Source: an uncultured Clostridia bacterium (GTDB lineage: Bacteria; Bacillota; Clostridia; Christensenellales; UBA1242). Taken from it: a stretch of 54,575 nt of DNA. A model generated the notes under the pieces. It made no database searches and had not been told where the DNA came from. It worked only from the letters and a program-made list of their open reading frames with translations. The stretch lies in contig CANQNH010000002.1 of assembly GCA_947625165.1 (NCBI GenBank), forward strand, positions 1 through 54,575. Reading direction: 5' to 3'. Made by a program: the position numbers and the translations under genes. Positions 1 through 54,575 of this stretch are shown here, in pieces (position 1 is the first letter of the stretch; each line of letters begins with the position of its first letter).

Positions 1-51
1 CCCTCGCAACCAGCTTGGAAGGCTAGTGTTCTACCACTGAACTACACCTGC
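1..51 (-). tRNA. tRNA-Gly(UCC), 5' two-thirds only; the 3' part runs off the window edge
   Basis: Reverse complement reads GCAGGTG-TA-GTTC-AGTGGTA-GAAC-A-CTAGC-CTTCCAA-GCTGG. This gives the acceptor 5' strand, D arm and anticodon arm with TCC centred in a 7-nt loop. The T arm is cut by the window start. Confidence 0.8.
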
Positions 52-63
52 AAACGCCCTATT

Positions 64-92
64 AGTCTAGCATAGGAAAAAACAAAAGTCAA
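64..92 (-). promoter_or_regulatory. Sigma-A type promoter for tRNA-Gly
   Basis: Minus strand: TTGACT (92-87), 17-nt spacer, TGc + TAGACT (69-64). It lies 12 nt upstream of the mature tRNA 5' end. Confidence 0.55.
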
Positions 93-157
93 GAAAAAAC
101 GCAAAAAAAATTAAAAAGGGCGAAGAATTTTAGGAAAAAACACTTTCAAAAAGGGTT

Positions 158-2350
158 GTGAGTGTGATAAACTTAGACAAAACGATGGAAGAAACGGTGA
201 AAAATTCAAACGAAGAGATGGGCGAAAGGACGAAAGAAAGGAAAAAATTGCTGAACTCGCGCCCGATATTTTATGGATTTTTGGCTTTGCTGCTTGCGAT
301 TTCAACAGCAAAGTTTGTTTTTGAAGGAAGTTTGAGATACATAATTTTTGACATCGTGGCATTTGCCTTGTTTGTTGCCTATTGCATTTGGAAGAGAAGA
401 TACAAAATTTTGGCGCTTGTTTTTGCGGTGTTTATGTTTGGATTTGGCTGGTTTTTTGTTGGAATGGCAACTTTTGAAGGGAAAGAGATTGCCGGGAGCG
501 TGAATGTTGTTGGCAGAATATCTGACGACATCAAGCACTTGCGTTATGACGATGATGCAACGGTTGTTTTGAAAGATGTTCGCGTTGACGCGAAGTTGAT
601 TGGAAATGTGAAGTTGACGATTTCAGATTTTGGCGATTTGCAGGTGGGAGATGTGATTTCTTTCACGACGCAACTTGAAAAAGTGAAAATGTTTGAACTT
701 GGCTCTTTCAATCAGTCTGCCTATCGTGACAGAACGCCATATGTCGCACAAATTTCTTCCAAAGAAGTGACTGTGCGTGAAAAGGATGTTGTCGCTTTTG
801 ATGAAAAGTGTCGGATGGCGGTGAAAGACGCTTTATATAAGAATATGGGCGAGGAAAATGGCGCTTATGCTTATGCGGTGCTTTTCGGCGACAAAAACGA
901 TTTGTCATCTGAAATTTACAACAACTTTGTTGCGGCGGGCATTGTGCATTTGTTGACAACATCTGGACTGCATATAAGTTTTCTGCTTGCAATTTTGGCT
1001 TTCTTTTTGAAAAAATTACACCTAAAAACGCTTCCAAACTTGGCAATATGCGTTGGCTTTTTGTTGTTTTATTGCTATCTTTGCGGCTTCACGCCTTCCG
1101 TTTTGCGAGCGGGAGTGATGGGAGTTGTGTTGTTTTTCACAACACTCAGCGGTAAATGCTATGACGGGCTGAACTCTCTTGGACTTGCGGGCGGAATAAT
1201 TTTGCTTGTGTCACCGCTTTCTGCACTTGACATCGGCTTTTTGATGAGTTTCTTTTGCGTTATGTCAATTTTTATGCTTGCACCAATTCTGACAAAAGCA
1301 TTCAAAAAATTTCTTCCAAAATTTGTTGCATCAAGTTTTGCAGTTTCCATTTCAGCAACCTTGGGCATACTTCCTTTTGGAGCAGACTTTTTCGCCAATT
1401 TCAATTTTCTGTCCTTTTTCGTCAACCTGATTGCAGTGCCTGTTTTCAGTTTGATTTTTCCAATTTTGTTTGTGTCGGCATTTTTGTGCACTTTTATGCC
1501 ATTTTTGAGTTTTTTGCTGAAATTTTGCGGTTTTGGACTGATTTTCATCAAAAATGTTGCAATTTTCTTTGGGCAAACGCACCTTCAAACAACTTTGAAA
1601 CCGATTGACATATTCTTGAAAGCGGCGTTTTTCGTCACACTTTTTTCGTTCAGTGGGTTCATTCTTCAAAGCAAAAGGGCACGCCTGATTTCATCTGCCA
1701 CAATGCTGCTTCTTTGTGGGCTTGTTTTTGGGCTGTCCTATGTCCAAATGCCTGTGGGCGCATCAATCGTTTATGGCTATGACAACTCAAACAGCACTCT
1801 CATCTTGACAAACAGCGCCAGCCAAAGCGTTATTGTTGATTTTGGTGATGAAGAATATTGCCGCAAATTGCTCAATTTGTTGAATATAAAAAACATTTCC
1901 ACCGCTTTTGTTTTGCAGAAATCAACCGTGCTGATTAACTCCGCGCGTGAGGTTGGAGTGGAAACGCTTATTCGCTGCGATGATGGGCAAGGTTATGACG
2001 AAGAGACGCTCTTCTCACTCAACACTGCTGGGCAAGTTGGCGGATTTTCGTTTAAATATGTTGCCTATGGCAGCACACTTGTGGGCTTGGAAATTATTTT
2101 TGACCAAACAAGTGTCTTTGTGCTGCGCGACCGAAACGCAAGCGAAAACGCGCTCAAATGGGTGGCAGCAGAAAAATATGATTTTGTTGTGCTTGGCCGC
2201 CACGCAAACTATGCAAAATTCTTTGCAAATTCCAAAATTTTGGCGTATAGTGAAACTGAAAATGCCAATCTTTTTTCCACTTTTTCAAAAAATGGGAATG
2301 TCAAAATTTCTGTTTTTGACAAAAAATATGAAAGGAGGTGTTTGGATTGA
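158..2350 (+). CDS. comEC: ComEC/Rec2-family DNA internalisation channel protein; C-terminal metallo-beta-lactamase-like part looks degenerate
   Basis: 730-aa polytopic ORF with the competence-domain motif GIVHLLTTSGLHISFL, followed directly by holA as in Bacillus. Start is uncertain: GTG 158, or ATG 185. Confidence 0.8.
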   Translation: MSVINLDKTMEETVKNSNEEMGERTKERKKLLNSRPIFYGFLALLLAISTAKFVFEGSLRYIIFDIVAFALFVAYCIWKRRYKILALVFAVFMFGFGWFFVGMATFEGKEIAGSVNVVGRISDDIKHLRYDDDATVVLKDVRVDAKLIGNVKLTISDFGDLQVGDVISFTTQLEKVKMFELGSFNQSAYRDRTPYVAQISSKEVTVREKDVVAFDEKCRMAVKDALYKNMGEENGAYAYAVLFGDKNDLSSEIYNNFVAAGIVHLLTTSGLHISFLLAILAFFLKKLHLKTLPNLAICVGFLLFYCYLCGFTPSVLRAGVMGVVLFFTTLSGKCYDGLNSLGLAGGIILLVSPLSALDIGFLMSFFCVMSIFMLAPILTKAFKKFLPKFVASSFAVSISATLGILPFGADFFANFNFLSFFVNLIAVPVFSLIFPILFVSAFLCTFMPFLSFLLKFCGFGLIFIKNVAIFFGQTHLQTTLKPIDIFLKAAFFVTLFSFSGFILQSKRARLISSATMLLLCGLVFGLSYVQMPVGASIVYGYDNSNSTLILTNSASQSVIVDFGDEEYCRKLLNLLNIKNISTAFVLQKSTVLINSAREVGVETLIRCDDGQGYDEETLFSLNTAGQVGGFSFKYVAYGSTLVGLEIIFDQTSVFVLRDRNASENALKWVAAEKYDFVVLGRHANYAKFFANSKILAYSETENANLFSTFSKNGNVKISVFDKKYERRCLD

Positions 2351-3279
2351 AAACACTAAAATCAAGATTGCAAAAAAAAGTCGAAACCTGCTATGTTGTT
2401 CAGGGCGAGGATGTTTTGCTTTATGACAAAGCGCTGGAACTGATTAAAAAGGCGGCAAATCTTCAAATTGAGGATTTCAATTTTACTGTTTTTGATGAGG
2501 ACAATTTTTCGGAAGAAAAGGTTCTTGACAGCTTGCAAACACTTCCAATGGGCAGCGAAAAAAGAATTGTTCTTTTGAAAAATGTGGCAAAATTTGGCGA
2601 AAATTTCAAAAAAAGCCTGCAAAATTACACAAAAAACCCTGTTTTAAGCACAATTTTGGTTATTTTTGATTTTTTCAATAAATTTGATTTTTTGATAAGT
2701 GAAAAAATCAGTGCAAAGCGCCTTGACGACAAAAGTTTGCAAGAAATTGTTGTTGCAGAACTCAAAAAATATGAAAAAACGATAACTCCAAGCGCTTGCC
2801 AAAAACTTATTGAAGCGTGCTGCAACTATTATTCTTTGATAAAAAACGAACTTGACAAATTGGCAAGTTGTCTTGACGATGAAATCACGGACAAAACGAT
2901 TGACAAACTTGTTTGCAAAGAAACGGAATTCACGGCTTATGAACTGACAGAGGCGCTGTCAAGAAGAGATGCGGACAAGGCGGTTGGACTTTTAAATTTG
3001 ATGAACAAGGACACGAAAACATTTAATTTGGTTCTCAATCATTTTCGCAGGCTGTTTTTTGCATCAATAAGTGATTTGTCAGAAAAAGAACTTGCCGACC
3101 TTTTGGGAGTGAAAGAATATGCTGTTGTGAAAGCGAAACAACTTGCAAAAAATTTCACAAAGTTGCAACTGAAAAATATTTATGAAATGTTGAATGATGT
3201 TGATTTTTATATAAAAAATGGGCAAATGCAGGTTGAAAATGCGCTGTTTTATTTGATTTTTGGCATTTTGTATTGCTAA
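2347..3279 (+). CDS. holA: DNA polymerase III delta subunit
   Basis: AGGAGG (2333-2338) sits 8 nt before TTG 2347, which overlaps the comEC stop. The N-terminus CYVVQGEDVLLYDKA...FNFTVFD...LPMGSEKRIVLLKNV matches the HolA pattern. Synteny with comEC supports the call. The ORF track extends it to 2338. Confidence 0.7.
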   Translation: MKTLKSRLQKKVETCYVVQGEDVLLYDKALELIKKAANLQIEDFNFTVFDEDNFSEEKVLDSLQTLPMGSEKRIVLLKNVAKFGENFKKSLQNYTKNPVLSTILVIFDFFNKFDFLISEKISAKRLDDKSLQEIVVAELKKYEKTITPSACQKLIEACCNYYSLIKNELDKLASCLDDEITDKTIDKLVCKETEFTAYELTEALSRRDADKAVGLLNLMNKDTKTFNLVLNHFRRLFFASISDLSEKELADLLGVKEYAVVKAKQLAKNFTKLQLKNIYEMLNDVDFYIKNGQMQVENALFYLIFGILYC

Positions 3280-3631
3280 AATATGAATATGTGGTGATTT
3301 TTTGTAATTGGTTGGAATTAAAAAATAAATAAAAAACAAAAAAAATAAATTTCGCAAAAATAAAAAATTGAGCAAAAAAACAAAAAAATAAAATTTCAAA
3401 AATAAATAGAAAAAAACAAAAAACAAATTAAAAACCGAAAAAAACAAATAAAAAGAAAATAACAAATTGCAAAAAACAAATTTTATATGAAAAAACTAAG
3501 CCAAATATAAAATCAAAAAATAAAAATGTAAAATCAAAAAATAAGATTGAAAAAATAAATTGACAATTAAAAACAAATAAAAAGATACAAAATTAAAATT
3601 CAAATAAAAAATAAAACAAAAGAGGTGAAAA

Positions 3632-4225
3632 ATGGACACAGAACAAATTAAACAGGAATTTTTGGAAATTTTCTATGACAACATTGAGCGTGAAGGGGCG
3701 GAGGCGCTTCTTGAATTTTTGGAAAAGTCGGATTTTTTCACTGCGCCAGCATCTGGAAGGCGTCATTCAAATTTTGAAGGCGGGTTGTGTTTGCACAGTG
3801 TCAATGTCTATAAGCGATTTTTGAAACTCCTGCAAAATGAATATGGCGAAAAGTGGACAGATGTCATATCTGCTGAAAGTGTGGCAATCATTGCACTTTT
3901 GCACGATGTTTGCAAGGTCAACACCTACACAGTTGAGATGCGAAATGTCAAAGTTGACGGAGAGTGGACACAAAAACCTTTCTATAAGTATGGTGACACA
4001 CTTCCATATGGGCACGGGGAGAAGTCTGTTTATATGATTTCTGGCTTTATGCGTTTGACGCGTGAGGAAGCGATGGCAATAAATTGGCATATGGGTGCTT
4101 TTGACAGTCGCGCGGTGCAAAATGGTGGCATTTTGTCTGATGTTTTTTATCGCTATCCAACCGCATTCCTTTTCCATATTGCTGACTATATGGCAACTTA
4201 CCTTGACGAAAAGATTGTTGATTGA
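3632..4225 (+). CDS. HD-domain metal-dependent phosphohydrolase (small, stand-alone)
   Basis: GAGGTG RBS. Motifs GGLCLHSVNV, LLHDVCK and YGHGEKS are typical of HD hydrolases. 197 aa. Confidence 0.65.
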   Translation: MDTEQIKQEFLEIFYDNIEREGAEALLEFLEKSDFFTAPASGRRHSNFEGGLCLHSVNVYKRFLKLLQNEYGEKWTDVISAESVAIIALLHDVCKVNTYTVEMRNVKVDGEWTQKPFYKYGDTLPYGHGEKSVYMISGFMRLTREEAMAINWHMGAFDSRAVQNGGILSDVFYRYPTAFLFHIADYMATYLDEKIVD

Positions 4226-4514
4226 AAGTGAGTTGCTTTTGGCTGAATTTTTTGATCGAATTTTTGCGTTAAATTTTGGATTGTTGTTATTGACAGATAT
4301 TTGATCGTTTTACTGACGAATATTTGTCTTTTTTTGCAATGTGCAAAGATTATAGAAATGATCTAGAGAAAATGACATATAAATAAAAAGAGAAATTTTG
4401 TCTTTATTTTTTGCGAAAATCAACAAATTTTGTGCTTTTTTGCGAAAATGCGACTTTTTATTAAAAATTTTTCAAAAAAAGTGTCAAAAATGTGAATTTT
4501 TTTTAAAAAGGGTA

Positions 4515-4543
4515 TTGACACTCGTTGAAATTTGCGGTATAAT
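4515..4543 (+). promoter_or_regulatory. Perfect consensus sigma-A promoter (TTGACA-17-TATAAT)
   Basis: TTGACA 4515-4520, 17-nt spacer, TATAAT 4538-4543. GGAGG RBS and ATG 4569 follow. Confidence 0.75.
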
Positions 4544-4568
4544 AAAGGCATCATAACGGAGGTGTTAT

Positions 4569-7500
4569 ATGAAAATCGAAAAGGAATATCTGGATGAAGA
4601 CGAAATTCGTTACATCCTCAGAGCGCCTGAGAAGAATGGTTTTGATTTGGTTGTGCCATTTGAAGATGGCAAACGCTTGCTTTTTGTTCGTGATGACGAA
4701 ACGGGAGAACTTTGTGCTTTCTTCCAGAAAGGACCAAAGGAGAGATGCCTTTTTGTTAGAAAAGTCACAGACGAAGGCAAAAAAGATGGAGCAAGGATTT
4801 GGCTTTCAAATGAAAAAACTGCAAAAGCAACAAAAAACCCGTCTTACATCACCTATGCTGAACTTGTTGATGCAGCTGGAGCAGACCTCGCTGACGAGGT
4901 GAGAACACGTTTGGCACTTCCACAATTCACAAGACAAATCGGCAAGGTTCAAGAAAGACTTGATGCCTTGAAGGCAAGAAATTTGCCAAAAACAAAAAAA
5001 GAGGAGGATAAAAAAATGAGCGGAGTTGTTGATTACAACGGAAAAGGACAAGAGGTTAAAGAGCCTGTCCGTCAAAGAGTGAAGGGGGACACACCTATTC
5101 AATATAATCCTGTTGGATTTGTTGATGGTGCAAAACCAAGAGTTGACAAGCAACTTGATGCAGTTGTTGCAAAATTCTTGGAATTGAGAGCCAAAAATGG
5201 TGACAATTCAAAGAAATTGAACGAAAAACAAGTTGAGACCTTGGCAAGTCGTGCAGTTCGCGAAGTTGTTGCTGCTGCAAGGAACAGTGATGAAAAACGT
5301 GTTCTTAGTGCAAACATTTCAGTTTTGACAAAATATGCAGAAGGCAGGCTTAAGGGCGAAAAGGAAAAAACAGCACCTGCAATCAAGAAGGAAAGAGGTG
5401 TTGAAACCATTATTGGTGCAGTCAGCCATTTGCTTGAGGACAAAGATTTCTCTTTGAAATTTACTGCAAAAACTGGCAAGTTTGGCGAAACACTTTACAC
5501 CTTGGATGGCAAGGGTGAATATCGTCTTCCACTTGGAGATAAAATTGGCACACCTGACAAAAAGGCAGGAACTCGCACAGTTTCTCTTGATGACATCAAA
5601 AAGGTTGGAGAAGTTTATTTGAAACTTGGGCTTATTGATGCATATTCTGAGGCTGTTGTTGATTATATTATGAGTTCATCTTTGGCAAAGAGAAAACAGT
5701 CTTTGACAAAGGAAGAAAGAGAATATGTTGTTGGCAGAGTTAAAGAAACTTTGCAAGCCAAAACTGTCACAATGGACAATGCAAATGTTTTGAGTGAAGA
5801 TGAAAAAACAAGAGTTGAATTTGCAAGTCCAGAATGGGTTTACAGAAGAGATATTGAAAAAGTTGTGACTCAACTCACAAAGATTAACAACTATGATGAG
5901 CGTGTTATCGCAGCAAACACTCTTGCAAAAGAATTTTTGAACAAGAACAAAGATCTGAAAAAAGCAAACGGAGCAACAAGAGAGGCAGCTTTGAGACAGT
6001 GGAGAGGCTACTTTGTGAAAGAGGCTCAAAAGCAAAATCCTGTTTTCACAACCACTTTGGGAGCAATCACTCCAACACCTGAAAGGGTTGTCACCGAAGA
6101 GGAAAAAGCAAGAAACGAACAGGATGCAAGAAACATTGCTGGACATCTTGGAAACTCTGATGGCACAAGAAAGCCAAAATCTCTTGAAGAGCTTGAAAAA
6201 GAACAAAGAGAAAGAGAAGCTGCTGAAAAGGCTGCCGCTGAAGAGAGAGAAAAGAAAGAAAAAGCAGAGCGTGAGCGTGAAGCAAAAGAAAAAACAAAAA
6301 AAGACAAACGAGCAAAAACAAAAGCAACAGTGAAGAGAATTTTGAAAAAACCTCTCACTTGGATTGCTTTGGCAGCAGTCACCGCACTTGCAGCAACAGA
6401 ACTCACACTTGGACTGTGGTCAAAACCTGATCAAACAAAAGAAGCAAAACAACAAGCAAAACAACTTGCTGGTGAAACAAAGATGGAAGCAACAGTTGGG
6501 GAAGATTTTGACCTTCAAAACTTCAAAATCACTGATGCAAAGGGCAGAGAAATTGTGACATCTTACAATCAAAAATTCAGTCTTGTTGGACACTTGCGCC
6601 CAGCAAAACAGAACTATGACGAAGTTGAGATGGAAACATATTTCACAGAACTTGGTGCAAGAGCTGCTTTGAGTGTTGCTTCAAAAGCAAACCTTAAGGG
6701 TGAAGATGGAAAAATCACAGTTCCATTTGTCACAGAAAGCGGAAAGACAACACGAGCAGAATTTGCAAGTGACCTCACAAAGTTGGGATACAGTGAAGAA
6801 GAAATTTCGAAAGCCACAGAACTTTATGAAGATGCGTTCGCAAAGACATATAACGAAAACTATGATGCGAAGAACTTTGAAAAGCAACAAACTCCTCCAG
6901 ATGGCGGACAAGACGGACCAGGAGGCACACAAGGACAAGAAACAAAGATTGACTTGAAGGGTGAAACAGCAAAGGCTATTTACGAAAGTGCAATTGAAAA
7001 GTATGATCCAAACTTTGACATTGAAAATGCCATTGTTGATGGTGAAAATGTTTATGCAACCGGAACAGGCACAATGCTTGACGGAACACCTGTTGATTTG
7101 CTTTACACACTCAACATCAGCGGACTTGGAACAGAAGCTGTTGACAGCGAACAGGAACTTAAAGATGCTGTTTCTGCTTTGGATGCTCGCACAATTGGCA
7201 ACACAAGAGCCGTTGGTGCAGAGTATTACCTTGACACACAGCAAGGACATTCTTCAAAGACAATTGACAGATACAGAAATGAAGTTGACTCTGAATATTA
7301 CATCGTTTCAAGCGAATCTCCTGAAAAAGTTTCATCAAAGGGAACTCCAGGAACTGCGATTGTTGCAATGAAAGTTGATGGCGAAAATGTTGAGAAAGTT
7401 GATTGTGGCGTTGTCTACGCTCCATCAGACCTGATGAACAGGGCCGGGCTTATCGTTGTTGGTCTTCTTAAACAAGAATATGGCGAGAGATACATTCCTC

Positions 7501-7598
7501 AAACAGGTGTTGTTTACTATCAAAACAGCAATGAAGCAAATGCACAGGCACAAGCTGCAGAAGATAATAAAAACAAAAACCCAGACAGAGTGATCTAA
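4569..7598 (+). CDS. Hypothetical 1,009-aa bitopic membrane protein: ~590-aa N-terminal part, K/E-rich coil, one TM helix, ~390-aa C-terminal part
   Basis: Long ORF with strong promoter, RBS and terminator. The K/E-rich run EKEQREREAAEKAAAEEREKKEKAEREREAKEKTKKDKRAKTK is followed by the hydrophobic WIALAAVTALAATELTLGLW. I recognise no family motif. Confidence 0.85.
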   Translation: MKIEKEYLDEDEIRYILRAPEKNGFDLVVPFEDGKRLLFVRDDETGELCAFFQKGPKERCLFVRKVTDEGKKDGARIWLSNEKTAKATKNPSYITYAELVDAAGADLADEVRTRLALPQFTRQIGKVQERLDALKARNLPKTKKEEDKKMSGVVDYNGKGQEVKEPVRQRVKGDTPIQYNPVGFVDGAKPRVDKQLDAVVAKFLELRAKNGDNSKKLNEKQVETLASRAVREVVAAARNSDEKRVLSANISVLTKYAEGRLKGEKEKTAPAIKKERGVETIIGAVSHLLEDKDFSLKFTAKTGKFGETLYTLDGKGEYRLPLGDKIGTPDKKAGTRTVSLDDIKKVGEVYLKLGLIDAYSEAVVDYIMSSSLAKRKQSLTKEEREYVVGRVKETLQAKTVTMDNANVLSEDEKTRVEFASPEWVYRRDIEKVVTQLTKINNYDERVIAANTLAKEFLNKNKDLKKANGATREAALRQWRGYFVKEAQKQNPVFTTTLGAITPTPERVVTEEEKARNEQDARNIAGHLGNSDGTRKPKSLEELEKEQREREAAEKAAAEEREKKEKAEREREAKEKTKKDKRAKTKATVKRILKKPLTWIALAAVTALAATELTLGLWSKPDQTKEAKQQAKQLAGETKMEATVGEDFDLQNFKITDAKGREIVTSYNQKFSLVGHLRPAKQNYDEVEMETYFTELGARAALSVASKANLKGEDGKITVPFVTESGKTTRAEFASDLTKLGYSEEEISKATELYEDAFAKTYNENYDAKNFEKQQTPPDGGQDGPGGTQGQETKIDLKGETAKAIYESAIEKYDPNFDIENAIVDGENVYATGTGTMLDGTPVDLLYTLNISGLGTEAVDSEQELKDAVSALDARTIGNTRAVGAEYYLDTQQGHSSKTIDRYRNEVDSEYYIVSSESPEKVSSKGTPGTAIVAMKVDGENVEKVDCGVVYAPSDLMNRAGLIVVGLLKQEYGERYIPQTGVVYYQNSNEANAQAQAAEDNKNKNPDRVI

Positions 7599-7620
7599 GA
7601 CAAGCCAAAGAAACAAAAAA

Positions 7621-7648
7621 GTCGGAATTTAAAATTCCGGCTTTTTTT
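7621..7648 (+). terminator. Intrinsic terminator
   Basis: GTCGGAATTT-AAAATTCCGGC hairpin followed by T7. Confidence 0.8.
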
Positions 7649-7712
7649 CATAATAATTTGTGTTTGATAAAACAATTTTTTTGTATTTTTCGAATTAAAA
7701 AAGTTAAAAGCA

Positions 7713-7741
7713 TTGACAAAATTTTGAAAATATTATAAAAT
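7713..7741 (+). promoter_or_regulatory. Sigma-A type promoter for tRNA-Leu
   Basis: TTGACA 7713-7718, 17 nt, TAAAAT 7736-7741. It lies 10 nt before the tRNA 5' end. Confidence 0.6.
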
Positions 7742-7751
7742 GTCAAAGTAC

Positions 7752-7837
7752 GCGGATGTGGCGGAATGGCAGACGCGCAGGTTTCAGGTACCTGTGGTGG
7801 CAACACTGTGGAGGTTCGACCCCTCTCATCCGCACCA
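7752..7837 (+). tRNA. tRNA-Leu(CAG), class II with long variable arm, CCA encoded
   Basis: GCGGATG acceptor pairs with CATCCGC. Anticodon stem CAGGT/ACCTG with loop TTCAGGT (CAG). Long variable arm, T arm with GGTTCGA, then ACCA. Confidence 0.9.
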
Positions 7838-8048
7838 TTTTTACAATTGTCATTCGTCTTAAATTGATGAGTGGCATTTTTTATAGATAGTACGACAAAA
7901 AACGCCATACGGCATATTTGAAACAGTTGGTTTGTTGAATGTTTCAGTTAGAGAAATTGTGTCTTGTGAAAACCATTGCATAGGATTGTGAAATTGAATT
8001 TATTTATCAATAAAACTGCTAATATAGAAAAGATTTTTTCTTTTTATC

Positions 8049-9722
8049 TCACAAATTGACCACTTCGTCAGAAATCTCAATCACTCGCTTGTCATGAGAA
8101 ACAACAATCACAATGTCGTTCTTCTTCACCTTTTGCATCATCCGCAAAACGGTTTGCACATTTTTTGCATCAAGGTCGTTGGTCGGCTCGTCAAAGATGT
8201 AAACATCTCCTCGGCGCGAAACCGCTCGGACGAATGATATGCGTTTTTTCTCGCCACCAGAAAGTTGGTCAAGCAGATTGACGCTGTCGTTGTTTGTCCG
8301 TTTTGCAACTTTTTCAAGTTCAAACTTTTGGATGTTTTTCTTGGCAAAAGAATTTGCTTGGGCGTTTGGATAGGCGATGTTTTCGATGACGCTTCTGTCA
8401 AAAATTGTGCAATTTTGCAGCGTCAGATTGATTTTGTTGGACAGATAGAACAGCGAACTGACTTTGAGTTTGTCGTTTATGATGATTTCACCGTTTTTAT
8501 ATTCCTTCAGCCCCAAAAGACAGCCCAAAAATGTAGTTTTCCCACTTCCACTCGGTCCACAAATGCAGGTGATTTTGCCCGCCTCAAAGGTGGCGTTCAG
8601 TCCTGTGCGATGGAACTGTCCAATTTCAATTTCGATGTTCTTCATTTCAATCTTTTTGATTTTGTGGCCACGAAGATAGTTGATTTGGCTGCGTTCTTGT
8701 TTAAGGCGCTCCTGCTGATTGAGTTTGTCATCTGCGCTCGGCGAAAGTTCGTTTATTCGGCAAACGCGTGTTGAATAGTTGACCAGCAAATTGAGGTTGT
8801 AGCCCATATCGTTGATGGGCGAAAACAGGCGGTCAAGATAGGAAAGCAGGAGCACGATTGTGTCGATTTGAATTGCTGCCAGCGAGTTTTTCACAAGCAG
8901 ATATGTTGCCAGAAACATAAATGTGTACTCCAAAACATACAGCACTGCCCAGTAGGCGATGTGAATATTCATTCTTTTGGCAACAATTTTGTTGTATTGT
9001 TTATGTTTTTGGCGCAAAAGTTCAATTTCGTGATTTGTGGAATTTATAAAAGAAATAAACGGCAGATTATTGACGCAATTTGATATGTTGTTGTTGACTT
9101 TGGAGTTGACTATGTCCATATTTTTGAACAGTTTTTTGTCCATTTTTGTTCGCCACATCGCAACGGTGAAAATCAAAACTGCCATCGCCAGCGCGCAAAG
9201 CCCAACGATATAGTTGATTGAAAAAAGATAGATTGACGCAATAACCGAAGAAAAAACATATGGAATGATGTTGATGTTCAAATTTTTTATGTAATCAGCG
9301 ACAGCATCTGACGAACTTTCAACGATGAAAATAATTTCGCCCGTTGTGTGCTTGAGGTCCATATTTTTTCGTAAAGCCAAGATTTGTTGGAGGGCAAATT
9401 CACGATATCTTGTTTTTGCCAAGCCTTCGCTGAAACGCTGCATCATATTCCGAGAAAATGTGCTTAAAATCAAAAAGAATGCCATCGCCGAGAAATTGAT
9501 TGCCGCAACACCAAGAAAACTGAGTGAGTTGGGCAGTGTAATTCCAAAAAACACGGCATTGTTGCCAAGTGCTTTTGCTGTCAGACAGGCCAAGACCTGC
9601 GCAAAGCCAAGGTAACTGAACGCACGTGTTAAACAAAGAACGAAAATGCCAACAAAGAAAAATTTTTCTCTTCCTTTCAAAACTTTCCAAATGATGCCAA
9701 ATGCTCTGAAAACTTGCTTCAT
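8049..9722 (-). CDS. ABC exporter, fused permease + ATPase half-transporter
   Basis: N-terminal ~300 aa are multi-TM. Walker A GPSGSGKTT, signature LSGGEKKR, Walker B VYIFDEPTNDLD. GAGGG RBS. Confidence 0.9.
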   Translation of the reverse strand: MKQVFRAFGIIWKVLKGREKFFFVGIFVLCLTRAFSYLGFAQVLACLTAKALGNNAVFFGITLPNSLSFLGVAAINFSAMAFFLILSTFSRNMMQRFSEGLAKTRYREFALQQILALRKNMDLKHTTGEIIFIVESSSDAVADYIKNLNINIIPYVFSSVIASIYLFSINYIVGLCALAMAVLIFTVAMWRTKMDKKLFKNMDIVNSKVNNNISNCVNNLPFISFINSTNHEIELLRQKHKQYNKIVAKRMNIHIAYWAVLYVLEYTFMFLATYLLVKNSLAAIQIDTIVLLLSYLDRLFSPINDMGYNLNLLVNYSTRVCRINELSPSADDKLNQQERLKQERSQINYLRGHKIKKIEMKNIEIEIGQFHRTGLNATFEAGKITCICGPSGSGKTTFLGCLLGLKEYKNGEIIINDKLKVSSLFYLSNKINLTLQNCTIFDRSVIENIAYPNAQANSFAKKNIQKFELEKVAKRTNNDSVNLLDQLSGGEKKRISFVRAVSRRGDVYIFDEPTNDLDAKNVQTVLRMMQKVKKNDIVIVVSHDKRVIEISDEVVNL

Positions 9723-9742
9723 AAAACCCTCTTTTCGAGTGA

Positions 9743-9771
9743 ATTATATCATAATAAATTCAATTTCTCAA
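9743..9771 (-). promoter_or_regulatory. Sigma-A type promoter for the ABC exporter gene
   Basis: Minus strand TTGAGA (9771-9766), 17 nt, TATAAT (9748-9743). Confidence 0.6.
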
Positions 9772-9797
9772 GCAAAATCAAAATTCGAAATTTTTTG

Positions 9798-9826
9798 TTG
9801 ACAATTGTGTTGTTTTTGTTTAATAT
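9798..9826 (+). promoter_or_regulatory. Sigma-A type promoter for the GT8 gene (divergent from the ABC promoter)
   Basis: TTGACA 9798-9803, 17 nt, TAATAT 9821-9826. Confidence 0.6.
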
Positions 9827-9858
9827 GAGAAATATATTGCAAAAACAAAGGAAAAAAG

Positions 9859-10692
9859 ATGAGTGACGAAATCAATATACTTTATTGCTTGAACGATGCT
9901 TATTTGTATCCCATGATAAATATGCTGTATTCTATGCGGCTTTACAACCAAACCAGAGTGAATGTTTTTGTGCTTACAACATCTTTTTCTGAACAATCCG
10001 AGCAAAAACTGATTGAACATTGTCAGAAATTGAATGTCAATGCCCATATCCAAAGAATTGAATTTGAAGCTGAAATGAAAAATGCTGGGCACTATTCTGT
10101 TGATATGTATTTGCGGATTTTTGCTTTTAAATATTTGCCTTCAAACATACACAAAATTCTTTATGTGGATGCCGATATGTTGTTTTGTGATGATGTTGAG
10201 AAAATTTATGACAACAACATCTCAAATTGTAAAATTGCTTGTGTTGCAGAGCCGTGTCAAAAGAAATTGAAAAAATTAAAACATCGTCTTGGAGTTGAGC
10301 ATCTTTATTTCAACTCTGGAATGTTATTGATGAATTTGGACAATATCAGAAAAGGATGGAACGAAGAAAATGTTTGGAATTATATTAAAAGATACACACC
10401 GCTTTTGACATATCCAGACCAAGACATTTTGAATGTAATGTGCAAAGAAGAGGACTTGATGTTTTTGAATGGAATTTGTAACAATATGATAAGACACAAT
10501 TCTTTAAAGAATAAAACCAAAGATACTGTTCTTGTTCACTATGTTGGCAAGAAAAAACCTTGGAATGTGCAATTTTTGAGAAAACACGAAAGGTTGTTTT
10601 GGAAAGTTTTTAAAACAACAGGAATAACAGAATTTTGCCCAATGAAATGCAAGAAGCTTAGCGGGGGGGGGAGAAAGACCTCTTCGAATTGA
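9859..10692 (+). CDS. Family-8 glycosyltransferase (LPS/LOS 1,3-galactosyltransferase-like, GspA-like)
   Basis: ILYCLNDAY, ILYVDADMLF (DxD), FNSGMLLMNL and YPDQDILN are typical GT8 motifs. 277 aa. Confidence 0.8.
   Translation: MSDEINILYCLNDAYLYPMINMLYSMRLYNQTRVNVFVLTTSFSEQSEQKLIEHCQKLNVNAHIQRIEFEAEMKNAGHYSVDMYLRIFAFKYLPSNIHKILYVDADMLFCDDVEKIYDNNISNCKIACVAEPCQKKLKKLKHRLGVEHLYFNSGMLLMNLDNIRKGWNEENVWNYIKRYTPLLTYPDQDILNVMCKEEDLMFLNGICNNMIRHNSLKNKTKDTVLVHYVGKKKPWNVQFLRKHERLFWKVFKTTGITEFCPMKCKKLSGGGRKTSSN
10663..10671 (+). repeat. G9 homopolymer inside the last codons of the GT8 gene
   Basis: agcGGGGGGGGGagaaag. This is the only long G/C homopolymer I saw in an otherwise A/T-run-rich window. Confidence 0.95.
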
Positions 10693-10734
10693 TTTTTGCA
10701 GAACCATTGTTCAAATCTTCGCTAGAGACGACTT

Positions 10735-11676
10735 TCAATCAATGATTGCAATGTGAAGTTTGCCGATTGAGATGCCATTCACAAAAAGTTCCAAGTCTCC
10801 AAAGGCTTCGGCATTAATTGTGAAGTTGTTGTGGAAAATGCCAGCCACTTTTTCCACGCTGATGCCCACAACTGAATTTATTTCAATCGGGTCGGAATTT
10901 GTGCTTGTGTATATGTGAAAGACACATTCTGTGCCAGCCTTCATTTTTATGACATTGTTTTCAATGATTGCTTCGCCGCCAATCAGTTCCACAGAAAAAG
11001 CAAGCGCAGTTTCCTCTTTTCCGGGCTCGTTTTGGTCTGTGTTGTCGCTTGGATTGTTGCCTTCTTGCTGATTGCCTGAATTGCCGCTGCTTGTGTCAGG
11101 GTTTTTCTCTTCTTCAGGCGGGTTCTCTTTATCTGGTTGTTGTTTGTCAGGCGGTGTTTCATCGTCTGGCTGTTTGCCTGTTTCCGGCTCTGTGTTTGGT
11201 GGGTTTGGATTTTCTTTATCGGGATCTGTCACATCTTCTTTTGGAGGATTTGTTTCGCTTTCTTCGTTATTGTTTTTGTCCTCCTCTTTGTTGTCTTTGT
11301 CATCGTCATTATTGTCTTGCGAAGGATTGTTGTTGTCAGTTTCTTCTTCCAAAACGGTGACAACACATTCTGCTTGCGCGGTTTGTTTGTCATAGCGTGC
11401 AACCAAAGTCACTTTTGTGCTTCCAACACTGAGCGCTTGAATGATTGTGCCTCTGATTGAAATGATTTCGGGATTTTCAACCCTAAACTCAATGTTTGCA
11501 AACGGAATTGAAACGGAATATTCAATTTTTGTGTCGGTGTCATCGCGATACATTCTGATTGAAGTTTGAGTTTCGATTGTCAATTTTTCCTCTTTGTTGC
11601 AAGCAAAAGAAAAAATTGCGAGTGCCGCAATCATAAAGACAAAAATCGGACAGATAATTTTTCTCAAATTTTTCAC
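10735..11676 (-). CDS. Putative surface (lipo)protein with a Big_2-like Ig domain and a long acidic/Pro-rich low-complexity linker
   Basis: Likely start is GTG 11676, giving MKNLRKIICPIFVFMIAALAIFSFAC (signal peptide, possible lipobox Cys). ISIRGTIIQALSVGSTKVTLVARY...AECVVTV resembles Big_2. A D/E/N/P/K-rich linker of about 110 aa follows. The ORF track extends it to 11808. Confidence 0.6.
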   Translation of the reverse strand: MKNLRKIICPIFVFMIAALAIFSFACNKEEKLTIETQTSIRMYRDDTDTKIEYSVSIPFANIEFRVENPEIISIRGTIIQALSVGSTKVTLVARYDKQTAQAECVVTVLEEETDNNNPSQDNNDDDKDNKEEDKNNNEESETNPPKEDVTDPDKENPNPPNTEPETGKQPDDETPPDKQQPDKENPPEEEKNPDTSSGNSGNQQEGNNPSDNTDQNEPGKEETALAFSVELIGGEAIIENNVIKMKAGTECVFHIYTSTNSDPIEINSVVGISVEKVAGIFHNNFTINAEAFGDLELFVNGISIGKLHIAIID

Positions 11677-11682
11677 ATGAAG

Positions 11683-11691
11683 ATTATAGCA
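11683..11691 (-). promoter_or_regulatory. Extended -10 element (TGcTATAAT) only 6 nt upstream of the GTG start
   Basis: Minus strand ttgTGcTATAATcttcatGTG. There is no good -35 and no SD between the box and the start. Confidence 0.4.
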
Positions 11692-11879
11692 CAAAGTTTG
11701 TCGAAAAAAGAAAGATTTTGAACATTGTTTCAATTTTTTGTCGAATATTTTTGTTTGCTTTGCCAAGTGACGCCACTTTGACGGCGAAAGTTGAAACAAA
11801 CTTGTCACTTTGTTTCCGAAAATTGATGCTTTGTGATATAATCAAATTTGACAAGAGATTTTGATGGTGCAAGAGAATT

Positions 11880-13169
11880 TTGAAAGAAGTGAAGGGTGAG
11901 CGTTTGGTGAAGAGTGTGAGAGAAGTTGAAATTTTTGATGTTTCATATGATGGCGCGGGAGTTGGAAAACTTGACGGCAAAGTTGTTTTTGTGCCAAAAA
12001 CTCTGCCAAACGAAAAAGTGCAGGTGCGTGTTGAGAACACAAAAGGGAAATACTTGACCGCGACTTGCGAAAAGGTGCCTGTGGCATCGGAGAAAAGGGA
12101 AGCGGCAAAGTGCCCATATTTTGAAATTTGTGGCGGTTGTGATTTTCAACATTGTGGATATGATTTTGAAAGGCAGTTGAAAGAAAAAATTTTGAAGTCG
12201 GAACTCGCAAAAGTCGGATATCTTGGAGAACTGGAATTTGTCAAATCGGACAAAAGATTTTTCTATCGCAACAAAATCAAGTTGGAAGTTGAAGGGGACA
12301 AGATTGGTTATTTCAAGCCGAAGAGCCACAACTTTTTTGAGGTCAAAACTTGTCCAATTGCAGATGAAAAAATTTTGAAAACGCTGCCTTTGATTGAAGA
12401 ATTTTTGCGCGAAAACTGCTTTGAAAATTTGAAAAATGTTTACATAAAAAGTGTTGATGAAAAAGTTGCAGTTTTCTTTCTTTTTTCAAAAAATGCAAAA
12501 AAAATGCAAAAAAATGTCAAAAAAATTGATATTTTTCGCAATTTTTCGATAATTTTTGCTTATGGCGACATTTTGGAAAGCGACAAGACTGAGGTTGAGT
12601 TTGTTTTTGGGCAGAAAAAATTTTTCAAAAAATTCCGCAATTTTCAATTTGAAATTTCGCCGCAAGGGTTCTTGCAGGTGAATGACACGGTGGCCGCAAA
12701 ACTTTATGATTTTGTGGTTGAATTTTGTCAAAGCAAAAATGTTGTGAACGCCTATTCTGGTCAGGGGCTTTTGACGGCGATGATTGCTTCAAAGGCAAAA
12801 TCTGTTTTTGGAATTGAATTGCAAAAATCCGCTCACACTTGCGCTGAAAAGTTGAAAAATGGGTTGGCGATTGAAAATATGCACAATGTCTGTGGAAAGG
12901 TTGAAGAAAGGCTTGCTGGCGTTTTGGGAAAAGAAAAAATTGATTTGATTGTGCTTGACCCGGCGCGTGAGGGTTGCAAAAAGGCGGCTTTGGAAGAGAT
13001 GGTTTCCAGCAAGGTGGGAGAAATTGTTTATGTTTCCTGCAATTTTTCGACTTTGGTGCGAGATTTGAAGGTGCTGCAAAGTGCCTATAAACTTTCATCG
13101 GTGCGCGTGTTTGATATGTTTCCTTGCACGGCAAATATGGAAACTGTGGCAATCTTGAAGCGCATTTGA
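11880..13169 (+). CDS. TRAM-domain 23S rRNA (uracil-5)-methyltransferase, RumA/RlmCD family
   Basis: TRAM-like N-terminus VEIFDVSYDGAGVGKLDGKVVFVP. Fe-S Cys cluster CPYFEICGGCDFQHC, SAM-MTase part ending LDPAREG...FPCT. The start is uncertain: TTG 11880, or GTG 11907 behind GAAGGGTGAG. Confidence 0.85.
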   Translation: MKEVKGERLVKSVREVEIFDVSYDGAGVGKLDGKVVFVPKTLPNEKVQVRVENTKGKYLTATCEKVPVASEKREAAKCPYFEICGGCDFQHCGYDFERQLKEKILKSELAKVGYLGELEFVKSDKRFFYRNKIKLEVEGDKIGYFKPKSHNFFEVKTCPIADEKILKTLPLIEEFLRENCFENLKNVYIKSVDEKVAVFFLFSKNAKKMQKNVKKIDIFRNFSIIFAYGDILESDKTEVEFVFGQKKFFKKFRNFQFEISPQGFLQVNDTVAAKLYDFVVEFCQSKNVVNAYSGQGLLTAMIASKAKSVFGIELQKSAHTCAEKLKNGLAIENMHNVCGKVEERLAGVLGKEKIDLIVLDPAREGCKKAALEEMVSSKVGEIVYVSCNFSTLVRDLKVLQSAYKLSSVRVFDMFPCTANMETVAILKRI

Positions 13170-13268
13170 AAGGGCATTGTTTGTCGTTAAAAAGCGGGTG
13201 CGATGCCGGTTGTGCTATCTGCGAAATTTGTCGCATAAGATATTTAAAAATTTTTAACCAATTATTTG

Positions 13269-13297
13269 TTGACTTTTTGTGCGTTTTGTGTTATTAT
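13269..13297 (+). promoter_or_regulatory. Sigma-A type promoter of the two-gene giant-protein operon
   Basis: TTGACT 13269-13274, 17 nt, TGt + TATTAT 13292-13297. About 205 nt of leader precede the start codon. Confidence 0.55.
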
Positions 13298-13508
13298 CTT
13301 TATAGAATTTTCTTCACGCAGTTTTTGTCAGCAAGTTGATGTGAGGAAAATCCGTGAAAAAACACTTGAAAAAAACAATTTTTTGTCTTTGCAAGTGGGC
13401 TTGAATGGTGTGCAAAGGCAAAAAAGACACGATATTTGCCAAACAACAACAGAGATTTTTGCTTGAAAAGACTTTTTTGGCACAAAAATTTTGAATTTGG
13501 AGTTGTCG

Positions 13509-14444
13509 GTGACAATCAATTTAAAAAAAGTAATGCAAATTTTTATGATTTTCTTGGTCGCACTTGTGACCGGCGTTTCTGTCGGCAAAATTTATGTTGA
13601 CCACATTGAAGCAATTATGATTTCCGACAAAACTGTGGAAGATGTGAAGGCAAGTGAAGAAGATGTTTTGAAACTTGTCAACAGCGCAAAGGGCAAGACT
13701 GTGAAAAACTGCGGGCTTAAACCTGTGGAGATTTATCTTGTTGCCGAATACAATTTGTATAACGCGCCAGAATTTTATAAGATTATGACCGGCATTGTTG
13801 AAAACAGCGCTGTGAAACCACAAAATATGAAAGGCGAAAAACTGAAAAAAGATGGAAAGTTCTATTACAACAAACTTAGCCCATCTTCTGGTTTCCCTGC
13901 ACCAACACTTTGCTCGCGTGTGGAATATGAAATCGGTGCTGCAACGGTGGATGTCTATGCGACAGGCTCAATTTCGGGCTCTTCGCCGGCAAAAGACATC
14001 AAGGGCACTTTCAATGCAAATGCAAAAAAGACATACACTTTGGATGAATACAAACAAATGTTCAACACAGAGCCAACAACTGCTCTGTCCTACATCATTT
14101 CGTCAGTTTCTTGCCCGGATGAGAATTGCTCCACAATCAAGGACAACGGCAATGACACCTTCACTTTCACAATGAAATTTGATGCCACACACACAATGTA
14201 TGCAGGCTTGATTTATTCCTATGAAATTGCCTTCTCGTCAGGAATGGGACAGCCAAAATGGGTTTCGCTTGAAATGGAAGTCACTATTGACAAAGACTTC
14301 AATTTTGTTTCAATCAACTATGACGAAGTTTACAAGATGTCGTCAGTCATCGGAGATGTCACTGTTCACGATGATTTCACCGAGTTTATGTATTTCACAA
14401 ATGTTCCTTCTGTTGCAGACAGTGTTGGGGAGGTGATTGGATGA
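13509..14444 (+). CDS. Hypothetical 311-aa protein with an N-terminal signal-anchor helix; partner of the giant ORF
   Basis: GGAG sits 6 nt before GTG 13509. MTINLKKVMQIFMIFLVALVTGVSVGKIYV is followed by a polar ~280-aa body. Its stop overlaps the next start (ATGA). The ORF track begins at TTG 13491. Confidence 0.75.
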   Translation: MTINLKKVMQIFMIFLVALVTGVSVGKIYVDHIEAIMISDKTVEDVKASEEDVLKLVNSAKGKTVKNCGLKPVEIYLVAEYNLYNAPEFYKIMTGIVENSAVKPQNMKGEKLKKDGKFYYNKLSPSSGFPAPTLCSRVEYEIGAATVDVYATGSISGSSPAKDIKGTFNANAKKTYTLDEYKQMFNTEPTTALSYIISSVSCPDENCSTIKDNGNDTFTFTMKFDATHTMYAGLIYSYEIAFSSGMGQPKWVSLEMEVTIDKDFNFVSINYDEVYKMSSVIGDVTVHDDFTEFMYFTNVPSVADSVGEVIG

Positions 14445-17400
14445 TTGAGCGCGAAATCGAAAAAGCAAAAACGCTTTTCCCAAAAATGTTCAGGACATTC
14501 GCGGCGTATGTCATTATGACGCTGTTGGTTTTCTTTGGCTATGTTTTGATTTTTGGTGGCCCAAAATATGTCCTTCCAGATGAAGGCGATGCGGGCGCTG
14601 AAGAGGACAACTATTTTGGCGAGTTTGTGCAAAGTTTGACCGCCCTTGAAAACATCAAAGGAAATGATGTTAATCTTGTCCTCAAAACTGCGGACGAAAA
14701 AATTGATTTGTCTGTTCAAGGTGATTTTTGCTTTGACAGAGCAACGGGGCTGGCTCTTGATTTGGACCTTGGATATAACGGCCAGATGTTTGATGTTCAG
14801 GCAACATATCTTTCTCCAAACCTCTTTTTGACGATTGACGGAACAACCTATTTATTCGACACGTCAAAAGTTGACATCCAACTTCCGAAAACTGAAGAGG
14901 AATTTGATTTTTCGAAGATTTTGGACTTTGTCACAAACACTCTTGGAATTGACCTTGACCCATATCTTAATTCACTTGGAGAGCTTATTGGTGTTGACCT
15001 CAAAAACTTTGACCTCAATTCGTTTATGAACGTGCTCAAAATCACTCCAACGCTCAATGAGGAAACGGGTGACTATACATTCCGCATTCAACTTGGGGAA
15101 TATATTGATGCCACAATTATGTGTGACAATGCCTTTAACATCACAAATGTGTCAATGAAAGACATTCTTGTGAAGAACAATGTCATTCAGTTGAGCGTTC
15201 CGTTTGTGAGTATGAACAAAGAGGAAAACGTTGTCACCTATGACAGAACAAATGATGAAGTGGATTTGACAGGCTTGGGAATTTTTGCGGGCTATGCTCA
15301 GAACACCTTCCAAAACAACTTTGTCAATGTGAAACTGCTGGTTGATGGCGTTGAGGGTGCTCCGTATGCGGCAGATGTGAATGTTGACCTTGAAAACAAC
15401 ATCTTCAAATTTTCAACAGAATATCAAGGATTGAATGTTGTGGCAACCTATGCAAACGGAAACATCTATCTTGATGTGTTTGCCAAAGAGGGCGACAGTT
15501 CTGAGGTTGAGGGTGGTTTGAAAGTGAAAATCCGTGCCAAAGATTTTGACACTTGGAAAACAAAACTTGAAAAACTGCTTTTGACGCAAACAGGCAAGGA
15601 TTTCAAAGGGTTTTTTGAACAATGGAAACAAGATTTTGCAAGCAAACATCCAGATGTTGACCTTGAAAATATGACTGCAAAAGACATTGTGATGAAAATT
15701 CTTGCGGGATTTTTTGGAAATACAGAGAGTTTTGACACCTATCTTCCACAAAGCGCGACTTTGGAAGATGAAAAATATTCTCTTGGCTGGAACTGTGGTG
15801 CAAATCTGACCTTTGAGGCGAAAACAGATGAACAAGAAAACAAAAATCTGACAAAGATTGCGTTTGCGTATGGTGATGTGACGGCATCTGCTGATTTTGA
15901 GATTGTTGATGCGGGATTGAGCGTTGAGGATGGGGAGTTCTATGAACTTTCAAATCTCCTTCCTGTTTTGGATGTTGTTGACGGCATTTTGGCTGAAAAG
16001 CAGTTGGGCGGGGACATTGCACTGAATGTTGAGGGGCAAGAGATTTCTGGCAATTTTGTTTTGAATTTTGAAAATGACATCTTGGCGAAAGTGGAACTTG
16101 AAAATGGCATTCTTTCACGCAAAGTTGGCGGCGAAATTCAAAAGCAAAAAGTGGTGATTGTTCTCAGTGGCCGTGATGTTGTTGTGACGATTGGTGACAT
16201 TTCTGTGAAAGGCAGTTTGGATGCCATTGAGGAATATGAGGCAAAGATCGTGCGCTTGCTTGGACTTCAAAAAGTGGAAGAAACAAATCCTCCACAAGAT
16301 GAGCAGGAAAAAGACTTGGCACACAAGATTTCTGATGTGATACAAAAAGTTTGCGACATTTTGCAAAAATTCTCTTTGGGCGAGGAAAGAGATGAAGAAA
16401 ACAATTTGACCGCTTTGGCTGTGGTGAAATATCTCTCAACTCCACAAATCTTTGGCAAAGTTTCAATGGACGAAGATGGAAGAATTTGCGTTGCAGTTGG
16501 TGATGCAAGCCAAGAAAATTCTGGCGAAAATGTGGCAGGCGGGGAAAAGAATGGTGCTGTTTTGAAGTTTGGTGCAAACTTTGACGAGATTGAATATTCC
16601 GTTGCTGGCGAGGACCTTTCGGATGTTCTGGAAAAAGCGCAAAATGTGAAGGATTATTTCCTTGCTGGACAATATGCTTTCAAATTTGATGCAGAATTTG
16701 ACGGTTTCACAGTTTCCGCAAAAGTGGAAATTGAAAGACCTATCACACCAGTGCAGAGCGATGAGGCAAATCCTGAAACTATGGCAACTGGCACAAAGGA
16801 AGCGGAAGAAAGAACAACAGACGGCTTGACAGTTGTTGTCAGTGACATATATATAGGAAAGACGGATGCCGCAGGGTTGAATGGCGAAGGAATGACACCA
16901 AATGTCAATCTCACACTCAGACTTCAAGATGGCGTGCTGTTTGTGGACTATGGCGAAAACAAAATGAAATTTGTCGGAACATCTGCTGACGGCATTTTGA
17001 ACAAAATTTTGGAAATTCTGAAAGCCAATTTTGCCGAGCAGCTTGATGCTGAGCAAACTGTTGCTGATGCGGACGAAGGACAAGACGGTGAAAAGCCTGC
17101 TTTGTCTGACCAGCAAAAAGCACAACTGAAAGCCAAGTTTGTTGAAGTTTTGACGACCTTGTTTGGTGAGGATTTGACAACCAAAACCACTTCAGAACTT
17201 TTGAATATGCTGAGAGTTTCATTGAGCGGAACAACAACTGACGATATGACCTTTGATGTTGACTTCAAGAATGTTGTTGACGGCGTTGAAAAAGGTGTTT
17301 CTGGAAAAGCACAGGTTGTGTTTGAGGACAAAAACATCAAAAACATTCAACTTGCACTTGACGATTTCAAAGGGCTGAAACTCAATCTTGACGTTTTGCC

Positions 17401-20400
17401 ATTTGCACTTTCAAAAGATGTGAAAACAGAGGAATATTATGACCTTCTTGCAAAACAGACTGGCAAACTGACATTTGAATATAACTATCAAGTTGAAACT
17501 GCTGTGGAAGAGGAAGTCAAGATTGTCCCTGAAAAACTGACCCTTGTTGCAGATGTTGAAGTGGATCTTTGCGACCAGATGTATCTGAGAATTTTCTTCT
17601 CAGATGTGCTTGGCGAGGAAGTTGAAATTTTGATAAACAACAACATTGTTGGTGCCAGAGTTGGAGAAATTTCTCTTGAAACCGATTTGAACAATGCAAA
17701 AGAATTGTTTGAATATGTCAAAGATTTGTTTAATTTGACCATCAAAGGTGCTGAAAACCTGGGCGGAGATGGACTGAAAGATGTTGATTTTGATGCTCTG
17801 TTTGGGAAGCTGGAAACAATTGATTTTGCCAAGTTGTTTGAGCAAATCAAAAACTTTGACTTTGCGGGCAATCCATTCGACTTTGATGGAGATGGGAAGA
17901 ACGATTTGACAATTTCCGGCGATGCAATTTCATTCAACTTTGTTCAAGACATCAGCAAAAAGGCTCAGGAAAAAGAACAAGAACCTTTGAGTGAGAAAAA
18001 GGTTGCTGGCGAAGCCGCTTCTGCTTCTGACGAAGAAAAAGACGCAAAGAATTTGTCGTTTAGCCTTGCTTTAAGCACAAATGTTGAGCAAGAATTTGAG
18101 AAAGTTGAACATCTTGCCAATGCCAAAGATTTGAAAGCTGACCTGCCAAAGATTAAGAACTTGATTGACTATTTCAACCAAAAAGTGTTTGAATTTAAGT
18201 TTGGCATCAACTATAACGGACTTGATGTTTCAGGCACGCTGAAATATCTCAAAGGCAGCGAACCGTCAAAAGATGAACTTGAAATTGTGCTGAACAACCT
18301 GTTTGAAAATGGCAGTGTCAACAGGCCGGAAGGCGGCGGCAAAGATTTGGTTGTCAGACTGCACAGCGACATCCTTTATGTTGGCTATGGCAATATGAAA
18401 GTGCAAGTGCTTGTCGAGAAGAAAGAGGGCGCAAATACCTTTGAAAACTTGAAAACAACTCTTGAAAAACTTTTGAATGACGGCTATGGTGTTCGCCTGC
18501 AATTTGGTGTGTTTGAGAAGTTCTTGAATATGCTTGAGACTTTCAGTTTGAAAGACTATTTCACCAAGACCAAAATTGACATCCGCCGAAGTGAATATGA
18601 ATATGCAATCGAAGGCAGTGAAAGCGGGGCGAAAGGCGACATATTCACAATTGGTATATACGAACAATTTGAAGTTATGAAGCCGACAAAACTGTTTGAT
18701 GTTGAAATAAGGTTTGACCAAAATGGACTTTTGAAATCGGCAAATCTTTTGCTTCCAGAGGTTGTGAAGGTTGAGGGTGGCACAGAAGAAGTTCCTGTTG
18801 TGAAAGCAACGGTTGAATTTATGCTTGTTGAAGAATCCACAATCCCTGAATTTGACCCAAGTGAGTATGACACAACAAACTATAAGTCCAACATTTTGGA
18901 AGGCTTGTTTGACAGTTTGAGATACGATGAGGGCGTTTATGCCTTCTCAAGTGATTTGGCAGTGCGCTATGGCATCAACGATTTCTATGGCGACCTCACT
19001 GGACTGCTTGTGCCATATGAGACCGTTGTTGACGACAAACCTGTCACAAAACTTCGCCCAGCGTTGTCGCTGTACACCTCTTCGCTTGGACTTGACACAT
19101 TCATCTATTTGATTGACGATGTGCTCTACATCGACATTCAAGGGCTGCAAATCAAAGCGCCAGCGAGTGTTGACAGCATAAATGAAATCTTGAATTTTGT
19201 CAAACAAGAACTTGGCATTGATGTCAACAGTATGTTGAATAAGGAAGAGGAAACAACTGACCAAGCCACAGATGGAACACCAGAAGAAACGGGCGAAGCA
19301 TCGACAGTGGAAATCATTTCAACCGACCCACAAACAGAGGTTGATTTGCAAGACGCCTTGTCACAAGAGGGCGCGCTTGATGCACTTGCCGAAACCTTTA
19401 AGGCTCTCATTCCTGCACTTGACAACATCTACGCACAGTGGATAAAATTGGAAGAGATGGTTGCAAGCGGCGATGGTGCATCAGTTGAGTTAATGAAAAA
19501 TAACAATGTTTACTATGGTATTCAAGTTAAGTTTAAGGACAGCCGAGCAGCCGAAGGCGAGACGAAGGAAGATATTTTGGAATATCAAGAAGGCTCATAC
19601 TTCTCCGATATTATCCTGCAACTCTATATTCAGGACTATATCGCCGAGAATGCAGAGAGCGGAATGCTTATTCCAACACAACTTGTTGTTGGTGCAAACA
19701 TAAACGATCCAAACACAAAGGCACACAATGCAACATATTACAAAGACCACTTGCTGAAAGCAGAGAACGGCACATCAGAGACGGTTATGGAGTTTGACAT
19801 AACCACAGGCTTGAACTTTGCGGTTTATCTGACCAACATTGAAGTTGGGGTTGGCACGCATAACACAGAAAGATTTGTTGGCGGAAGGGCTGATTTGAAA
19901 CAACAAGAAGTTGCACAGACCTATCAAGTTGCCACAAAGGATGGTGGCACAACCGCTTTGCAAGATTTCAATGACTATCACGATGTTTTGCAGTTTGCCG
20001 CCACGGCATATTCTTGGGCAACGGGCTTCCACTATGACCTCAATCTTGCCGGAACGATTGAAGGCGAGAAGCTGAATGAGGATGAAACAGTGACATCCAC
20101 ACAAACAGCAATAAGCGGCGGCATCAAAGTTTCGGTTGAGCAAGAAAAAATTGTGGAAGAAGCAGATGAAACAGGAAAGATAACGGAAAAGACAGACGGC
20201 TTCTCGCTTGACGGCAAGAGACTGAATGTTCAGGGCACAGATCTTGACATAACTCAAAGCAAAAAGGGACAGAGTGACGAAGGTTGGACACAAACAATGA
20301 GGCATCTCATCAATTTGTTCTATTCCACAGATCAAGACGGGTTGTTTGTCACCTATACTCACGATGGTCCAAAAAATCAAAATATTGCTGCTGGAAACAA

Positions 20401-22063
20401 AATTCGTGCAAGGATAAACAATGTTCATATGAGCGATTTGATTTCGTTCATAGTTGGCTTTATCGGTCTTGACCTTGACCCATCGTCATTGAAGGGGTGG
20501 GAACTTCAAAAGAGCACAACCGATTTCAGATTTGTTCAAGCACTTATGGGCAAAACGGAAGTCAATGCAGATGGCACAATCTCCAAGGTTGACACAATTT
20601 TGAGCGAGATAACGGCCTACACCAAACTTCTCAAGAGCATTGTTTTTGAAAAAACAGAAGAAACCGAAGATGGCCACAACTTGAAACTGACAATCACTGT
20701 TGACACGGGCTATCTTGACGAGATGGAAAAGGCTGATGGCGAGGCGGAAGAGCAAGAGCCAAAGCCACACACTGAAAAACTTGGAACAATCAGCCTGAAT
20801 GTCAATATGACGAAAGACGGATTTGAGAATGTTGGAACTGAAGAGGCTCCAATTCAAAAGCAGAAGTATAAGGCTCAACTCAATCAAATTCTTGTTGAAA
20901 ACCTTCAAATTTCCGGAATGACAATAAACTTCACAGTCAATGTTAAAGAATATGTTTTGAATGGTGCTCACTATGAAACAGCCACAAGAAAAGTCCTTGA
21001 CGCAAATGGCAAACCTGTGCAAAACGAAGATGGAAGTGAGAAGACGGAAGAGTATGAATATATTGTCGGCACTGACAAAAACTTCACTTACGACATCAAT
21101 CAGCAACATATGGTTCTTGGCAGCCTGCCACAATTCCTCAACATCGCAGTTGACACCGTGAATGCAAAAGAATTTTTCTATCAGGGAACGATTTCAGCTG
21201 AGCTGCTAAATATTATTGTCAATTTTGAAACAAGTCTTTATATTAAAGTCGAGAAAGAAGAGGGTTCAAAACCAAATATTTATGTGTTGGCCCAAATCAC
21301 ACCTACACAAAAAGGTGGACTTTTTAAAGACTCGTTGCTGGAAGGGAATGGTAAGGTGAGAAGGTCAATTTTGGAACTTAAAAATGGTGTTATAACGGTA
21401 AATAATGAATATACCTATAATGATAGTTTGGATTGGGGGAGAGAAAAACACAGTTATAACAATGTTTCATATAGATTGGAAGAACTTTCTGATTTTGAAA
21501 AATTGAAAGATTTGATATACAAAGTGACAATGCTCTCAAGCGGCGTATCCGAGACTTTGAATTTGGTGCTTGATAGAATAACTTTCCCAACGCCAACCAT
21601 TGAAAAGGTCATCACCGACTTTACATCAGTTGAACAGGATGGAAAGAATATTTACACAATGCAGATTGATGGAAATCATCTTATTGGACAAAATGATGCA
21701 AAAACATTTGGCTTGCAGTTGATTGCTGGTGACAAGATGAAATGCGAAGTCACAAATAAAGAACTTGTTGACAAATACAACACAGGTTTGGATGAAAAGA
21801 AGAAAGTTAAGTCCTACATCCGAGAACACGAATTTATTGAAGAAGTGAAAATTGATGAGGCAAATCCTTTTGACATTGTTGGGATAATTCAATTGTCGAT
21901 GAAATTGGCTTCAATATCACAAGACTTCACATTCACTCCAATCACCGCAAAAGATGTGACACTTGGGGCTGACCCAAACAACAAGGATGTTGGCAGAACT
22001 GTTCACAGCAACCATAAGTATAGGCTTGACTATTTGAACAGCATCGGAACAATCCTTGCTTGA
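14441..22063 (+). CDS. Hypothetical giant (2,540-aa) acidic, internally repetitive protein with a single N-terminal TM anchor
   Basis: Uninterrupted 7.6-kb ORF. The N-terminus KMFRTFAAYVIMTLLVFFGYVLIFGG is a TM helix. It is D/E/N-rich with recurring modules, has no LPXTG or choline/SLH-like motifs, and is followed by a strong terminator. Confidence 0.9.
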   Translation: MIEREIEKAKTLFPKMFRTFAAYVIMTLLVFFGYVLIFGGPKYVLPDEGDAGAEEDNYFGEFVQSLTALENIKGNDVNLVLKTADEKIDLSVQGDFCFDRATGLALDLDLGYNGQMFDVQATYLSPNLFLTIDGTTYLFDTSKVDIQLPKTEEEFDFSKILDFVTNTLGIDLDPYLNSLGELIGVDLKNFDLNSFMNVLKITPTLNEETGDYTFRIQLGEYIDATIMCDNAFNITNVSMKDILVKNNVIQLSVPFVSMNKEENVVTYDRTNDEVDLTGLGIFAGYAQNTFQNNFVNVKLLVDGVEGAPYAADVNVDLENNIFKFSTEYQGLNVVATYANGNIYLDVFAKEGDSSEVEGGLKVKIRAKDFDTWKTKLEKLLLTQTGKDFKGFFEQWKQDFASKHPDVDLENMTAKDIVMKILAGFFGNTESFDTYLPQSATLEDEKYSLGWNCGANLTFEAKTDEQENKNLTKIAFAYGDVTASADFEIVDAGLSVEDGEFYELSNLLPVLDVVDGILAEKQLGGDIALNVEGQEISGNFVLNFENDILAKVELENGILSRKVGGEIQKQKVVIVLSGRDVVVTIGDISVKGSLDAIEEYEAKIVRLLGLQKVEETNPPQDEQEKDLAHKISDVIQKVCDILQKFSLGEERDEENNLTALAVVKYLSTPQIFGKVSMDEDGRICVAVGDASQENSGENVAGGEKNGAVLKFGANFDEIEYSVAGEDLSDVLEKAQNVKDYFLAGQYAFKFDAEFDGFTVSAKVEIERPITPVQSDEANPETMATGTKEAEERTTDGLTVVVSDIYIGKTDAAGLNGEGMTPNVNLTLRLQDGVLFVDYGENKMKFVGTSADGILNKILEILKANFAEQLDAEQTVADADEGQDGEKPALSDQQKAQLKAKFVEVLTTLFGEDLTTKTTSELLNMLRVSLSGTTTDDMTFDVDFKNVVDGVEKGVSGKAQVVFEDKNIKNIQLALDDFKGLKLNLDVLPFALSKDVKTEEYYDLLAKQTGKLTFEYNYQVETAVEEEVKIVPEKLTLVADVEVDLCDQMYLRIFFSDVLGEEVEILINNNIVGARVGEISLETDLNNAKELFEYVKDLFNLTIKGAENLGGDGLKDVDFDALFGKLETIDFAKLFEQIKNFDFAGNPFDFDGDGKNDLTISGDAISFNFVQDISKKAQEKEQEPLSEKKVAGEAASASDEEKDAKNLSFSLALSTNVEQEFEKVEHLANAKDLKADLPKIKNLIDYFNQKVFEFKFGINYNGLDVSGTLKYLKGSEPSKDELEIVLNNLFENGSVNRPEGGGKDLVVRLHSDILYVGYGNMKVQVLVEKKEGANTFENLKTTLEKLLNDGYGVRLQFGVFEKFLNMLETFSLKDYFTKTKIDIRRSEYEYAIEGSESGAKGDIFTIGIYEQFEVMKPTKLFDVEIRFDQNGLLKSANLLLPEVVKVEGGTEEVPVVKATVEFMLVEESTIPEFDPSEYDTTNYKSNILEGLFDSLRYDEGVYAFSSDLAVRYGINDFYGDLTGLLVPYETVVDDKPVTKLRPALSLYTSSLGLDTFIYLIDDVLYIDIQGLQIKAPASVDSINEILNFVKQELGIDVNSMLNKEEETTDQATDGTPEETGEASTVEIISTDPQTEVDLQDALSQEGALDALAETFKALIPALDNIYAQWIKLEEMVASGDGASVELMKNNNVYYGIQVKFKDSRAAEGETKEDILEYQEGSYFSDIILQLYIQDYIAENAESGMLIPTQLVVGANINDPNTKAHNATYYKDHLLKAENGTSETVMEFDITTGLNFAVYLTNIEVGVGTHNTERFVGGRADLKQQEVAQTYQVATKDGGTTALQDFNDYHDVLQFAATAYSWATGFHYDLNLAGTIEGEKLNEDETVTSTQTAISGGIKVSVEQEKIVEEADETGKITEKTDGFSLDGKRLNVQGTDLDITQSKKGQSDEGWTQTMRHLINLFYSTDQDGLFVTYTHDGPKNQNIAAGNKIRARINNVHMSDLISFIVGFIGLDLDPSSLKGWELQKSTTDFRFVQALMGKTEVNADGTISKVDTILSEITAYTKLLKSIVFEKTEETEDGHNLKLTITVDTGYLDEMEKADGEAEEQEPKPHTEKLGTISLNVNMTKDGFENVGTEEAPIQKQKYKAQLNQILVENLQISGMTINFTVNVKEYVLNGAHYETATRKVLDANGKPVQNEDGSEKTEEYEYIVGTDKNFTYDINQQHMVLGSLPQFLNIAVDTVNAKEFFYQGTISAELLNIIVNFETSLYIKVEKEEGSKPNIYVLAQITPTQKGGLFKDSLLEGNGKVRRSILELKNGVITVNNEYTYNDSLDWGREKHSYNNVSYRLEELSDFEKLKDLIYKVTMLSSGVSETLNLVLDRITFPTPTIEKVITDFTSVEQDGKNIYTMQIDGNHLIGQNDAKTFGLQLIAGDKMKCEVTNKELVDKYNTGLDEKKKVKSYIREHEFIEEVKIDEANPFDIVGIIQLSMKLASISQDFTFTPITAKDVTLGADPNNKDVGRTVHSNHKYRLDYLNSIGTILA

Positions 22064-22066
22064 CGC

Positions 22067-22099
22067 AAAAAAAAGAAGGAAATCAATCCTTCTTTTTTT
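22067..22099 (+). terminator. Intrinsic terminator after the giant ORF
   Basis: AAAAAAAGAAGGA-aatcaa-TCCTTCTTTTTTT: hairpin plus T-run. The A-run on the other side makes it potentially bidirectional. Confidence 0.8.
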
Positions 22100-22189
22100 G
22101 TTCTGTTTCATCAGTCAGCAAAATGCAAAATTTGAAAATTTTGGTCTTTTTTTTGAATTTTGTTGCAGTTTTTTGTTCTTTTCTTTCAT

Positions 22190-22218
22190 AAAAAAAAGAA
22201 ATGGCATTTTTTATGCCA
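22190..22218 (-). terminator. Probable intrinsic terminator of metG
   Basis: Minus strand TGGCAT-aaaaa-ATGCCA overlaps the stop codon and is followed by ATTTCTTTTTTTT. Confidence 0.45.
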
Positions 22219-23905
22219 ATTCCTTTTTAATTCTTTCAATCGCTTCATCATCAAGGCGTGCAAACAATGGCTTTGCAACACCAATCTTGTGAGTTCTTTC
22301 AAGGTCAATCTTGCTGGCCTCTTCCCACATATCAGGCGCGTTTGGAGTTGATTGCAAAAGCAGTTGCTCCGTCCAAATCTCTGTTGTGCGGTTTGGCATT
22401 ATTGGACTTGCAACAATCACAAGGCTCTTTGCCATATTCAAACAAAGATAAAGCACTTTCTTTGCGCTCTGCAAATCTCCGTTTTTAATCAGTGTCCAAG
22501 GCGCTGTCTTTTCAAGATAGGTGTTTCCAATGGACGCATATCGCAAAATTTCTTTGTATGCCGCTTTAAACTCCGTTTTGGCAAACAGGTCGGCAATCGT
22601 TTCAGGGCAGGTTGTGATGGCATCAACCATCTCTTTGTCGTTTTCATCAAAACTGTTTTTGATGTCGTCAAAATCAATTCCAAGTTGCCCTTCAAAGTTT
22701 TTGTTTATCATATTCAGCGTTCTGTTGAAAAAGTTGCCATATTTTCCCACAAGTTCGGCATTTGTGTTGGATTTGAAACCCTCATAGGTGAAATCGCTGT
22801 CTTTGTTTTCTGGAAAAATTGAAACCAAATATGCCCTCAAAGCGTCAATGTCAACATCACAATGCAGCAAATTTTTGCAGGTGTCCACTCCGATATGCTT
22901 CGATTTCGAAAACTTTTGCCCTTCAAAATTCAAAAAGTTGAAACCAACCACATTTGTCGCAAGGTTATATTTCTTGCAAGCAAGTTCCATACTTGGAAAG
23001 AAAACTGCGTGAAAATCAATGTTGTCTTTGCCAATAAAGTTGTAAATCTCACACTCGTCGTTCTGCCAACGGTCACGCACCATCTCTTCGCCGCCAAGTT
23101 CCTTTGTGATGGAAATGTATCCAATCGGTGCGTCAAACCAAACATAAAACACTTTGTCCTCAAAATCTTTGAGCGGAACTTTGATGCCCCAAGGAATGTC
23201 GCGGGTGATGCAACGAGGCTTCAAACCTTCCTTAAACCATTTGTTTGTCATACTGAACACGTGCGGACGCCAGATGTCTTTCTTGCTTTCCACCCATTTT
23301 TCAAGTTGTGGTTGCAGTTTGTCAAGGGTGATGTAAAGATGCTTTGTTGTTTTTCTGACCGCATCTTTGCCGCAAAACGAGCATTTTGGAGAAAGAAGTT
23401 GGTCAAGTTCATAGGTCTTGCCACATTTGTCGCACTGGTCGCCATACGCTTTGTCATAGCCGCAATATGGGCAAGTGCCGTAAACAAACCTGTCGGCAAG
23501 AGCAATTTTGTCGTGTTCACAAAACAATGTGTCCGTTTCGCGAATTTCAGTGTAGCCATTTTTGTGAATTTCATTGAAGAAGTCAATCGTTGTGTCGTGA
23601 TGAATTTTTGTGTTTGTTCCGCTGAAAATGTCAAAGTCGATGCAAAGACGCTTGGCAATGTCTTTCATTTTTGCGTTCATCATCGAAATGTATTCGTTTG
23701 GGTCAAGCCCAAGTTCTTTTGCGGAGATATAACTTGTTGTTCCGTGGTCGTCCGTTCCGCTCACATAAATGCAGTCGTCACCATAAGTTTTGTGAAATCG
23801 TGTGAACACATCGCCCGGAAGCCAGCATCCAACAACATGTCCAAAATGTGGCAGCCCGTTGACATAAAGCAGGGCAGAGGTGACCAAAATTTTTTTCTTT
23901 TTCAT
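22211..23905 (-). CDS. metG: Methionyl-tRNA synthetase (short form, no C-terminal tRNA-binding appendix)
   Basis: LLYVNGLPHFGHVVG (HIGH-type), zinc knuckle CPYCGYDKAYGDQCDKCG, KFSKSK (KMSKS). 564 aa. Confidence 0.95.
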   Translation of the reverse strand: MKKKKILVTSALLYVNGLPHFGHVVGCWLPGDVFTRFHKTYGDDCIYVSGTDDHGTTSYISAKELGLDPNEYISMMNAKMKDIAKRLCIDFDIFSGTNTKIHHDTTIDFFNEIHKNGYTEIRETDTLFCEHDKIALADRFVYGTCPYCGYDKAYGDQCDKCGKTYELDQLLSPKCSFCGKDAVRKTTKHLYITLDKLQPQLEKWVESKKDIWRPHVFSMTNKWFKEGLKPRCITRDIPWGIKVPLKDFEDKVFYVWFDAPIGYISITKELGGEEMVRDRWQNDECEIYNFIGKDNIDFHAVFFPSMELACKKYNLATNVVGFNFLNFEGQKFSKSKHIGVDTCKNLLHCDVDIDALRAYLVSIFPENKDSDFTYEGFKSNTNAELVGKYGNFFNRTLNMINKNFEGQLGIDFDDIKNSFDENDKEMVDAITTCPETIADLFAKTEFKAAYKEILRYASIGNTYLEKTAPWTLIKNGDLQSAKKVLYLCLNMAKSLVIVASPIMPNRTTEIWTEQLLLQSTPNAPDMWEEASKIDLERTHKIGVAKPLFARLDDEAIERIKKELA

Positions 23906-24072
23906 AATTTGTTTTTTCCTTTTATTTTTTCAAAAATTTCCTAAAAATCAAGTTTTTTTCATAAAAAATGCGTTTTTTTCGAATTTTTTTGCATTTTTTC
24001 GATATTTTTGCATTTTCTTATCAATTTTTCAAATTTTTATTTTTGTCATTTTTCAAATTTTTCGTGCGTATT

Positions 24073-25389
24073 TCAGCACATTCGAGTGGACTTGATTTTT
24101 TCAACAATTTTTGAAATTGGCAAAGTTTCTTGCTGGCCGTTTTGCATATTTTTGAGAGTGTATTGCTGTTGTTTCACTTCGTCCTCACCAACAATCAAAA
24201 CATACTTCAAATTCCTGCGGTTTGCTTCGCGCATTTTGGCTTTGAAACTTTTGCTCTCATACAAGCACTCTGCCTTGATGCCTTCGAGTTTCAGATTTTC
24301 GGCAAGTTTCAATCCGTCAGCCAGTGTTTCGTCAAAGGTCACAACTCCAACATCAATTTCACTGAAATTTTCCAGGTTGAAATAGTTTTTTTCAAGCAAG
24401 AAGTCAAACAGGCGGGTCACACCAACGCTCATTCCAACACCAGGCATTTTTTTTGTGGAGAAATAACTGCACAAATTTTCAAATCTTCCACCGCCACCAA
24501 CAGCCAAGCCAAACTCTTTCAAAAAGCCTTCAAAAACCGTGCCGGTGTAGTAGTTGTGTCCGCGTATGACAGAAAGTGAATATGTCACCTTGTTGCTGCC
24601 CAAGATTTTGAGATATTTGTCAACCTCTTGGAGTTCTTGCAAACCTTCACCAAAAGTTGCATTTTTGCAAAAATCTTGCAATTTTTGCGTTATTTCGTCA
24701 ATTTTTCCGCTAATTTTTGTCAATTTTATGATTTTTTTGCAATTTTCTTCGTCAAGACCAAGTTCTTTCAATTCTGTTTCTGCATCGTTTTCAGAGATTT
24801 TGTCAAGTTTGTCCAAAACAATCAAAATGTCTGTTGAGATGTCGGTTTTGCCAATCTCTTCAATAAAGCCTGAAATGATTTTTCGGTTTGAAACCTTGAT
24901 TTCAACATCCAAGTCAAGTGCGTCAAAACATCTTTCAAACAAGTTGACACACTCTGCATCTGCCAGAAGAGAAATCTCGCCATCACCAATGATGTCTGCA
25001 TCACACTGGTATAACTCACGGAAACGCCCTTTTTGAGGTCTCTCTCCGCGATAGACTTTGCCAATGGCATAGCGCTTGAAAGGAAAAGTCAATTCGTCTT
25101 TGTGCATTGAAACAAAACGTGCAAGCGGAACTGTGAGGTCATAGCGCATGCAAACATCGGCATCACCTTTTGTGAAGCGATAGACCTGCTTGTCTGTGTC
25201 ACCGCCACTTTTTGCAAGCAAAACATCTGAATACTCCAAAATTGGTGTGTCCAGCGGCAAAAAGCAGTTGTTTTTGAAAACATTTTCAAGTTTTGACAAC
25301 ATTGATGAAAAAGCAATCTGCTCTTTTGGCATAAGTTCCCAAAAACCTTTAAGTTTTCGGGGGATGATGAGTTTGTCGTTTTGGCTCAT
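24073..25389 (-). CDS. hisS: Histidyl-tRNA synthetase
   Basis: GGAG sits 7 nt before ATG 25389 (MSQNDKL...). RYDLTVPLARF and YRGERPQKGRFRELYQCD (class II motif 2) are present, with a C-terminal anticodon-binding-like domain. The ORF track extends it to 25494. Confidence 0.9.
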   Translation of the reverse strand: MSQNDKLIIPRKLKGFWELMPKEQIAFSSMLSKLENVFKNNCFLPLDTPILEYSDVLLAKSGGDTDKQVYRFTKGDADVCMRYDLTVPLARFVSMHKDELTFPFKRYAIGKVYRGERPQKGRFRELYQCDADIIGDGEISLLADAECVNLFERCFDALDLDVEIKVSNRKIISGFIEEIGKTDISTDILIVLDKLDKISENDAETELKELGLDEENCKKIIKLTKISGKIDEITQKLQDFCKNATFGEGLQELQEVDKYLKILGSNKVTYSLSVIRGHNYYTGTVFEGFLKEFGLAVGGGGRFENLCSYFSTKKMPGVGMSVGVTRLFDFLLEKNYFNLENFSEIDVGVVTFDETLADGLKLAENLKLEGIKAECLYESKSFKAKMREANRRNLKYVLIVGEDEVKQQQYTLKNMQNGQQETLPISKIVEKIKSTRMC

Positions 25390-25514
25390 AAAGAAACTCC
25401 AATGAAATGATTTTGTTTTTTTCTGGCAGTGTGTTTGCCGAGGTTTTATATGTTCAATTTTGTGCTGTTTTTGATTAAAGAAAACAACATTCAAGATTTG
25501 ATATTATCACCAAT

Positions 25515-25542
25515 TTTATAACAAAAATCGCGCATTTGTCAA
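25515..25542 (-). promoter_or_regulatory. Candidate hisS promoter
   Basis: Minus strand TTGACA (25542-25537), 16 nt, TATAAA (25520-25515). It directly abuts the DnaA-box cluster. Confidence 0.45.
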
Positions 25543-25560
25543 GCATAAACATACAACAAG

Positions 25561-25812
25561 TTATGCACTCTTATTTTCCACTTATCCACAAATTTATAAA
25601 TATACATTCAAATTTATGAATATTCAAAACGGCAAAAATGGGCATTTTTGAGGGAAAACCACACAAGTTATCCACATTTCCACATTTTTGTGGACAAACC
25701 CTTGCCAAAAATAATTTATTTTTTTTTAAAAAGTGGGATATTTGAGTTAAAAATTAAAATTGCAATTTTTTTGCCATTTTTGTCAAATTGGGGAATTTTT
25801 CAGTTGTCCACA
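25561..25812. promoter_or_regulatory. DnaA-box cluster with an adjacent A/T-rich stretch
   Basis: Perfect TTATCCACA at 25582-25590 and 25668-25676. TTGTCCACA at 25804-25812 (+) and 25689-25697 (-). Weaker TTATGCACT at 25561-25569 and ATTTCCACA at 25676-25684. A nearly pure A/T stretch spans about 25709-25800. Confidence 0.7.
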
Positions 25813-25889
25813 TTGTTGATAACTTTCTTTTTTCTTATTATACATTTTTTGCATATAAATTCAAAGGATTTTATTTGAAAAATTTTTGT

Positions 25890-27908
25890 TTATTTTTTTG
25901 TTTTCTTCAAAAAATGCGTTGGTGTTTTGTCGCTTATGAAGAACAATTTGTGCAGCGCTCTTGTTGAGGAAACATACAAAAGATTTCTGTCAAGTTCGTT
26001 GTGATAGGTTGTTTCGTTTGCGAATGGAATAATCACGCAGTCAAATTCAACTCCCTTTGCCAAAGAAGGCGTGGTGATGATTTTTTTTGAAACCATTTTC
26101 CCTTTGTTGAGTTCTTTGAATTTTTTGATGAATGGGTTTCCCTTTTGAAGCAGCTTGACATCGTCCTCTGTTTTGCAAATTATGGCAATGCTTTGGCCGC
26201 GGTGTGATTTTTCATATTTTGAAACAATCTCTTCAATTTTTTGCGCAGTGTTTTTTGTTCTGAAAAATTCAACTTCCTCACCGTTGCGGTTGACATTGTT
26301 TGCAACTCTTCTGCCCAAAATTTTTTGCGATAAAAGAGAAATTTGCATTGTGCTGCGATATGAGCGAGAAAGATGTTTTATTTTTGAGTTTGTGCTTTTC
26401 GCAAGATTTGTCAAATATGTGTCTGGGAGGGTGCGGTCGATGCTTTGGTTTATGTCGCCAAGAAAAAGTTTGCCGCAATCCCAAATTTTGTTGAAAAGAT
26501 GAAAATGACAAGGAGTGTAGTCCTGCATCTCGTCCACAATGACATATTTTGCGTCAAAATTGTGCTTCAGCCCAAAAAGATTTTCCTTAATCAGCAGCAC
26601 GGGAGCGATGTCATAGGCGCTGATGGTCTCAACCTCTTCCAATCCAATGCTGCCAAGAAAGAGATTGTAAATTTTCAGCAGGTCGCTTGTCACAAATTTG
26701 TTATACAAAATTTTCTTTGCTCTCTTTTGCAAATCTGCACGAGTGCTTTGCGAAAGTCTGAATTTTTCTGTGATATATTCAGCAAGCACATCAACGCGTT
26801 TGTAAACAGGAAGATTTTTCATCCTTTCAAAAAAGATGTCTTCAAGTTCTTCTTTTGAAATGACAACATTCCCAAAAACAAGTGGTTTTGGAACAAACAA
26901 ATTGCACAAATCTTTTTTCAAGAACTTTTTCAGGTCGTTGAGAAACTCGAAACTTGATTTTATCGCAATATTTTCAAAATCCTTTTGTGACTGTTTGCTT
27001 ATCACGCGCTCCAGCATTTGCTCACGAGTTTCAAAATCTTGTCCAAGCAGGCGCTTTGCAAGAGTGGCAAAGGTGATTGTGAAGGATTTTTCTTCGCCAA
27101 GAGATGGCAAAACCTCACTGAGATAGTCAGAAAACAACTCGTTTGGAGACAAAATCAAAATGTCCTCGCTTTTGAGAGTGTTTCGATATTTGTATAGAAG
27201 ATAGGAAACACGATGCATCGCAATTGATGTTTTTCCAGAGCCTGCCACTCCTTGCACAATCGTGTTGGAAAAATCGTCCGAACGAATGAGCACATTTTGC
27301 TCTTTTTGAATGGTTGAGGCAATCTCGTGCATCTTTGAGGTGGCATTCTGCGAAAGTTGTTCCATCAAAATGTCATCGTCAATCAACATTTTGCTGTCGA
27401 TGTAATATGACAACTCGCCATTTTCAATTTTGAATTGGCGTTTCAATTTCAAATCGCCTTCAACAACTCCATCTTGGCAAGAATAGGAAGTTTTTCCAAG
27501 CGTGTCATCATAATAAAGCGAGCATATGTCGGCACGCCAATCATAGACAAGATTTTGATTGTCATCTTGAATTGCACCAAGTCCGATGTAAAACGGCTGA
27601 GCATTTTCCTGCCCGTTTTCTTTGAAATCAAATCTTCCAAAATATGCGTTCTTTTTTTGTTTTGCAAGTCTTTCGTTGTTTTTGCTTAGGAGGATGTTTT
27701 GCTGCTCGATGTTTTCAATCTGTTGGTTGACATTTGCAAGTTCGTCTTTGGTGACTTCATAATAATAGGTTGTGAAATATTTTTTTGCTTTTTGGATTTC
27801 TTCTTTGTTTCTTTCAATATTTCTCAAATTCAAAGAATGCTTTTTGTCGATAACTTTCAAAACGCTTTCCAAAACTTTTTTTTCTTGTTCCAAAACTTCT
27901 TTGTCCAT
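25890..27908 (-). CDS. helD: HelD / helicase IV-type UvrD-like ATPase (RNA polymerase-associated in Bacillota)
   Basis: The N-terminal coiled coil is followed by AYFGRFDF...FYIGLGAI...VYDWRADICSLYY. Walker A VQGVAGSGKTS, VIVDEMQDY, and C-terminal GVEFDCVII...LLYVSSTRALHKL. 672 aa. Confidence 0.85.
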   Translation of the reverse strand: MDKEVLEQEKKVLESVLKVIDKKHSLNLRNIERNKEEIQKAKKYFTTYYYEVTKDELANVNQQIENIEQQNILLSKNNERLAKQKKNAYFGRFDFKENGQENAQPFYIGLGAIQDDNQNLVYDWRADICSLYYDDTLGKTSYSCQDGVVEGDLKLKRQFKIENGELSYYIDSKMLIDDDILMEQLSQNATSKMHEIASTIQKEQNVLIRSDDFSNTIVQGVAGSGKTSIAMHRVSYLLYKYRNTLKSEDILILSPNELFSDYLSEVLPSLGEEKSFTITFATLAKRLLGQDFETREQMLERVISKQSQKDFENIAIKSSFEFLNDLKKFLKKDLCNLFVPKPLVFGNVVISKEELEDIFFERMKNLPVYKRVDVLAEYITEKFRLSQSTRADLQKRAKKILYNKFVTSDLLKIYNLFLGSIGLEEVETISAYDIAPVLLIKENLFGLKHNFDAKYVIVDEMQDYTPCHFHLFNKIWDCGKLFLGDINQSIDRTLPDTYLTNLAKSTNSKIKHLSRSYRSTMQISLLSQKILGRRVANNVNRNGEEVEFFRTKNTAQKIEEIVSKYEKSHRGQSIAIICKTEDDVKLLQKGNPFIKKFKELNKGKMVSKKIITTPSLAKGVEFDCVIIPFANETTYHNELDRNLLYVSSTRALHKLFFISDKTPTHFLKKTKK

Positions 27909-28193
27909 CCAAACACACCTCTGCCAGATTTCTTTTGAAAAATCAAAAAATTTGATTTTTTTATGTTTTTTGCTGTTTTTTTTAATTTTTTTCTTATTTT
28001 TTTATATTTTTTGTTATTTTTAATTGTTTTTTTTATTTATTTTTTTTTCAGTCAAGCAAATAAATTTAATATAGTTTTTTATTTCTTTTATTTTTTATTT
28101 AATTTATTTATCTTTTTTATTAACAAAATTTTTTGTTTTTTTATGAGATTTTTATTTCTTTATTTTTCTTTTTAAGATAAAGAAAGAAGATGG

Positions 28194-30824
28194 TCAGTCT
28201 TCTTTCTCATCAGTTGGGTTGGAGTTTTCTTCTTGTTCATTTTCAAGTTCCTCTTCTTCAACTTCAACGCTTTCTTCACCATTTTCTTCAGCGGTGCTGT
28301 CCAAAATTGCTTGTCCTTCTTCGCTGGCAAATTCAGTTTCTTCTGCGGAGAGTTCTTCTTCCTCTTCCTTTTCTGTCAGAGCAACGCTTGTGATTTTTGC
28401 ATCGTTTTTCAATCTCATAATTTTCACGCCTTGGCTCACTCTTGAAAAATGACTTATGCCGTCAACAGGGGTGCGGATGATGATGCCGCTGTCGGTTATC
28501 ACAAGAAGGTCGCACGGGCTGTCGATTTGTTTGAGAGAAATAAGATTTCCGGTTTTTTCATTGAATGTGCCTGCCTTTATGCCACTGCCGCCACGCTGTT
28601 GCAAACGAAATTCGCTGACAGAAGAAAGTTTGCCATAGCCTTTTTCAGAAATTGTCAAAATTTGAGCATCCTCATTTACGATTGCCATATCAACAATATG
28701 GTCGTTTGCCGCAAGTTTCATACTGCGCACGCCTTGACTGTCGCGGCCAACTTCGCGGACATCAGTTTCGTTGAAGCGGATGCACTTGCCACTGTATGAG
28801 CCAAGAAGAACATCGTCTCTGCCGGTTGTGATGTTGACGCCGATGAGTTCATCGCCTTCCAAAAGTTTTATGGCAATTTTTCCGCCTTTTCGAATGTTTT
28901 CATATTCTGAAAGCGGTGTTTTTTTGATGAGGCCATTTCGAGTTGCCATCAAAAGATTTCCTTTGCTGTCTTTCTTGACAGGAATGATTGTGTTGACTTT
29001 TTCTCCAAGTGAAAGTTGAAGAAGGTTGATGATTGCACGACCTTTTGACTGTCTTTGTGCCTCTGGAATTTCATACGCTTTGGCGCTGTAAACTTTTCCA
29101 AGATTTGTGAAGAACAGCAGTGTGTCGTGGGTTGATGTGACAAACATCTTCTCAACAAAGTCTTCATCCTTTGTTTTGTGAGCGGTTATGCCCACTCCGC
29201 CGCGATGTTGTGCTTTATATTCATCTGTGCCCATTCTCTTCACATAGCCAAGGTGTGTCATTGAAATGATGACATCCTCTTCGGCGATGAGGTCCTCAAC
29301 ATCAATTCCGCCCAAATCCATTGAGATTTCGGTTTTTCTTGCGTCTCCATAGGTGTTTTTAACCTCTTCCAAATCGTCACGCACAATTTTCAGCACGCGC
29401 ACCGGCTTTTCCAAAATGTCTTTCAGGTCAATTATTGTTGCTTCCAAAATGGCAAGTTCGTCTTTCAGTTTCTCAACTTCAAGGCTTGTCAGTTTTGAAA
29501 GGCGCATTTCAAGAATGGCATTGGCTTGAGTTTCGTCAAGTTCAAATTTTGTTGTCAGGTTGACGCAAGCATCGTTTCTGTCTTTCGAATTTTTGATTGT
29601 TTGCACAACTTCATCAATGCTGGCAAGCGCAATCACAAGACCCTTGACAATATGCTCGCGCTCTTCGGCTTTTTTCAGGTCAAATTTCGTTTTTCGAACG
29701 CAAACTTCTTTCTGGTGTTCAAGATAATAGAATAACATTTCCTTCAAATTCAGCACGCGTGGCTCGCCGTTGACAAGGGCAAGCATAATCAAGCCGCTTG
29801 ATTGTTGAAGCATTGTGTGTTTATATAGCGAATTGAGAACAACTTGTGCATTTGCGTCTTTCTTGATGTCAACCACAACGCGAAGTCCATCGCGGTCACT
29901 TTCATCGCGAAGGTCACTTATGCCGTCAAGTTTTTTGTTTTTGACCATATCTGCAATTTGGGCAACAAAACGCGCTTTATTGACGCCATATGGAAGTTCG
30001 GTGATGACAATTCGTTGTCTGCCGGTGGCAGTTTCGTCAATTTCTGCCCTTCCGCGCACCAAAATGCCGCCGCGACCTGTTTTATAGGCGTGTTTGACTG
30101 CTGTGCGTCCCATAATGATGCCGCCTGTTGGATAGTCAGGTGCAGGGATGATTTTGATGAGTTCGTCAATGTCGATGTCTGGGTTGTCAATGAGCGCTTG
30201 AACGCCGTTTATGACCTCCGTCAAGTTGTGAGGAGGAATGTTGGTTGCCATTCCGACAGCGATGCCGTCTGCACCATTCACAAGCAGGTTCGGAAATCTT
30301 GATGGCAACACTTTTGGTTGCATCAAGGTGTCATCAAAGTTTGGATAGAAATCCACAGTTTCTTTTTCGATGTCTTGCAGCATCAGTCCGGCAATTTTTG
30401 AAAGGCGGGCTTCGGTGTATCTCATCGCAGCGGCGGGGTCACCATCCACAGAGCCAAAGTTTCCGTGACCGTCAACAAGAGGATAGCGAATTGAAAAGTC
30501 CTGTGCAAGTCTGACAAGTGCGTCATAGATTGAACTGTCGCCGTGAGGGTGATATTTTCCCATAACTTCGCCGACAATACGCGCACTTTTCTTGTGCGGA
30601 CTGTTGTAGAAATTGTTGAGTTCTCCCATCGAATACAAAATTCTGCGGTGAACGGGTTTCAATCCATCGCGAACATCTGGGATGGCACGGCTGACATTGA
30701 CCGCCATAGCATAGGATATGAACGACTTTTTCAGTTCGCCCACAACTTCGATTGGTTGAACTTTCTCGTTGTCAAGAAGTTCCTTCAAATTTTGTCTGTT
30801 TAATTCGTCATCTTTCTTGCTCAT
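28194..30824 (-). CDS. gyrA: DNA gyrase subunit A, with a ~60-aa acidic C-terminal tail
   Basis: [20 protein letters not shown], active-site region [11 protein letters not shown], beta-pinwheel CTD. 876 aa. Confidence 0.97.
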
Positions 30825-30993
30825 AGTTTTTTCCTTAAAATTTTATTTTTGAATTGTTTTTGTCGCTTTTTTGATTTTGTCAATTGTTTTAATTGCTTTT
30901 TGTTTTGCTTTCTTTTTTTGGGGTTTTGTTTCTTTAATTGTTTTTGTTGATTGTCTTGATTTTTCTTAATTTTTCATTGATTTGTTGTTTGTT

Positions 30994-31380
30994 TCAATGC
31001 TTTTCTTTCACTTTTCCTTTGTTTTGCGGTTTGTCAAGATTTTTCTTGTCAACTTGAAGTTCAAGATTGTGATTTTTGCATCTTTCTTTGCCTCGCTCAA
31101 CCTTGAAATCCTTCCACTTTTTCACTTCATCCCAAATGTCAAACATATATTCCAATTCCTCAACGCAAAGTTTGACATCGGCAATCTCCTCGCTTATGTG
31201 AGCAATCAGCGCCTTTCGTTCTACTTCTGTTGCGTTTGTGCGCTTGCGAAGATATTTCCCAACCGCTTGCGCAAGTTCTCCCATCTCTTCAAACAGGAGA
31301 GTGTATTGCATATCTTCTCCGAAAATGTCCAAATAGTTTTTGTAAACGCTTTCGTCCTCTTCCATAAGTTTGTTTTTCAT
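30994..31380 (-). CDS. MazG-like all-alpha NTP pyrophosphohydrolase (small, with a K-rich tail)
   Basis: LLFEEMGELAQAVGKY and HISEEIADVKLCVEELEYMF match the paired EExxE / ExxD helices of MazG-like proteins. 128 aa. Confidence 0.6.
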   Translation of the reverse strand: MKNKLMEEDESVYKNYLDIFGEDMQYTLLFEEMGELAQAVGKYLRKRTNATEVERKALIAHISEEIADVKLCVEELEYMFDIWDEVKKWKDFKVERGKERCKNHNLELQVDKKNLDKPQNKGKVKEKH

Positions 31381-31397
31381 ATCATTCTCCGAAAATT

Positions 31398-31685
31398 TTA
31401 TTGTTCGTGAAAAATTATCTCTTTCCCGTGCGATTTGGCATACTCAATTTCGCCGCGGCAACTTTCACCGATATAACCACCAATATTCACAACATAGATG
31501 GCGTCCGACAGGTCGATTTTCTTTCGATGAATTTTGTCAAGAAGTTTGTGTTCCTCTTCGGTGACGTTGCCAAGGTTGTATATGCACTGGATGACGCACC
31601 AACCTTTCTTCATTTGCAGGTCTGCAGCAACTTTCATCATCTCTTCTTGAAACTTCAAACTTCCACAAATTGTCACAACTTTCAT
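31398..31685 (-). CDS. Small nucleoside 2-deoxyribosyltransferase-like (Rossmann-like) protein
   Basis: Start ATG 31685 follows GAGGG, 13 nt after the gyrB stop. MKVVTICGSLKF...HRKKIDLSDAIYVVNIGGYIGESCRGEIEYAKSHGKEI fits the NDT/DNPH1-like pattern. 95 aa. The ORF track extends it to 31808, inside gyrB. Confidence 0.5.
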   Translation of the reverse strand: MKVVTICGSLKFQEEMMKVAADLQMKKGWCVIQCIYNLGNVTEEEHKLLDKIHRKKIDLSDAIYVVNIGGYIGESCRGEIEYAKSHGKEIIFHEQ

Positions 31686-31698
31686 TTCCGTTTTGCCC

Positions 31699-33789
<2,091 letters not shown>

Positions 33790-33950
33790 CTATATTATAT
33801 AATATAATAGGAATAAAAAACAAGTGTTTTTTCGAAAAAAAAGAAGTTTTGGACAATGATTTTGACATATTTGACGCAATTCAAATCCATTTTGGCACAT
33901 TGTGACATAAAGATTGATTTGTTTTTCTGTAAGGGCATCAATTTTTAAAC

Positions 33951-33988
33951 AAAAAAACGCCAAACTTTCGTTTTTTTGAGAGTTTGGC
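33951..33988 (-). terminator. Intrinsic terminator downstream of the tRNA remnant
   Basis: Minus strand GCCAAACT-(14-nt loop)-AGTTTGGC followed by GTTTTTTT. Confidence 0.55.
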
Positions 33989-34000
33989 ATTTGAACTGTT

Positions 34001-34062
34001 TGGTTGCACGAGGGCAGGATTTGAACATGCTCCCGACAACGAGGTTATATCTTGCGATATGA
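34001..34062 (-). pseudogene. Decayed, internally deleted copy of the adjacent tRNA-fMet gene
   Basis: tggttgcACgagggcaggatttgaacAtgc compares with tggttgcgagggcaggatttgaacCtgc of the intact gene. It shares the ...gcgatatg 5' flank. The acceptor is disrupted by a 2-nt insertion, no anticodon arm can be drawn, and only about 56 nt remain. Confidence 0.6.
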
Positions 34063-34068
34063 CCCGGA

Positions 34069-34109
34069 TAAAAAAAGCCTAAATCAAACACTTGGCTTAA
34101 TTTAGGCTT
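34069..34109 (-). terminator. Intrinsic terminator directly after tRNA-fMet
   Basis: Minus strand AAGCCTAAAT-(15-nt loop)-ATTTAGGCTT, a perfect 10-bp stem, followed by TTTTTTAT. Confidence 0.7.
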
Positions 34110-34114
34110 ACATT

Positions 34115-34191
34115 TGGTTGCGAGGGCAGGATTTGAACCTGCGACCTCCGGGTTATGAGCCCAGCGAGCTTCCGAGCTGCTCTACCTCGCG
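34115..34191 (-). tRNA. Initiator tRNA-fMet(CAU)
   Basis: Reverse complement is CGCGAGGTAGAGCAGCTCGGAAGCTCGCTGGGCTCATAACCCGGAGGTCGCAGGTTCAAATCCTGCCCTCGCAACCA. It shows the C1:A72 mismatch and the GGG/CCC anticodon stem that are hallmarks of bacterial initiators. Confidence 0.9.
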
Positions 34192-34201
34192 ATATGCTGA
34201 T

Positions 34202-34231
34202 ATTCTACAATATTCATATGCTTTTTGTCAA
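34202..34231 (-). promoter_or_regulatory. Sigma-A type promoter for tRNA-fMet
   Basis: Minus strand TTGACA (34231-34226), 18 nt, TAGAAT (34207-34202). It lies 10 nt before the tRNA 5' end. Confidence 0.55.
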
Positions 34232-34513
34232 GCAAATTTTTCAAAATTTTTGCTTTATGGGCAAAAAAATGGCGGTTTTGGCAGGGGAAGAGCGCGTGTT
34301 TAAACAAAATTTGTTTGATTTTCTCTTTTGTGTTGTGTTATGCTTGATTTTGAAAGTGAAAAAAAACAAAACCTGCAAAAAGATGGAAATACATTGTTTC
34401 TGGCTGCAACAACACAAATTTGACCAATTTTGCATCAAAGAAAGATTGATGAGTTTTGTGGAAGGTTATTGTTACGAATAAAACGAAACTTGAAAAATCA
34501 AAAGGAGGAAAAA

Positions 34514-35242
34514 ATGAAAAAGGTTGTTTTGATAACGGGTGGGGCAACAGGCATTGGCAAGGCAACAGTTTTGGAGTTTGCCAAACACGGCTGGGATGTT
34601 GTTTTGAATTATTATAAAAGCGAAAAGGCCGCACGCAAACTTGCCAAAGAGGTTGAAGAGAAGTTTGGCACTGAGGTGTTGCCTTTTCAGGCGGATGTTT
34701 CTGATGAAAAACAGGTGAAATCAATGGTCTTGGCGGCGGTGAAAAAGTTTGGCAGAATTGACAGTGTTGTCAACAATGCCGGAATGGTTCTTGACAGAGA
34801 TTTTGAGAAAATCACTGCTCAAGAGTTTAAGCGCGTTTTGGAAGTCAATTTGATTGGACCTTTTCTTGTTTCGCGGGAGGCGGCAAGGCATATGAAAAAA
34901 GGCGCAAGCATCGTCAATGTTTCGTCAACAAATGGCACAAAAACAATTTCTCCCGAGTGCTTGGACTATAACGCCTCCAAAGTTGGACTTCAAAGTTTGA
35001 CACGGGATTTGGCGTTTCATTTCAAGCCAAACATACGTGTCAACGCAGTGGCGATTGGCTGGGCGGACACCGATATGAACAAGGACTTGCCAAAGGAATA
35101 TGTTGCTGAAGAAAACGCAAAAATTTGGCTCGGGAAATTTGCAAAGCCAGAGCAAATTGCATCTGCGATATATTTTCTCTGTGATGATGCATCAAGTTAT
35201 GTCAATGGCGAAGTGCTGGTTGTTGATGGTGGCTATTGCTGA
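34514..35242 (+). CDS. Short-chain dehydrogenase/reductase (FabG-like)
   Basis: AGGAGG precedes ATG 34514. TGGATGIGKA, NNAG, and catalytic S...YNASK. 242 aa. The ORF track extends it to 34430. Confidence 0.85.
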   Translation: MKKVVLITGGATGIGKATVLEFAKHGWDVVLNYYKSEKAARKLAKEVEEKFGTEVLPFQADVSDEKQVKSMVLAAVKKFGRIDSVVNNAGMVLDRDFEKITAQEFKRVLEVNLIGPFLVSREAARHMKKGASIVNVSSTNGTKTISPECLDYNASKVGLQSLTRDLAFHFKPNIRVNAVAIGWADTDMNKDLPKEYVAEENAKIWLGKFAKPEQIASAIYFLCDDASSYVNGEVLVVDGGYC

Positions 35243-35399
35243 TGAAAAAATCCAATTTTTGAAGGCGTTTTGAATTTTAAAAGAGAGAAAGCGACAAAAA
35301 AATGGCGGCACGAAATGACCGCGAAAAAACAGCAAAAAAAACAAAAGAAAACGCGTGCACGGCAAAATTTTGCAAAAAAACGCAAAAAAAAACCACTCA

Positions 35400-36131
35400 T
35401 CAAAAGACAAGTGGCAGGAAAATCAAAATCATTGAAAGACCATAAAGAAGATGATTGAATTTGTTTGGACGATATATTTCCAAGAGGATATGTGCTGAAT
35501 ATGCCAGCATTCCAAGTGCAAACAATGATGTTGTCAAATCAAATTGCAACGACACTGATGCAAGAAGAGCCGCAACAAGCAATCCGACACTTAGGAAATT
35601 GAGTTTTTCCAGAAACTTCCAAATGCTTGAAATCTCTTCTTTTTTGATGATAAAGTCCAAAAATATGAGTGCAACACCGATGAACAGTCCAACCAAAAAG
35701 ATTGCAAAGTTTTCGCGACCAAGATAAAGCGAACAAAATGTCAGGCAGAATGTGGAGGCGATGTAAGATGCACTCTTCAAAAGTGTTTTCAAAGTGGATT
35801 TTTTGTTCTCAAGTTTTCTCGAAATTGTTTCGTCATTGTTCAAGCCTGCTTGTTGCTGTTGTGGCAGGGGTTGGCTTTCTTGTTTTTGTTTTTCTTCCTC
35901 TTTGCTGGTCAGCAAAGTGAGGAAAAGTGGAAGAATGGAAATTATTGCCAAAATTGAAAACCCGTTGTATTGATTTTGCACCGCGCTGCAACTTAGCCCC
36001 ACACAAACGATGGCGACAAAATATAGTGTTTTCAAAAGCAAGAAAAACGGGCTTTCTTTTTTGACAAAACACAACAAAATGCCAATTATTATTGTTGCAA
36101 CCAACATCAAAACAGCAACTGCAATCAACAT
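35400..36131 (-). CDS. Hypothetical polytopic membrane protein (about 6 TM, central Q/E/K-rich loop)
   Basis: 243-aa ORF with hydrophobic segments throughout and its own promoter. I recognise no family motif. Confidence 0.55.
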   Translation of the reverse strand: MLIAVAVLMLVATIIIGILLCFVKKESPFFLLLKTLYFVAIVCVGLSCSAVQNQYNGFSILAIISILPLFLTLLTSKEEEKQKQESQPLPQQQQAGLNNDETISRKLENKKSTLKTLLKSASYIASTFCLTFCSLYLGRENFAIFLVGLFIGVALIFLDFIIKKEEISSIWKFLEKLNFLSVGLLVAALLASVSLQFDLTTSLFALGMLAYSAHILLEIYRPNKFNHLLYGLSMILIFLPLVF

Positions 36132-36137
36132 ATCACA

Positions 36138-36167
36138 ATTATAACCAATTTTCTTTCATTTGTCCAA
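36138..36167 (-). promoter_or_regulatory. Sigma-A type promoter placed for a leaderless transcript
   Basis: Minus strand TTGGAC (36167-36162), 18 nt, TATAAT (36143-36138), then 6 nt and ATG (36131). There is no SD. Confidence 0.5.
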
Positions 36168-36195
36168 CAAAATTGCGGTTTTTCGGTTTAAAGTT

Positions 36196-37212
36196 TCAGG
36201 ATTTGAAGCCATTTGGATTGTTTTTCTGCCAATTCCAAGCATCGCGACACATATCTTCAATGCCGTGCTCTGCCTTCCAGCCGAGTTCTTTCTTGGCTTT
36301 TTCAGCGCTGGAATAGCAAATCGCGATGTCGCCATCCCTCTTTGGCTTGATGGAATATGGAATTTTCACATCGTTCACCTTTTGGAAAGTGTTGACAATT
36401 TCCAGAACACTGTAACCTTTTCCCGTGCCAAGATTGTAGATTGAAAGGCCGGAGTTTTCTTTTATTTTTTGCAGTGCCTTGACATGCCCTTTTGCAAGGT
36501 CAACAACGTGAATATAGTCCCTCACACCTGTTCCGTCAGGGGTGTTGTAGGTGTTGCCAAAAACCCCAAGTTCTTTTTGTTTTCCAACTGCAACTTGCGT
36601 GATGTATGGCATCAAATTGTTTGGAATTCCGTTTGGATCTTCGCCAATCAATCCGCTTTGGTGCGCGCCGATTGGATTGAAATATCTCAGCAACACAACG
36701 TTCCACGATTTGTCAGCGTTTTGAATGTCAGTCAAAATTTGCTCCAACATATATTTTGTCCAGCCATATGGGTTGGTGCATTGTCCTTTTGGGCACTCCT
36801 CGGTGATTGGAACGGTTGCAGGGTTGCCATACACCGTTGCGGAGGAAGAAAAGATGATGTTTTTCACATTGTGACTTTCCATAACTTCCAAAAGTGTCAG
36901 TGTTCCGCAGATGTTGTTGTGATAATATCTCCAAGGCTGCTTGACAGATTCTCCAACTGCTTTAAGCCCAGCAAAATGAATGACGCAGTCAAAGTGCTCG
37001 CTGTCAAAAATCTTTGACAAAGCCTCTTTGTCCAAGATGTCAACTTTGAAGAATTTGACCTTCTTTTTTGTTATCTGAAAAATCCTTTCGATTGATTTTT
37101 CACTTGAATTGCAAAGATTGTCAACCACAACAACATCATAGCCTGCATTTTGCAGTTCGACAACCGTGTGAGAGCCGATGTAACCTGCTCCACCTGTGAC
37201 CAAAATTTTCAT
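36196..37212 (-). CDS. galE: UDP-glucose 4-epimerase
   Basis: GAGGAGG precedes ATG 37212. [33 protein letters not shown] (YxxxK). 338 aa. Confidence 0.9.
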
Positions 37213-37303
37213 ATAAATCCTCCTCTTTTTCGTTTTTTTCAAAAATTTTTGTTTTTTTTCAATAAAAATTCACTTTTTTTCAAAAATTTTTTGAATTTTC
37301 ACA

Positions 37304-39007
37304 TCATTTTTGTGGCACTTTGAAACCGTCTTTCAAAGATATTGTGCTGTTGAACACAAGATTTTGGTCTGTGCTGTCTTTGTCAACACAATAATATCCT
37401 TTTCGCATAAATTGGAATTTGTCTTCAACTTTTGCATCTTTAAGGAAATTTTCAGCAAGAGCAGTTCTTTCTGTGAGAGAATTTGGCTCCAACATATCTT
37501 CAATTTTGACGCCATCTGCAAGTGATTTTGCAGGAAATTTATATTCCTCTTTTATCAAATTCTTAAATTCGCGAATTGTCACCTTAAAGCAGTTGTCGGC
37601 AGAAACAAAGTGGATTGTTCCTTTGCATTTTATTCCCGAAGTGTCGTCACCGCTCTTGGTGTTTGGCAAATATTCACACTCCAAATGGTCAATGTTGCCG
37701 TTTTTGTCCTTCACCACTTTGTTACATTTGATGATATACGCACCTTTCAGGCGCACAATTCCGCCTTCAACAAGTCGATTATATTTTGGTGGCGGATTTT
37801 CGCTGAAATCCTCTTTTTCAATGAAGATTTCTCTGCCAAACAACGCCTTGTGTTTTCCGGCACTTTCGTCATTAGGATTGTTTTCAATCTCAATTTCCTC
37901 ACTTTTTCCGTTGAAATTTGTGATGACAACTTTCAGTGGGTCAAGCACAACCATCGCTCGCGTTGCGATTTTGTTCAGATCTTCACGCACATAATGCTCT
38001 AAGGCGGAGTATGGCACGCTGACTTCAATCACGCTTCCCCATCCGACAGATTTCACAAAGTCCTTGATGGCTTTTGGAGTGTAACCTCGGCGGCGCAGCG
38101 CCACCAAAGTCACAAAACGTGGGTCGTCCCAGCCAGAAACATATCCACCCTTGACAAGTTGTTTCAAATATCGTTTTCCGGTCAAAACATTCTCAATCAC
38201 CACGCGAGAAAACTCCCTCTGCTTTGGGGCAAAAGGTTTTTTCCAACCGTTTTCAATAAACCACTCATAGATTGGGCGGTGGTCCTGAAAGCCTTTGTCG
38301 CAAAGGCTGTAGGTCACACCTTCAAGCGCATCCTCCATCGGATGAGCAAAGTCGTAGGCAGGATATATGCACCATTTGTTGCCAAGTTTATAGTGTTCAG
38401 CACGCAAAACGCGATACATCACAGGGTCACGCATATTCATATTTGGGTGCGCCATATCAATTTTTGCGCGCAAAGTTGCTTTTCCGTCCTCAAATTTTCC
38501 GTCACGCATAGCCCTGAAAAGCCGCAGATTTTCCTCAGGGGTGCGGTTGCGATAAGGGCTTTCCTTTCCGGGCTCGGTCAAACTGCCTCTTGTTGCGGAC
38601 ACTTCTTCTGCCGAGAGTTCGCACACATAGGCTTTTCCGTCCATAATCATTTGCTCGGCGATTTTGTATATGTCGTCGAAATATGCCTCAGATGCATAAA
38701 TCATCTTTTCAGGGGTGAAGCCAAGCCAAGCAAGGTCTTGCAGATAGCTCTCCGCAAACTCACCTTCCTCTTTAAGCGGGTTGGTGTCGTCCATTCGAAG
38801 ATAGGTTTTGCCGCCAAATTTTTGTGCCGTTTCAAAATTGATTGTCCACGCTTTTGCGTGACCGATGTAAAAATATCCACTTGGCTCAGGCGGGCAGCGA
38901 GTGACAACCTCTTTTGTTCTGCCGGCTTTGAAGTCAGCGATGATTTCTTCTTCAAGTTCGTTTTCTGGAACGATTGTGTCCAAATCAATGCCGTTTTTCA
39001 GTTTCAT
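37304..39007 (-). CDS. glnS: Glutaminyl-tRNA synthetase
   Basis: RCPPEPSGYFYIGHAKA (HIGH). FSRVVIENVLTGKRYLKQLV aligns with the E. coli GlnRS VMSKR region. C-terminal beta-barrel anticodon-binding part. 567 aa. Confidence 0.88.
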   Translation of the reverse strand: MKLKNGIDLDTIVPENELEEEIIADFKAGRTKEVVTRCPPEPSGYFYIGHAKAWTINFETAQKFGGKTYLRMDDTNPLKEEGEFAESYLQDLAWLGFTPEKMIYASEAYFDDIYKIAEQMIMDGKAYVCELSAEEVSATRGSLTEPGKESPYRNRTPEENLRLFRAMRDGKFEDGKATLRAKIDMAHPNMNMRDPVMYRVLRAEHYKLGNKWCIYPAYDFAHPMEDALEGVTYSLCDKGFQDHRPIYEWFIENGWKKPFAPKQREFSRVVIENVLTGKRYLKQLVKGGYVSGWDDPRFVTLVALRRRGYTPKAIKDFVKSVGWGSVIEVSVPYSALEHYVREDLNKIATRAMVVLDPLKVVITNFNGKSEEIEIENNPNDESAGKHKALFGREIFIEKEDFSENPPPKYNRLVEGGIVRLKGAYIIKCNKVVKDKNGNIDHLECEYLPNTKSGDDTSGIKCKGTIHFVSADNCFKVTIREFKNLIKEEYKFPAKSLADGVKIEDMLEPNSLTERTALAENFLKDAKVEDKFQFMRKGYYCVDKDSTDQNLVFNSTISLKDGFKVPQK

Positions 39008-39032
39008 TTAAAAAATCTCCTAGTTGTTTTTT

Positions 39033-39061
39033 ATTATATAGTTTGAAGGAAAAATTGTCAA
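39033..39061 (-). promoter_or_regulatory. Perfect consensus sigma-A promoter for glnS
   Basis: Minus strand TTGACA (39061-39056), 17 nt, TATAAT (39038-39033), then a short leader with AGGAG. There is no room for a T-box. Confidence 0.7.
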
Positions 39062-39211
39062 GAAAATGTGGGCGATAAAGTCGATAAAATGAAAGCAACA
39101 AACGCGACATTATCAAGGAAAATCGAACAAAAAAATCAAGAAAATAGAAATGAAAATAGAAAAACAAGAAAAAACTGCCATAAAAACACATCAAAACTCC
39201 AAAATTTGATA

Positions 39212-39240
39212 TTGACAACACAGTGTTTGTGTGATAAAAT
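39212..39240 (+). promoter_or_regulatory. Sigma-A type promoter (TTGACA-17-TGaTAAAAT)
   Basis: TTGACA 39212-39217, 17 nt, TAAAAT 39235-39240 with an upstream TG. Confidence 0.65.
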
Positions 39241-39302
39241 AAATCTTGACAACAATTCAAAAATCAAAACATAAAATCAAACACAAAAAAAGGAGAAAAG
39301 AA

Positions 39303-40214
39303 ATGACAGAAAACGTTTCGCCAGAAGAAAAAGACAAAATTTTAGACATGCGTGTTGAGGATTTGCCATTCAAAAGTGAGGATGCCGGCAAAAAGTTGAA
39401 GGGGCATCAATATCAGTTGGCAATCAAAAGGGCGTATCTATTTTTGCATCCGGTTCATCTTGAAAATTTGAAAGCCATTGTGTCAAAAGCATACAAAGAT
39501 CATTACAACAACAAAAATTGGAAGTTTGATGAGAAAGAATTTGAGAAGTTTATGAGTGACTTCGCAACGAGAAAAGTTGGCGGAACATATTTCACCGCAC
39601 CAGCAGTTGCAAGATATGTCTATGAAACGCCTGTGAGTGTCAGAGATTTGTTTGATTTTGGAATTGAGAAAATCATTGACGCCAAAGGTGTTGGCGATTT
39701 CACAAAGCAACTGTTTTTGCAATCTCTGAATGAAATTGGGATTGAATATGATGAAACAAAGAAGATGTTTCAAAAGCAAGAAAAAGTTTTTGCACAGGGC
39801 AAGTTTGACCGCGAAACTCTGATTGCCAAATTGGAAAAAGAGGGTGCATTGGCGCTGACAAAACTTCCGGCTTGGGCATTCGGCAAGGACAGCAACAGTG
39901 CGAAAGAGATTAAAGGTGCTTTTCAATATTATTATTATCATCTCAAACAGCAGTTGCGAGAAGATGTTGCAAGTCTTGACAAGCCAACAAGAGAAAAGCG
40001 TCTGAAATTCATTGAAAAACAGATTGGGCTTTATGGAACCATCGTTGACAGCAAATTGAAGGAACTTGACGATCGCGTGGCTGCCAACGCTATGCTTGAC
40101 CAAGCGTTTGGAAAATTTGATGGTGCTGTTGCATCGACAGAAGAAAAATTTCATCACGGCAATTTTGCGCCAAAACAAAAACAACACTTGAACCCTCATG
40201 AAAGAGAAATTTGA
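39303..40214 (+). CDS. Hypothetical 303-aa soluble protein, possibly with a helix-hairpin-helix-like segment
   Basis: AGGAG precedes ATG 39303. IIDAKGVGDFTKQLFLQSLNEIGI looks HhH-like; otherwise there is no recognisable motif. The ORF track extends it to 39246. Confidence 0.65.
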   Translation: MTENVSPEEKDKILDMRVEDLPFKSEDAGKKLKGHQYQLAIKRAYLFLHPVHLENLKAIVSKAYKDHYNNKNWKFDEKEFEKFMSDFATRKVGGTYFTAPAVARYVYETPVSVRDLFDFGIEKIIDAKGVGDFTKQLFLQSLNEIGIEYDETKKMFQKQEKVFAQGKFDRETLIAKLEKEGALALTKLPAWAFGKDSNSAKEIKGAFQYYYYHLKQQLREDVASLDKPTREKRLKFIEKQIGLYGTIVDSKLKELDDRVAANAMLDQAFGKFDGAVASTEEKFHHGNFAPKQKQHLNPHEREI

Positions 40215-40375
40215 ATTTGATGAAATGAAGAATAAAAAGCAGAAACGAAGAAAAATTTGAGAATAAATTTTAAAAAATCAAAAAACAAAAATAAAAAAGC
40301 ATAATAAAAAATCAGAGATTTTGGAAAATAATAAAAGGAACAAAATTTCAAAAAATCTATAAAAAAAACAAAAAA

Positions 40376-40407
40376 ATCAAAAAAGCGCAAATTTTTTGCG
40401 TTTTTTT
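40376..40407. terminator. Bidirectional intrinsic terminator between convergent genes
   Basis: A-run, GCGCAAA-ttt-TTTGCGT hairpin, then T7. Confidence 0.5.
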
Positions 40408-40509
40408 ATTATTTTTTTGCGTTTTAAATTATTTTTTTTGAATTTTTGAAAACGTTTTTCATTTTTCAAAATTGATTTTTATTTTCAATTTTTTTGTGTT
40501 GTTATATCT

Positions 40510-41103
40510 TTATTTCATTTTTGCACGCAGTTTGTTTTTTATTCTTGTCAAGGAGTTGTCGATTGCTTTTTGTGTTAGCCCCAAACTTTGCGAAATCTCC
40601 TTATACGAAAAACCTTGGAGATAGGAAATCAAAACTTTGATTTCTTGCTCGCTGAGAGTGTTTTTGATTGTGTTTTTCAGTTTCTCAAAATTTTCTCTGT
40701 CAATCGCTTTTTCGGCAGGGGTGGTGTCAAGCACAAGTTCGATTGGAAGATAGTCCAAACTTTCGTTTGTGTTTGAAACAAAACTTTGAAAAGAAACCGC
40801 GTTTGAAAGTGGTTTGTTTCGATTTGTGTTTGCACGCCTTATGGCTGTCTGGATTTGATGTTTGATGCAAAGTATCGCAAAGGTTTTGAATGAGGTTTCT
40901 TTGTGTGAAGAAAAACCCTTGATTGCTTTGTAAAGCCCAATCATCCCTTCTTGAATGATGTCCTCAATGTCGCCGCCAACAAGAAAATAGCCGCGGCTTA
41001 TTTTCACGACAAGGTCTTTATAGCGCGAAAACAACTCATTTTCAGCATTTTCGTCACCTTTTTTCATTTTTTCAATCAATTCTTCATCTGTTGCCATTTC
41101 CAT
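40510..41103 (-). CDS. sigH: Sigma-70 family factor of the SigH (Spo0H) type
   Basis: YKDLVVKISRGYFLVGGDIEDIIQEGMIGLYKAIKGF...SFKTFAILCIKHQIQTAIRRA closely follows the SigH signature. Its position after mrnC-rlmB matches Bacillus. Confidence 0.8.
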   Translation of the reverse strand: MEMATDEELIEKMKKGDENAENELFSRYKDLVVKISRGYFLVGGDIEDIIQEGMIGLYKAIKGFSSHKETSFKTFAILCIKHQIQTAIRRANTNRNKPLSNAVSFQSFVSNTNESLDYLPIELVLDTTPAEKAIDRENFEKLKNTIKNTLSEQEIKVLISYLQGFSYKEISQSLGLTQKAIDNSLTRIKNKLRAKMK

Positions 41104-41176
41104 TCATCCCACATTTTGAAAATTTTGAAAAGTTTTCCGAATTTTGCATAATAATTTGTTTTTTCTGACTTATGAT

Positions 41177-41899
41177 TTATTTCTTTTGATTTTCTCTCTG
41201 TCTCAAAATTTCATAAATCACAATTCCCGCACTGACGCTGGCGTTTAACGAATTGACCGACCCTTTCAGTGGCAGGGTGACAATGCCGTCACAATATGTT
41301 CTCAAACTCTGCTTGATGCCGTTGCCTTCGCTTCCAACCACAACAGCAATCGGCCCAGTCAAATTTTGAGAATAGATGTCCTCTCCGCCAAGTTCACAGG
41401 CATACACCCAAAGCCCATTTTCTTTGAGTTGGTCAATGGCGGTTTTTAAGTTGGCAACGCGTGCAATTTTCATATTTGAAATTGCTCCGGCAGATGTTCT
41501 CACCACAGTTTCATTGACCTGACAAGAACGCATTTTCGGAATGATGATGCCGTCAACGCCGGCGCATTCGCAAGTTCTTATGATTGCCCCAAGGTTGTGT
41601 GGGTCCTCAATTCCGTCAAGCAAAACAACAAAAGCCTCATTTTTGCAGTTTGAAATTATGTCATTCACAGAACAATATTCAAAATCCACCGTTTCGGCGA
41701 TGTAGCCTTGATGATGCCCGGTGATGCTTTTTTCGTCAAGAATTTTCTTTGGCAAAAAATCAATTTTCAGTTGATTTTTTCGTGCCAAATTTATCACATC
41801 GTCTTTGCGCGATGCAAAATTTTTGTCAATCAAAATTTTGTTTATTGTCATCTCATTTTTGATTGCTTCAACAACTTGATTTTTCCCTTCAATTTGCAT
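41177..41899 (-). CDS. rlmB: SpoU/TrmH-family 23S rRNA 2'-O-methyltransferase (RlmB/YacO-like)
   Basis: N-terminal L30e-like substrate-binding part. DGIEDPHNLGAIIRT, VVVGSEGNGI, LNASVSAGIVIYE. 240 aa. Confidence 0.85.
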   Translation of the reverse strand: MQIEGKNQVVEAIKNEMTINKILIDKNFASRKDDVINLARKNQLKIDFLPKKILDEKSITGHHQGYIAETVDFEYCSVNDIISNCKNEAFVVLLDGIEDPHNLGAIIRTCECAGVDGIIIPKMRSCQVNETVVRTSAGAISNMKIARVANLKTAIDQLKENGLWVYACELGGEDIYSQNLTGPIAVVVGSEGNGIKQSLRTYCDGIVTLPLKGSVNSLNASVSAGIVIYEILRQRENQKK

Positions 41900-41999
41900 T
41901 TTTTTGCCCTTTTTTGTTGATTTTTTCTGCTTTTTATTGCATTTTTTCTAATTTTTTTGCTTTATTTGATTTTTTTTAATTTTTAAATTTTTTCTTTTT

Positions 42000-42386
42000 T
42001 TAATTTTCTTCAATAATTTTCATTGATTTTTGCAAAATTTCTTCAAGTCTTTTTGTGTTTTCGGTCAAAAACAAAAAGCCAATCAAAGCCTCAAAAGCGG
42101 TTGCTTTCTTGTATGTTTCCTCGTCAAAATTTTTTGCCGAATGTTTGTTGTGTGCGTTGCGAGCTTTCCTCACAACCTCTTGTTCAGCTTCAGACAATTC
42201 GCTTTGCAAAAAGTCCAGAGCCTTTGCCTGCGCGCTTGCGTTGCAAAATTTTTTTGCGCGGAGGTGATAGGTGCTCAGTTTTTCTCTTTGTCCTTTCAAA
42301 ACTTTCATACGCACAAAACTTGTGTGCAGAGAATCTCCAAGAAATGCCAATGCAAGAGGGGACAATTCTTCAATTTTTTCTTTCAT
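42000..42386 (-). CDS. mrnC: Mini-ribonuclease III
   Basis: LALAFLGDSLHTSFVR, SAQAKAL, RKARNAHNKHSAKN, TAFEALIGFLFL. 128 aa. Confidence 0.8.
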   Translation of the reverse strand: MKEKIEELSPLALAFLGDSLHTSFVRMKVLKGQREKLSTYHLRAKKFCNASAQAKALDFLQSELSEAEQEVVRKARNAHNKHSAKNFDEETYKKATAFEALIGFLFLTENTKRLEEILQKSMKIIEEN

Positions 42387-42484
42387 ACAACTCCCAACTT
42401 TTGATTTTTAAGATTTCCGTTTTGCAAATATATTCTTCAAGATGCCGCGGTTTTTTGAAAGTGTTTCTGCTCTTTTCTTGAAAT

Positions 42485-43579
42485 TTAGTTGTTGAATTTG
42501 AAAAGAACAACATCGCCGTCTTGGACGACATAGTCTTTCCCTTCAATCCTCACTTTTCCTTTTTCTTTGGCCTTCAAAAGACTTCCAGCTTCAACGAGGT
42601 CGTCATAAGACACAATCTCGGCCTTGATGAAGCCTTTTTCAAAATCGCTGTGGATTTTCCCTGCCGCCTCAGGTGCTTTTGTGCCTTTGTTGATTGTCCA
42701 CGCACGCACTTCTTTTTCACCTGCGGTGAGATAACTCATAAGCCCCAAAAGGTCATAACTTGCCACAACCAATTTTTCAAGCCCACTTGTTTTGATGCCA
42801 AGTTCTTCTTTGAACAGTTCGCGTTCCTCTTTGTCAAGGCTAACAATTTCTTCTTCAATTTTTGCACACAAGACAACCACTTTTGCGTTTTCTTTTTCAG
42901 CAATTTCTTTCACCTGCTGAACATAAGAATTGTCCTCTTTGGCGATGTCGCTTTCGGCGATGTTTGCAACATAAATCACTGGTTTTGCGGTGAGAAGCGA
43001 GAAATTTTTCAAAAGCTTTTGTTCGTCCTCGTTGAAAGGCAGGGTGCGGGCTTGCTTTCCAACTTCAAGTGCGTCTTTTATGCGCCTCATCATCTCCACA
43101 GCGGTGACAAGCGATTTTTCTTTGTTCTGCCTTGCAACTTTTTCGTTTTTATCCAAAAATTTGGTCACTTGTTCAAGGTCTGCAAGTGCAAGTTCGGTTT
43201 CAATCACCTCAATGTCGCGTTTAGGGTCAATGCTTCCGCTTACGTGAATGATTTTTTCGTTGTCGAAGCAGCGGACAACGTGTACAATGGCATCGACCTC
43301 ACGAATATGGCTCAAAAATTTGTTTCCAAGCCCTTCGCCGTGACTTGCACCAGCAACTAATCCCGCAATATCAACAAATTCAATGCTTGCAGGCGTGATT
43401 TTCTGTGTTGCATACATCTTTCCAAGAACTTCAAGTCGCTTGTCTGGAACATCAACCACACCAATGTTTGGCTCGATTGTGCAGAAAGGATAGTTTGCGC
43501 TTTCGGCGCCAGCTTCTGTTATTGCGTTGAATAATGAACTTTTTCCAACATTTGGAAGTCCAACAACTCCAATTTTCAT
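42485..43579 (-). CDS. ychF: Ribosome-binding ATPase YchF
   Basis: [31 protein letters not shown], and a C-terminal TGS-like domain [27 protein letters not shown]. 364 aa. Confidence 0.95.
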
Positions 43580-43746
43580 ACTTTAAACTCCAACTTTTTC
43601 GTGAAATTTTGTGTTTTTATCGTGAAATTTCGTGATTTTCTTTAAGATTTTTGTGTTTTATTGTCAAGTTTCGCTTTGAAAACAATAGTTCTTTTCAAAT
43701 TTCAAACAGAAAAGAAAAGGGATTTTTCTCCCCTTTCTGTTCTATT

Positions 43747-46700
43747 TTATCTTCCTCTTCCATTAGATGCAGTGCGAGTGTTGTTTTGTTGCTGTTGTTG
43801 CTGTTGCTCTGTGTTTCTTGCACGGGCTCTTCTTGCCCTTCTCAATCTCGCCATTTCGGTGTTTCTTCTCGCCCTTGCCTCTTCGGCACGTCTTTGTGCA
43901 CGTTCTTGTTGCTCGGCACGCTGTCTTTCAGCCCTTGCTCTCACAGCTTCTTGCTGCTGTCGTAACAACGCTTCAAGGTCTTGATTTTGCACGACTTGTT
44001 GCAGATTTGCACGCTTGTTTTGCTCTTTCAATTGTGAGTTTTCATTTTCCACCGCCGTTCTTTGTGCTTCATAGAATGCAATCTGCTCTGGTGTTAAATC
44101 TTTGTTTTCTTTCAAAACAACATTAAGTTGTTTGCCGTAAATCGAGTTTTCATCAATAGTGTGCTGATTTTGAGCCTTGACAAGATTTCTTTTTGCCCTG
44201 ACATAGCCACGTTTTTTGTCAAACTTTTCAAGTTCTTCTCGCAATTTTTCAGGGTCGGAAGCATATCTTTCCTCAACTGCACTGCGTGCACGCTCATAGC
44301 CCGCCACTTTGGATGAATATTTGCCAATTGTTCTTGTGGCTTTTGCCGATTTCACTCTTGACAGACTTTCAAGCCGTTCTTCAGTTCGCTCCATCTTTGA
44401 CAAATCAATTTTGTTGAGAAGTTTTTTGATTTGGTTGAGTGGTTGAATGACTTGATATGTGAATGCTGAAAATGTGAAGCCGAAAAATGCAACATATGCA
44501 AATGGCACAAACATTGAAACAACAAGCGACAAAATTCCAAGAATAAGCAAACCTTTGAACAGATTTTCGTTTGGATTTAGGATTTCATATTTGTGGTCAC
44601 CCATCTTCTTTGGTTTTGGAAGTGGCTCCGGAATTGGTTCTGGTTCAGGATCAGGAACGGGTTCAGGATCAGGCACTGGGTCTGGTGGAGGAGGTGGCAC
44701 AGGATCAGGAATTGGATCTGGTGGAGGAGGTGGCACAGGATCACCATTATGTTCAATAATTCTTTGAGTGTCGATTTCTCGTTCAAGTTCTGCTGCTTTG
44801 TTGAATGACACCAAATTTTCAACCTTTTGGTGAGATATGTCATGAACATTGTATTCCTTCCCACCAATTTTTCTCTTACGAGGATTTGGGGCATTGTTTT
44901 TCTTTGCCAAAGCATCTGCTTCTTCAAATTCTTTTTCAAGGCAGGCTCTTATGTCGGCAAAAAATTGTTGATTTGCATCAAATGGAGCGTTTATCATCAA
45001 GTCAACATTGCCGGAGCTGTTTTTGCAGGTCACACAAAGGCGCTGTTCGCCATTTGTTTCTTGCAAACTGCACGCCCTTATTTCATAAAACTTCGGTGCA
45101 CGAATGGAGTCATTGCGTGTTTGAACATAAAGATAGTGCTTGCCATCTCTTTCCAATATGCTTGGATATTGAGGCTCAGTTTCGCCTTCAAGCATCAGTG
45201 GGAAAGAGTGAAGAATGGTGTTGTTTGCAACTTCAAGATGAATGGCCTGTGTTCTGTTTTTTGGGCTTCTTTCGTTTTGCTTTGTGCGTTCAAGCAAGAT
45301 GTTTTCAATCATAAGAGTTGAATAAATCGGGTCTTGCTCAGGCGACAAAATGCAGTTTCCTTGATGATTTCGGTCAAAAAATCTTTGACTGACAATGACA
45401 TTTCGCGGTGAGGAAGAAGTGTTTTGAGCTTCATGGTCTTTGCTGTCAAGAATTTTTGATTGGATTGCTGACACAATCAACGAAAAGTTTTTGTTTTCTG
45501 CGTGAACATCTGCAACTTCAAGTTCGTTGTTTTTTGTGATGCCTGCACGCGCAATCTCGCAGACATAGCCTCCGTCAACACTTGTGAGTTCGCCAAAATC
45601 AATTTGAGGGTTGTCCGCTCTCAAACTGTCAACAAATTCTTGCGTCATAAAGAGTTGAAGTCCACCAGTTTTGTTGTCGCTGATGGAAACCACTGTTTTT
45701 CCACTCTCACGGACATCAATCAACGGTGCACTTGCCTTTGAGGTGACTCCAAGCATTTGATATCTGTCTTCAACATCTTTTTGAACAATTTTGATGTTGG
45801 TGTATATCAAATCGGTTTTTCCACTTGTTTTGCCATATTCAAAATCCACTCCTTTTCTTGAACGGGAGCGTCTCAAAGTTTCAGTGACAACCTCTCTTTC
45901 TCTTGTTTCGTTTGGTGGAGTTGGAGTGGCTGGTTGTTGTGGCGGGGTTTGTTCGCGCGGTGGATTTTGTGGGGGAACTTGGGCATCTTCGCGTGGCGGA
46001 GTTGGATTGTTTTGGCGCGGTGGGTTTTGTGGAGGAGGGGTTGGGCTATCTTCGCGTGGTGAAGTTTGATTAGATGGTTGCTCGACTGCTGGTTGGCTTG
46101 GCTGCTGTGCAGCACTTCGTGCCTCCAAACTGTTTGCCTCTTCAAGTGCGGCACCAAGAGAGATTTCATTGTTGACATACCTTTGCACCAATCTCATCCT
46201 TGGGTCAAAATATTTTGCATCAGAGCCGACTGTCAACTTTCCATCTCTTTCCACATGTGCCTGACCGCTTTCGTGCATGAAGAAACGAACTCTTGCCTCG
46301 TCATCATCGCGGATTTTTTGTTGGGTCTTGAAATTGTCAAACCTCTCTTTAAAAATGTTTGCGTAGGCATAGGTGAGAAGAGTGGATTGAGAGTTTTTGT
46401 CTTTTTTATAGGACTTTACGGCTTTTTTAATCTTGTCCTCAAGATTTTTTTGCGATGGTGAAGAAGATGTATCTTCGTTCTCTTGTGCACGTCGGGCTTT
46501 GCCAATATCGGCGGCACGTTTTTTTGCTTGTTCAAGAGAATATTTTCCCGAAACTGCATAGTCGTGGGCAAGATTTAGTTTGTCCAAAAAGTGTGGGACA
46601 GAGTGCCCTGAGACAACCATATCGTTTTCAAAACGAACTTCTCCACTTTCGTTTAAGTAAAAAGCAACAATTGCGATGTCATTATCTTTGAAGCCGTGCT

Positions 46701-47088
46701 CAGCTTTAAAATTTTTGAAATCTTCCTCAAAAACTTCGGCATATGCTCGTGAAATGGCACTGTTATAGCCTTCTGGCAATTCTTTAAAATCAAGGACGCT
46801 GCTGACCAAGAGATGTCTCGGCGCAAAGTGTGCCGAGTTGTCAATCTCTGTGAGTTTTCCGTCTTTGTCAACGTGGGCTATGCCAAATTCGTGCAAATAA
46901 AAGCGAACCTTTGCTTCGTCAACATCGGCAATTTTCTGTTCTTGTTTGAAGCGTTCAAAATCACGTTCAAAAACCTGAGAATAAGTTTCAATATCATCCA
47001 CGGTGTGTTTGTATTTTTCGTCTTTTTCTTTGAACATTTCAACAAAAACACCAATTTTTCTTTTGATTTCTTCCTCTTTATTTGGCAT
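43747..47088 (-). CDS. Hypothetical 1,113-aa protein: 3 tandem ~100-aa repeats, Pro-rich spacer, central domain, PPPPP/DP spacer, hydrophobic hairpin, coiled coil, Arg/Gln-rich tail
   Basis: AGGAG sits 7 nt before ATG 47088, behind a perfect promoter. Repeats are visible by eye (see findings). Hydrophobic stretch GLLILGILSLVVSMFVPFAYVAFFGFTFSAFTY. The tail is ...RARAERQRAEQQERAQRRAEEARARR...QQQQQQQ. Confidence 0.85.
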   Translation of the reverse strand: MPNKEEEIKRKIGVFVEMFKEKDEKYKHTVDDIETYSQVFERDFERFKQEQKIADVDEAKVRFYLHEFGIAHVDKDGKLTEIDNSAHFAPRHLLVSSVLDFKELPEGYNSAISRAYAEVFEEDFKNFKAEHGFKDNDIAIVAFYLNESGEVRFENDMVVSGHSVPHFLDKLNLAHDYAVSGKYSLEQAKKRAADIGKARRAQENEDTSSSPSQKNLEDKIKKAVKSYKKDKNSQSTLLTYAYANIFKERFDNFKTQQKIRDDDEARVRFFMHESGQAHVERDGKLTVGSDAKYFDPRMRLVQRYVNNEISLGAALEEANSLEARSAAQQPSQPAVEQPSNQTSPREDSPTPPPQNPPRQNNPTPPREDAQVPPQNPPREQTPPQQPATPTPPNETREREVVTETLRRSRSRKGVDFEYGKTSGKTDLIYTNIKIVQKDVEDRYQMLGVTSKASAPLIDVRESGKTVVSISDNKTGGLQLFMTQEFVDSLRADNPQIDFGELTSVDGGYVCEIARAGITKNNELEVADVHAENKNFSLIVSAIQSKILDSKDHEAQNTSSSPRNVIVSQRFFDRNHQGNCILSPEQDPIYSTLMIENILLERTKQNERSPKNRTQAIHLEVANNTILHSFPLMLEGETEPQYPSILERDGKHYLYVQTRNDSIRAPKFYEIRACSLQETNGEQRLCVTCKNSSGNVDLMINAPFDANQQFFADIRACLEKEFEEADALAKKNNAPNPRKRKIGGKEYNVHDISHQKVENLVSFNKAAELEREIDTQRIIEHNGDPVPPPPPDPIPDPVPPPPPDPVPDPEPVPDPEPEPIPEPLPKPKKMGDHKYEILNPNENLFKGLLILGILSLVVSMFVPFAYVAFFGFTFSAFTYQVIQPLNQIKKLLNKIDLSKMERTEERLESLSRVKSAKATRTIGKYSSKVAGYERARSAVEERYASDPEKLREELEKFDKKRGYVRAKRNLVKAQNQHTIDENSIYGKQLNVVLKENKDLTPEQIAFYEAQRTAVENENSQLKEQNKRANLQQVVQNQDLEALLRQQQEAVRARAERQRAEQQERAQRRAEEARARRNTEMARLRRARRARARNTEQQQQQQQNNTRTASNGRGR
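44681..44743. repeat. 27-nt perfect direct repeat with 36-nt period, encoding the DPVPPPPPDPIP spacer
   Basis: tctggtggaggaggtggcacaggatca occurs at 44681-44707 and again at 44717-44743. Confidence 0.9.
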
Positions 47089-47119
47089 AAGGTTTCTCCT
47101 TGACTTCTTTGTATATTTG

Positions 47120-47148
47120 ATTATACCATAAAACAAGGCGTTTGTCAA
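47120..47148 (-). promoter_or_regulatory. Perfect consensus sigma-A promoter with extended -10
   Basis: Minus strand TTGACA (47148-47143), 17 nt, TGgTATAAT (-10 at 47125-47120). Confidence 0.7.
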
Positions 47149-47387
47149 TTTTTGCCATAAAATAATTTAAAATGTTGACAAATTCTGCCTTCAAATCATT
47201 TTTTGCCAATTTTGGCGGCTAAAAGTCAAAAATTGTGGCGAAAAACTTGTTTTTTTTCTTGTTTTTTGCTATTATGGAAATAATTGTTTGCGGTAAGGTG
47301 TTTTGAAAATTAAAGAAACCTTCAATTTAAAAAGAGAAAAATCAAACAATTTTGTGCGAAAAACAAACAAAAAAAACGGAGAGATGT

Positions 47388-50108
47388 ATGGGACTTTTTG
47401 GAAATGAAAACAAATCTCAAGTGAAGAAACTGAAGAAAATCGCTGACAAAGTGGTTGCGCTTGAGGACAAATATAAATCAATGACGGACGAGGAACTTCG
47501 GGCCTGCACTGATGATTTCAAGAAAAGATATGCCTCTGGTGAGGGGCTGAACGAACTTCTGCCTGAGGCGTATGCGGTTGTGCGCGAGGCGGCAGACCGC
47601 GTTTTGAATATGCGTCATTTTTATGTTCAAATTTTGGGCGGAATCGCACTTCATCAGGGGCGTATCGCAGAAATGGCAACCGGTGAAGGAAAAACATTGG
47701 TGGCAACGCTGCCAGCATATCTCAACGCACTCACCGGACTTGGCGTGCACGTTGTGACGGTGAATGAATATTTGGCAAAGCGTGACGCTGAGTGGATGGG
47801 AAAGGTGTATCGTTTTCTGGGGCTTTCTGTTGGCGTCATCGTGTCGAATATGGACCCAAAGGCGAAGAAAAAAGCGTATGAGTGCGACATAACCTATTGC
47901 ACAAACAACGAACTTGGCTTCGACTATCTGCGTGACAATATGGCAATTATGAAAGAACAGAAGGTTCAGAGGCCGCTCAACTTTGCGATTGTGGACGAAG
48001 TGGACAGCATTTTGATTGATGAGGCAAGAACGCCGCTCATCATCTCTGGACGCGGGATGAAGTCCAGTGACAATTATGTCAAAGCGCAAAAATTCGCAAA
48101 GTCGTTGAAGGATGACGATTGGGAAGAGGATGAAAAAACCAAACAAATCAATTTGACGGAAAGCGGCGTGACCAAAGCCGAGAGGTTTTATGGCACAGAC
48201 AACCTTTCCGACATTGACAACTTGGAACTGAACCATTATATCAACAACGCTCTGAAAGCCAATTTCATTATGTTTGCAAATAAGAACTACATCGTCAAAG
48301 ATGGCGAAGTCATCATTGTTGACGAGTTCACGGGGCGTTTGATGCCGGGAAGAAGATATAATGACGGCTTGCACCAGGCAATCGAGGCAAAAGAGGGCGT
48401 TGAAATCAAGGACGAAAACAAAACACTTGCCACAATCACCTTCCAAAACTTTTTCAGAATATACAACAAACTTTCCGGAATGACGGGAACTGCCAAAACG
48501 GAGGAAGGCGAGTTTCGTGGGATATACAAACTTGATGTCGTCACCATTCCAACCAACAAACCAAACATCCGAATTGACGAGCCTGACATTGTTTTCACGA
48601 CCGAGGCAGGCAAAATTAAGGCTATTGTTGAGGAAATCAAACGCCGTCACGAGATGGGGCAACCAATTTTGGTGGGCACAATCACCATTGAAAAGAGTGA
48701 ACTTTTGTCGAAGGCGCTGAAAGAGAACAAAATCAAGCACGAGGTTTTGAACGCAAAAAATCACGAGAAAGAATCTCAAATTGTTGCTCAGGCAGGGCGA
48801 AAAGGTGCGGTGACAATCGCAACCAATATGGCAGGACGAGGAACAGACATTTTGCTTGGCGGAAATCCTGAGTTTATGGCCAAGAAGCAGATGCAGGATG
48901 AAAATTTCACCGAAGAGCAAATTTCTTATGCCACAGCATTCAACACAGTTGATGACAAAGAGATGCAAAAGGCAAGAGAGAGATACAACGAACTTTACCA
49001 AAACTTCAAGAAAATCACCGATGCTGAAAAGGAAGAGGTGAAAAAAGCGGGAGGACTTCACATTGTTGGCACGGAGAGGCACGAGAGCAGGCGTATTGAC
49101 AACCAACTTCGTGGCCGTGCATCTCGTCAAGGTGACCCGGGTTCAAGCGTGTTTTTCTTGTCGCTTGAAGATGACCTCATTCGCCGATTTGGTGGTGACA
49201 GACTTAAAAACATTGCCACTTTCTTCAAACTTCAAGAGGGTACACCAATTCAACTGAAAATTCTTTCAAAGCAGATTGAGGGCGCACAAAAGAAGATTGA
49301 AATTCAAAACTTTGCGATGCGAAAAACCGTTTTGCAGTTTGACGATGTGATGAACGCACAACGAGAGGTGATATACAAAGAGCGTGACCGCGTTTTGAAT
49401 GGCGAGGGCATTCATCAATACATCATGGGGATGTTTCCGAGCGTGATAAGCAAATTCTGCGACCGCTGTGTTGATGGTGAAAAACCATATTTTGAATGGG
49501 ATTTTGCAAAAATAAATCAAGAACTCGAACGCGGACTTTTGGAGAAGGGCAAAAATTTGGTCACCGAAGAATTTTGCGAGGGCTTTGACCGAGAGGATTT
49601 TGAAAATGCCATTCTGAAAGTTGTTGAGGGAAGATACAACGAGCGTATGAACGAGGCGGGCAAGTATGGCATTGACTTTGAAAAACTTGAAAATTTTGTT
49701 CTTTTGAAAGTGGTTGACAGCAATTGGATGAACCATATCGATGATATGCAAATTATGAAAAACGAAATTTTTGCTCGTGGATTTGGCAATCAAGATCCAA
49801 TCTTGGCATATAAAAAAGATGCCTATGAGATGTTTGACAATATGATTGAAAAAATCCGAGAAACCACCTGCGTTTTGCTTTTGAACACATCAATCGAAGT
49901 GAAACGCCCACAGCCAGCGCCAACCCAAACAGTGCAACCAAAGTTTACGGAAGCGAAGGTGTATGACCCAGCGGATGCAAAAAAACGTCCAGAGGAAATC
50001 AAAAAACAAACCACAGTTGTCAACACTCAAAAGAAGGTTGGGCGCAACGACCCGTGTCCGTGCGGAAGCGGGAAAAAATATAAAAACTGTTGCGGCAAAA
50101 ATGAATAA
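47388..50108 (+). CDS. secA: Preprotein translocase ATPase SecA
   Basis: GGAGAG precedes ATG 47388. MGLFGNE..., EMATGEGKTLVATLP, DEVDSILIDEARTPLIISG, TNMAGRGTDI, C-terminal zinc site CPCGSGKKYKNCCG. 906 aa. Confidence 0.97.
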   Translation: MGLFGNENKSQVKKLKKIADKVVALEDKYKSMTDEELRACTDDFKKRYASGEGLNELLPEAYAVVREAADRVLNMRHFYVQILGGIALHQGRIAEMATGEGKTLVATLPAYLNALTGLGVHVVTVNEYLAKRDAEWMGKVYRFLGLSVGVIVSNMDPKAKKKAYECDITYCTNNELGFDYLRDNMAIMKEQKVQRPLNFAIVDEVDSILIDEARTPLIISGRGMKSSDNYVKAQKFAKSLKDDDWEEDEKTKQINLTESGVTKAERFYGTDNLSDIDNLELNHYINNALKANFIMFANKNYIVKDGEVIIVDEFTGRLMPGRRYNDGLHQAIEAKEGVEIKDENKTLATITFQNFFRIYNKLSGMTGTAKTEEGEFRGIYKLDVVTIPTNKPNIRIDEPDIVFTTEAGKIKAIVEEIKRRHEMGQPILVGTITIEKSELLSKALKENKIKHEVLNAKNHEKESQIVAQAGRKGAVTIATNMAGRGTDILLGGNPEFMAKKQMQDENFTEEQISYATAFNTVDDKEMQKARERYNELYQNFKKITDAEKEEVKKAGGLHIVGTERHESRRIDNQLRGRASRQGDPGSSVFFLSLEDDLIRRFGGDRLKNIATFFKLQEGTPIQLKILSKQIEGAQKKIEIQNFAMRKTVLQFDDVMNAQREVIYKERDRVLNGEGIHQYIMGMFPSVISKFCDRCVDGEKPYFEWDFAKINQELERGLLEKGKNLVTEEFCEGFDREDFENAILKVVEGRYNERMNEAGKYGIDFEKLENFVLLKVVDSNWMNHIDDMQIMKNEIFARGFGNQDPILAYKKDAYEMFDNMIEKIRETTCVLLLNTSIEVKRPQPAPTQTVQPKFTEAKVYDPADAKKRPEEIKKQTTVVNTQKKVGRNDPCPCGSGKKYKNCCGKNE

Positions 50109-50113
50109 AAATT

Positions 50114-50142
50114 AAAAAAACACGTTTTTTGCGTGTTTTTTT
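50114..50142 (+). terminator. Intrinsic terminator after secA
   Basis: AAAAAAACACG-tttttt-GCGTGTTTTTTT. Confidence 0.6.
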
Positions 50143-50293
50143 GCTGATTTTCGGTGTTTTTTTGCCTTTTTTCTTCTTTTTTCGTTTTTTTTGTTTTTGA
50201 AATTTCTATTTTTGTGTCTTGTTATATTTTTTTAATTTCTGTTTTTTTGAACTTTAATAATTGCAAATTCTTTGCTTTGCAAATAATATTAAA

Positions 50294-50476
50294 TCAGCCC
50301 AAAACATTGTTTCTGAAACAGCCGCAACCAGATGTTGACACAAAATTGTTATTGTTGTTTGTGTTTGACAGTCCAAGCAACAGAAGAAGCAAAATGTTGG
50401 TGTTGGTGGCAAGGTTTGTGTCGTTATTTGAACTCAAAACGGAAAGCAGAAACACCCATAAAAATTCTTGTGACAT
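50294..50476 (-). CDS. Candidate 60-aa small hydrophobic protein
   Basis: AGGAGG sits 8 nt before the ATG. MSQEFLWVFLLSVLSSNNDTNLATNTNILLLLLLGLSNTNNNNNFVSTSGCGCFRNNVLG has two hydrophobic segments and a GCGC motif. The local composition is coding-like inside an otherwise A/T-only spacer. Confidence 0.4.
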   Translation of the reverse strand: MSQEFLWVFLLSVLSSNNDTNLATNTNILLLLLLGLSNTNNNNNFVSTSGCGCFRNNVLG

Positions 50477-50511
50477 TCAAAAATCCTCCTTTTCAACAAA
50501 AACTTACAAAT

Positions 50512-50545
50512 AAAGTCAAAAAGTGCCAAAACGCGCTTTGACTTT
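50512..50545. promoter_or_regulatory. 9-bp perfect inverted repeat (AAAGTCAAA-N16-TTTGACTTT) in the divergent region between the small ORF and the ArsR-like gene
   Basis: Arms lie at 50512-20 and 50537-45, followed by TTT. It is either an operator or a hairpin terminator. Confidence 0.4.
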
Positions 50546-50638
50546 TTTATCGCTGGTGTTTTATTCTTCCTTTGTGTTCTTGTTCAGTTTTTTTTATGAG
50601 TGATCCAAGAAAAATGTCACAAAAGGAGGGAAAAATCT

Positions 50639-50974
50639 TTGAACAAATTGATAAGAATTTCAGAGAGAAACAAATTTGAGGTGCAGCAGTTGTTGCCAAA
50701 CGATTCGTGTGCAAATCGACTTGCGCTTTATTTTCAGAACTTTTCAGATTCCACGCGCATCAAAATTTTGTCAGCGCTTTCAATCAAAGATTTGTGCGTG
50801 AACGACTTGTCAAAAATCTTGAAAACAAATCAAACCACCATCTCTCATCAACTCAAAACTTTGAAAGATCAAGAGTTGGTGGAATATCGGCGAGAGGGGA
50901 AGGTTTTGATTTATCGCATAAAATCACCTTCCGTCAACGATTTGATGATGTATGCCGTGCGCGAAATTCGATGA
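50639..50974 (+). CDS. ArsR/SmtB-family winged-helix regulator
   Basis: AGGAGG sits 9 nt before TTG 50639 (the ORF track starts at GTG 50600). RIKILSALSIKDLCVNDLSKILKTNQTTISHQLKTLKDQELV is the ArsR HTH. The canonical CVC is reduced to CVN. Confidence 0.8.
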   Translation: MNKLIRISERNKFEVQQLLPNDSCANRLALYFQNFSDSTRIKILSALSIKDLCVNDLSKILKTNQTTISHQLKTLKDQELVEYRREGKVLIYRIKSPSVNDLMMYAVREIR

Positions 50975-51005
50975 AAAACTGACAAATTTTAAAAATGAAA
51001 ATCAC

Positions 51006-51034
51006 TTGACAACAAAGAAGAAAAAAAGTAAAAT
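51006..51034 (+). promoter_or_regulatory. Consensus-like promoter positioned for a leaderless queH mRNA
   Basis: TTGACA 51006-11, 17 nt, TAAAAT 51029-34, then 6 nt (gtttca) and ATG 51041. There is no SD. Confidence 0.6.
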
Positions 51035-51040
51035 GTTTCA

Positions 51041-51589
51041 ATGAGACTTTTGCTTCATTCTTGTTGTGGACCGTGTTCGACAGTTGTCATTGAGCGCTTG
51101 AAGGAGCGCTTTGATGTGACAGTTTTTTATTACAATCCAAACATTGAGCCGCTTGAAGAATATGAAAGGCGAAAAGCGGAGCAAAAGAAGGTGTGCAAGT
51201 TTTGGAATGTTCCAATCATTGATGGTGACTATGACAACACTGATTGGCGAGGATTTGTTGCAGGGCTTGAAAACGAATTGGAGGGTGGCGCGAGATGCGA
51301 AAAATGTTTTGTTTTTCGCTTGAAAAAGACCGCCCAAAAAGCAAAGGAACTTGGCTTTGACATTTTTGCAACAACACTCTCTGTCAGCCCACATAAAAAC
51401 ACCGAAGTCATAAATGCTATTGGCAGAGCAATTTCGCAGGAAGAGGGCATTCCATTTTTGGAGGAAAGTTTCAAGAAAAAAGATGGTTACCTGCGCAGTA
51501 TTCAAATTTCAAAGCAACTTGGTCTGTATCGCCAAAACTATTGCGGCTGCGAATTTTCAAATTGGAATTTGACGAAAAATAAGAAATAA
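51041..51589 (+). CDS. queH: Epoxyqueuosine reductase QueH (DUF208)
   Basis: LLLHSCCGPCS, YYNPNIEP, RCEKCFVFRL, FATTLSVSPHKN, YRQNYCGCEFS. 182 aa. Confidence 0.88.
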   Translation: MRLLLHSCCGPCSTVVIERLKERFDVTVFYYNPNIEPLEEYERRKAEQKKVCKFWNVPIIDGDYDNTDWRGFVAGLENELEGGARCEKCFVFRLKKTAQKAKELGFDIFATTLSVSPHKNTEVINAIGRAISQEEGIPFLEESFKKKDGYLRSIQISKQLGLYRQNYCGCEFSNWNLTKNKK

Positions 51590-51748
51590 AGATGATGAAA
51601 TTTGGCAAAAAAAACAAAAATAGAAAATAAATAAAAAAACAAAAAGCTGCAAAAAAATATGAAAAAATGAAGAAAAATAATAAAAAAATGCAAATTTTTT
51701 GATTTTTTTTGGATTTTTTGTTAAAAAACACAATTTTTTGAGGAAAGA

Positions 51749-52642
51749 ATGCAACAGAAAAATTTTGATGGGGATTTCATAAAATACAGCGACAAAAAAG
51801 TCAAAAGTGAAACACACAATTTGGCGTGGTATCTTTTTTCTCGCATAACGCTTTACATCCTCATTTTGTTTTTTGCTTTCTTCTTCATTTGGTACACGGC
51901 CTTTGTCACCACGCACAGATTTTATGCTGTGTCAGGCGTTTCGATGATGCCAACGCTGAACTCACAGATTGAATTGGACGAAATGGATGTTTCACAGGAT
52001 AAATCTTTTGACGCGGTTTATGTTGACATTGTCAGCCGCCCAGAAATTTTTGACATCATCGTCATTGAACGACCAAAAGAGAAAAGCATCATCAAACGTT
52101 TGATGGCGCTTGAGGGCGACTTCATCACCATCGCGCAAACAACCAACAGTGAGGGGAAGGAGTGTTTGAGGTTTTATCGCATTCCAAAAGGAGAAACTTT
52201 GAGTGACGAAGAGGCGCAAGTGATTGAAGATGGCAGTGATGGTGACTATTGCCTTCTTGAGCCGGATGCACTTTGGACACATAAAGCCAATCTCAACACA
52301 CCAGAAGTTGCCACATTGTCGGCAAGCAAAGATGGGCAAACTTTTTCGCATAAATACGAATACAATTTCTTCACAAATTTTTTGAGTGACTTTGAAGATG
52401 GCGCGGAAAATTTCTATGTTTCGGACGAAGGGCTTGTTTATGTCAAAGTGCCACAAGGAAAGTTTTTCTATCTTGGCGACAACCGCGCACACAGCAGTGA
52501 TGCAAGAGAAAGAGGTTTTTGTGACATTGGCAACATTGTTGGCAGAAGCGAGTTCTTTGTGAAGGACTATAACTTTGCCAATCGACTTTGGGAAGTTGTG
52601 AAATATTATTTCAAAGAAATTGACAAATTTTTTGCAAGATAG
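51749..52642 (+). CDS. lepB: Signal peptidase I (S26), with a ~90-aa insertion
   Basis: N-terminal TM helix, VSGVSMMPTL (Ser box), IIKRLMALEGD (Lys box), YLGDNRAHSSDAR. 297 aa. Confidence 0.85.
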   Translation: MQQKNFDGDFIKYSDKKVKSETHNLAWYLFSRITLYILILFFAFFFIWYTAFVTTHRFYAVSGVSMMPTLNSQIELDEMDVSQDKSFDAVYVDIVSRPEIFDIIVIERPKEKSIIKRLMALEGDFITIAQTTNSEGKECLRFYRIPKGETLSDEEAQVIEDGSDGDYCLLEPDALWTHKANLNTPEVATLSASKDGQTFSHKYEYNFFTNFLSDFEDGAENFYVSDEGLVYVKVPQGKFFYLGDNRAHSSDARERGFCDIGNIVGRSEFFVKDYNFANRLWEVVKYYFKEIDKFFAR

Positions 52643-52725
52643 TCAAAATTGTTTGTTTTTTCGGAAGTTTTGTGCTATCATGAAAATAGCATTAAGGTGC
52701 AAAAAAGAAAAAAGGAGATTTTGAA

Positions 52726-53001
52726 ATGAACAAAGGTGAATTCGTGAAGGCAGTTGCTGAGAAGGCAAATTGCACTCAAAAAGACGCAGGAGTTGTTTTT
52801 GACGCTGTCATCGACACAATCGTTTGCGTTTTGAAAAAGGGCGAAAAAATTCAAATTCCTGGATTTGGATCTTTTGAACTTGTCAAGAAAGCAGCTTCCA
52901 CAAAAATCAACCCACTCACAAAGAAACCTGTCAAGGTTGCTGCTTGCAAAGTGCCAAAATTCAAATTTGGCAAAAGTTTCAAAGCAGTTTTCAACGACTA
53001 A
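52726..53001 (+). CDS. hup: Nucleoid protein HU
   Basis: AGGAG RBS. MNKGEFVKAVAEKA...IQIPGFGSFE...INPLTKKPVKVAACKVPKFKFGK. 91 aa. Confidence 0.95.
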   Translation: MNKGEFVKAVAEKANCTQKDAGVVFDAVIDTIVCVLKKGEKIQIPGFGSFELVKKAASTKINPLTKKPVKVAACKVPKFKFGKSFKAVFND

Positions 53002-53015
53002 CTTTGCACTTTTCG

Positions 53016-53051
53016 AAAAAAACACCAACTTGTTTGTTGGCGTTTTTTTTT
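53016..53051 (+). terminator. Intrinsic terminator after hup
   Basis: AACACCAAC-ttgttt-GTTGGCGTT (8 of 9 bp) followed by T9. Confidence 0.65.
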
Positions 53052-53166
53052 GTTTTGAACATTTTGTTGAACTTGTTTGGCGCTTTTCAGCGGGCACTTC
53101 AAAAAACTTTTGTGCAATTTGACGAACATATCATCAAATCTTGGCGTTTTTTTTGATGCTTGCTCA

Positions 53167-53772
53167 TCAGATTTTTGCGTTTTTCAATTCTTTTTCCAGG
53201 TCGATGATGATGTATCCCTGCGGCATTGAGCAAAGTGGGCATTCCTTCCAGCCCTCCTTTTTGATTTCCACGTGACCACAGTTTGAACATTTCCATTCTG
53301 TGGGTGAGGTGCGCTTATACATCTTGTTGGACTTATATAGTTCTGCCAAATATTTCAAAATTTGATGATGTGTGCTTTCAATCTGAGCAATCATATCAAA
53401 ACTCTTGGCGATGTCAACAAAGCCTTCGTCCCTTGCAATCCGCGCAAAACTTGGGTAGATGTTTTCCGCCTCGGACAACTCAATCAAACTTTCTTCCAAA
53501 AGGCTTGTGGAAAGTTCGGGCGCGTCAAAAGGATAACCTGCCTCAATCGCGATGTTCTTCACGCTTCCGCCGCTGTGCTTCAAGATGTGGTCATAAACCA
53601 CTTTGGCGTGTGCCATCTCATTTTTTGCCAAAGTTTTCATTGTGTCCGACAAAAATTTTTGCTGGTCTTGCAGTGCCATTTTGGACATAAATTGATAGCG
53701 CGCTCCGGCCTGGCACTCTGCGGCAAACGAGCGTGCCAAATTTGTTTTTGTTGTGCTTTCATCAAAATTCAT
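53167..53772 (-). CDS. rbr: Rubrerythrin (ferritin-like diiron domain + C-terminal rubredoxin-like CxxC...CxxC)
   Basis: AAECQAGARYQF, NEMAHAKVVYDHI, SEAENIYPSFARIARDEGF, IESTHHQIL, WKCSNCGH...CPLCSMP. 201 aa. Confidence 0.85.
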   Translation of the reverse strand: MNFDESTTKTNLARSFAAECQAGARYQFMSKMALQDQQKFLSDTMKTLAKNEMAHAKVVYDHILKHSGGSVKNIAIEAGYPFDAPELSTSLLEESLIELSEAENIYPSFARIARDEGFVDIAKSFDMIAQIESTHHQILKYLAELYKSNKMYKRTSPTEWKCSNCGHVEIKKEGWKECPLCSMPQGYIIIDLEKELKNAKI

Positions 53773-53792
53773 AGTTTTCTCTCCTCAAAGAC

Positions 53793-53814
53793 AAATATTG
53801 CCAAAAATATTGCC
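53793..53814. promoter_or_regulatory. Tandem AAATATTGCC direct repeat (12-nt period) just upstream of the rubrerythrin RBS; candidate operator
   Basis: AAATATTGCC occurs at 53793-53802 and 53805-53814. Each copy contains the palindrome AATATT. Confidence 0.3.
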
Positions 53815-53904
53815 TTTAAACATTTGCTTTTTTTGTGATTTTTGTTTAAAATAAAAATGAGAGTTTGCTTGTTTGAGAAATCCAAGTTTATGGGAGAAAA
53901 GAAT

Positions 53905-54575
53905 ATGTTTCTTGGTGACAAAGGAAAAACAAACCAATATTCGAACATACGGCGAAACTATGACATAATCATTGACAACGAGCGGATGACGATTGCAAAG
54001 TTGTCGCAGAATTTGGGGTTTTATGCGGTTTTGCCGGTGGGCAGGAGTGTTGAAACCGAAGTGGTCTATGACACCGAAGGCAAGTTGTTGACGGGGTCGG
54101 GGCTTATTTTGCGCAAAAAAAGCAGCAAAGAGAGGACATATTTTTCTCTTGTGAGGATAAGCACGCTGAAAGGTGTTGAGATGCGGGAGAAGAAGTCGTT
54201 TTTGGGCGAATGTGAAGCAAACGATCAGCCAAGCGATTTTCCTGTTCAGGTTGCGGAAGGGATAAACGAAATCTTCAACAATCTTTTCACAGTGAACTTG
54301 GTGGATATAGTCAAGCACTGCACGCCGTATATTGAAATTGTCAACGATGCGAACAAATATCGCATTGTCAGTGGCACGGGCTATGAGGCCGAGATTGCGT
54401 TTGAGACTTGGAAAGTGACAGATTTGCGCACCAAAAGGAAGGCGGTTGTGCGAAATTTTTCGATGAAGATGGAGGCAAGTCCAAACTATGAGCGTGAGAG
54501 AGAGCATATTTTGGATGTGATTGACCGAAAATGTAAAGAACTTTTCTTTGTCAACCTCAACAGGTTTGAAATTGC
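53905..54575 (+). CDS. CYTH-like domain protein, 3' end outside the window (not in the supplied ORF track because no stop is reached)
   Basis: GGGAG sits 8 nt before ATG 53905, with an in-frame ATG also at 53890. The frame is open to the window end. SVETEVVYDTEGKLLTGSGLILRKK resembles the CYTH ExE...D.Y.D....L....LR.R N-terminal pattern, with the Lys of ExExK absent. Confidence 0.5.
   Translation, partial: MFLGDKGKTNQYSNIRRNYDIIIDNERMTIAKLSQNLGFYAVLPVGRSVETEVVYDTEGKLLTGSGLILRKKSSKERTYFSLVRISTLKGVEMREKKSFLGECEANDQPSDFPVQVAEGINEIFNNLFTVNLVDIVKHCTPYIEIVNDANKYRIVSGTGYEAEIAFETWKVTDLRTKRKAVVRNFSMKMEASPNYEREREHILDVIDRKCKELFFVNLNRFEI

Follow-up and report, generated by a model that had tools for sequence, protein, structure and literature searches.

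Giant repetitive surface proteins and adhesins are known from Gram-positive bacteria, Ebh of Staphylococcus aureus being an example; such proteins carry a signal peptide and are held at the surface by LPXTG, SLH or choline-binding elements. The LolA/LolB/LprG/RseB superfamily (InterPro 'prokaryotic lipoproteins and lipoprotein localization factors'), which includes GerS and SsdC of the Firmicutes, consists of soluble proteins or lipoproteins of a single domain, or of two in RseB. Bacteria that depend on lipids have surface proteins dedicated to extracting them, as P116 of Mycoplasma pneumoniae shows (PMC10023570). Genomes of the family UBA1242 (Christensenellales) are smaller than 1 Mbp and lack many biosynthetic pathways, including lipid biosynthesis, and the standard transporters; the family unexpectedly retains sporulation genes and has been proposed to depend on partner cells via uncharacterised membrane proteins (PMC12306168).

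The window, the whole stretch of 54,575 nucleotides analysed here, is from an uncultured Clostridia bacterium of this family and contains a small gene followed by a giant one.

The gene pair and its relatives

The features of the pair, with gene coordinates taken from the ORF listing, are as follows.

13236..13297, + strand: conserved promoter block (AT-rich element 5' of the -35, then TTGACT-17-TG-TATTAT)
13298..13508, + strand: 5' leader of about 205 to 210 nt (GGAG at 13499-13502 ahead of the start codon)
13509..14444, + strand: small partner gene (GTG start, 311-aa product; ORF open from 13491)
14427..14444, + strand: coupling junction (GGGGAGG at 14427-14433; ATG at 14441 overlapping TGA at 14442-14444)
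14441..22063, + strand: giant gene (ATG start, 2,540 aa)
14495..14563, + strand: N-terminal transmembrane anchor of the giant protein (residues about 19-41 after a basic stub, from hydropathy)
20696..22060, + strand: conserved C-terminal region of the giant protein (aa 2086-2540, about 455 residues)
22068..22099, + strand: intrinsic terminator (13-pair stem, 6-nt loop, T-run)

Judged from the sequence, the small and giant genes are a two-gene operon that is kept within the lineage and is predicted to be made from one transcript. The expression signals named in the original prediction were all recovered. The promoter hexamers, TTGACT (13269-13274) and, after a 17-nt spacer with TG, TATTAT (13292-13297), score 10/12 in a consensus scan, and the surrounding block of about 60 nt is nearly invariant across five species with small proteins of 41-65% identity. 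The predicted type is vegetative sigma-70/sigma-A and not that of a sporulation sigma factor. The leader is present at about the proposed 205 nt, though its sequence is not conserved, its length ranges from 40 to 330 nt among relatives, its folding is not unusual (z-score -0.73) and it has no match in Rfam. The GTG at 13509 behind GGAG is the start kept in five species (AATTTGGAGTTGTCnGTGACA). The stop of the small gene and the start of the giant gene do share ATGA (14441-14444), and the hairpin with T-run expected after the giant ORF is the 13-pair stem and Ts listed above.

Of the 34 species-level genomes that could be evaluated, 33 have the small-then-giant order, which bears out the expected co-occurrence of the two genes; the start-stop distance runs from -50 to +7 nt, and the overlap is of 4, 1 or 10 nt in 27 of the 33 loci with a giant ORF (by recount). 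A small ORF also lies directly upstream of the giant one in all other contigs examined. The pair is present once per locus, syntenic among housekeeping genes, and the order TRAM methyltransferase, small gene, giant gene, metG is preserved in loci L001-L007, L043 and L044. In one metagenome-assembled genome (MAG) nearly the whole giant gene has apparently been lost. The genomes with the pair are all MAGs of uncultured gut Clostridia, and one of them is Ca. Caccovivens, of the UBA1242 family in Christensenellales. Both genes of the pair evolve faster than the housekeeping genes: identity to the closest relative is 97% for MetG, 80% for the giant protein and 65% for the small protein.

The two proteins and their repeated module

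Both products have, as originally predicted, a basic stretch followed by a single N-terminal hydrophobic segment. This segment spans residues ~17-40 of the giant protein; in the small protein it spans residues ~5-30 and holds an invariant G22xxxG26-KIYV motif (GxxxG). The 32 homologues are 292-326 aa long with a mean column identity of 50%, and the protein, which has no match in Pfam, NCBIfam, PHROGs or the PDB sequences, is predicted to be a single-pass membrane protein. The arrangement of the genes suggests that it is a partner of the giant protein and that the two may form a complex.

The anchor of the giant protein contains residues that are invariant among homologues (Y23, F31, F32 and Y34), and an N-terminal KMFRTF...VFFGYVQIFG motif is common to them. 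By the positive-inside rule, on which the assignment rests, the topology would be N-in/C-out, with everything past residue ~41 outside the cell. The protein is D/E/N-rich, as claimed (E 9.2%, D 8.1%, N 6.3%), with a net charge of -202. Homologues are 1,478-3,528 aa long.

The claim that both proteins lack a lipobox, LPXTG or other wall-anchor motif was upheld by their translations, by 16 homologues and by the Pfam searches. Neither N-terminus has a Cys or lipobox. LPXTG is absent from the 16 giant homologues and from the window protein's translation as read, and only 2 of 142 wider relatives match LPxT[GAN] close to the C-terminus. No SLH or other wall-binding domain was matched by Pfam in the window protein or in 17 homologues. 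A sortase-anchored (LPXTG) surface protein was rejected, since there is neither a C-terminal LPXTG nor, in the window protein, a second hydrophobic segment near the C-terminus. S-layer identity was likewise rejected; the S-layer match among the PDB sequences is weak and not significant (E 0.036 over ~50 residues).

The giant protein has no match in Pfam or NCBIfam (E<=1), PHROGs or the PDB sequences, and neither Pfam, NCBIfam nor Foldseek gave confident homology to an adhesin, S-layer, AsmA/TamB or RHS family. The family is not unique to this genome: an exhaustive search gave about 619 sequence clusters of giant, acidic proteins of this sort. The best 150 hits included 142 new proteins; all of these are acidic, and 132 have an N-terminal transmembrane-like segment. 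No adhesin or binding domain can be recognised in the window protein; such domains are carried by some relatives only. Flg_new (Listeria-Bacteroides repeat) is found at the C-terminus of 3 of 17 giant homologues, and other subfamilies have Flg_new plus BspA-type LRR_5 at the distal end.

Self-BLASTP of the giant protein gave no internal repeats. Profile-profile comparison of 160-aa tiles nevertheless matched 40 or more pairs of non-overlapping tiles with a probability of 80% or higher (best 98.4%), with 0 of 406 pairs at that level in the reversed-profile control, so that the internal repeats have statistical support. An iterated HMM found eight copies of a module of ~190-250 aa, where at least five had been proposed, and every one of the motifs listed in the original prediction falls in the same HMM columns. 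From these sequence comparisons, an undescribed module of ~200 residues recurs at least eight times in the protein:

14579..15121, + strand: module 1 (aa 47-227; iterated HMM E 3.9e-18)
15203..15775, + strand: module 2 (aa 255-445; E 6.5e-28)
15878..16447, + strand: module 3 (aa 480-669; E 1.6e-24)
16553..17317, + strand: module 4, with an acidic insert (aa 705-959; E 2.3e-33)
17399..17926, + strand: module 5 (aa 987-1162; E 2.7e-16)
18065..18655, + strand: module 6, modelled singly (aa 1209-1405; E 3.8e-32)
18821..19555, + strand: module 7, with many invariant residues (aa 1461-1705; E 5.9e-18)
19910..20695, + strand: module 8 (aa 1824-2085; E 4.4e-28)

Module 7 is the beginning of the most conserved part of the protein, its C-terminal ~1,080 aa. 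The terminal region (aa 2086-2540) has no sequence similarity to the module profile; its predicted secondary-structure pattern resembles that of the module. All downstream ORFs of the conserved pairs contain the module. Copy number follows protein length, with 5-13 copies in relatives and up to 20 stretches elsewhere, and long homologues contain recent block duplications that are 89-100% identical.

AlphaFold (AF2) models of moderate confidence were obtained for a 1,080-aa tile (mean pLDDT 61) and for module 6 alone (mean pLDDT 69; core blocks 71-90). They predict long antiparallel strands in meanders, three or four helices per module and disordered acidic linkers between modules. Module 6 is predicted to fold, within ~200 aa, as a helix, six strands, three helices and four strands, which we take to be the element order of LolA, and its strands alternate hydrophobic and polar residues. 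The highest-probability Foldseek matches of the tile were RseB, LprG, SAOUHSC_02783 and LolA3 (0.7-0.85); those of module 6 were LolA (8t5j, 7tpm, 8t5t and 2w7q at 0.98-0.99), 4mxt (0.91) and RseB (0.90). For this pLDDT 69 model the E values were 3e-3 to 1.5e-2 and the target-normalised TM scores 0.33-0.37, with an rmsd of ~9 Å. No LolA-superfamily Pfam or NCBIfam entry (LolA, LolB, LppX_LprAFG, MucB_RseB and related ones) matched the window protein at E<=1, no LolA-clan Pfam family matched any of the 17 homologues at E<=0.01, and the module profile found nothing among the PDB sequences. A LolA-like half-barrel fold is therefore suggested only, with every Foldseek E above 1e-3 and TM at about 0.35. 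The earlier statement that there are no recognisable domains is correct at the sequence level and needs qualifying because the predicted structures hint weakly at this fold.

Possible roles of the pair

The reading that we favour, with a probability of about one half, is that the giant protein is a filament of modules outside the cell, anchored at its N-terminus, which is produced along with a small membrane partner and makes contact with other cells or particles. A single transcript would yield the small single-pass membrane protein and the giant protein anchored by its N-terminus, whose outer part would be a highly acidic string of alpha/beta modules, eight or more in number and ~190-250 residues each, that ends in the conserved region of ~455 residues. 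The giant protein would be a long filament or stalk at the surface that has its root in the membrane, probably jointly with the small protein, and that crosses the wall and touches other cells or particles. The envelope-surface fibre of the original prediction fits the conserved N-anchor, the distal extracellular-type domains of some relatives, the variable module number and the fast evolution; the function as a fibre or bridge is one that we infer. The fixed housekeeping locus and the near-universal presence in the clade would equally fit a structural role in the envelope.

Such a role would be that of a scaffold in the envelope or the developing spore, its LolA-like modules serving, as in SsdC and GerS, to mediate interactions between proteins. 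By analogy, the LolA-like proteins of single-membrane spore formers function in determining spore shape and in germination and can form oligomers by strand swapping, the pair is near-universal and syntenic, and sporulation genes are retained in UBA1242 (PMC12306168). We consider a scaffold quite unlikely, given the vegetative promoter (TTGACT-17-TGnTATTAT), the rapid evolution and variable module number typical of exposed surface proteins, the adhesin-type distal domains in relatives and the MAG without most of the giant gene. The same predicted fold could instead serve a relay in which half-barrel modules of LolA/LprG type, each with a hydrophobic pocket, would take up lipids, or molecules carrying a lipid, from partner cells or from the gut lumen and hand them on towards the membrane. 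LolA-superfamily proteins are the highest-probability matches in two independent AF2 models, and the presumed LolA element order and the alternating strands agree with a relay, as do the missing lipid biosynthesis and standard transporters of UBA1242 (PMC12306168) and the precedent of P116 (PMC10023570). Such a relay would make up for the lineage's missing lipid synthesis, as a one-membrane equivalent of P116 or of the bridge-like lipid transporters. Against it stand the weak Foldseek statistics, the lack of LolA-clan Pfam matches in the family, the non-lipid roles of GerS and SsdC, a module number (5 to 20) that favours a spacer over a conduit of fixed span, and a net charge unusual in a lipid carrier; on balance a relay appears rather unlikely.

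The N-terminal transmembrane anchor, the very large size and the long antiparallel strands would also be expected of a repeating beta-groove of the AsmA/TamB/YhdP type, with a continuous open hydrophobic groove. This is disfavoured as very improbable: the AsmA, AsmA_2, DUF490/TamB and Chorein_N domains are absent from the window protein (Pfam, NCBIfam) and 17 homologues (Pfam), TamB, VPS13 and ATG2 are absent from the top 50 Foldseek hits of both models, each module has three or four helices and is set apart from the next by acidic linkers, and the host Clostridia lineage has no sign of an outer membrane. A giant, probably extracellular protein beside a small gene could also recall a polymorphic toxin or RHS/contact-dependent-inhibition effector with its immunity or helper protein. 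Here, however, the C-terminal ~1,080 aa are conserved instead of variable, metG lies downstream, the small gene is upstream and its product is membrane-anchored and itself conserved, and no RHS/YD, toxin or immunity domains were matched in the window proteins (Pfam, NCBIfam) or the 17 giant homologues (Pfam); such an effector is also disfavoured, as extremely improbable.

Comparison with known systems

The module resembles the members of the LolA superfamily in size (~190-250 aa) and in the predicted order of its elements, a helix at the N-terminus, then six antiparallel strands, a helical stretch and more strands. It differs in having no sequence-profile match to them and in occurring as 8-20 tandem copies on one membrane-anchored chain; to our knowledge no tandem array of LolA-type modules on one chain has been described. 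With AsmA, TamB and YhdP the giant protein shares the N-terminal helix anchor, great length, beta-rich character and a possible envelope-spanning role, but it consists of discrete helix-containing modules with linkers where theirs is a continuous groove. The likeness to P116 is one of need only, that of a lipid-dependent, single-membrane bacterium with a reduced genome and a large dedicated protein at its surface (PMC10023570). P116, a homodimer of ~116 kDa whose fold is its own, is not a tandem-module giant and was not among the Foldseek matches to either AF2 model.

The giant Gram-positive adhesins such as Ebh, and the BspA-LRR/Listeria-Bacteroides-repeat proteins, are similar in length, acidity and tandem modules, in copy number that shifts by recent duplication, in fast evolution and in the distal Flg_new/LRR_5 of some members. 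Unlike them, the giant protein has an uncleaved N-terminal transmembrane helix as its predicted anchor, its module is not Ig-like, FIVAR or another catalogued repeat, and its gene has an obligatory overlapping small partner gene. With tandem homologous modules, a copy number that varies among relatives and extracellular-type domains in relatives, the pair falls into a known general class, the giant tandem-repeat surface proteins, as a family not characterised so far.

The small–giant gene pair and its conservation

Two overlapping genes encode a small protein of 311 aa and a giant protein of 2,540 aa. The locus contains the following features.

Features of the gene pair and its surroundings
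upstream neighbour: TRAM/U5 RNA methyltransferase (housekeeping)
13269-13297 (+): promoter, TTGACT-17 nt-TATTAT with an upstream TG
13499-13502 (+): GGAG preceding the small-gene start
13509..14444 (+): small gene, starting with GTG
14427-14433 (+): GGGGAGG, preceding the overlap
14441-14444 (+): ATGA, stop/start overlap
14441..22063 (+): giant gene
22068-22099: terminator, 13-pair hairpin and T-run, closing the operon
downstream of the pair: metG, hisS, UvrD-like helicase, gyrA (housekeeping)

ORF listing returned both frames (13491..14444 and 14441..22063), and the overlap and terminator are likewise as originally described. The proposed small-gene start at GTG 13509, which gives the 311-aa product, is correct, as five species with small proteins of only 41-65% identity all keep AATTTGGAGTTGTCnGTGACA. 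Among consensus matches on the + strand of a 9-kb region the promoter ranks second, and it lies within a ~60-nt block that is nearly invariant across the five species compared. A leader close to the predicted ~205 nt exists (~210 nt) but is not conserved, ranging from 40 to 330 nt among relatives; Rfam gave no match, its folding is on a par with that of shuffled sequences (z = -0.73), and no riboswitch-like element was seen. GC content is unremarkable. Directly 5′ of the -35 hexamer, upstream of the small gene, is an AT-rich block (13236-13268, consensus ATATTTAAAAATATTTAACTA) which includes the near-palindrome ATATTT-AA-AAATAT and is almost invariant in five species (the window and the relatives' contigs L001, L010, L012 and L013), while the leader past the promoter is wholly unconserved. 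It may serve as an UP element or operator.

A word-indexed search found 13 homologues of the giant protein (1,478-3,528 aa, 23-80% identity) and 32 of the small protein (292-326 aa). All contigs examined have the TRAM methyltransferase, the small gene and the giant gene in this order, and next comes metG, on the opposite strand, in all but L044, which carries the most divergent homologue, P0013. On this contig, DarT- and Macro-domain genes (9089-10597), which we take to be a DarT/DarG-type pair, and an integrase fragment are located just downstream of the giant gene, where metG otherwise sits.

Retention of the pair was surveyed with one genome per species, giving 35 loci (34 evaluable), all from MAGs of uncultured gut bacteria; their labels are Clostridia, Christensenella, Catabacter, Caccovivens or 'Lachnospiraceae'. 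The small ORF is conserved beside the giant ORF in 33 of the 34, with the giant start -50 to +7 nt from the small stop; the overlap is 4 nt in 18 loci, 1 nt in seven and 10 nt in two. The giant ORFs are 1,495-3,024 aa long, or cut by the contig end, and every one bears modules (1-12), the repeat unit of ~190-250 aa described below. In the shortest giant proteins (~1,500 aa), the first ~650 aa are followed by a region homologous to window residues 1461-2540, so the middle modules are expansions. The sole exception is L021 (9995-13052), where the small gene is intact, only the first 88 codons of the giant gene are left, covering the basic stretch and transmembrane helix and nothing more, and metG follows directly; either ~2,000 codons were truly deleted or the assembly has collapsed. 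An artefactual ORF was rejected, as the giant ORF is conserved and its frame intact even between species with giant proteins of only 26-30% identity.

Identity to the closest relative falls from 97% for MetG and 94% for HisS to 80% for the giant protein and 65% for the small one; in more distant comparisons it is about 78%, 67%, 29% and 42%, respectively. The pair therefore evolves much faster than the housekeeping genes.

Modular architecture of the giant protein and its wider family

Self-BLASTP of the giant protein gave no off-diagonal match, so its repeats are old and diverged. Fourteen homologues were aligned (alignment A1) and divided into 160-aa tiles, and all non-overlapping tile profiles were compared by hhalign. 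At least 40 tile pairs reached a probability of at least 80% (best 98.4%), spaced by multiples of ~240 aa, while none of the 406 pairs with reversed target profiles did so (maximum 57%, others ≤10%). A module HMM seeded on residues 700-960 detected five copies on the first pass and eight after iteration. Statistical support was thus obtained for the original prediction of at least five copies, and the motifs aligned by eye all fall in matching HMM columns, where the consensus is LYVTIGGLKIKF for the strand motif and ELIEKILAFVESNLG for the helix motif.

Module copies in the giant protein (iterated HMM)
Copy 1: residues 47-227
Copy 2: residues 255-445
Copy 3: residues 480-669
Copy 4: residues 705-959
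Copy 5: residues 987-1162
Copy 6: residues 1209-1405
Copy 7: residues 1461-1705
Copy 8: residues 1824-2085

The best-scoring tile offsets are ~480 aa, which suggests an older two-module super-repeat. Profile comparison did not support the idea that the C-terminal 455 aa or the insert at residues 1706-1823 are diverged modules, as neither profile resembles that of the module. Between modules of the window protein, identity is ≤21%; within long homologues, multi-module blocks are 89-100% identical, so these proteins are still growing through recent internal duplication. Such blocks were seen in the homologues P0005 (L043 4001-14587), in which residues 635-987 recur at 1360-1716, P0010 and P0011.

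None of the other ORFs in the window contains the module. Among those without a family match is a 1,009-aa ORF (4569-7598, +; unmatched in Pfam and PHROGs and lacking a strong hydrophobic segment) standing after comEC, holA and a 197-aa ORF; the relatives' ORFs at this place are 998, 745 and 847 aa long, and it is only 55% identical to the ORF of the closest relative, compared with 97% for MetG. A 1,133-aa orphan ORF (43747-47148, -) adjoins secA, has no Pfam match at E ≤ 1e-5 and contains one hydrophobic segment near residue 860-880. An acidic 357-aa protein (10735-11808, -; net charge -26) has an N-terminal hydrophobic segment ending in ...IFSFAC and is possibly a lipoprotein; it matches no known family and is 53% identical to its counterpart in the closest relative, with similarity in L001, L012 and L022 and not in the other relatives compared.

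An exhaustive module-HMM search of 1.84 billion representatives gave 619 matches at E ≤ 1e-3, of which 459 reached E ≤ 1e-10 and 257 reached E ≤ 1e-30. In the best 150 of the 619, protein length ranges from 524 to 6,215 aa and the number of module stretches from 3 to 20. All 142 new proteins among these 150 are acidic and 132 have an N-terminal TM-like segment; the C-terminal core, the conserved distal part of the giant protein, is present in 61, the window-type anchor motif in only 22 and an LPXTG-like motif in only two. In a second large subfamily among the matches (P0189, P0196, P0198, P0199, P0205 and P0213), the conserved N-terminal anchor is of another type, MKKLFK..YLLIT..TAAGVVF, and Listeria-Bacteroides repeats form long arrays at the C-terminal end. 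Metagenome contigs scanned with P0199 and alignment A8, both representing other subfamilies, gave no match. Source names were found for one small-protein homologue only ('hypothetical protein', Ca. Caccovivens) and for none of six further members, and the module family has no Pfam or NCBIfam model.

Listeria-Bacteroides repeats (Flg_new, E 1.9e-16) lie past the core in 3/17 close homologues, and other subfamilies include members with Flg_new (E 3.7e-18) and BspA-type LRR_5. Both domain types typically belong to extracellular surface proteins; they would place the C-terminal end outside the cell and suggest that it may be the interacting end.

Membrane anchors and predicted fold

As originally described, each protein has a single N-terminal hydrophobic segment following basic residues and neither has a lipobox Cys. 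LPXTG is absent from 16 giant homologues and was not seen on reading the window translation. The giant protein is acidic and D/E/N-rich (E 9.2%, D 8.1%, N 6.3%), with a net charge of -202. The transmembrane helix of the small protein contains an invariant G22xxxG26, followed by KIYV, and that of the giant protein invariant Y23, F31, F32 and Y34 inside the motif KMFRTF...VFFGYVQIFG. This conservation within the membrane, together with translational coupling, suggests that the two helices may pack together.

The claim that the giant protein has no recognisable domains holds for sequence searches. Pfam, NCBIfam and PHROGs gave only sub-threshold noise for both proteins (DUF4320 at E 0.029 across the TM segment; CheR_N), and profiles of the small protein, C-terminal core and module gave nothing significant against PDB sequences. 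The small protein was rejected as a free-standing module copy (hhalign probability ≤18% against every tile). At the level of predicted fold the claim is less secure, as the models hint faintly at a LolA-like half-barrel. For residues 1461-2540, modelled by AlphaFold2 from 17 sequences, mean pLDDT is 61, with 75-87 in the sheet regions, and the model contains recurring units of one helix, a long antiparallel strand meander and several helices. A single-module model (residues 1200-1480; 54 paralogous and orthologous rows) has a mean pLDDT of 69, with 71-90 in the core blocks, in the order helix, six strands, three helices, four strands; hydrophobic and polar residues alternate in the strands.

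In Foldseek, neither model matched a PDB structure at E ≤ 1e-3. The matches of highest probability were RseB, LprG, SAOUHSC_02783 and LolA3 (0.7-0.85) for the longer model, and four LolA structures (0.98-0.99), 4mxt (LolA, 0.91) and RseB (0.90) for the module. The LolA/RseB matches of the module have E-values of 3e-3 to 1.5e-2, target-normalised TM of 0.33-0.37 and rmsd of ~9 Å; sliding clamps had lower E-values in places, yet a probability of ~0.2 and TM of 0.1. One superfamily thus tops the probability ranking in both models, which makes a LolA-like half-barrel the leading, although unproven, assignment for the predicted fold. TamB, VPS13 and ATG2 were not among the top 50 matches of either model, and the module matched nothing among viral structures. 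AsmA/TamB, RHS, S-layer and sortase-anchored identities were rejected on membership features, AsmA/TamB and RHS-toxin being disfavoured.

Proposed role in a probably genome-reduced gut lineage

The relatives of the window organism include UBA1242, the Christensenellales family in which GTDB places Ca. Caccovivens (PMC8035907), and the window organism is itself a probable member. UBA1242 genomes are under 1 Mbp and lack amino acid, nucleotide and lipid synthesis and standard transporters, while sporulation genes are retained; an obligate partner-dependent lifestyle via 'hypothetical membrane-bound proteins' has been proposed (PMC12306168). Near-universal retention, a conserved strong-looking promoter and a constant small partner make the giant gene a prime candidate for the partner-cell interface. 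If the window genome is also under 1 Mbp, the 7.6-kb giant gene would be close to 1% of it.

We propose, with a probability of about 0.5, that the giant protein is an N-anchored, extracellular, acidic modular filament made with a small membrane partner and reaching other cells or particles. The two proteins would be made in fixed proportion, the filament would be the cell's reach towards other cells or particles, and the conserved C-terminal core, with the binding domains added in relatives, would be the working end.

The LolA-like predicted fold and the lipid auxotrophy of the lineage also fit a chain of modules acting as a lipid relay. We consider this unlikely, as the structural statistics are weak, the length of the giant protein varies, and GerS and SsdC, LolA-like proteins of spore-forming single-membrane bacteria, carry no lipids (bioRxiv 10.1101/2025.01.13.632879). 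A more specific form, in which a membrane-anchored chain of lipid-binding, LolA-like half-barrels and its small partner would take lipids or lipidated molecules from neighbouring cells and pass them from module to module to the cell's own membrane, is more doubtful still; if true, single-membrane bacteria would have an extracellular lipid-relay machine of a kind unknown so far. An envelope or spore scaffold appears just as improbable as this specific form; it agrees with a locus fixed among housekeeping genes and with the retention of sporulation genes, and less well with the sigma-A-type promoter and fast evolution.

The pair may bear on how reduced gut bacteria such as UBA1242 obtain the compounds they need. 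About 619 sequence clusters of giant acidic proteins, the best-scoring mostly N-anchored, share the module and make up a family not yet catalogued; a family description would annotate hundreds of genes that rank among the largest in gut metagenomes. Should the LolA-like fold and lipid binding both prove true, the family would represent a new route for hydrophobic cargo outside a single-membrane cell. The libraries and papers searched contain no description of the module, of its possible LolA-like character in a tandem array of 8-20 copies, of the apparently uncleaved N-terminal anchor or of the obligatory overlapping small partner; the general kind, a giant tandem-module surface protein, is known already.
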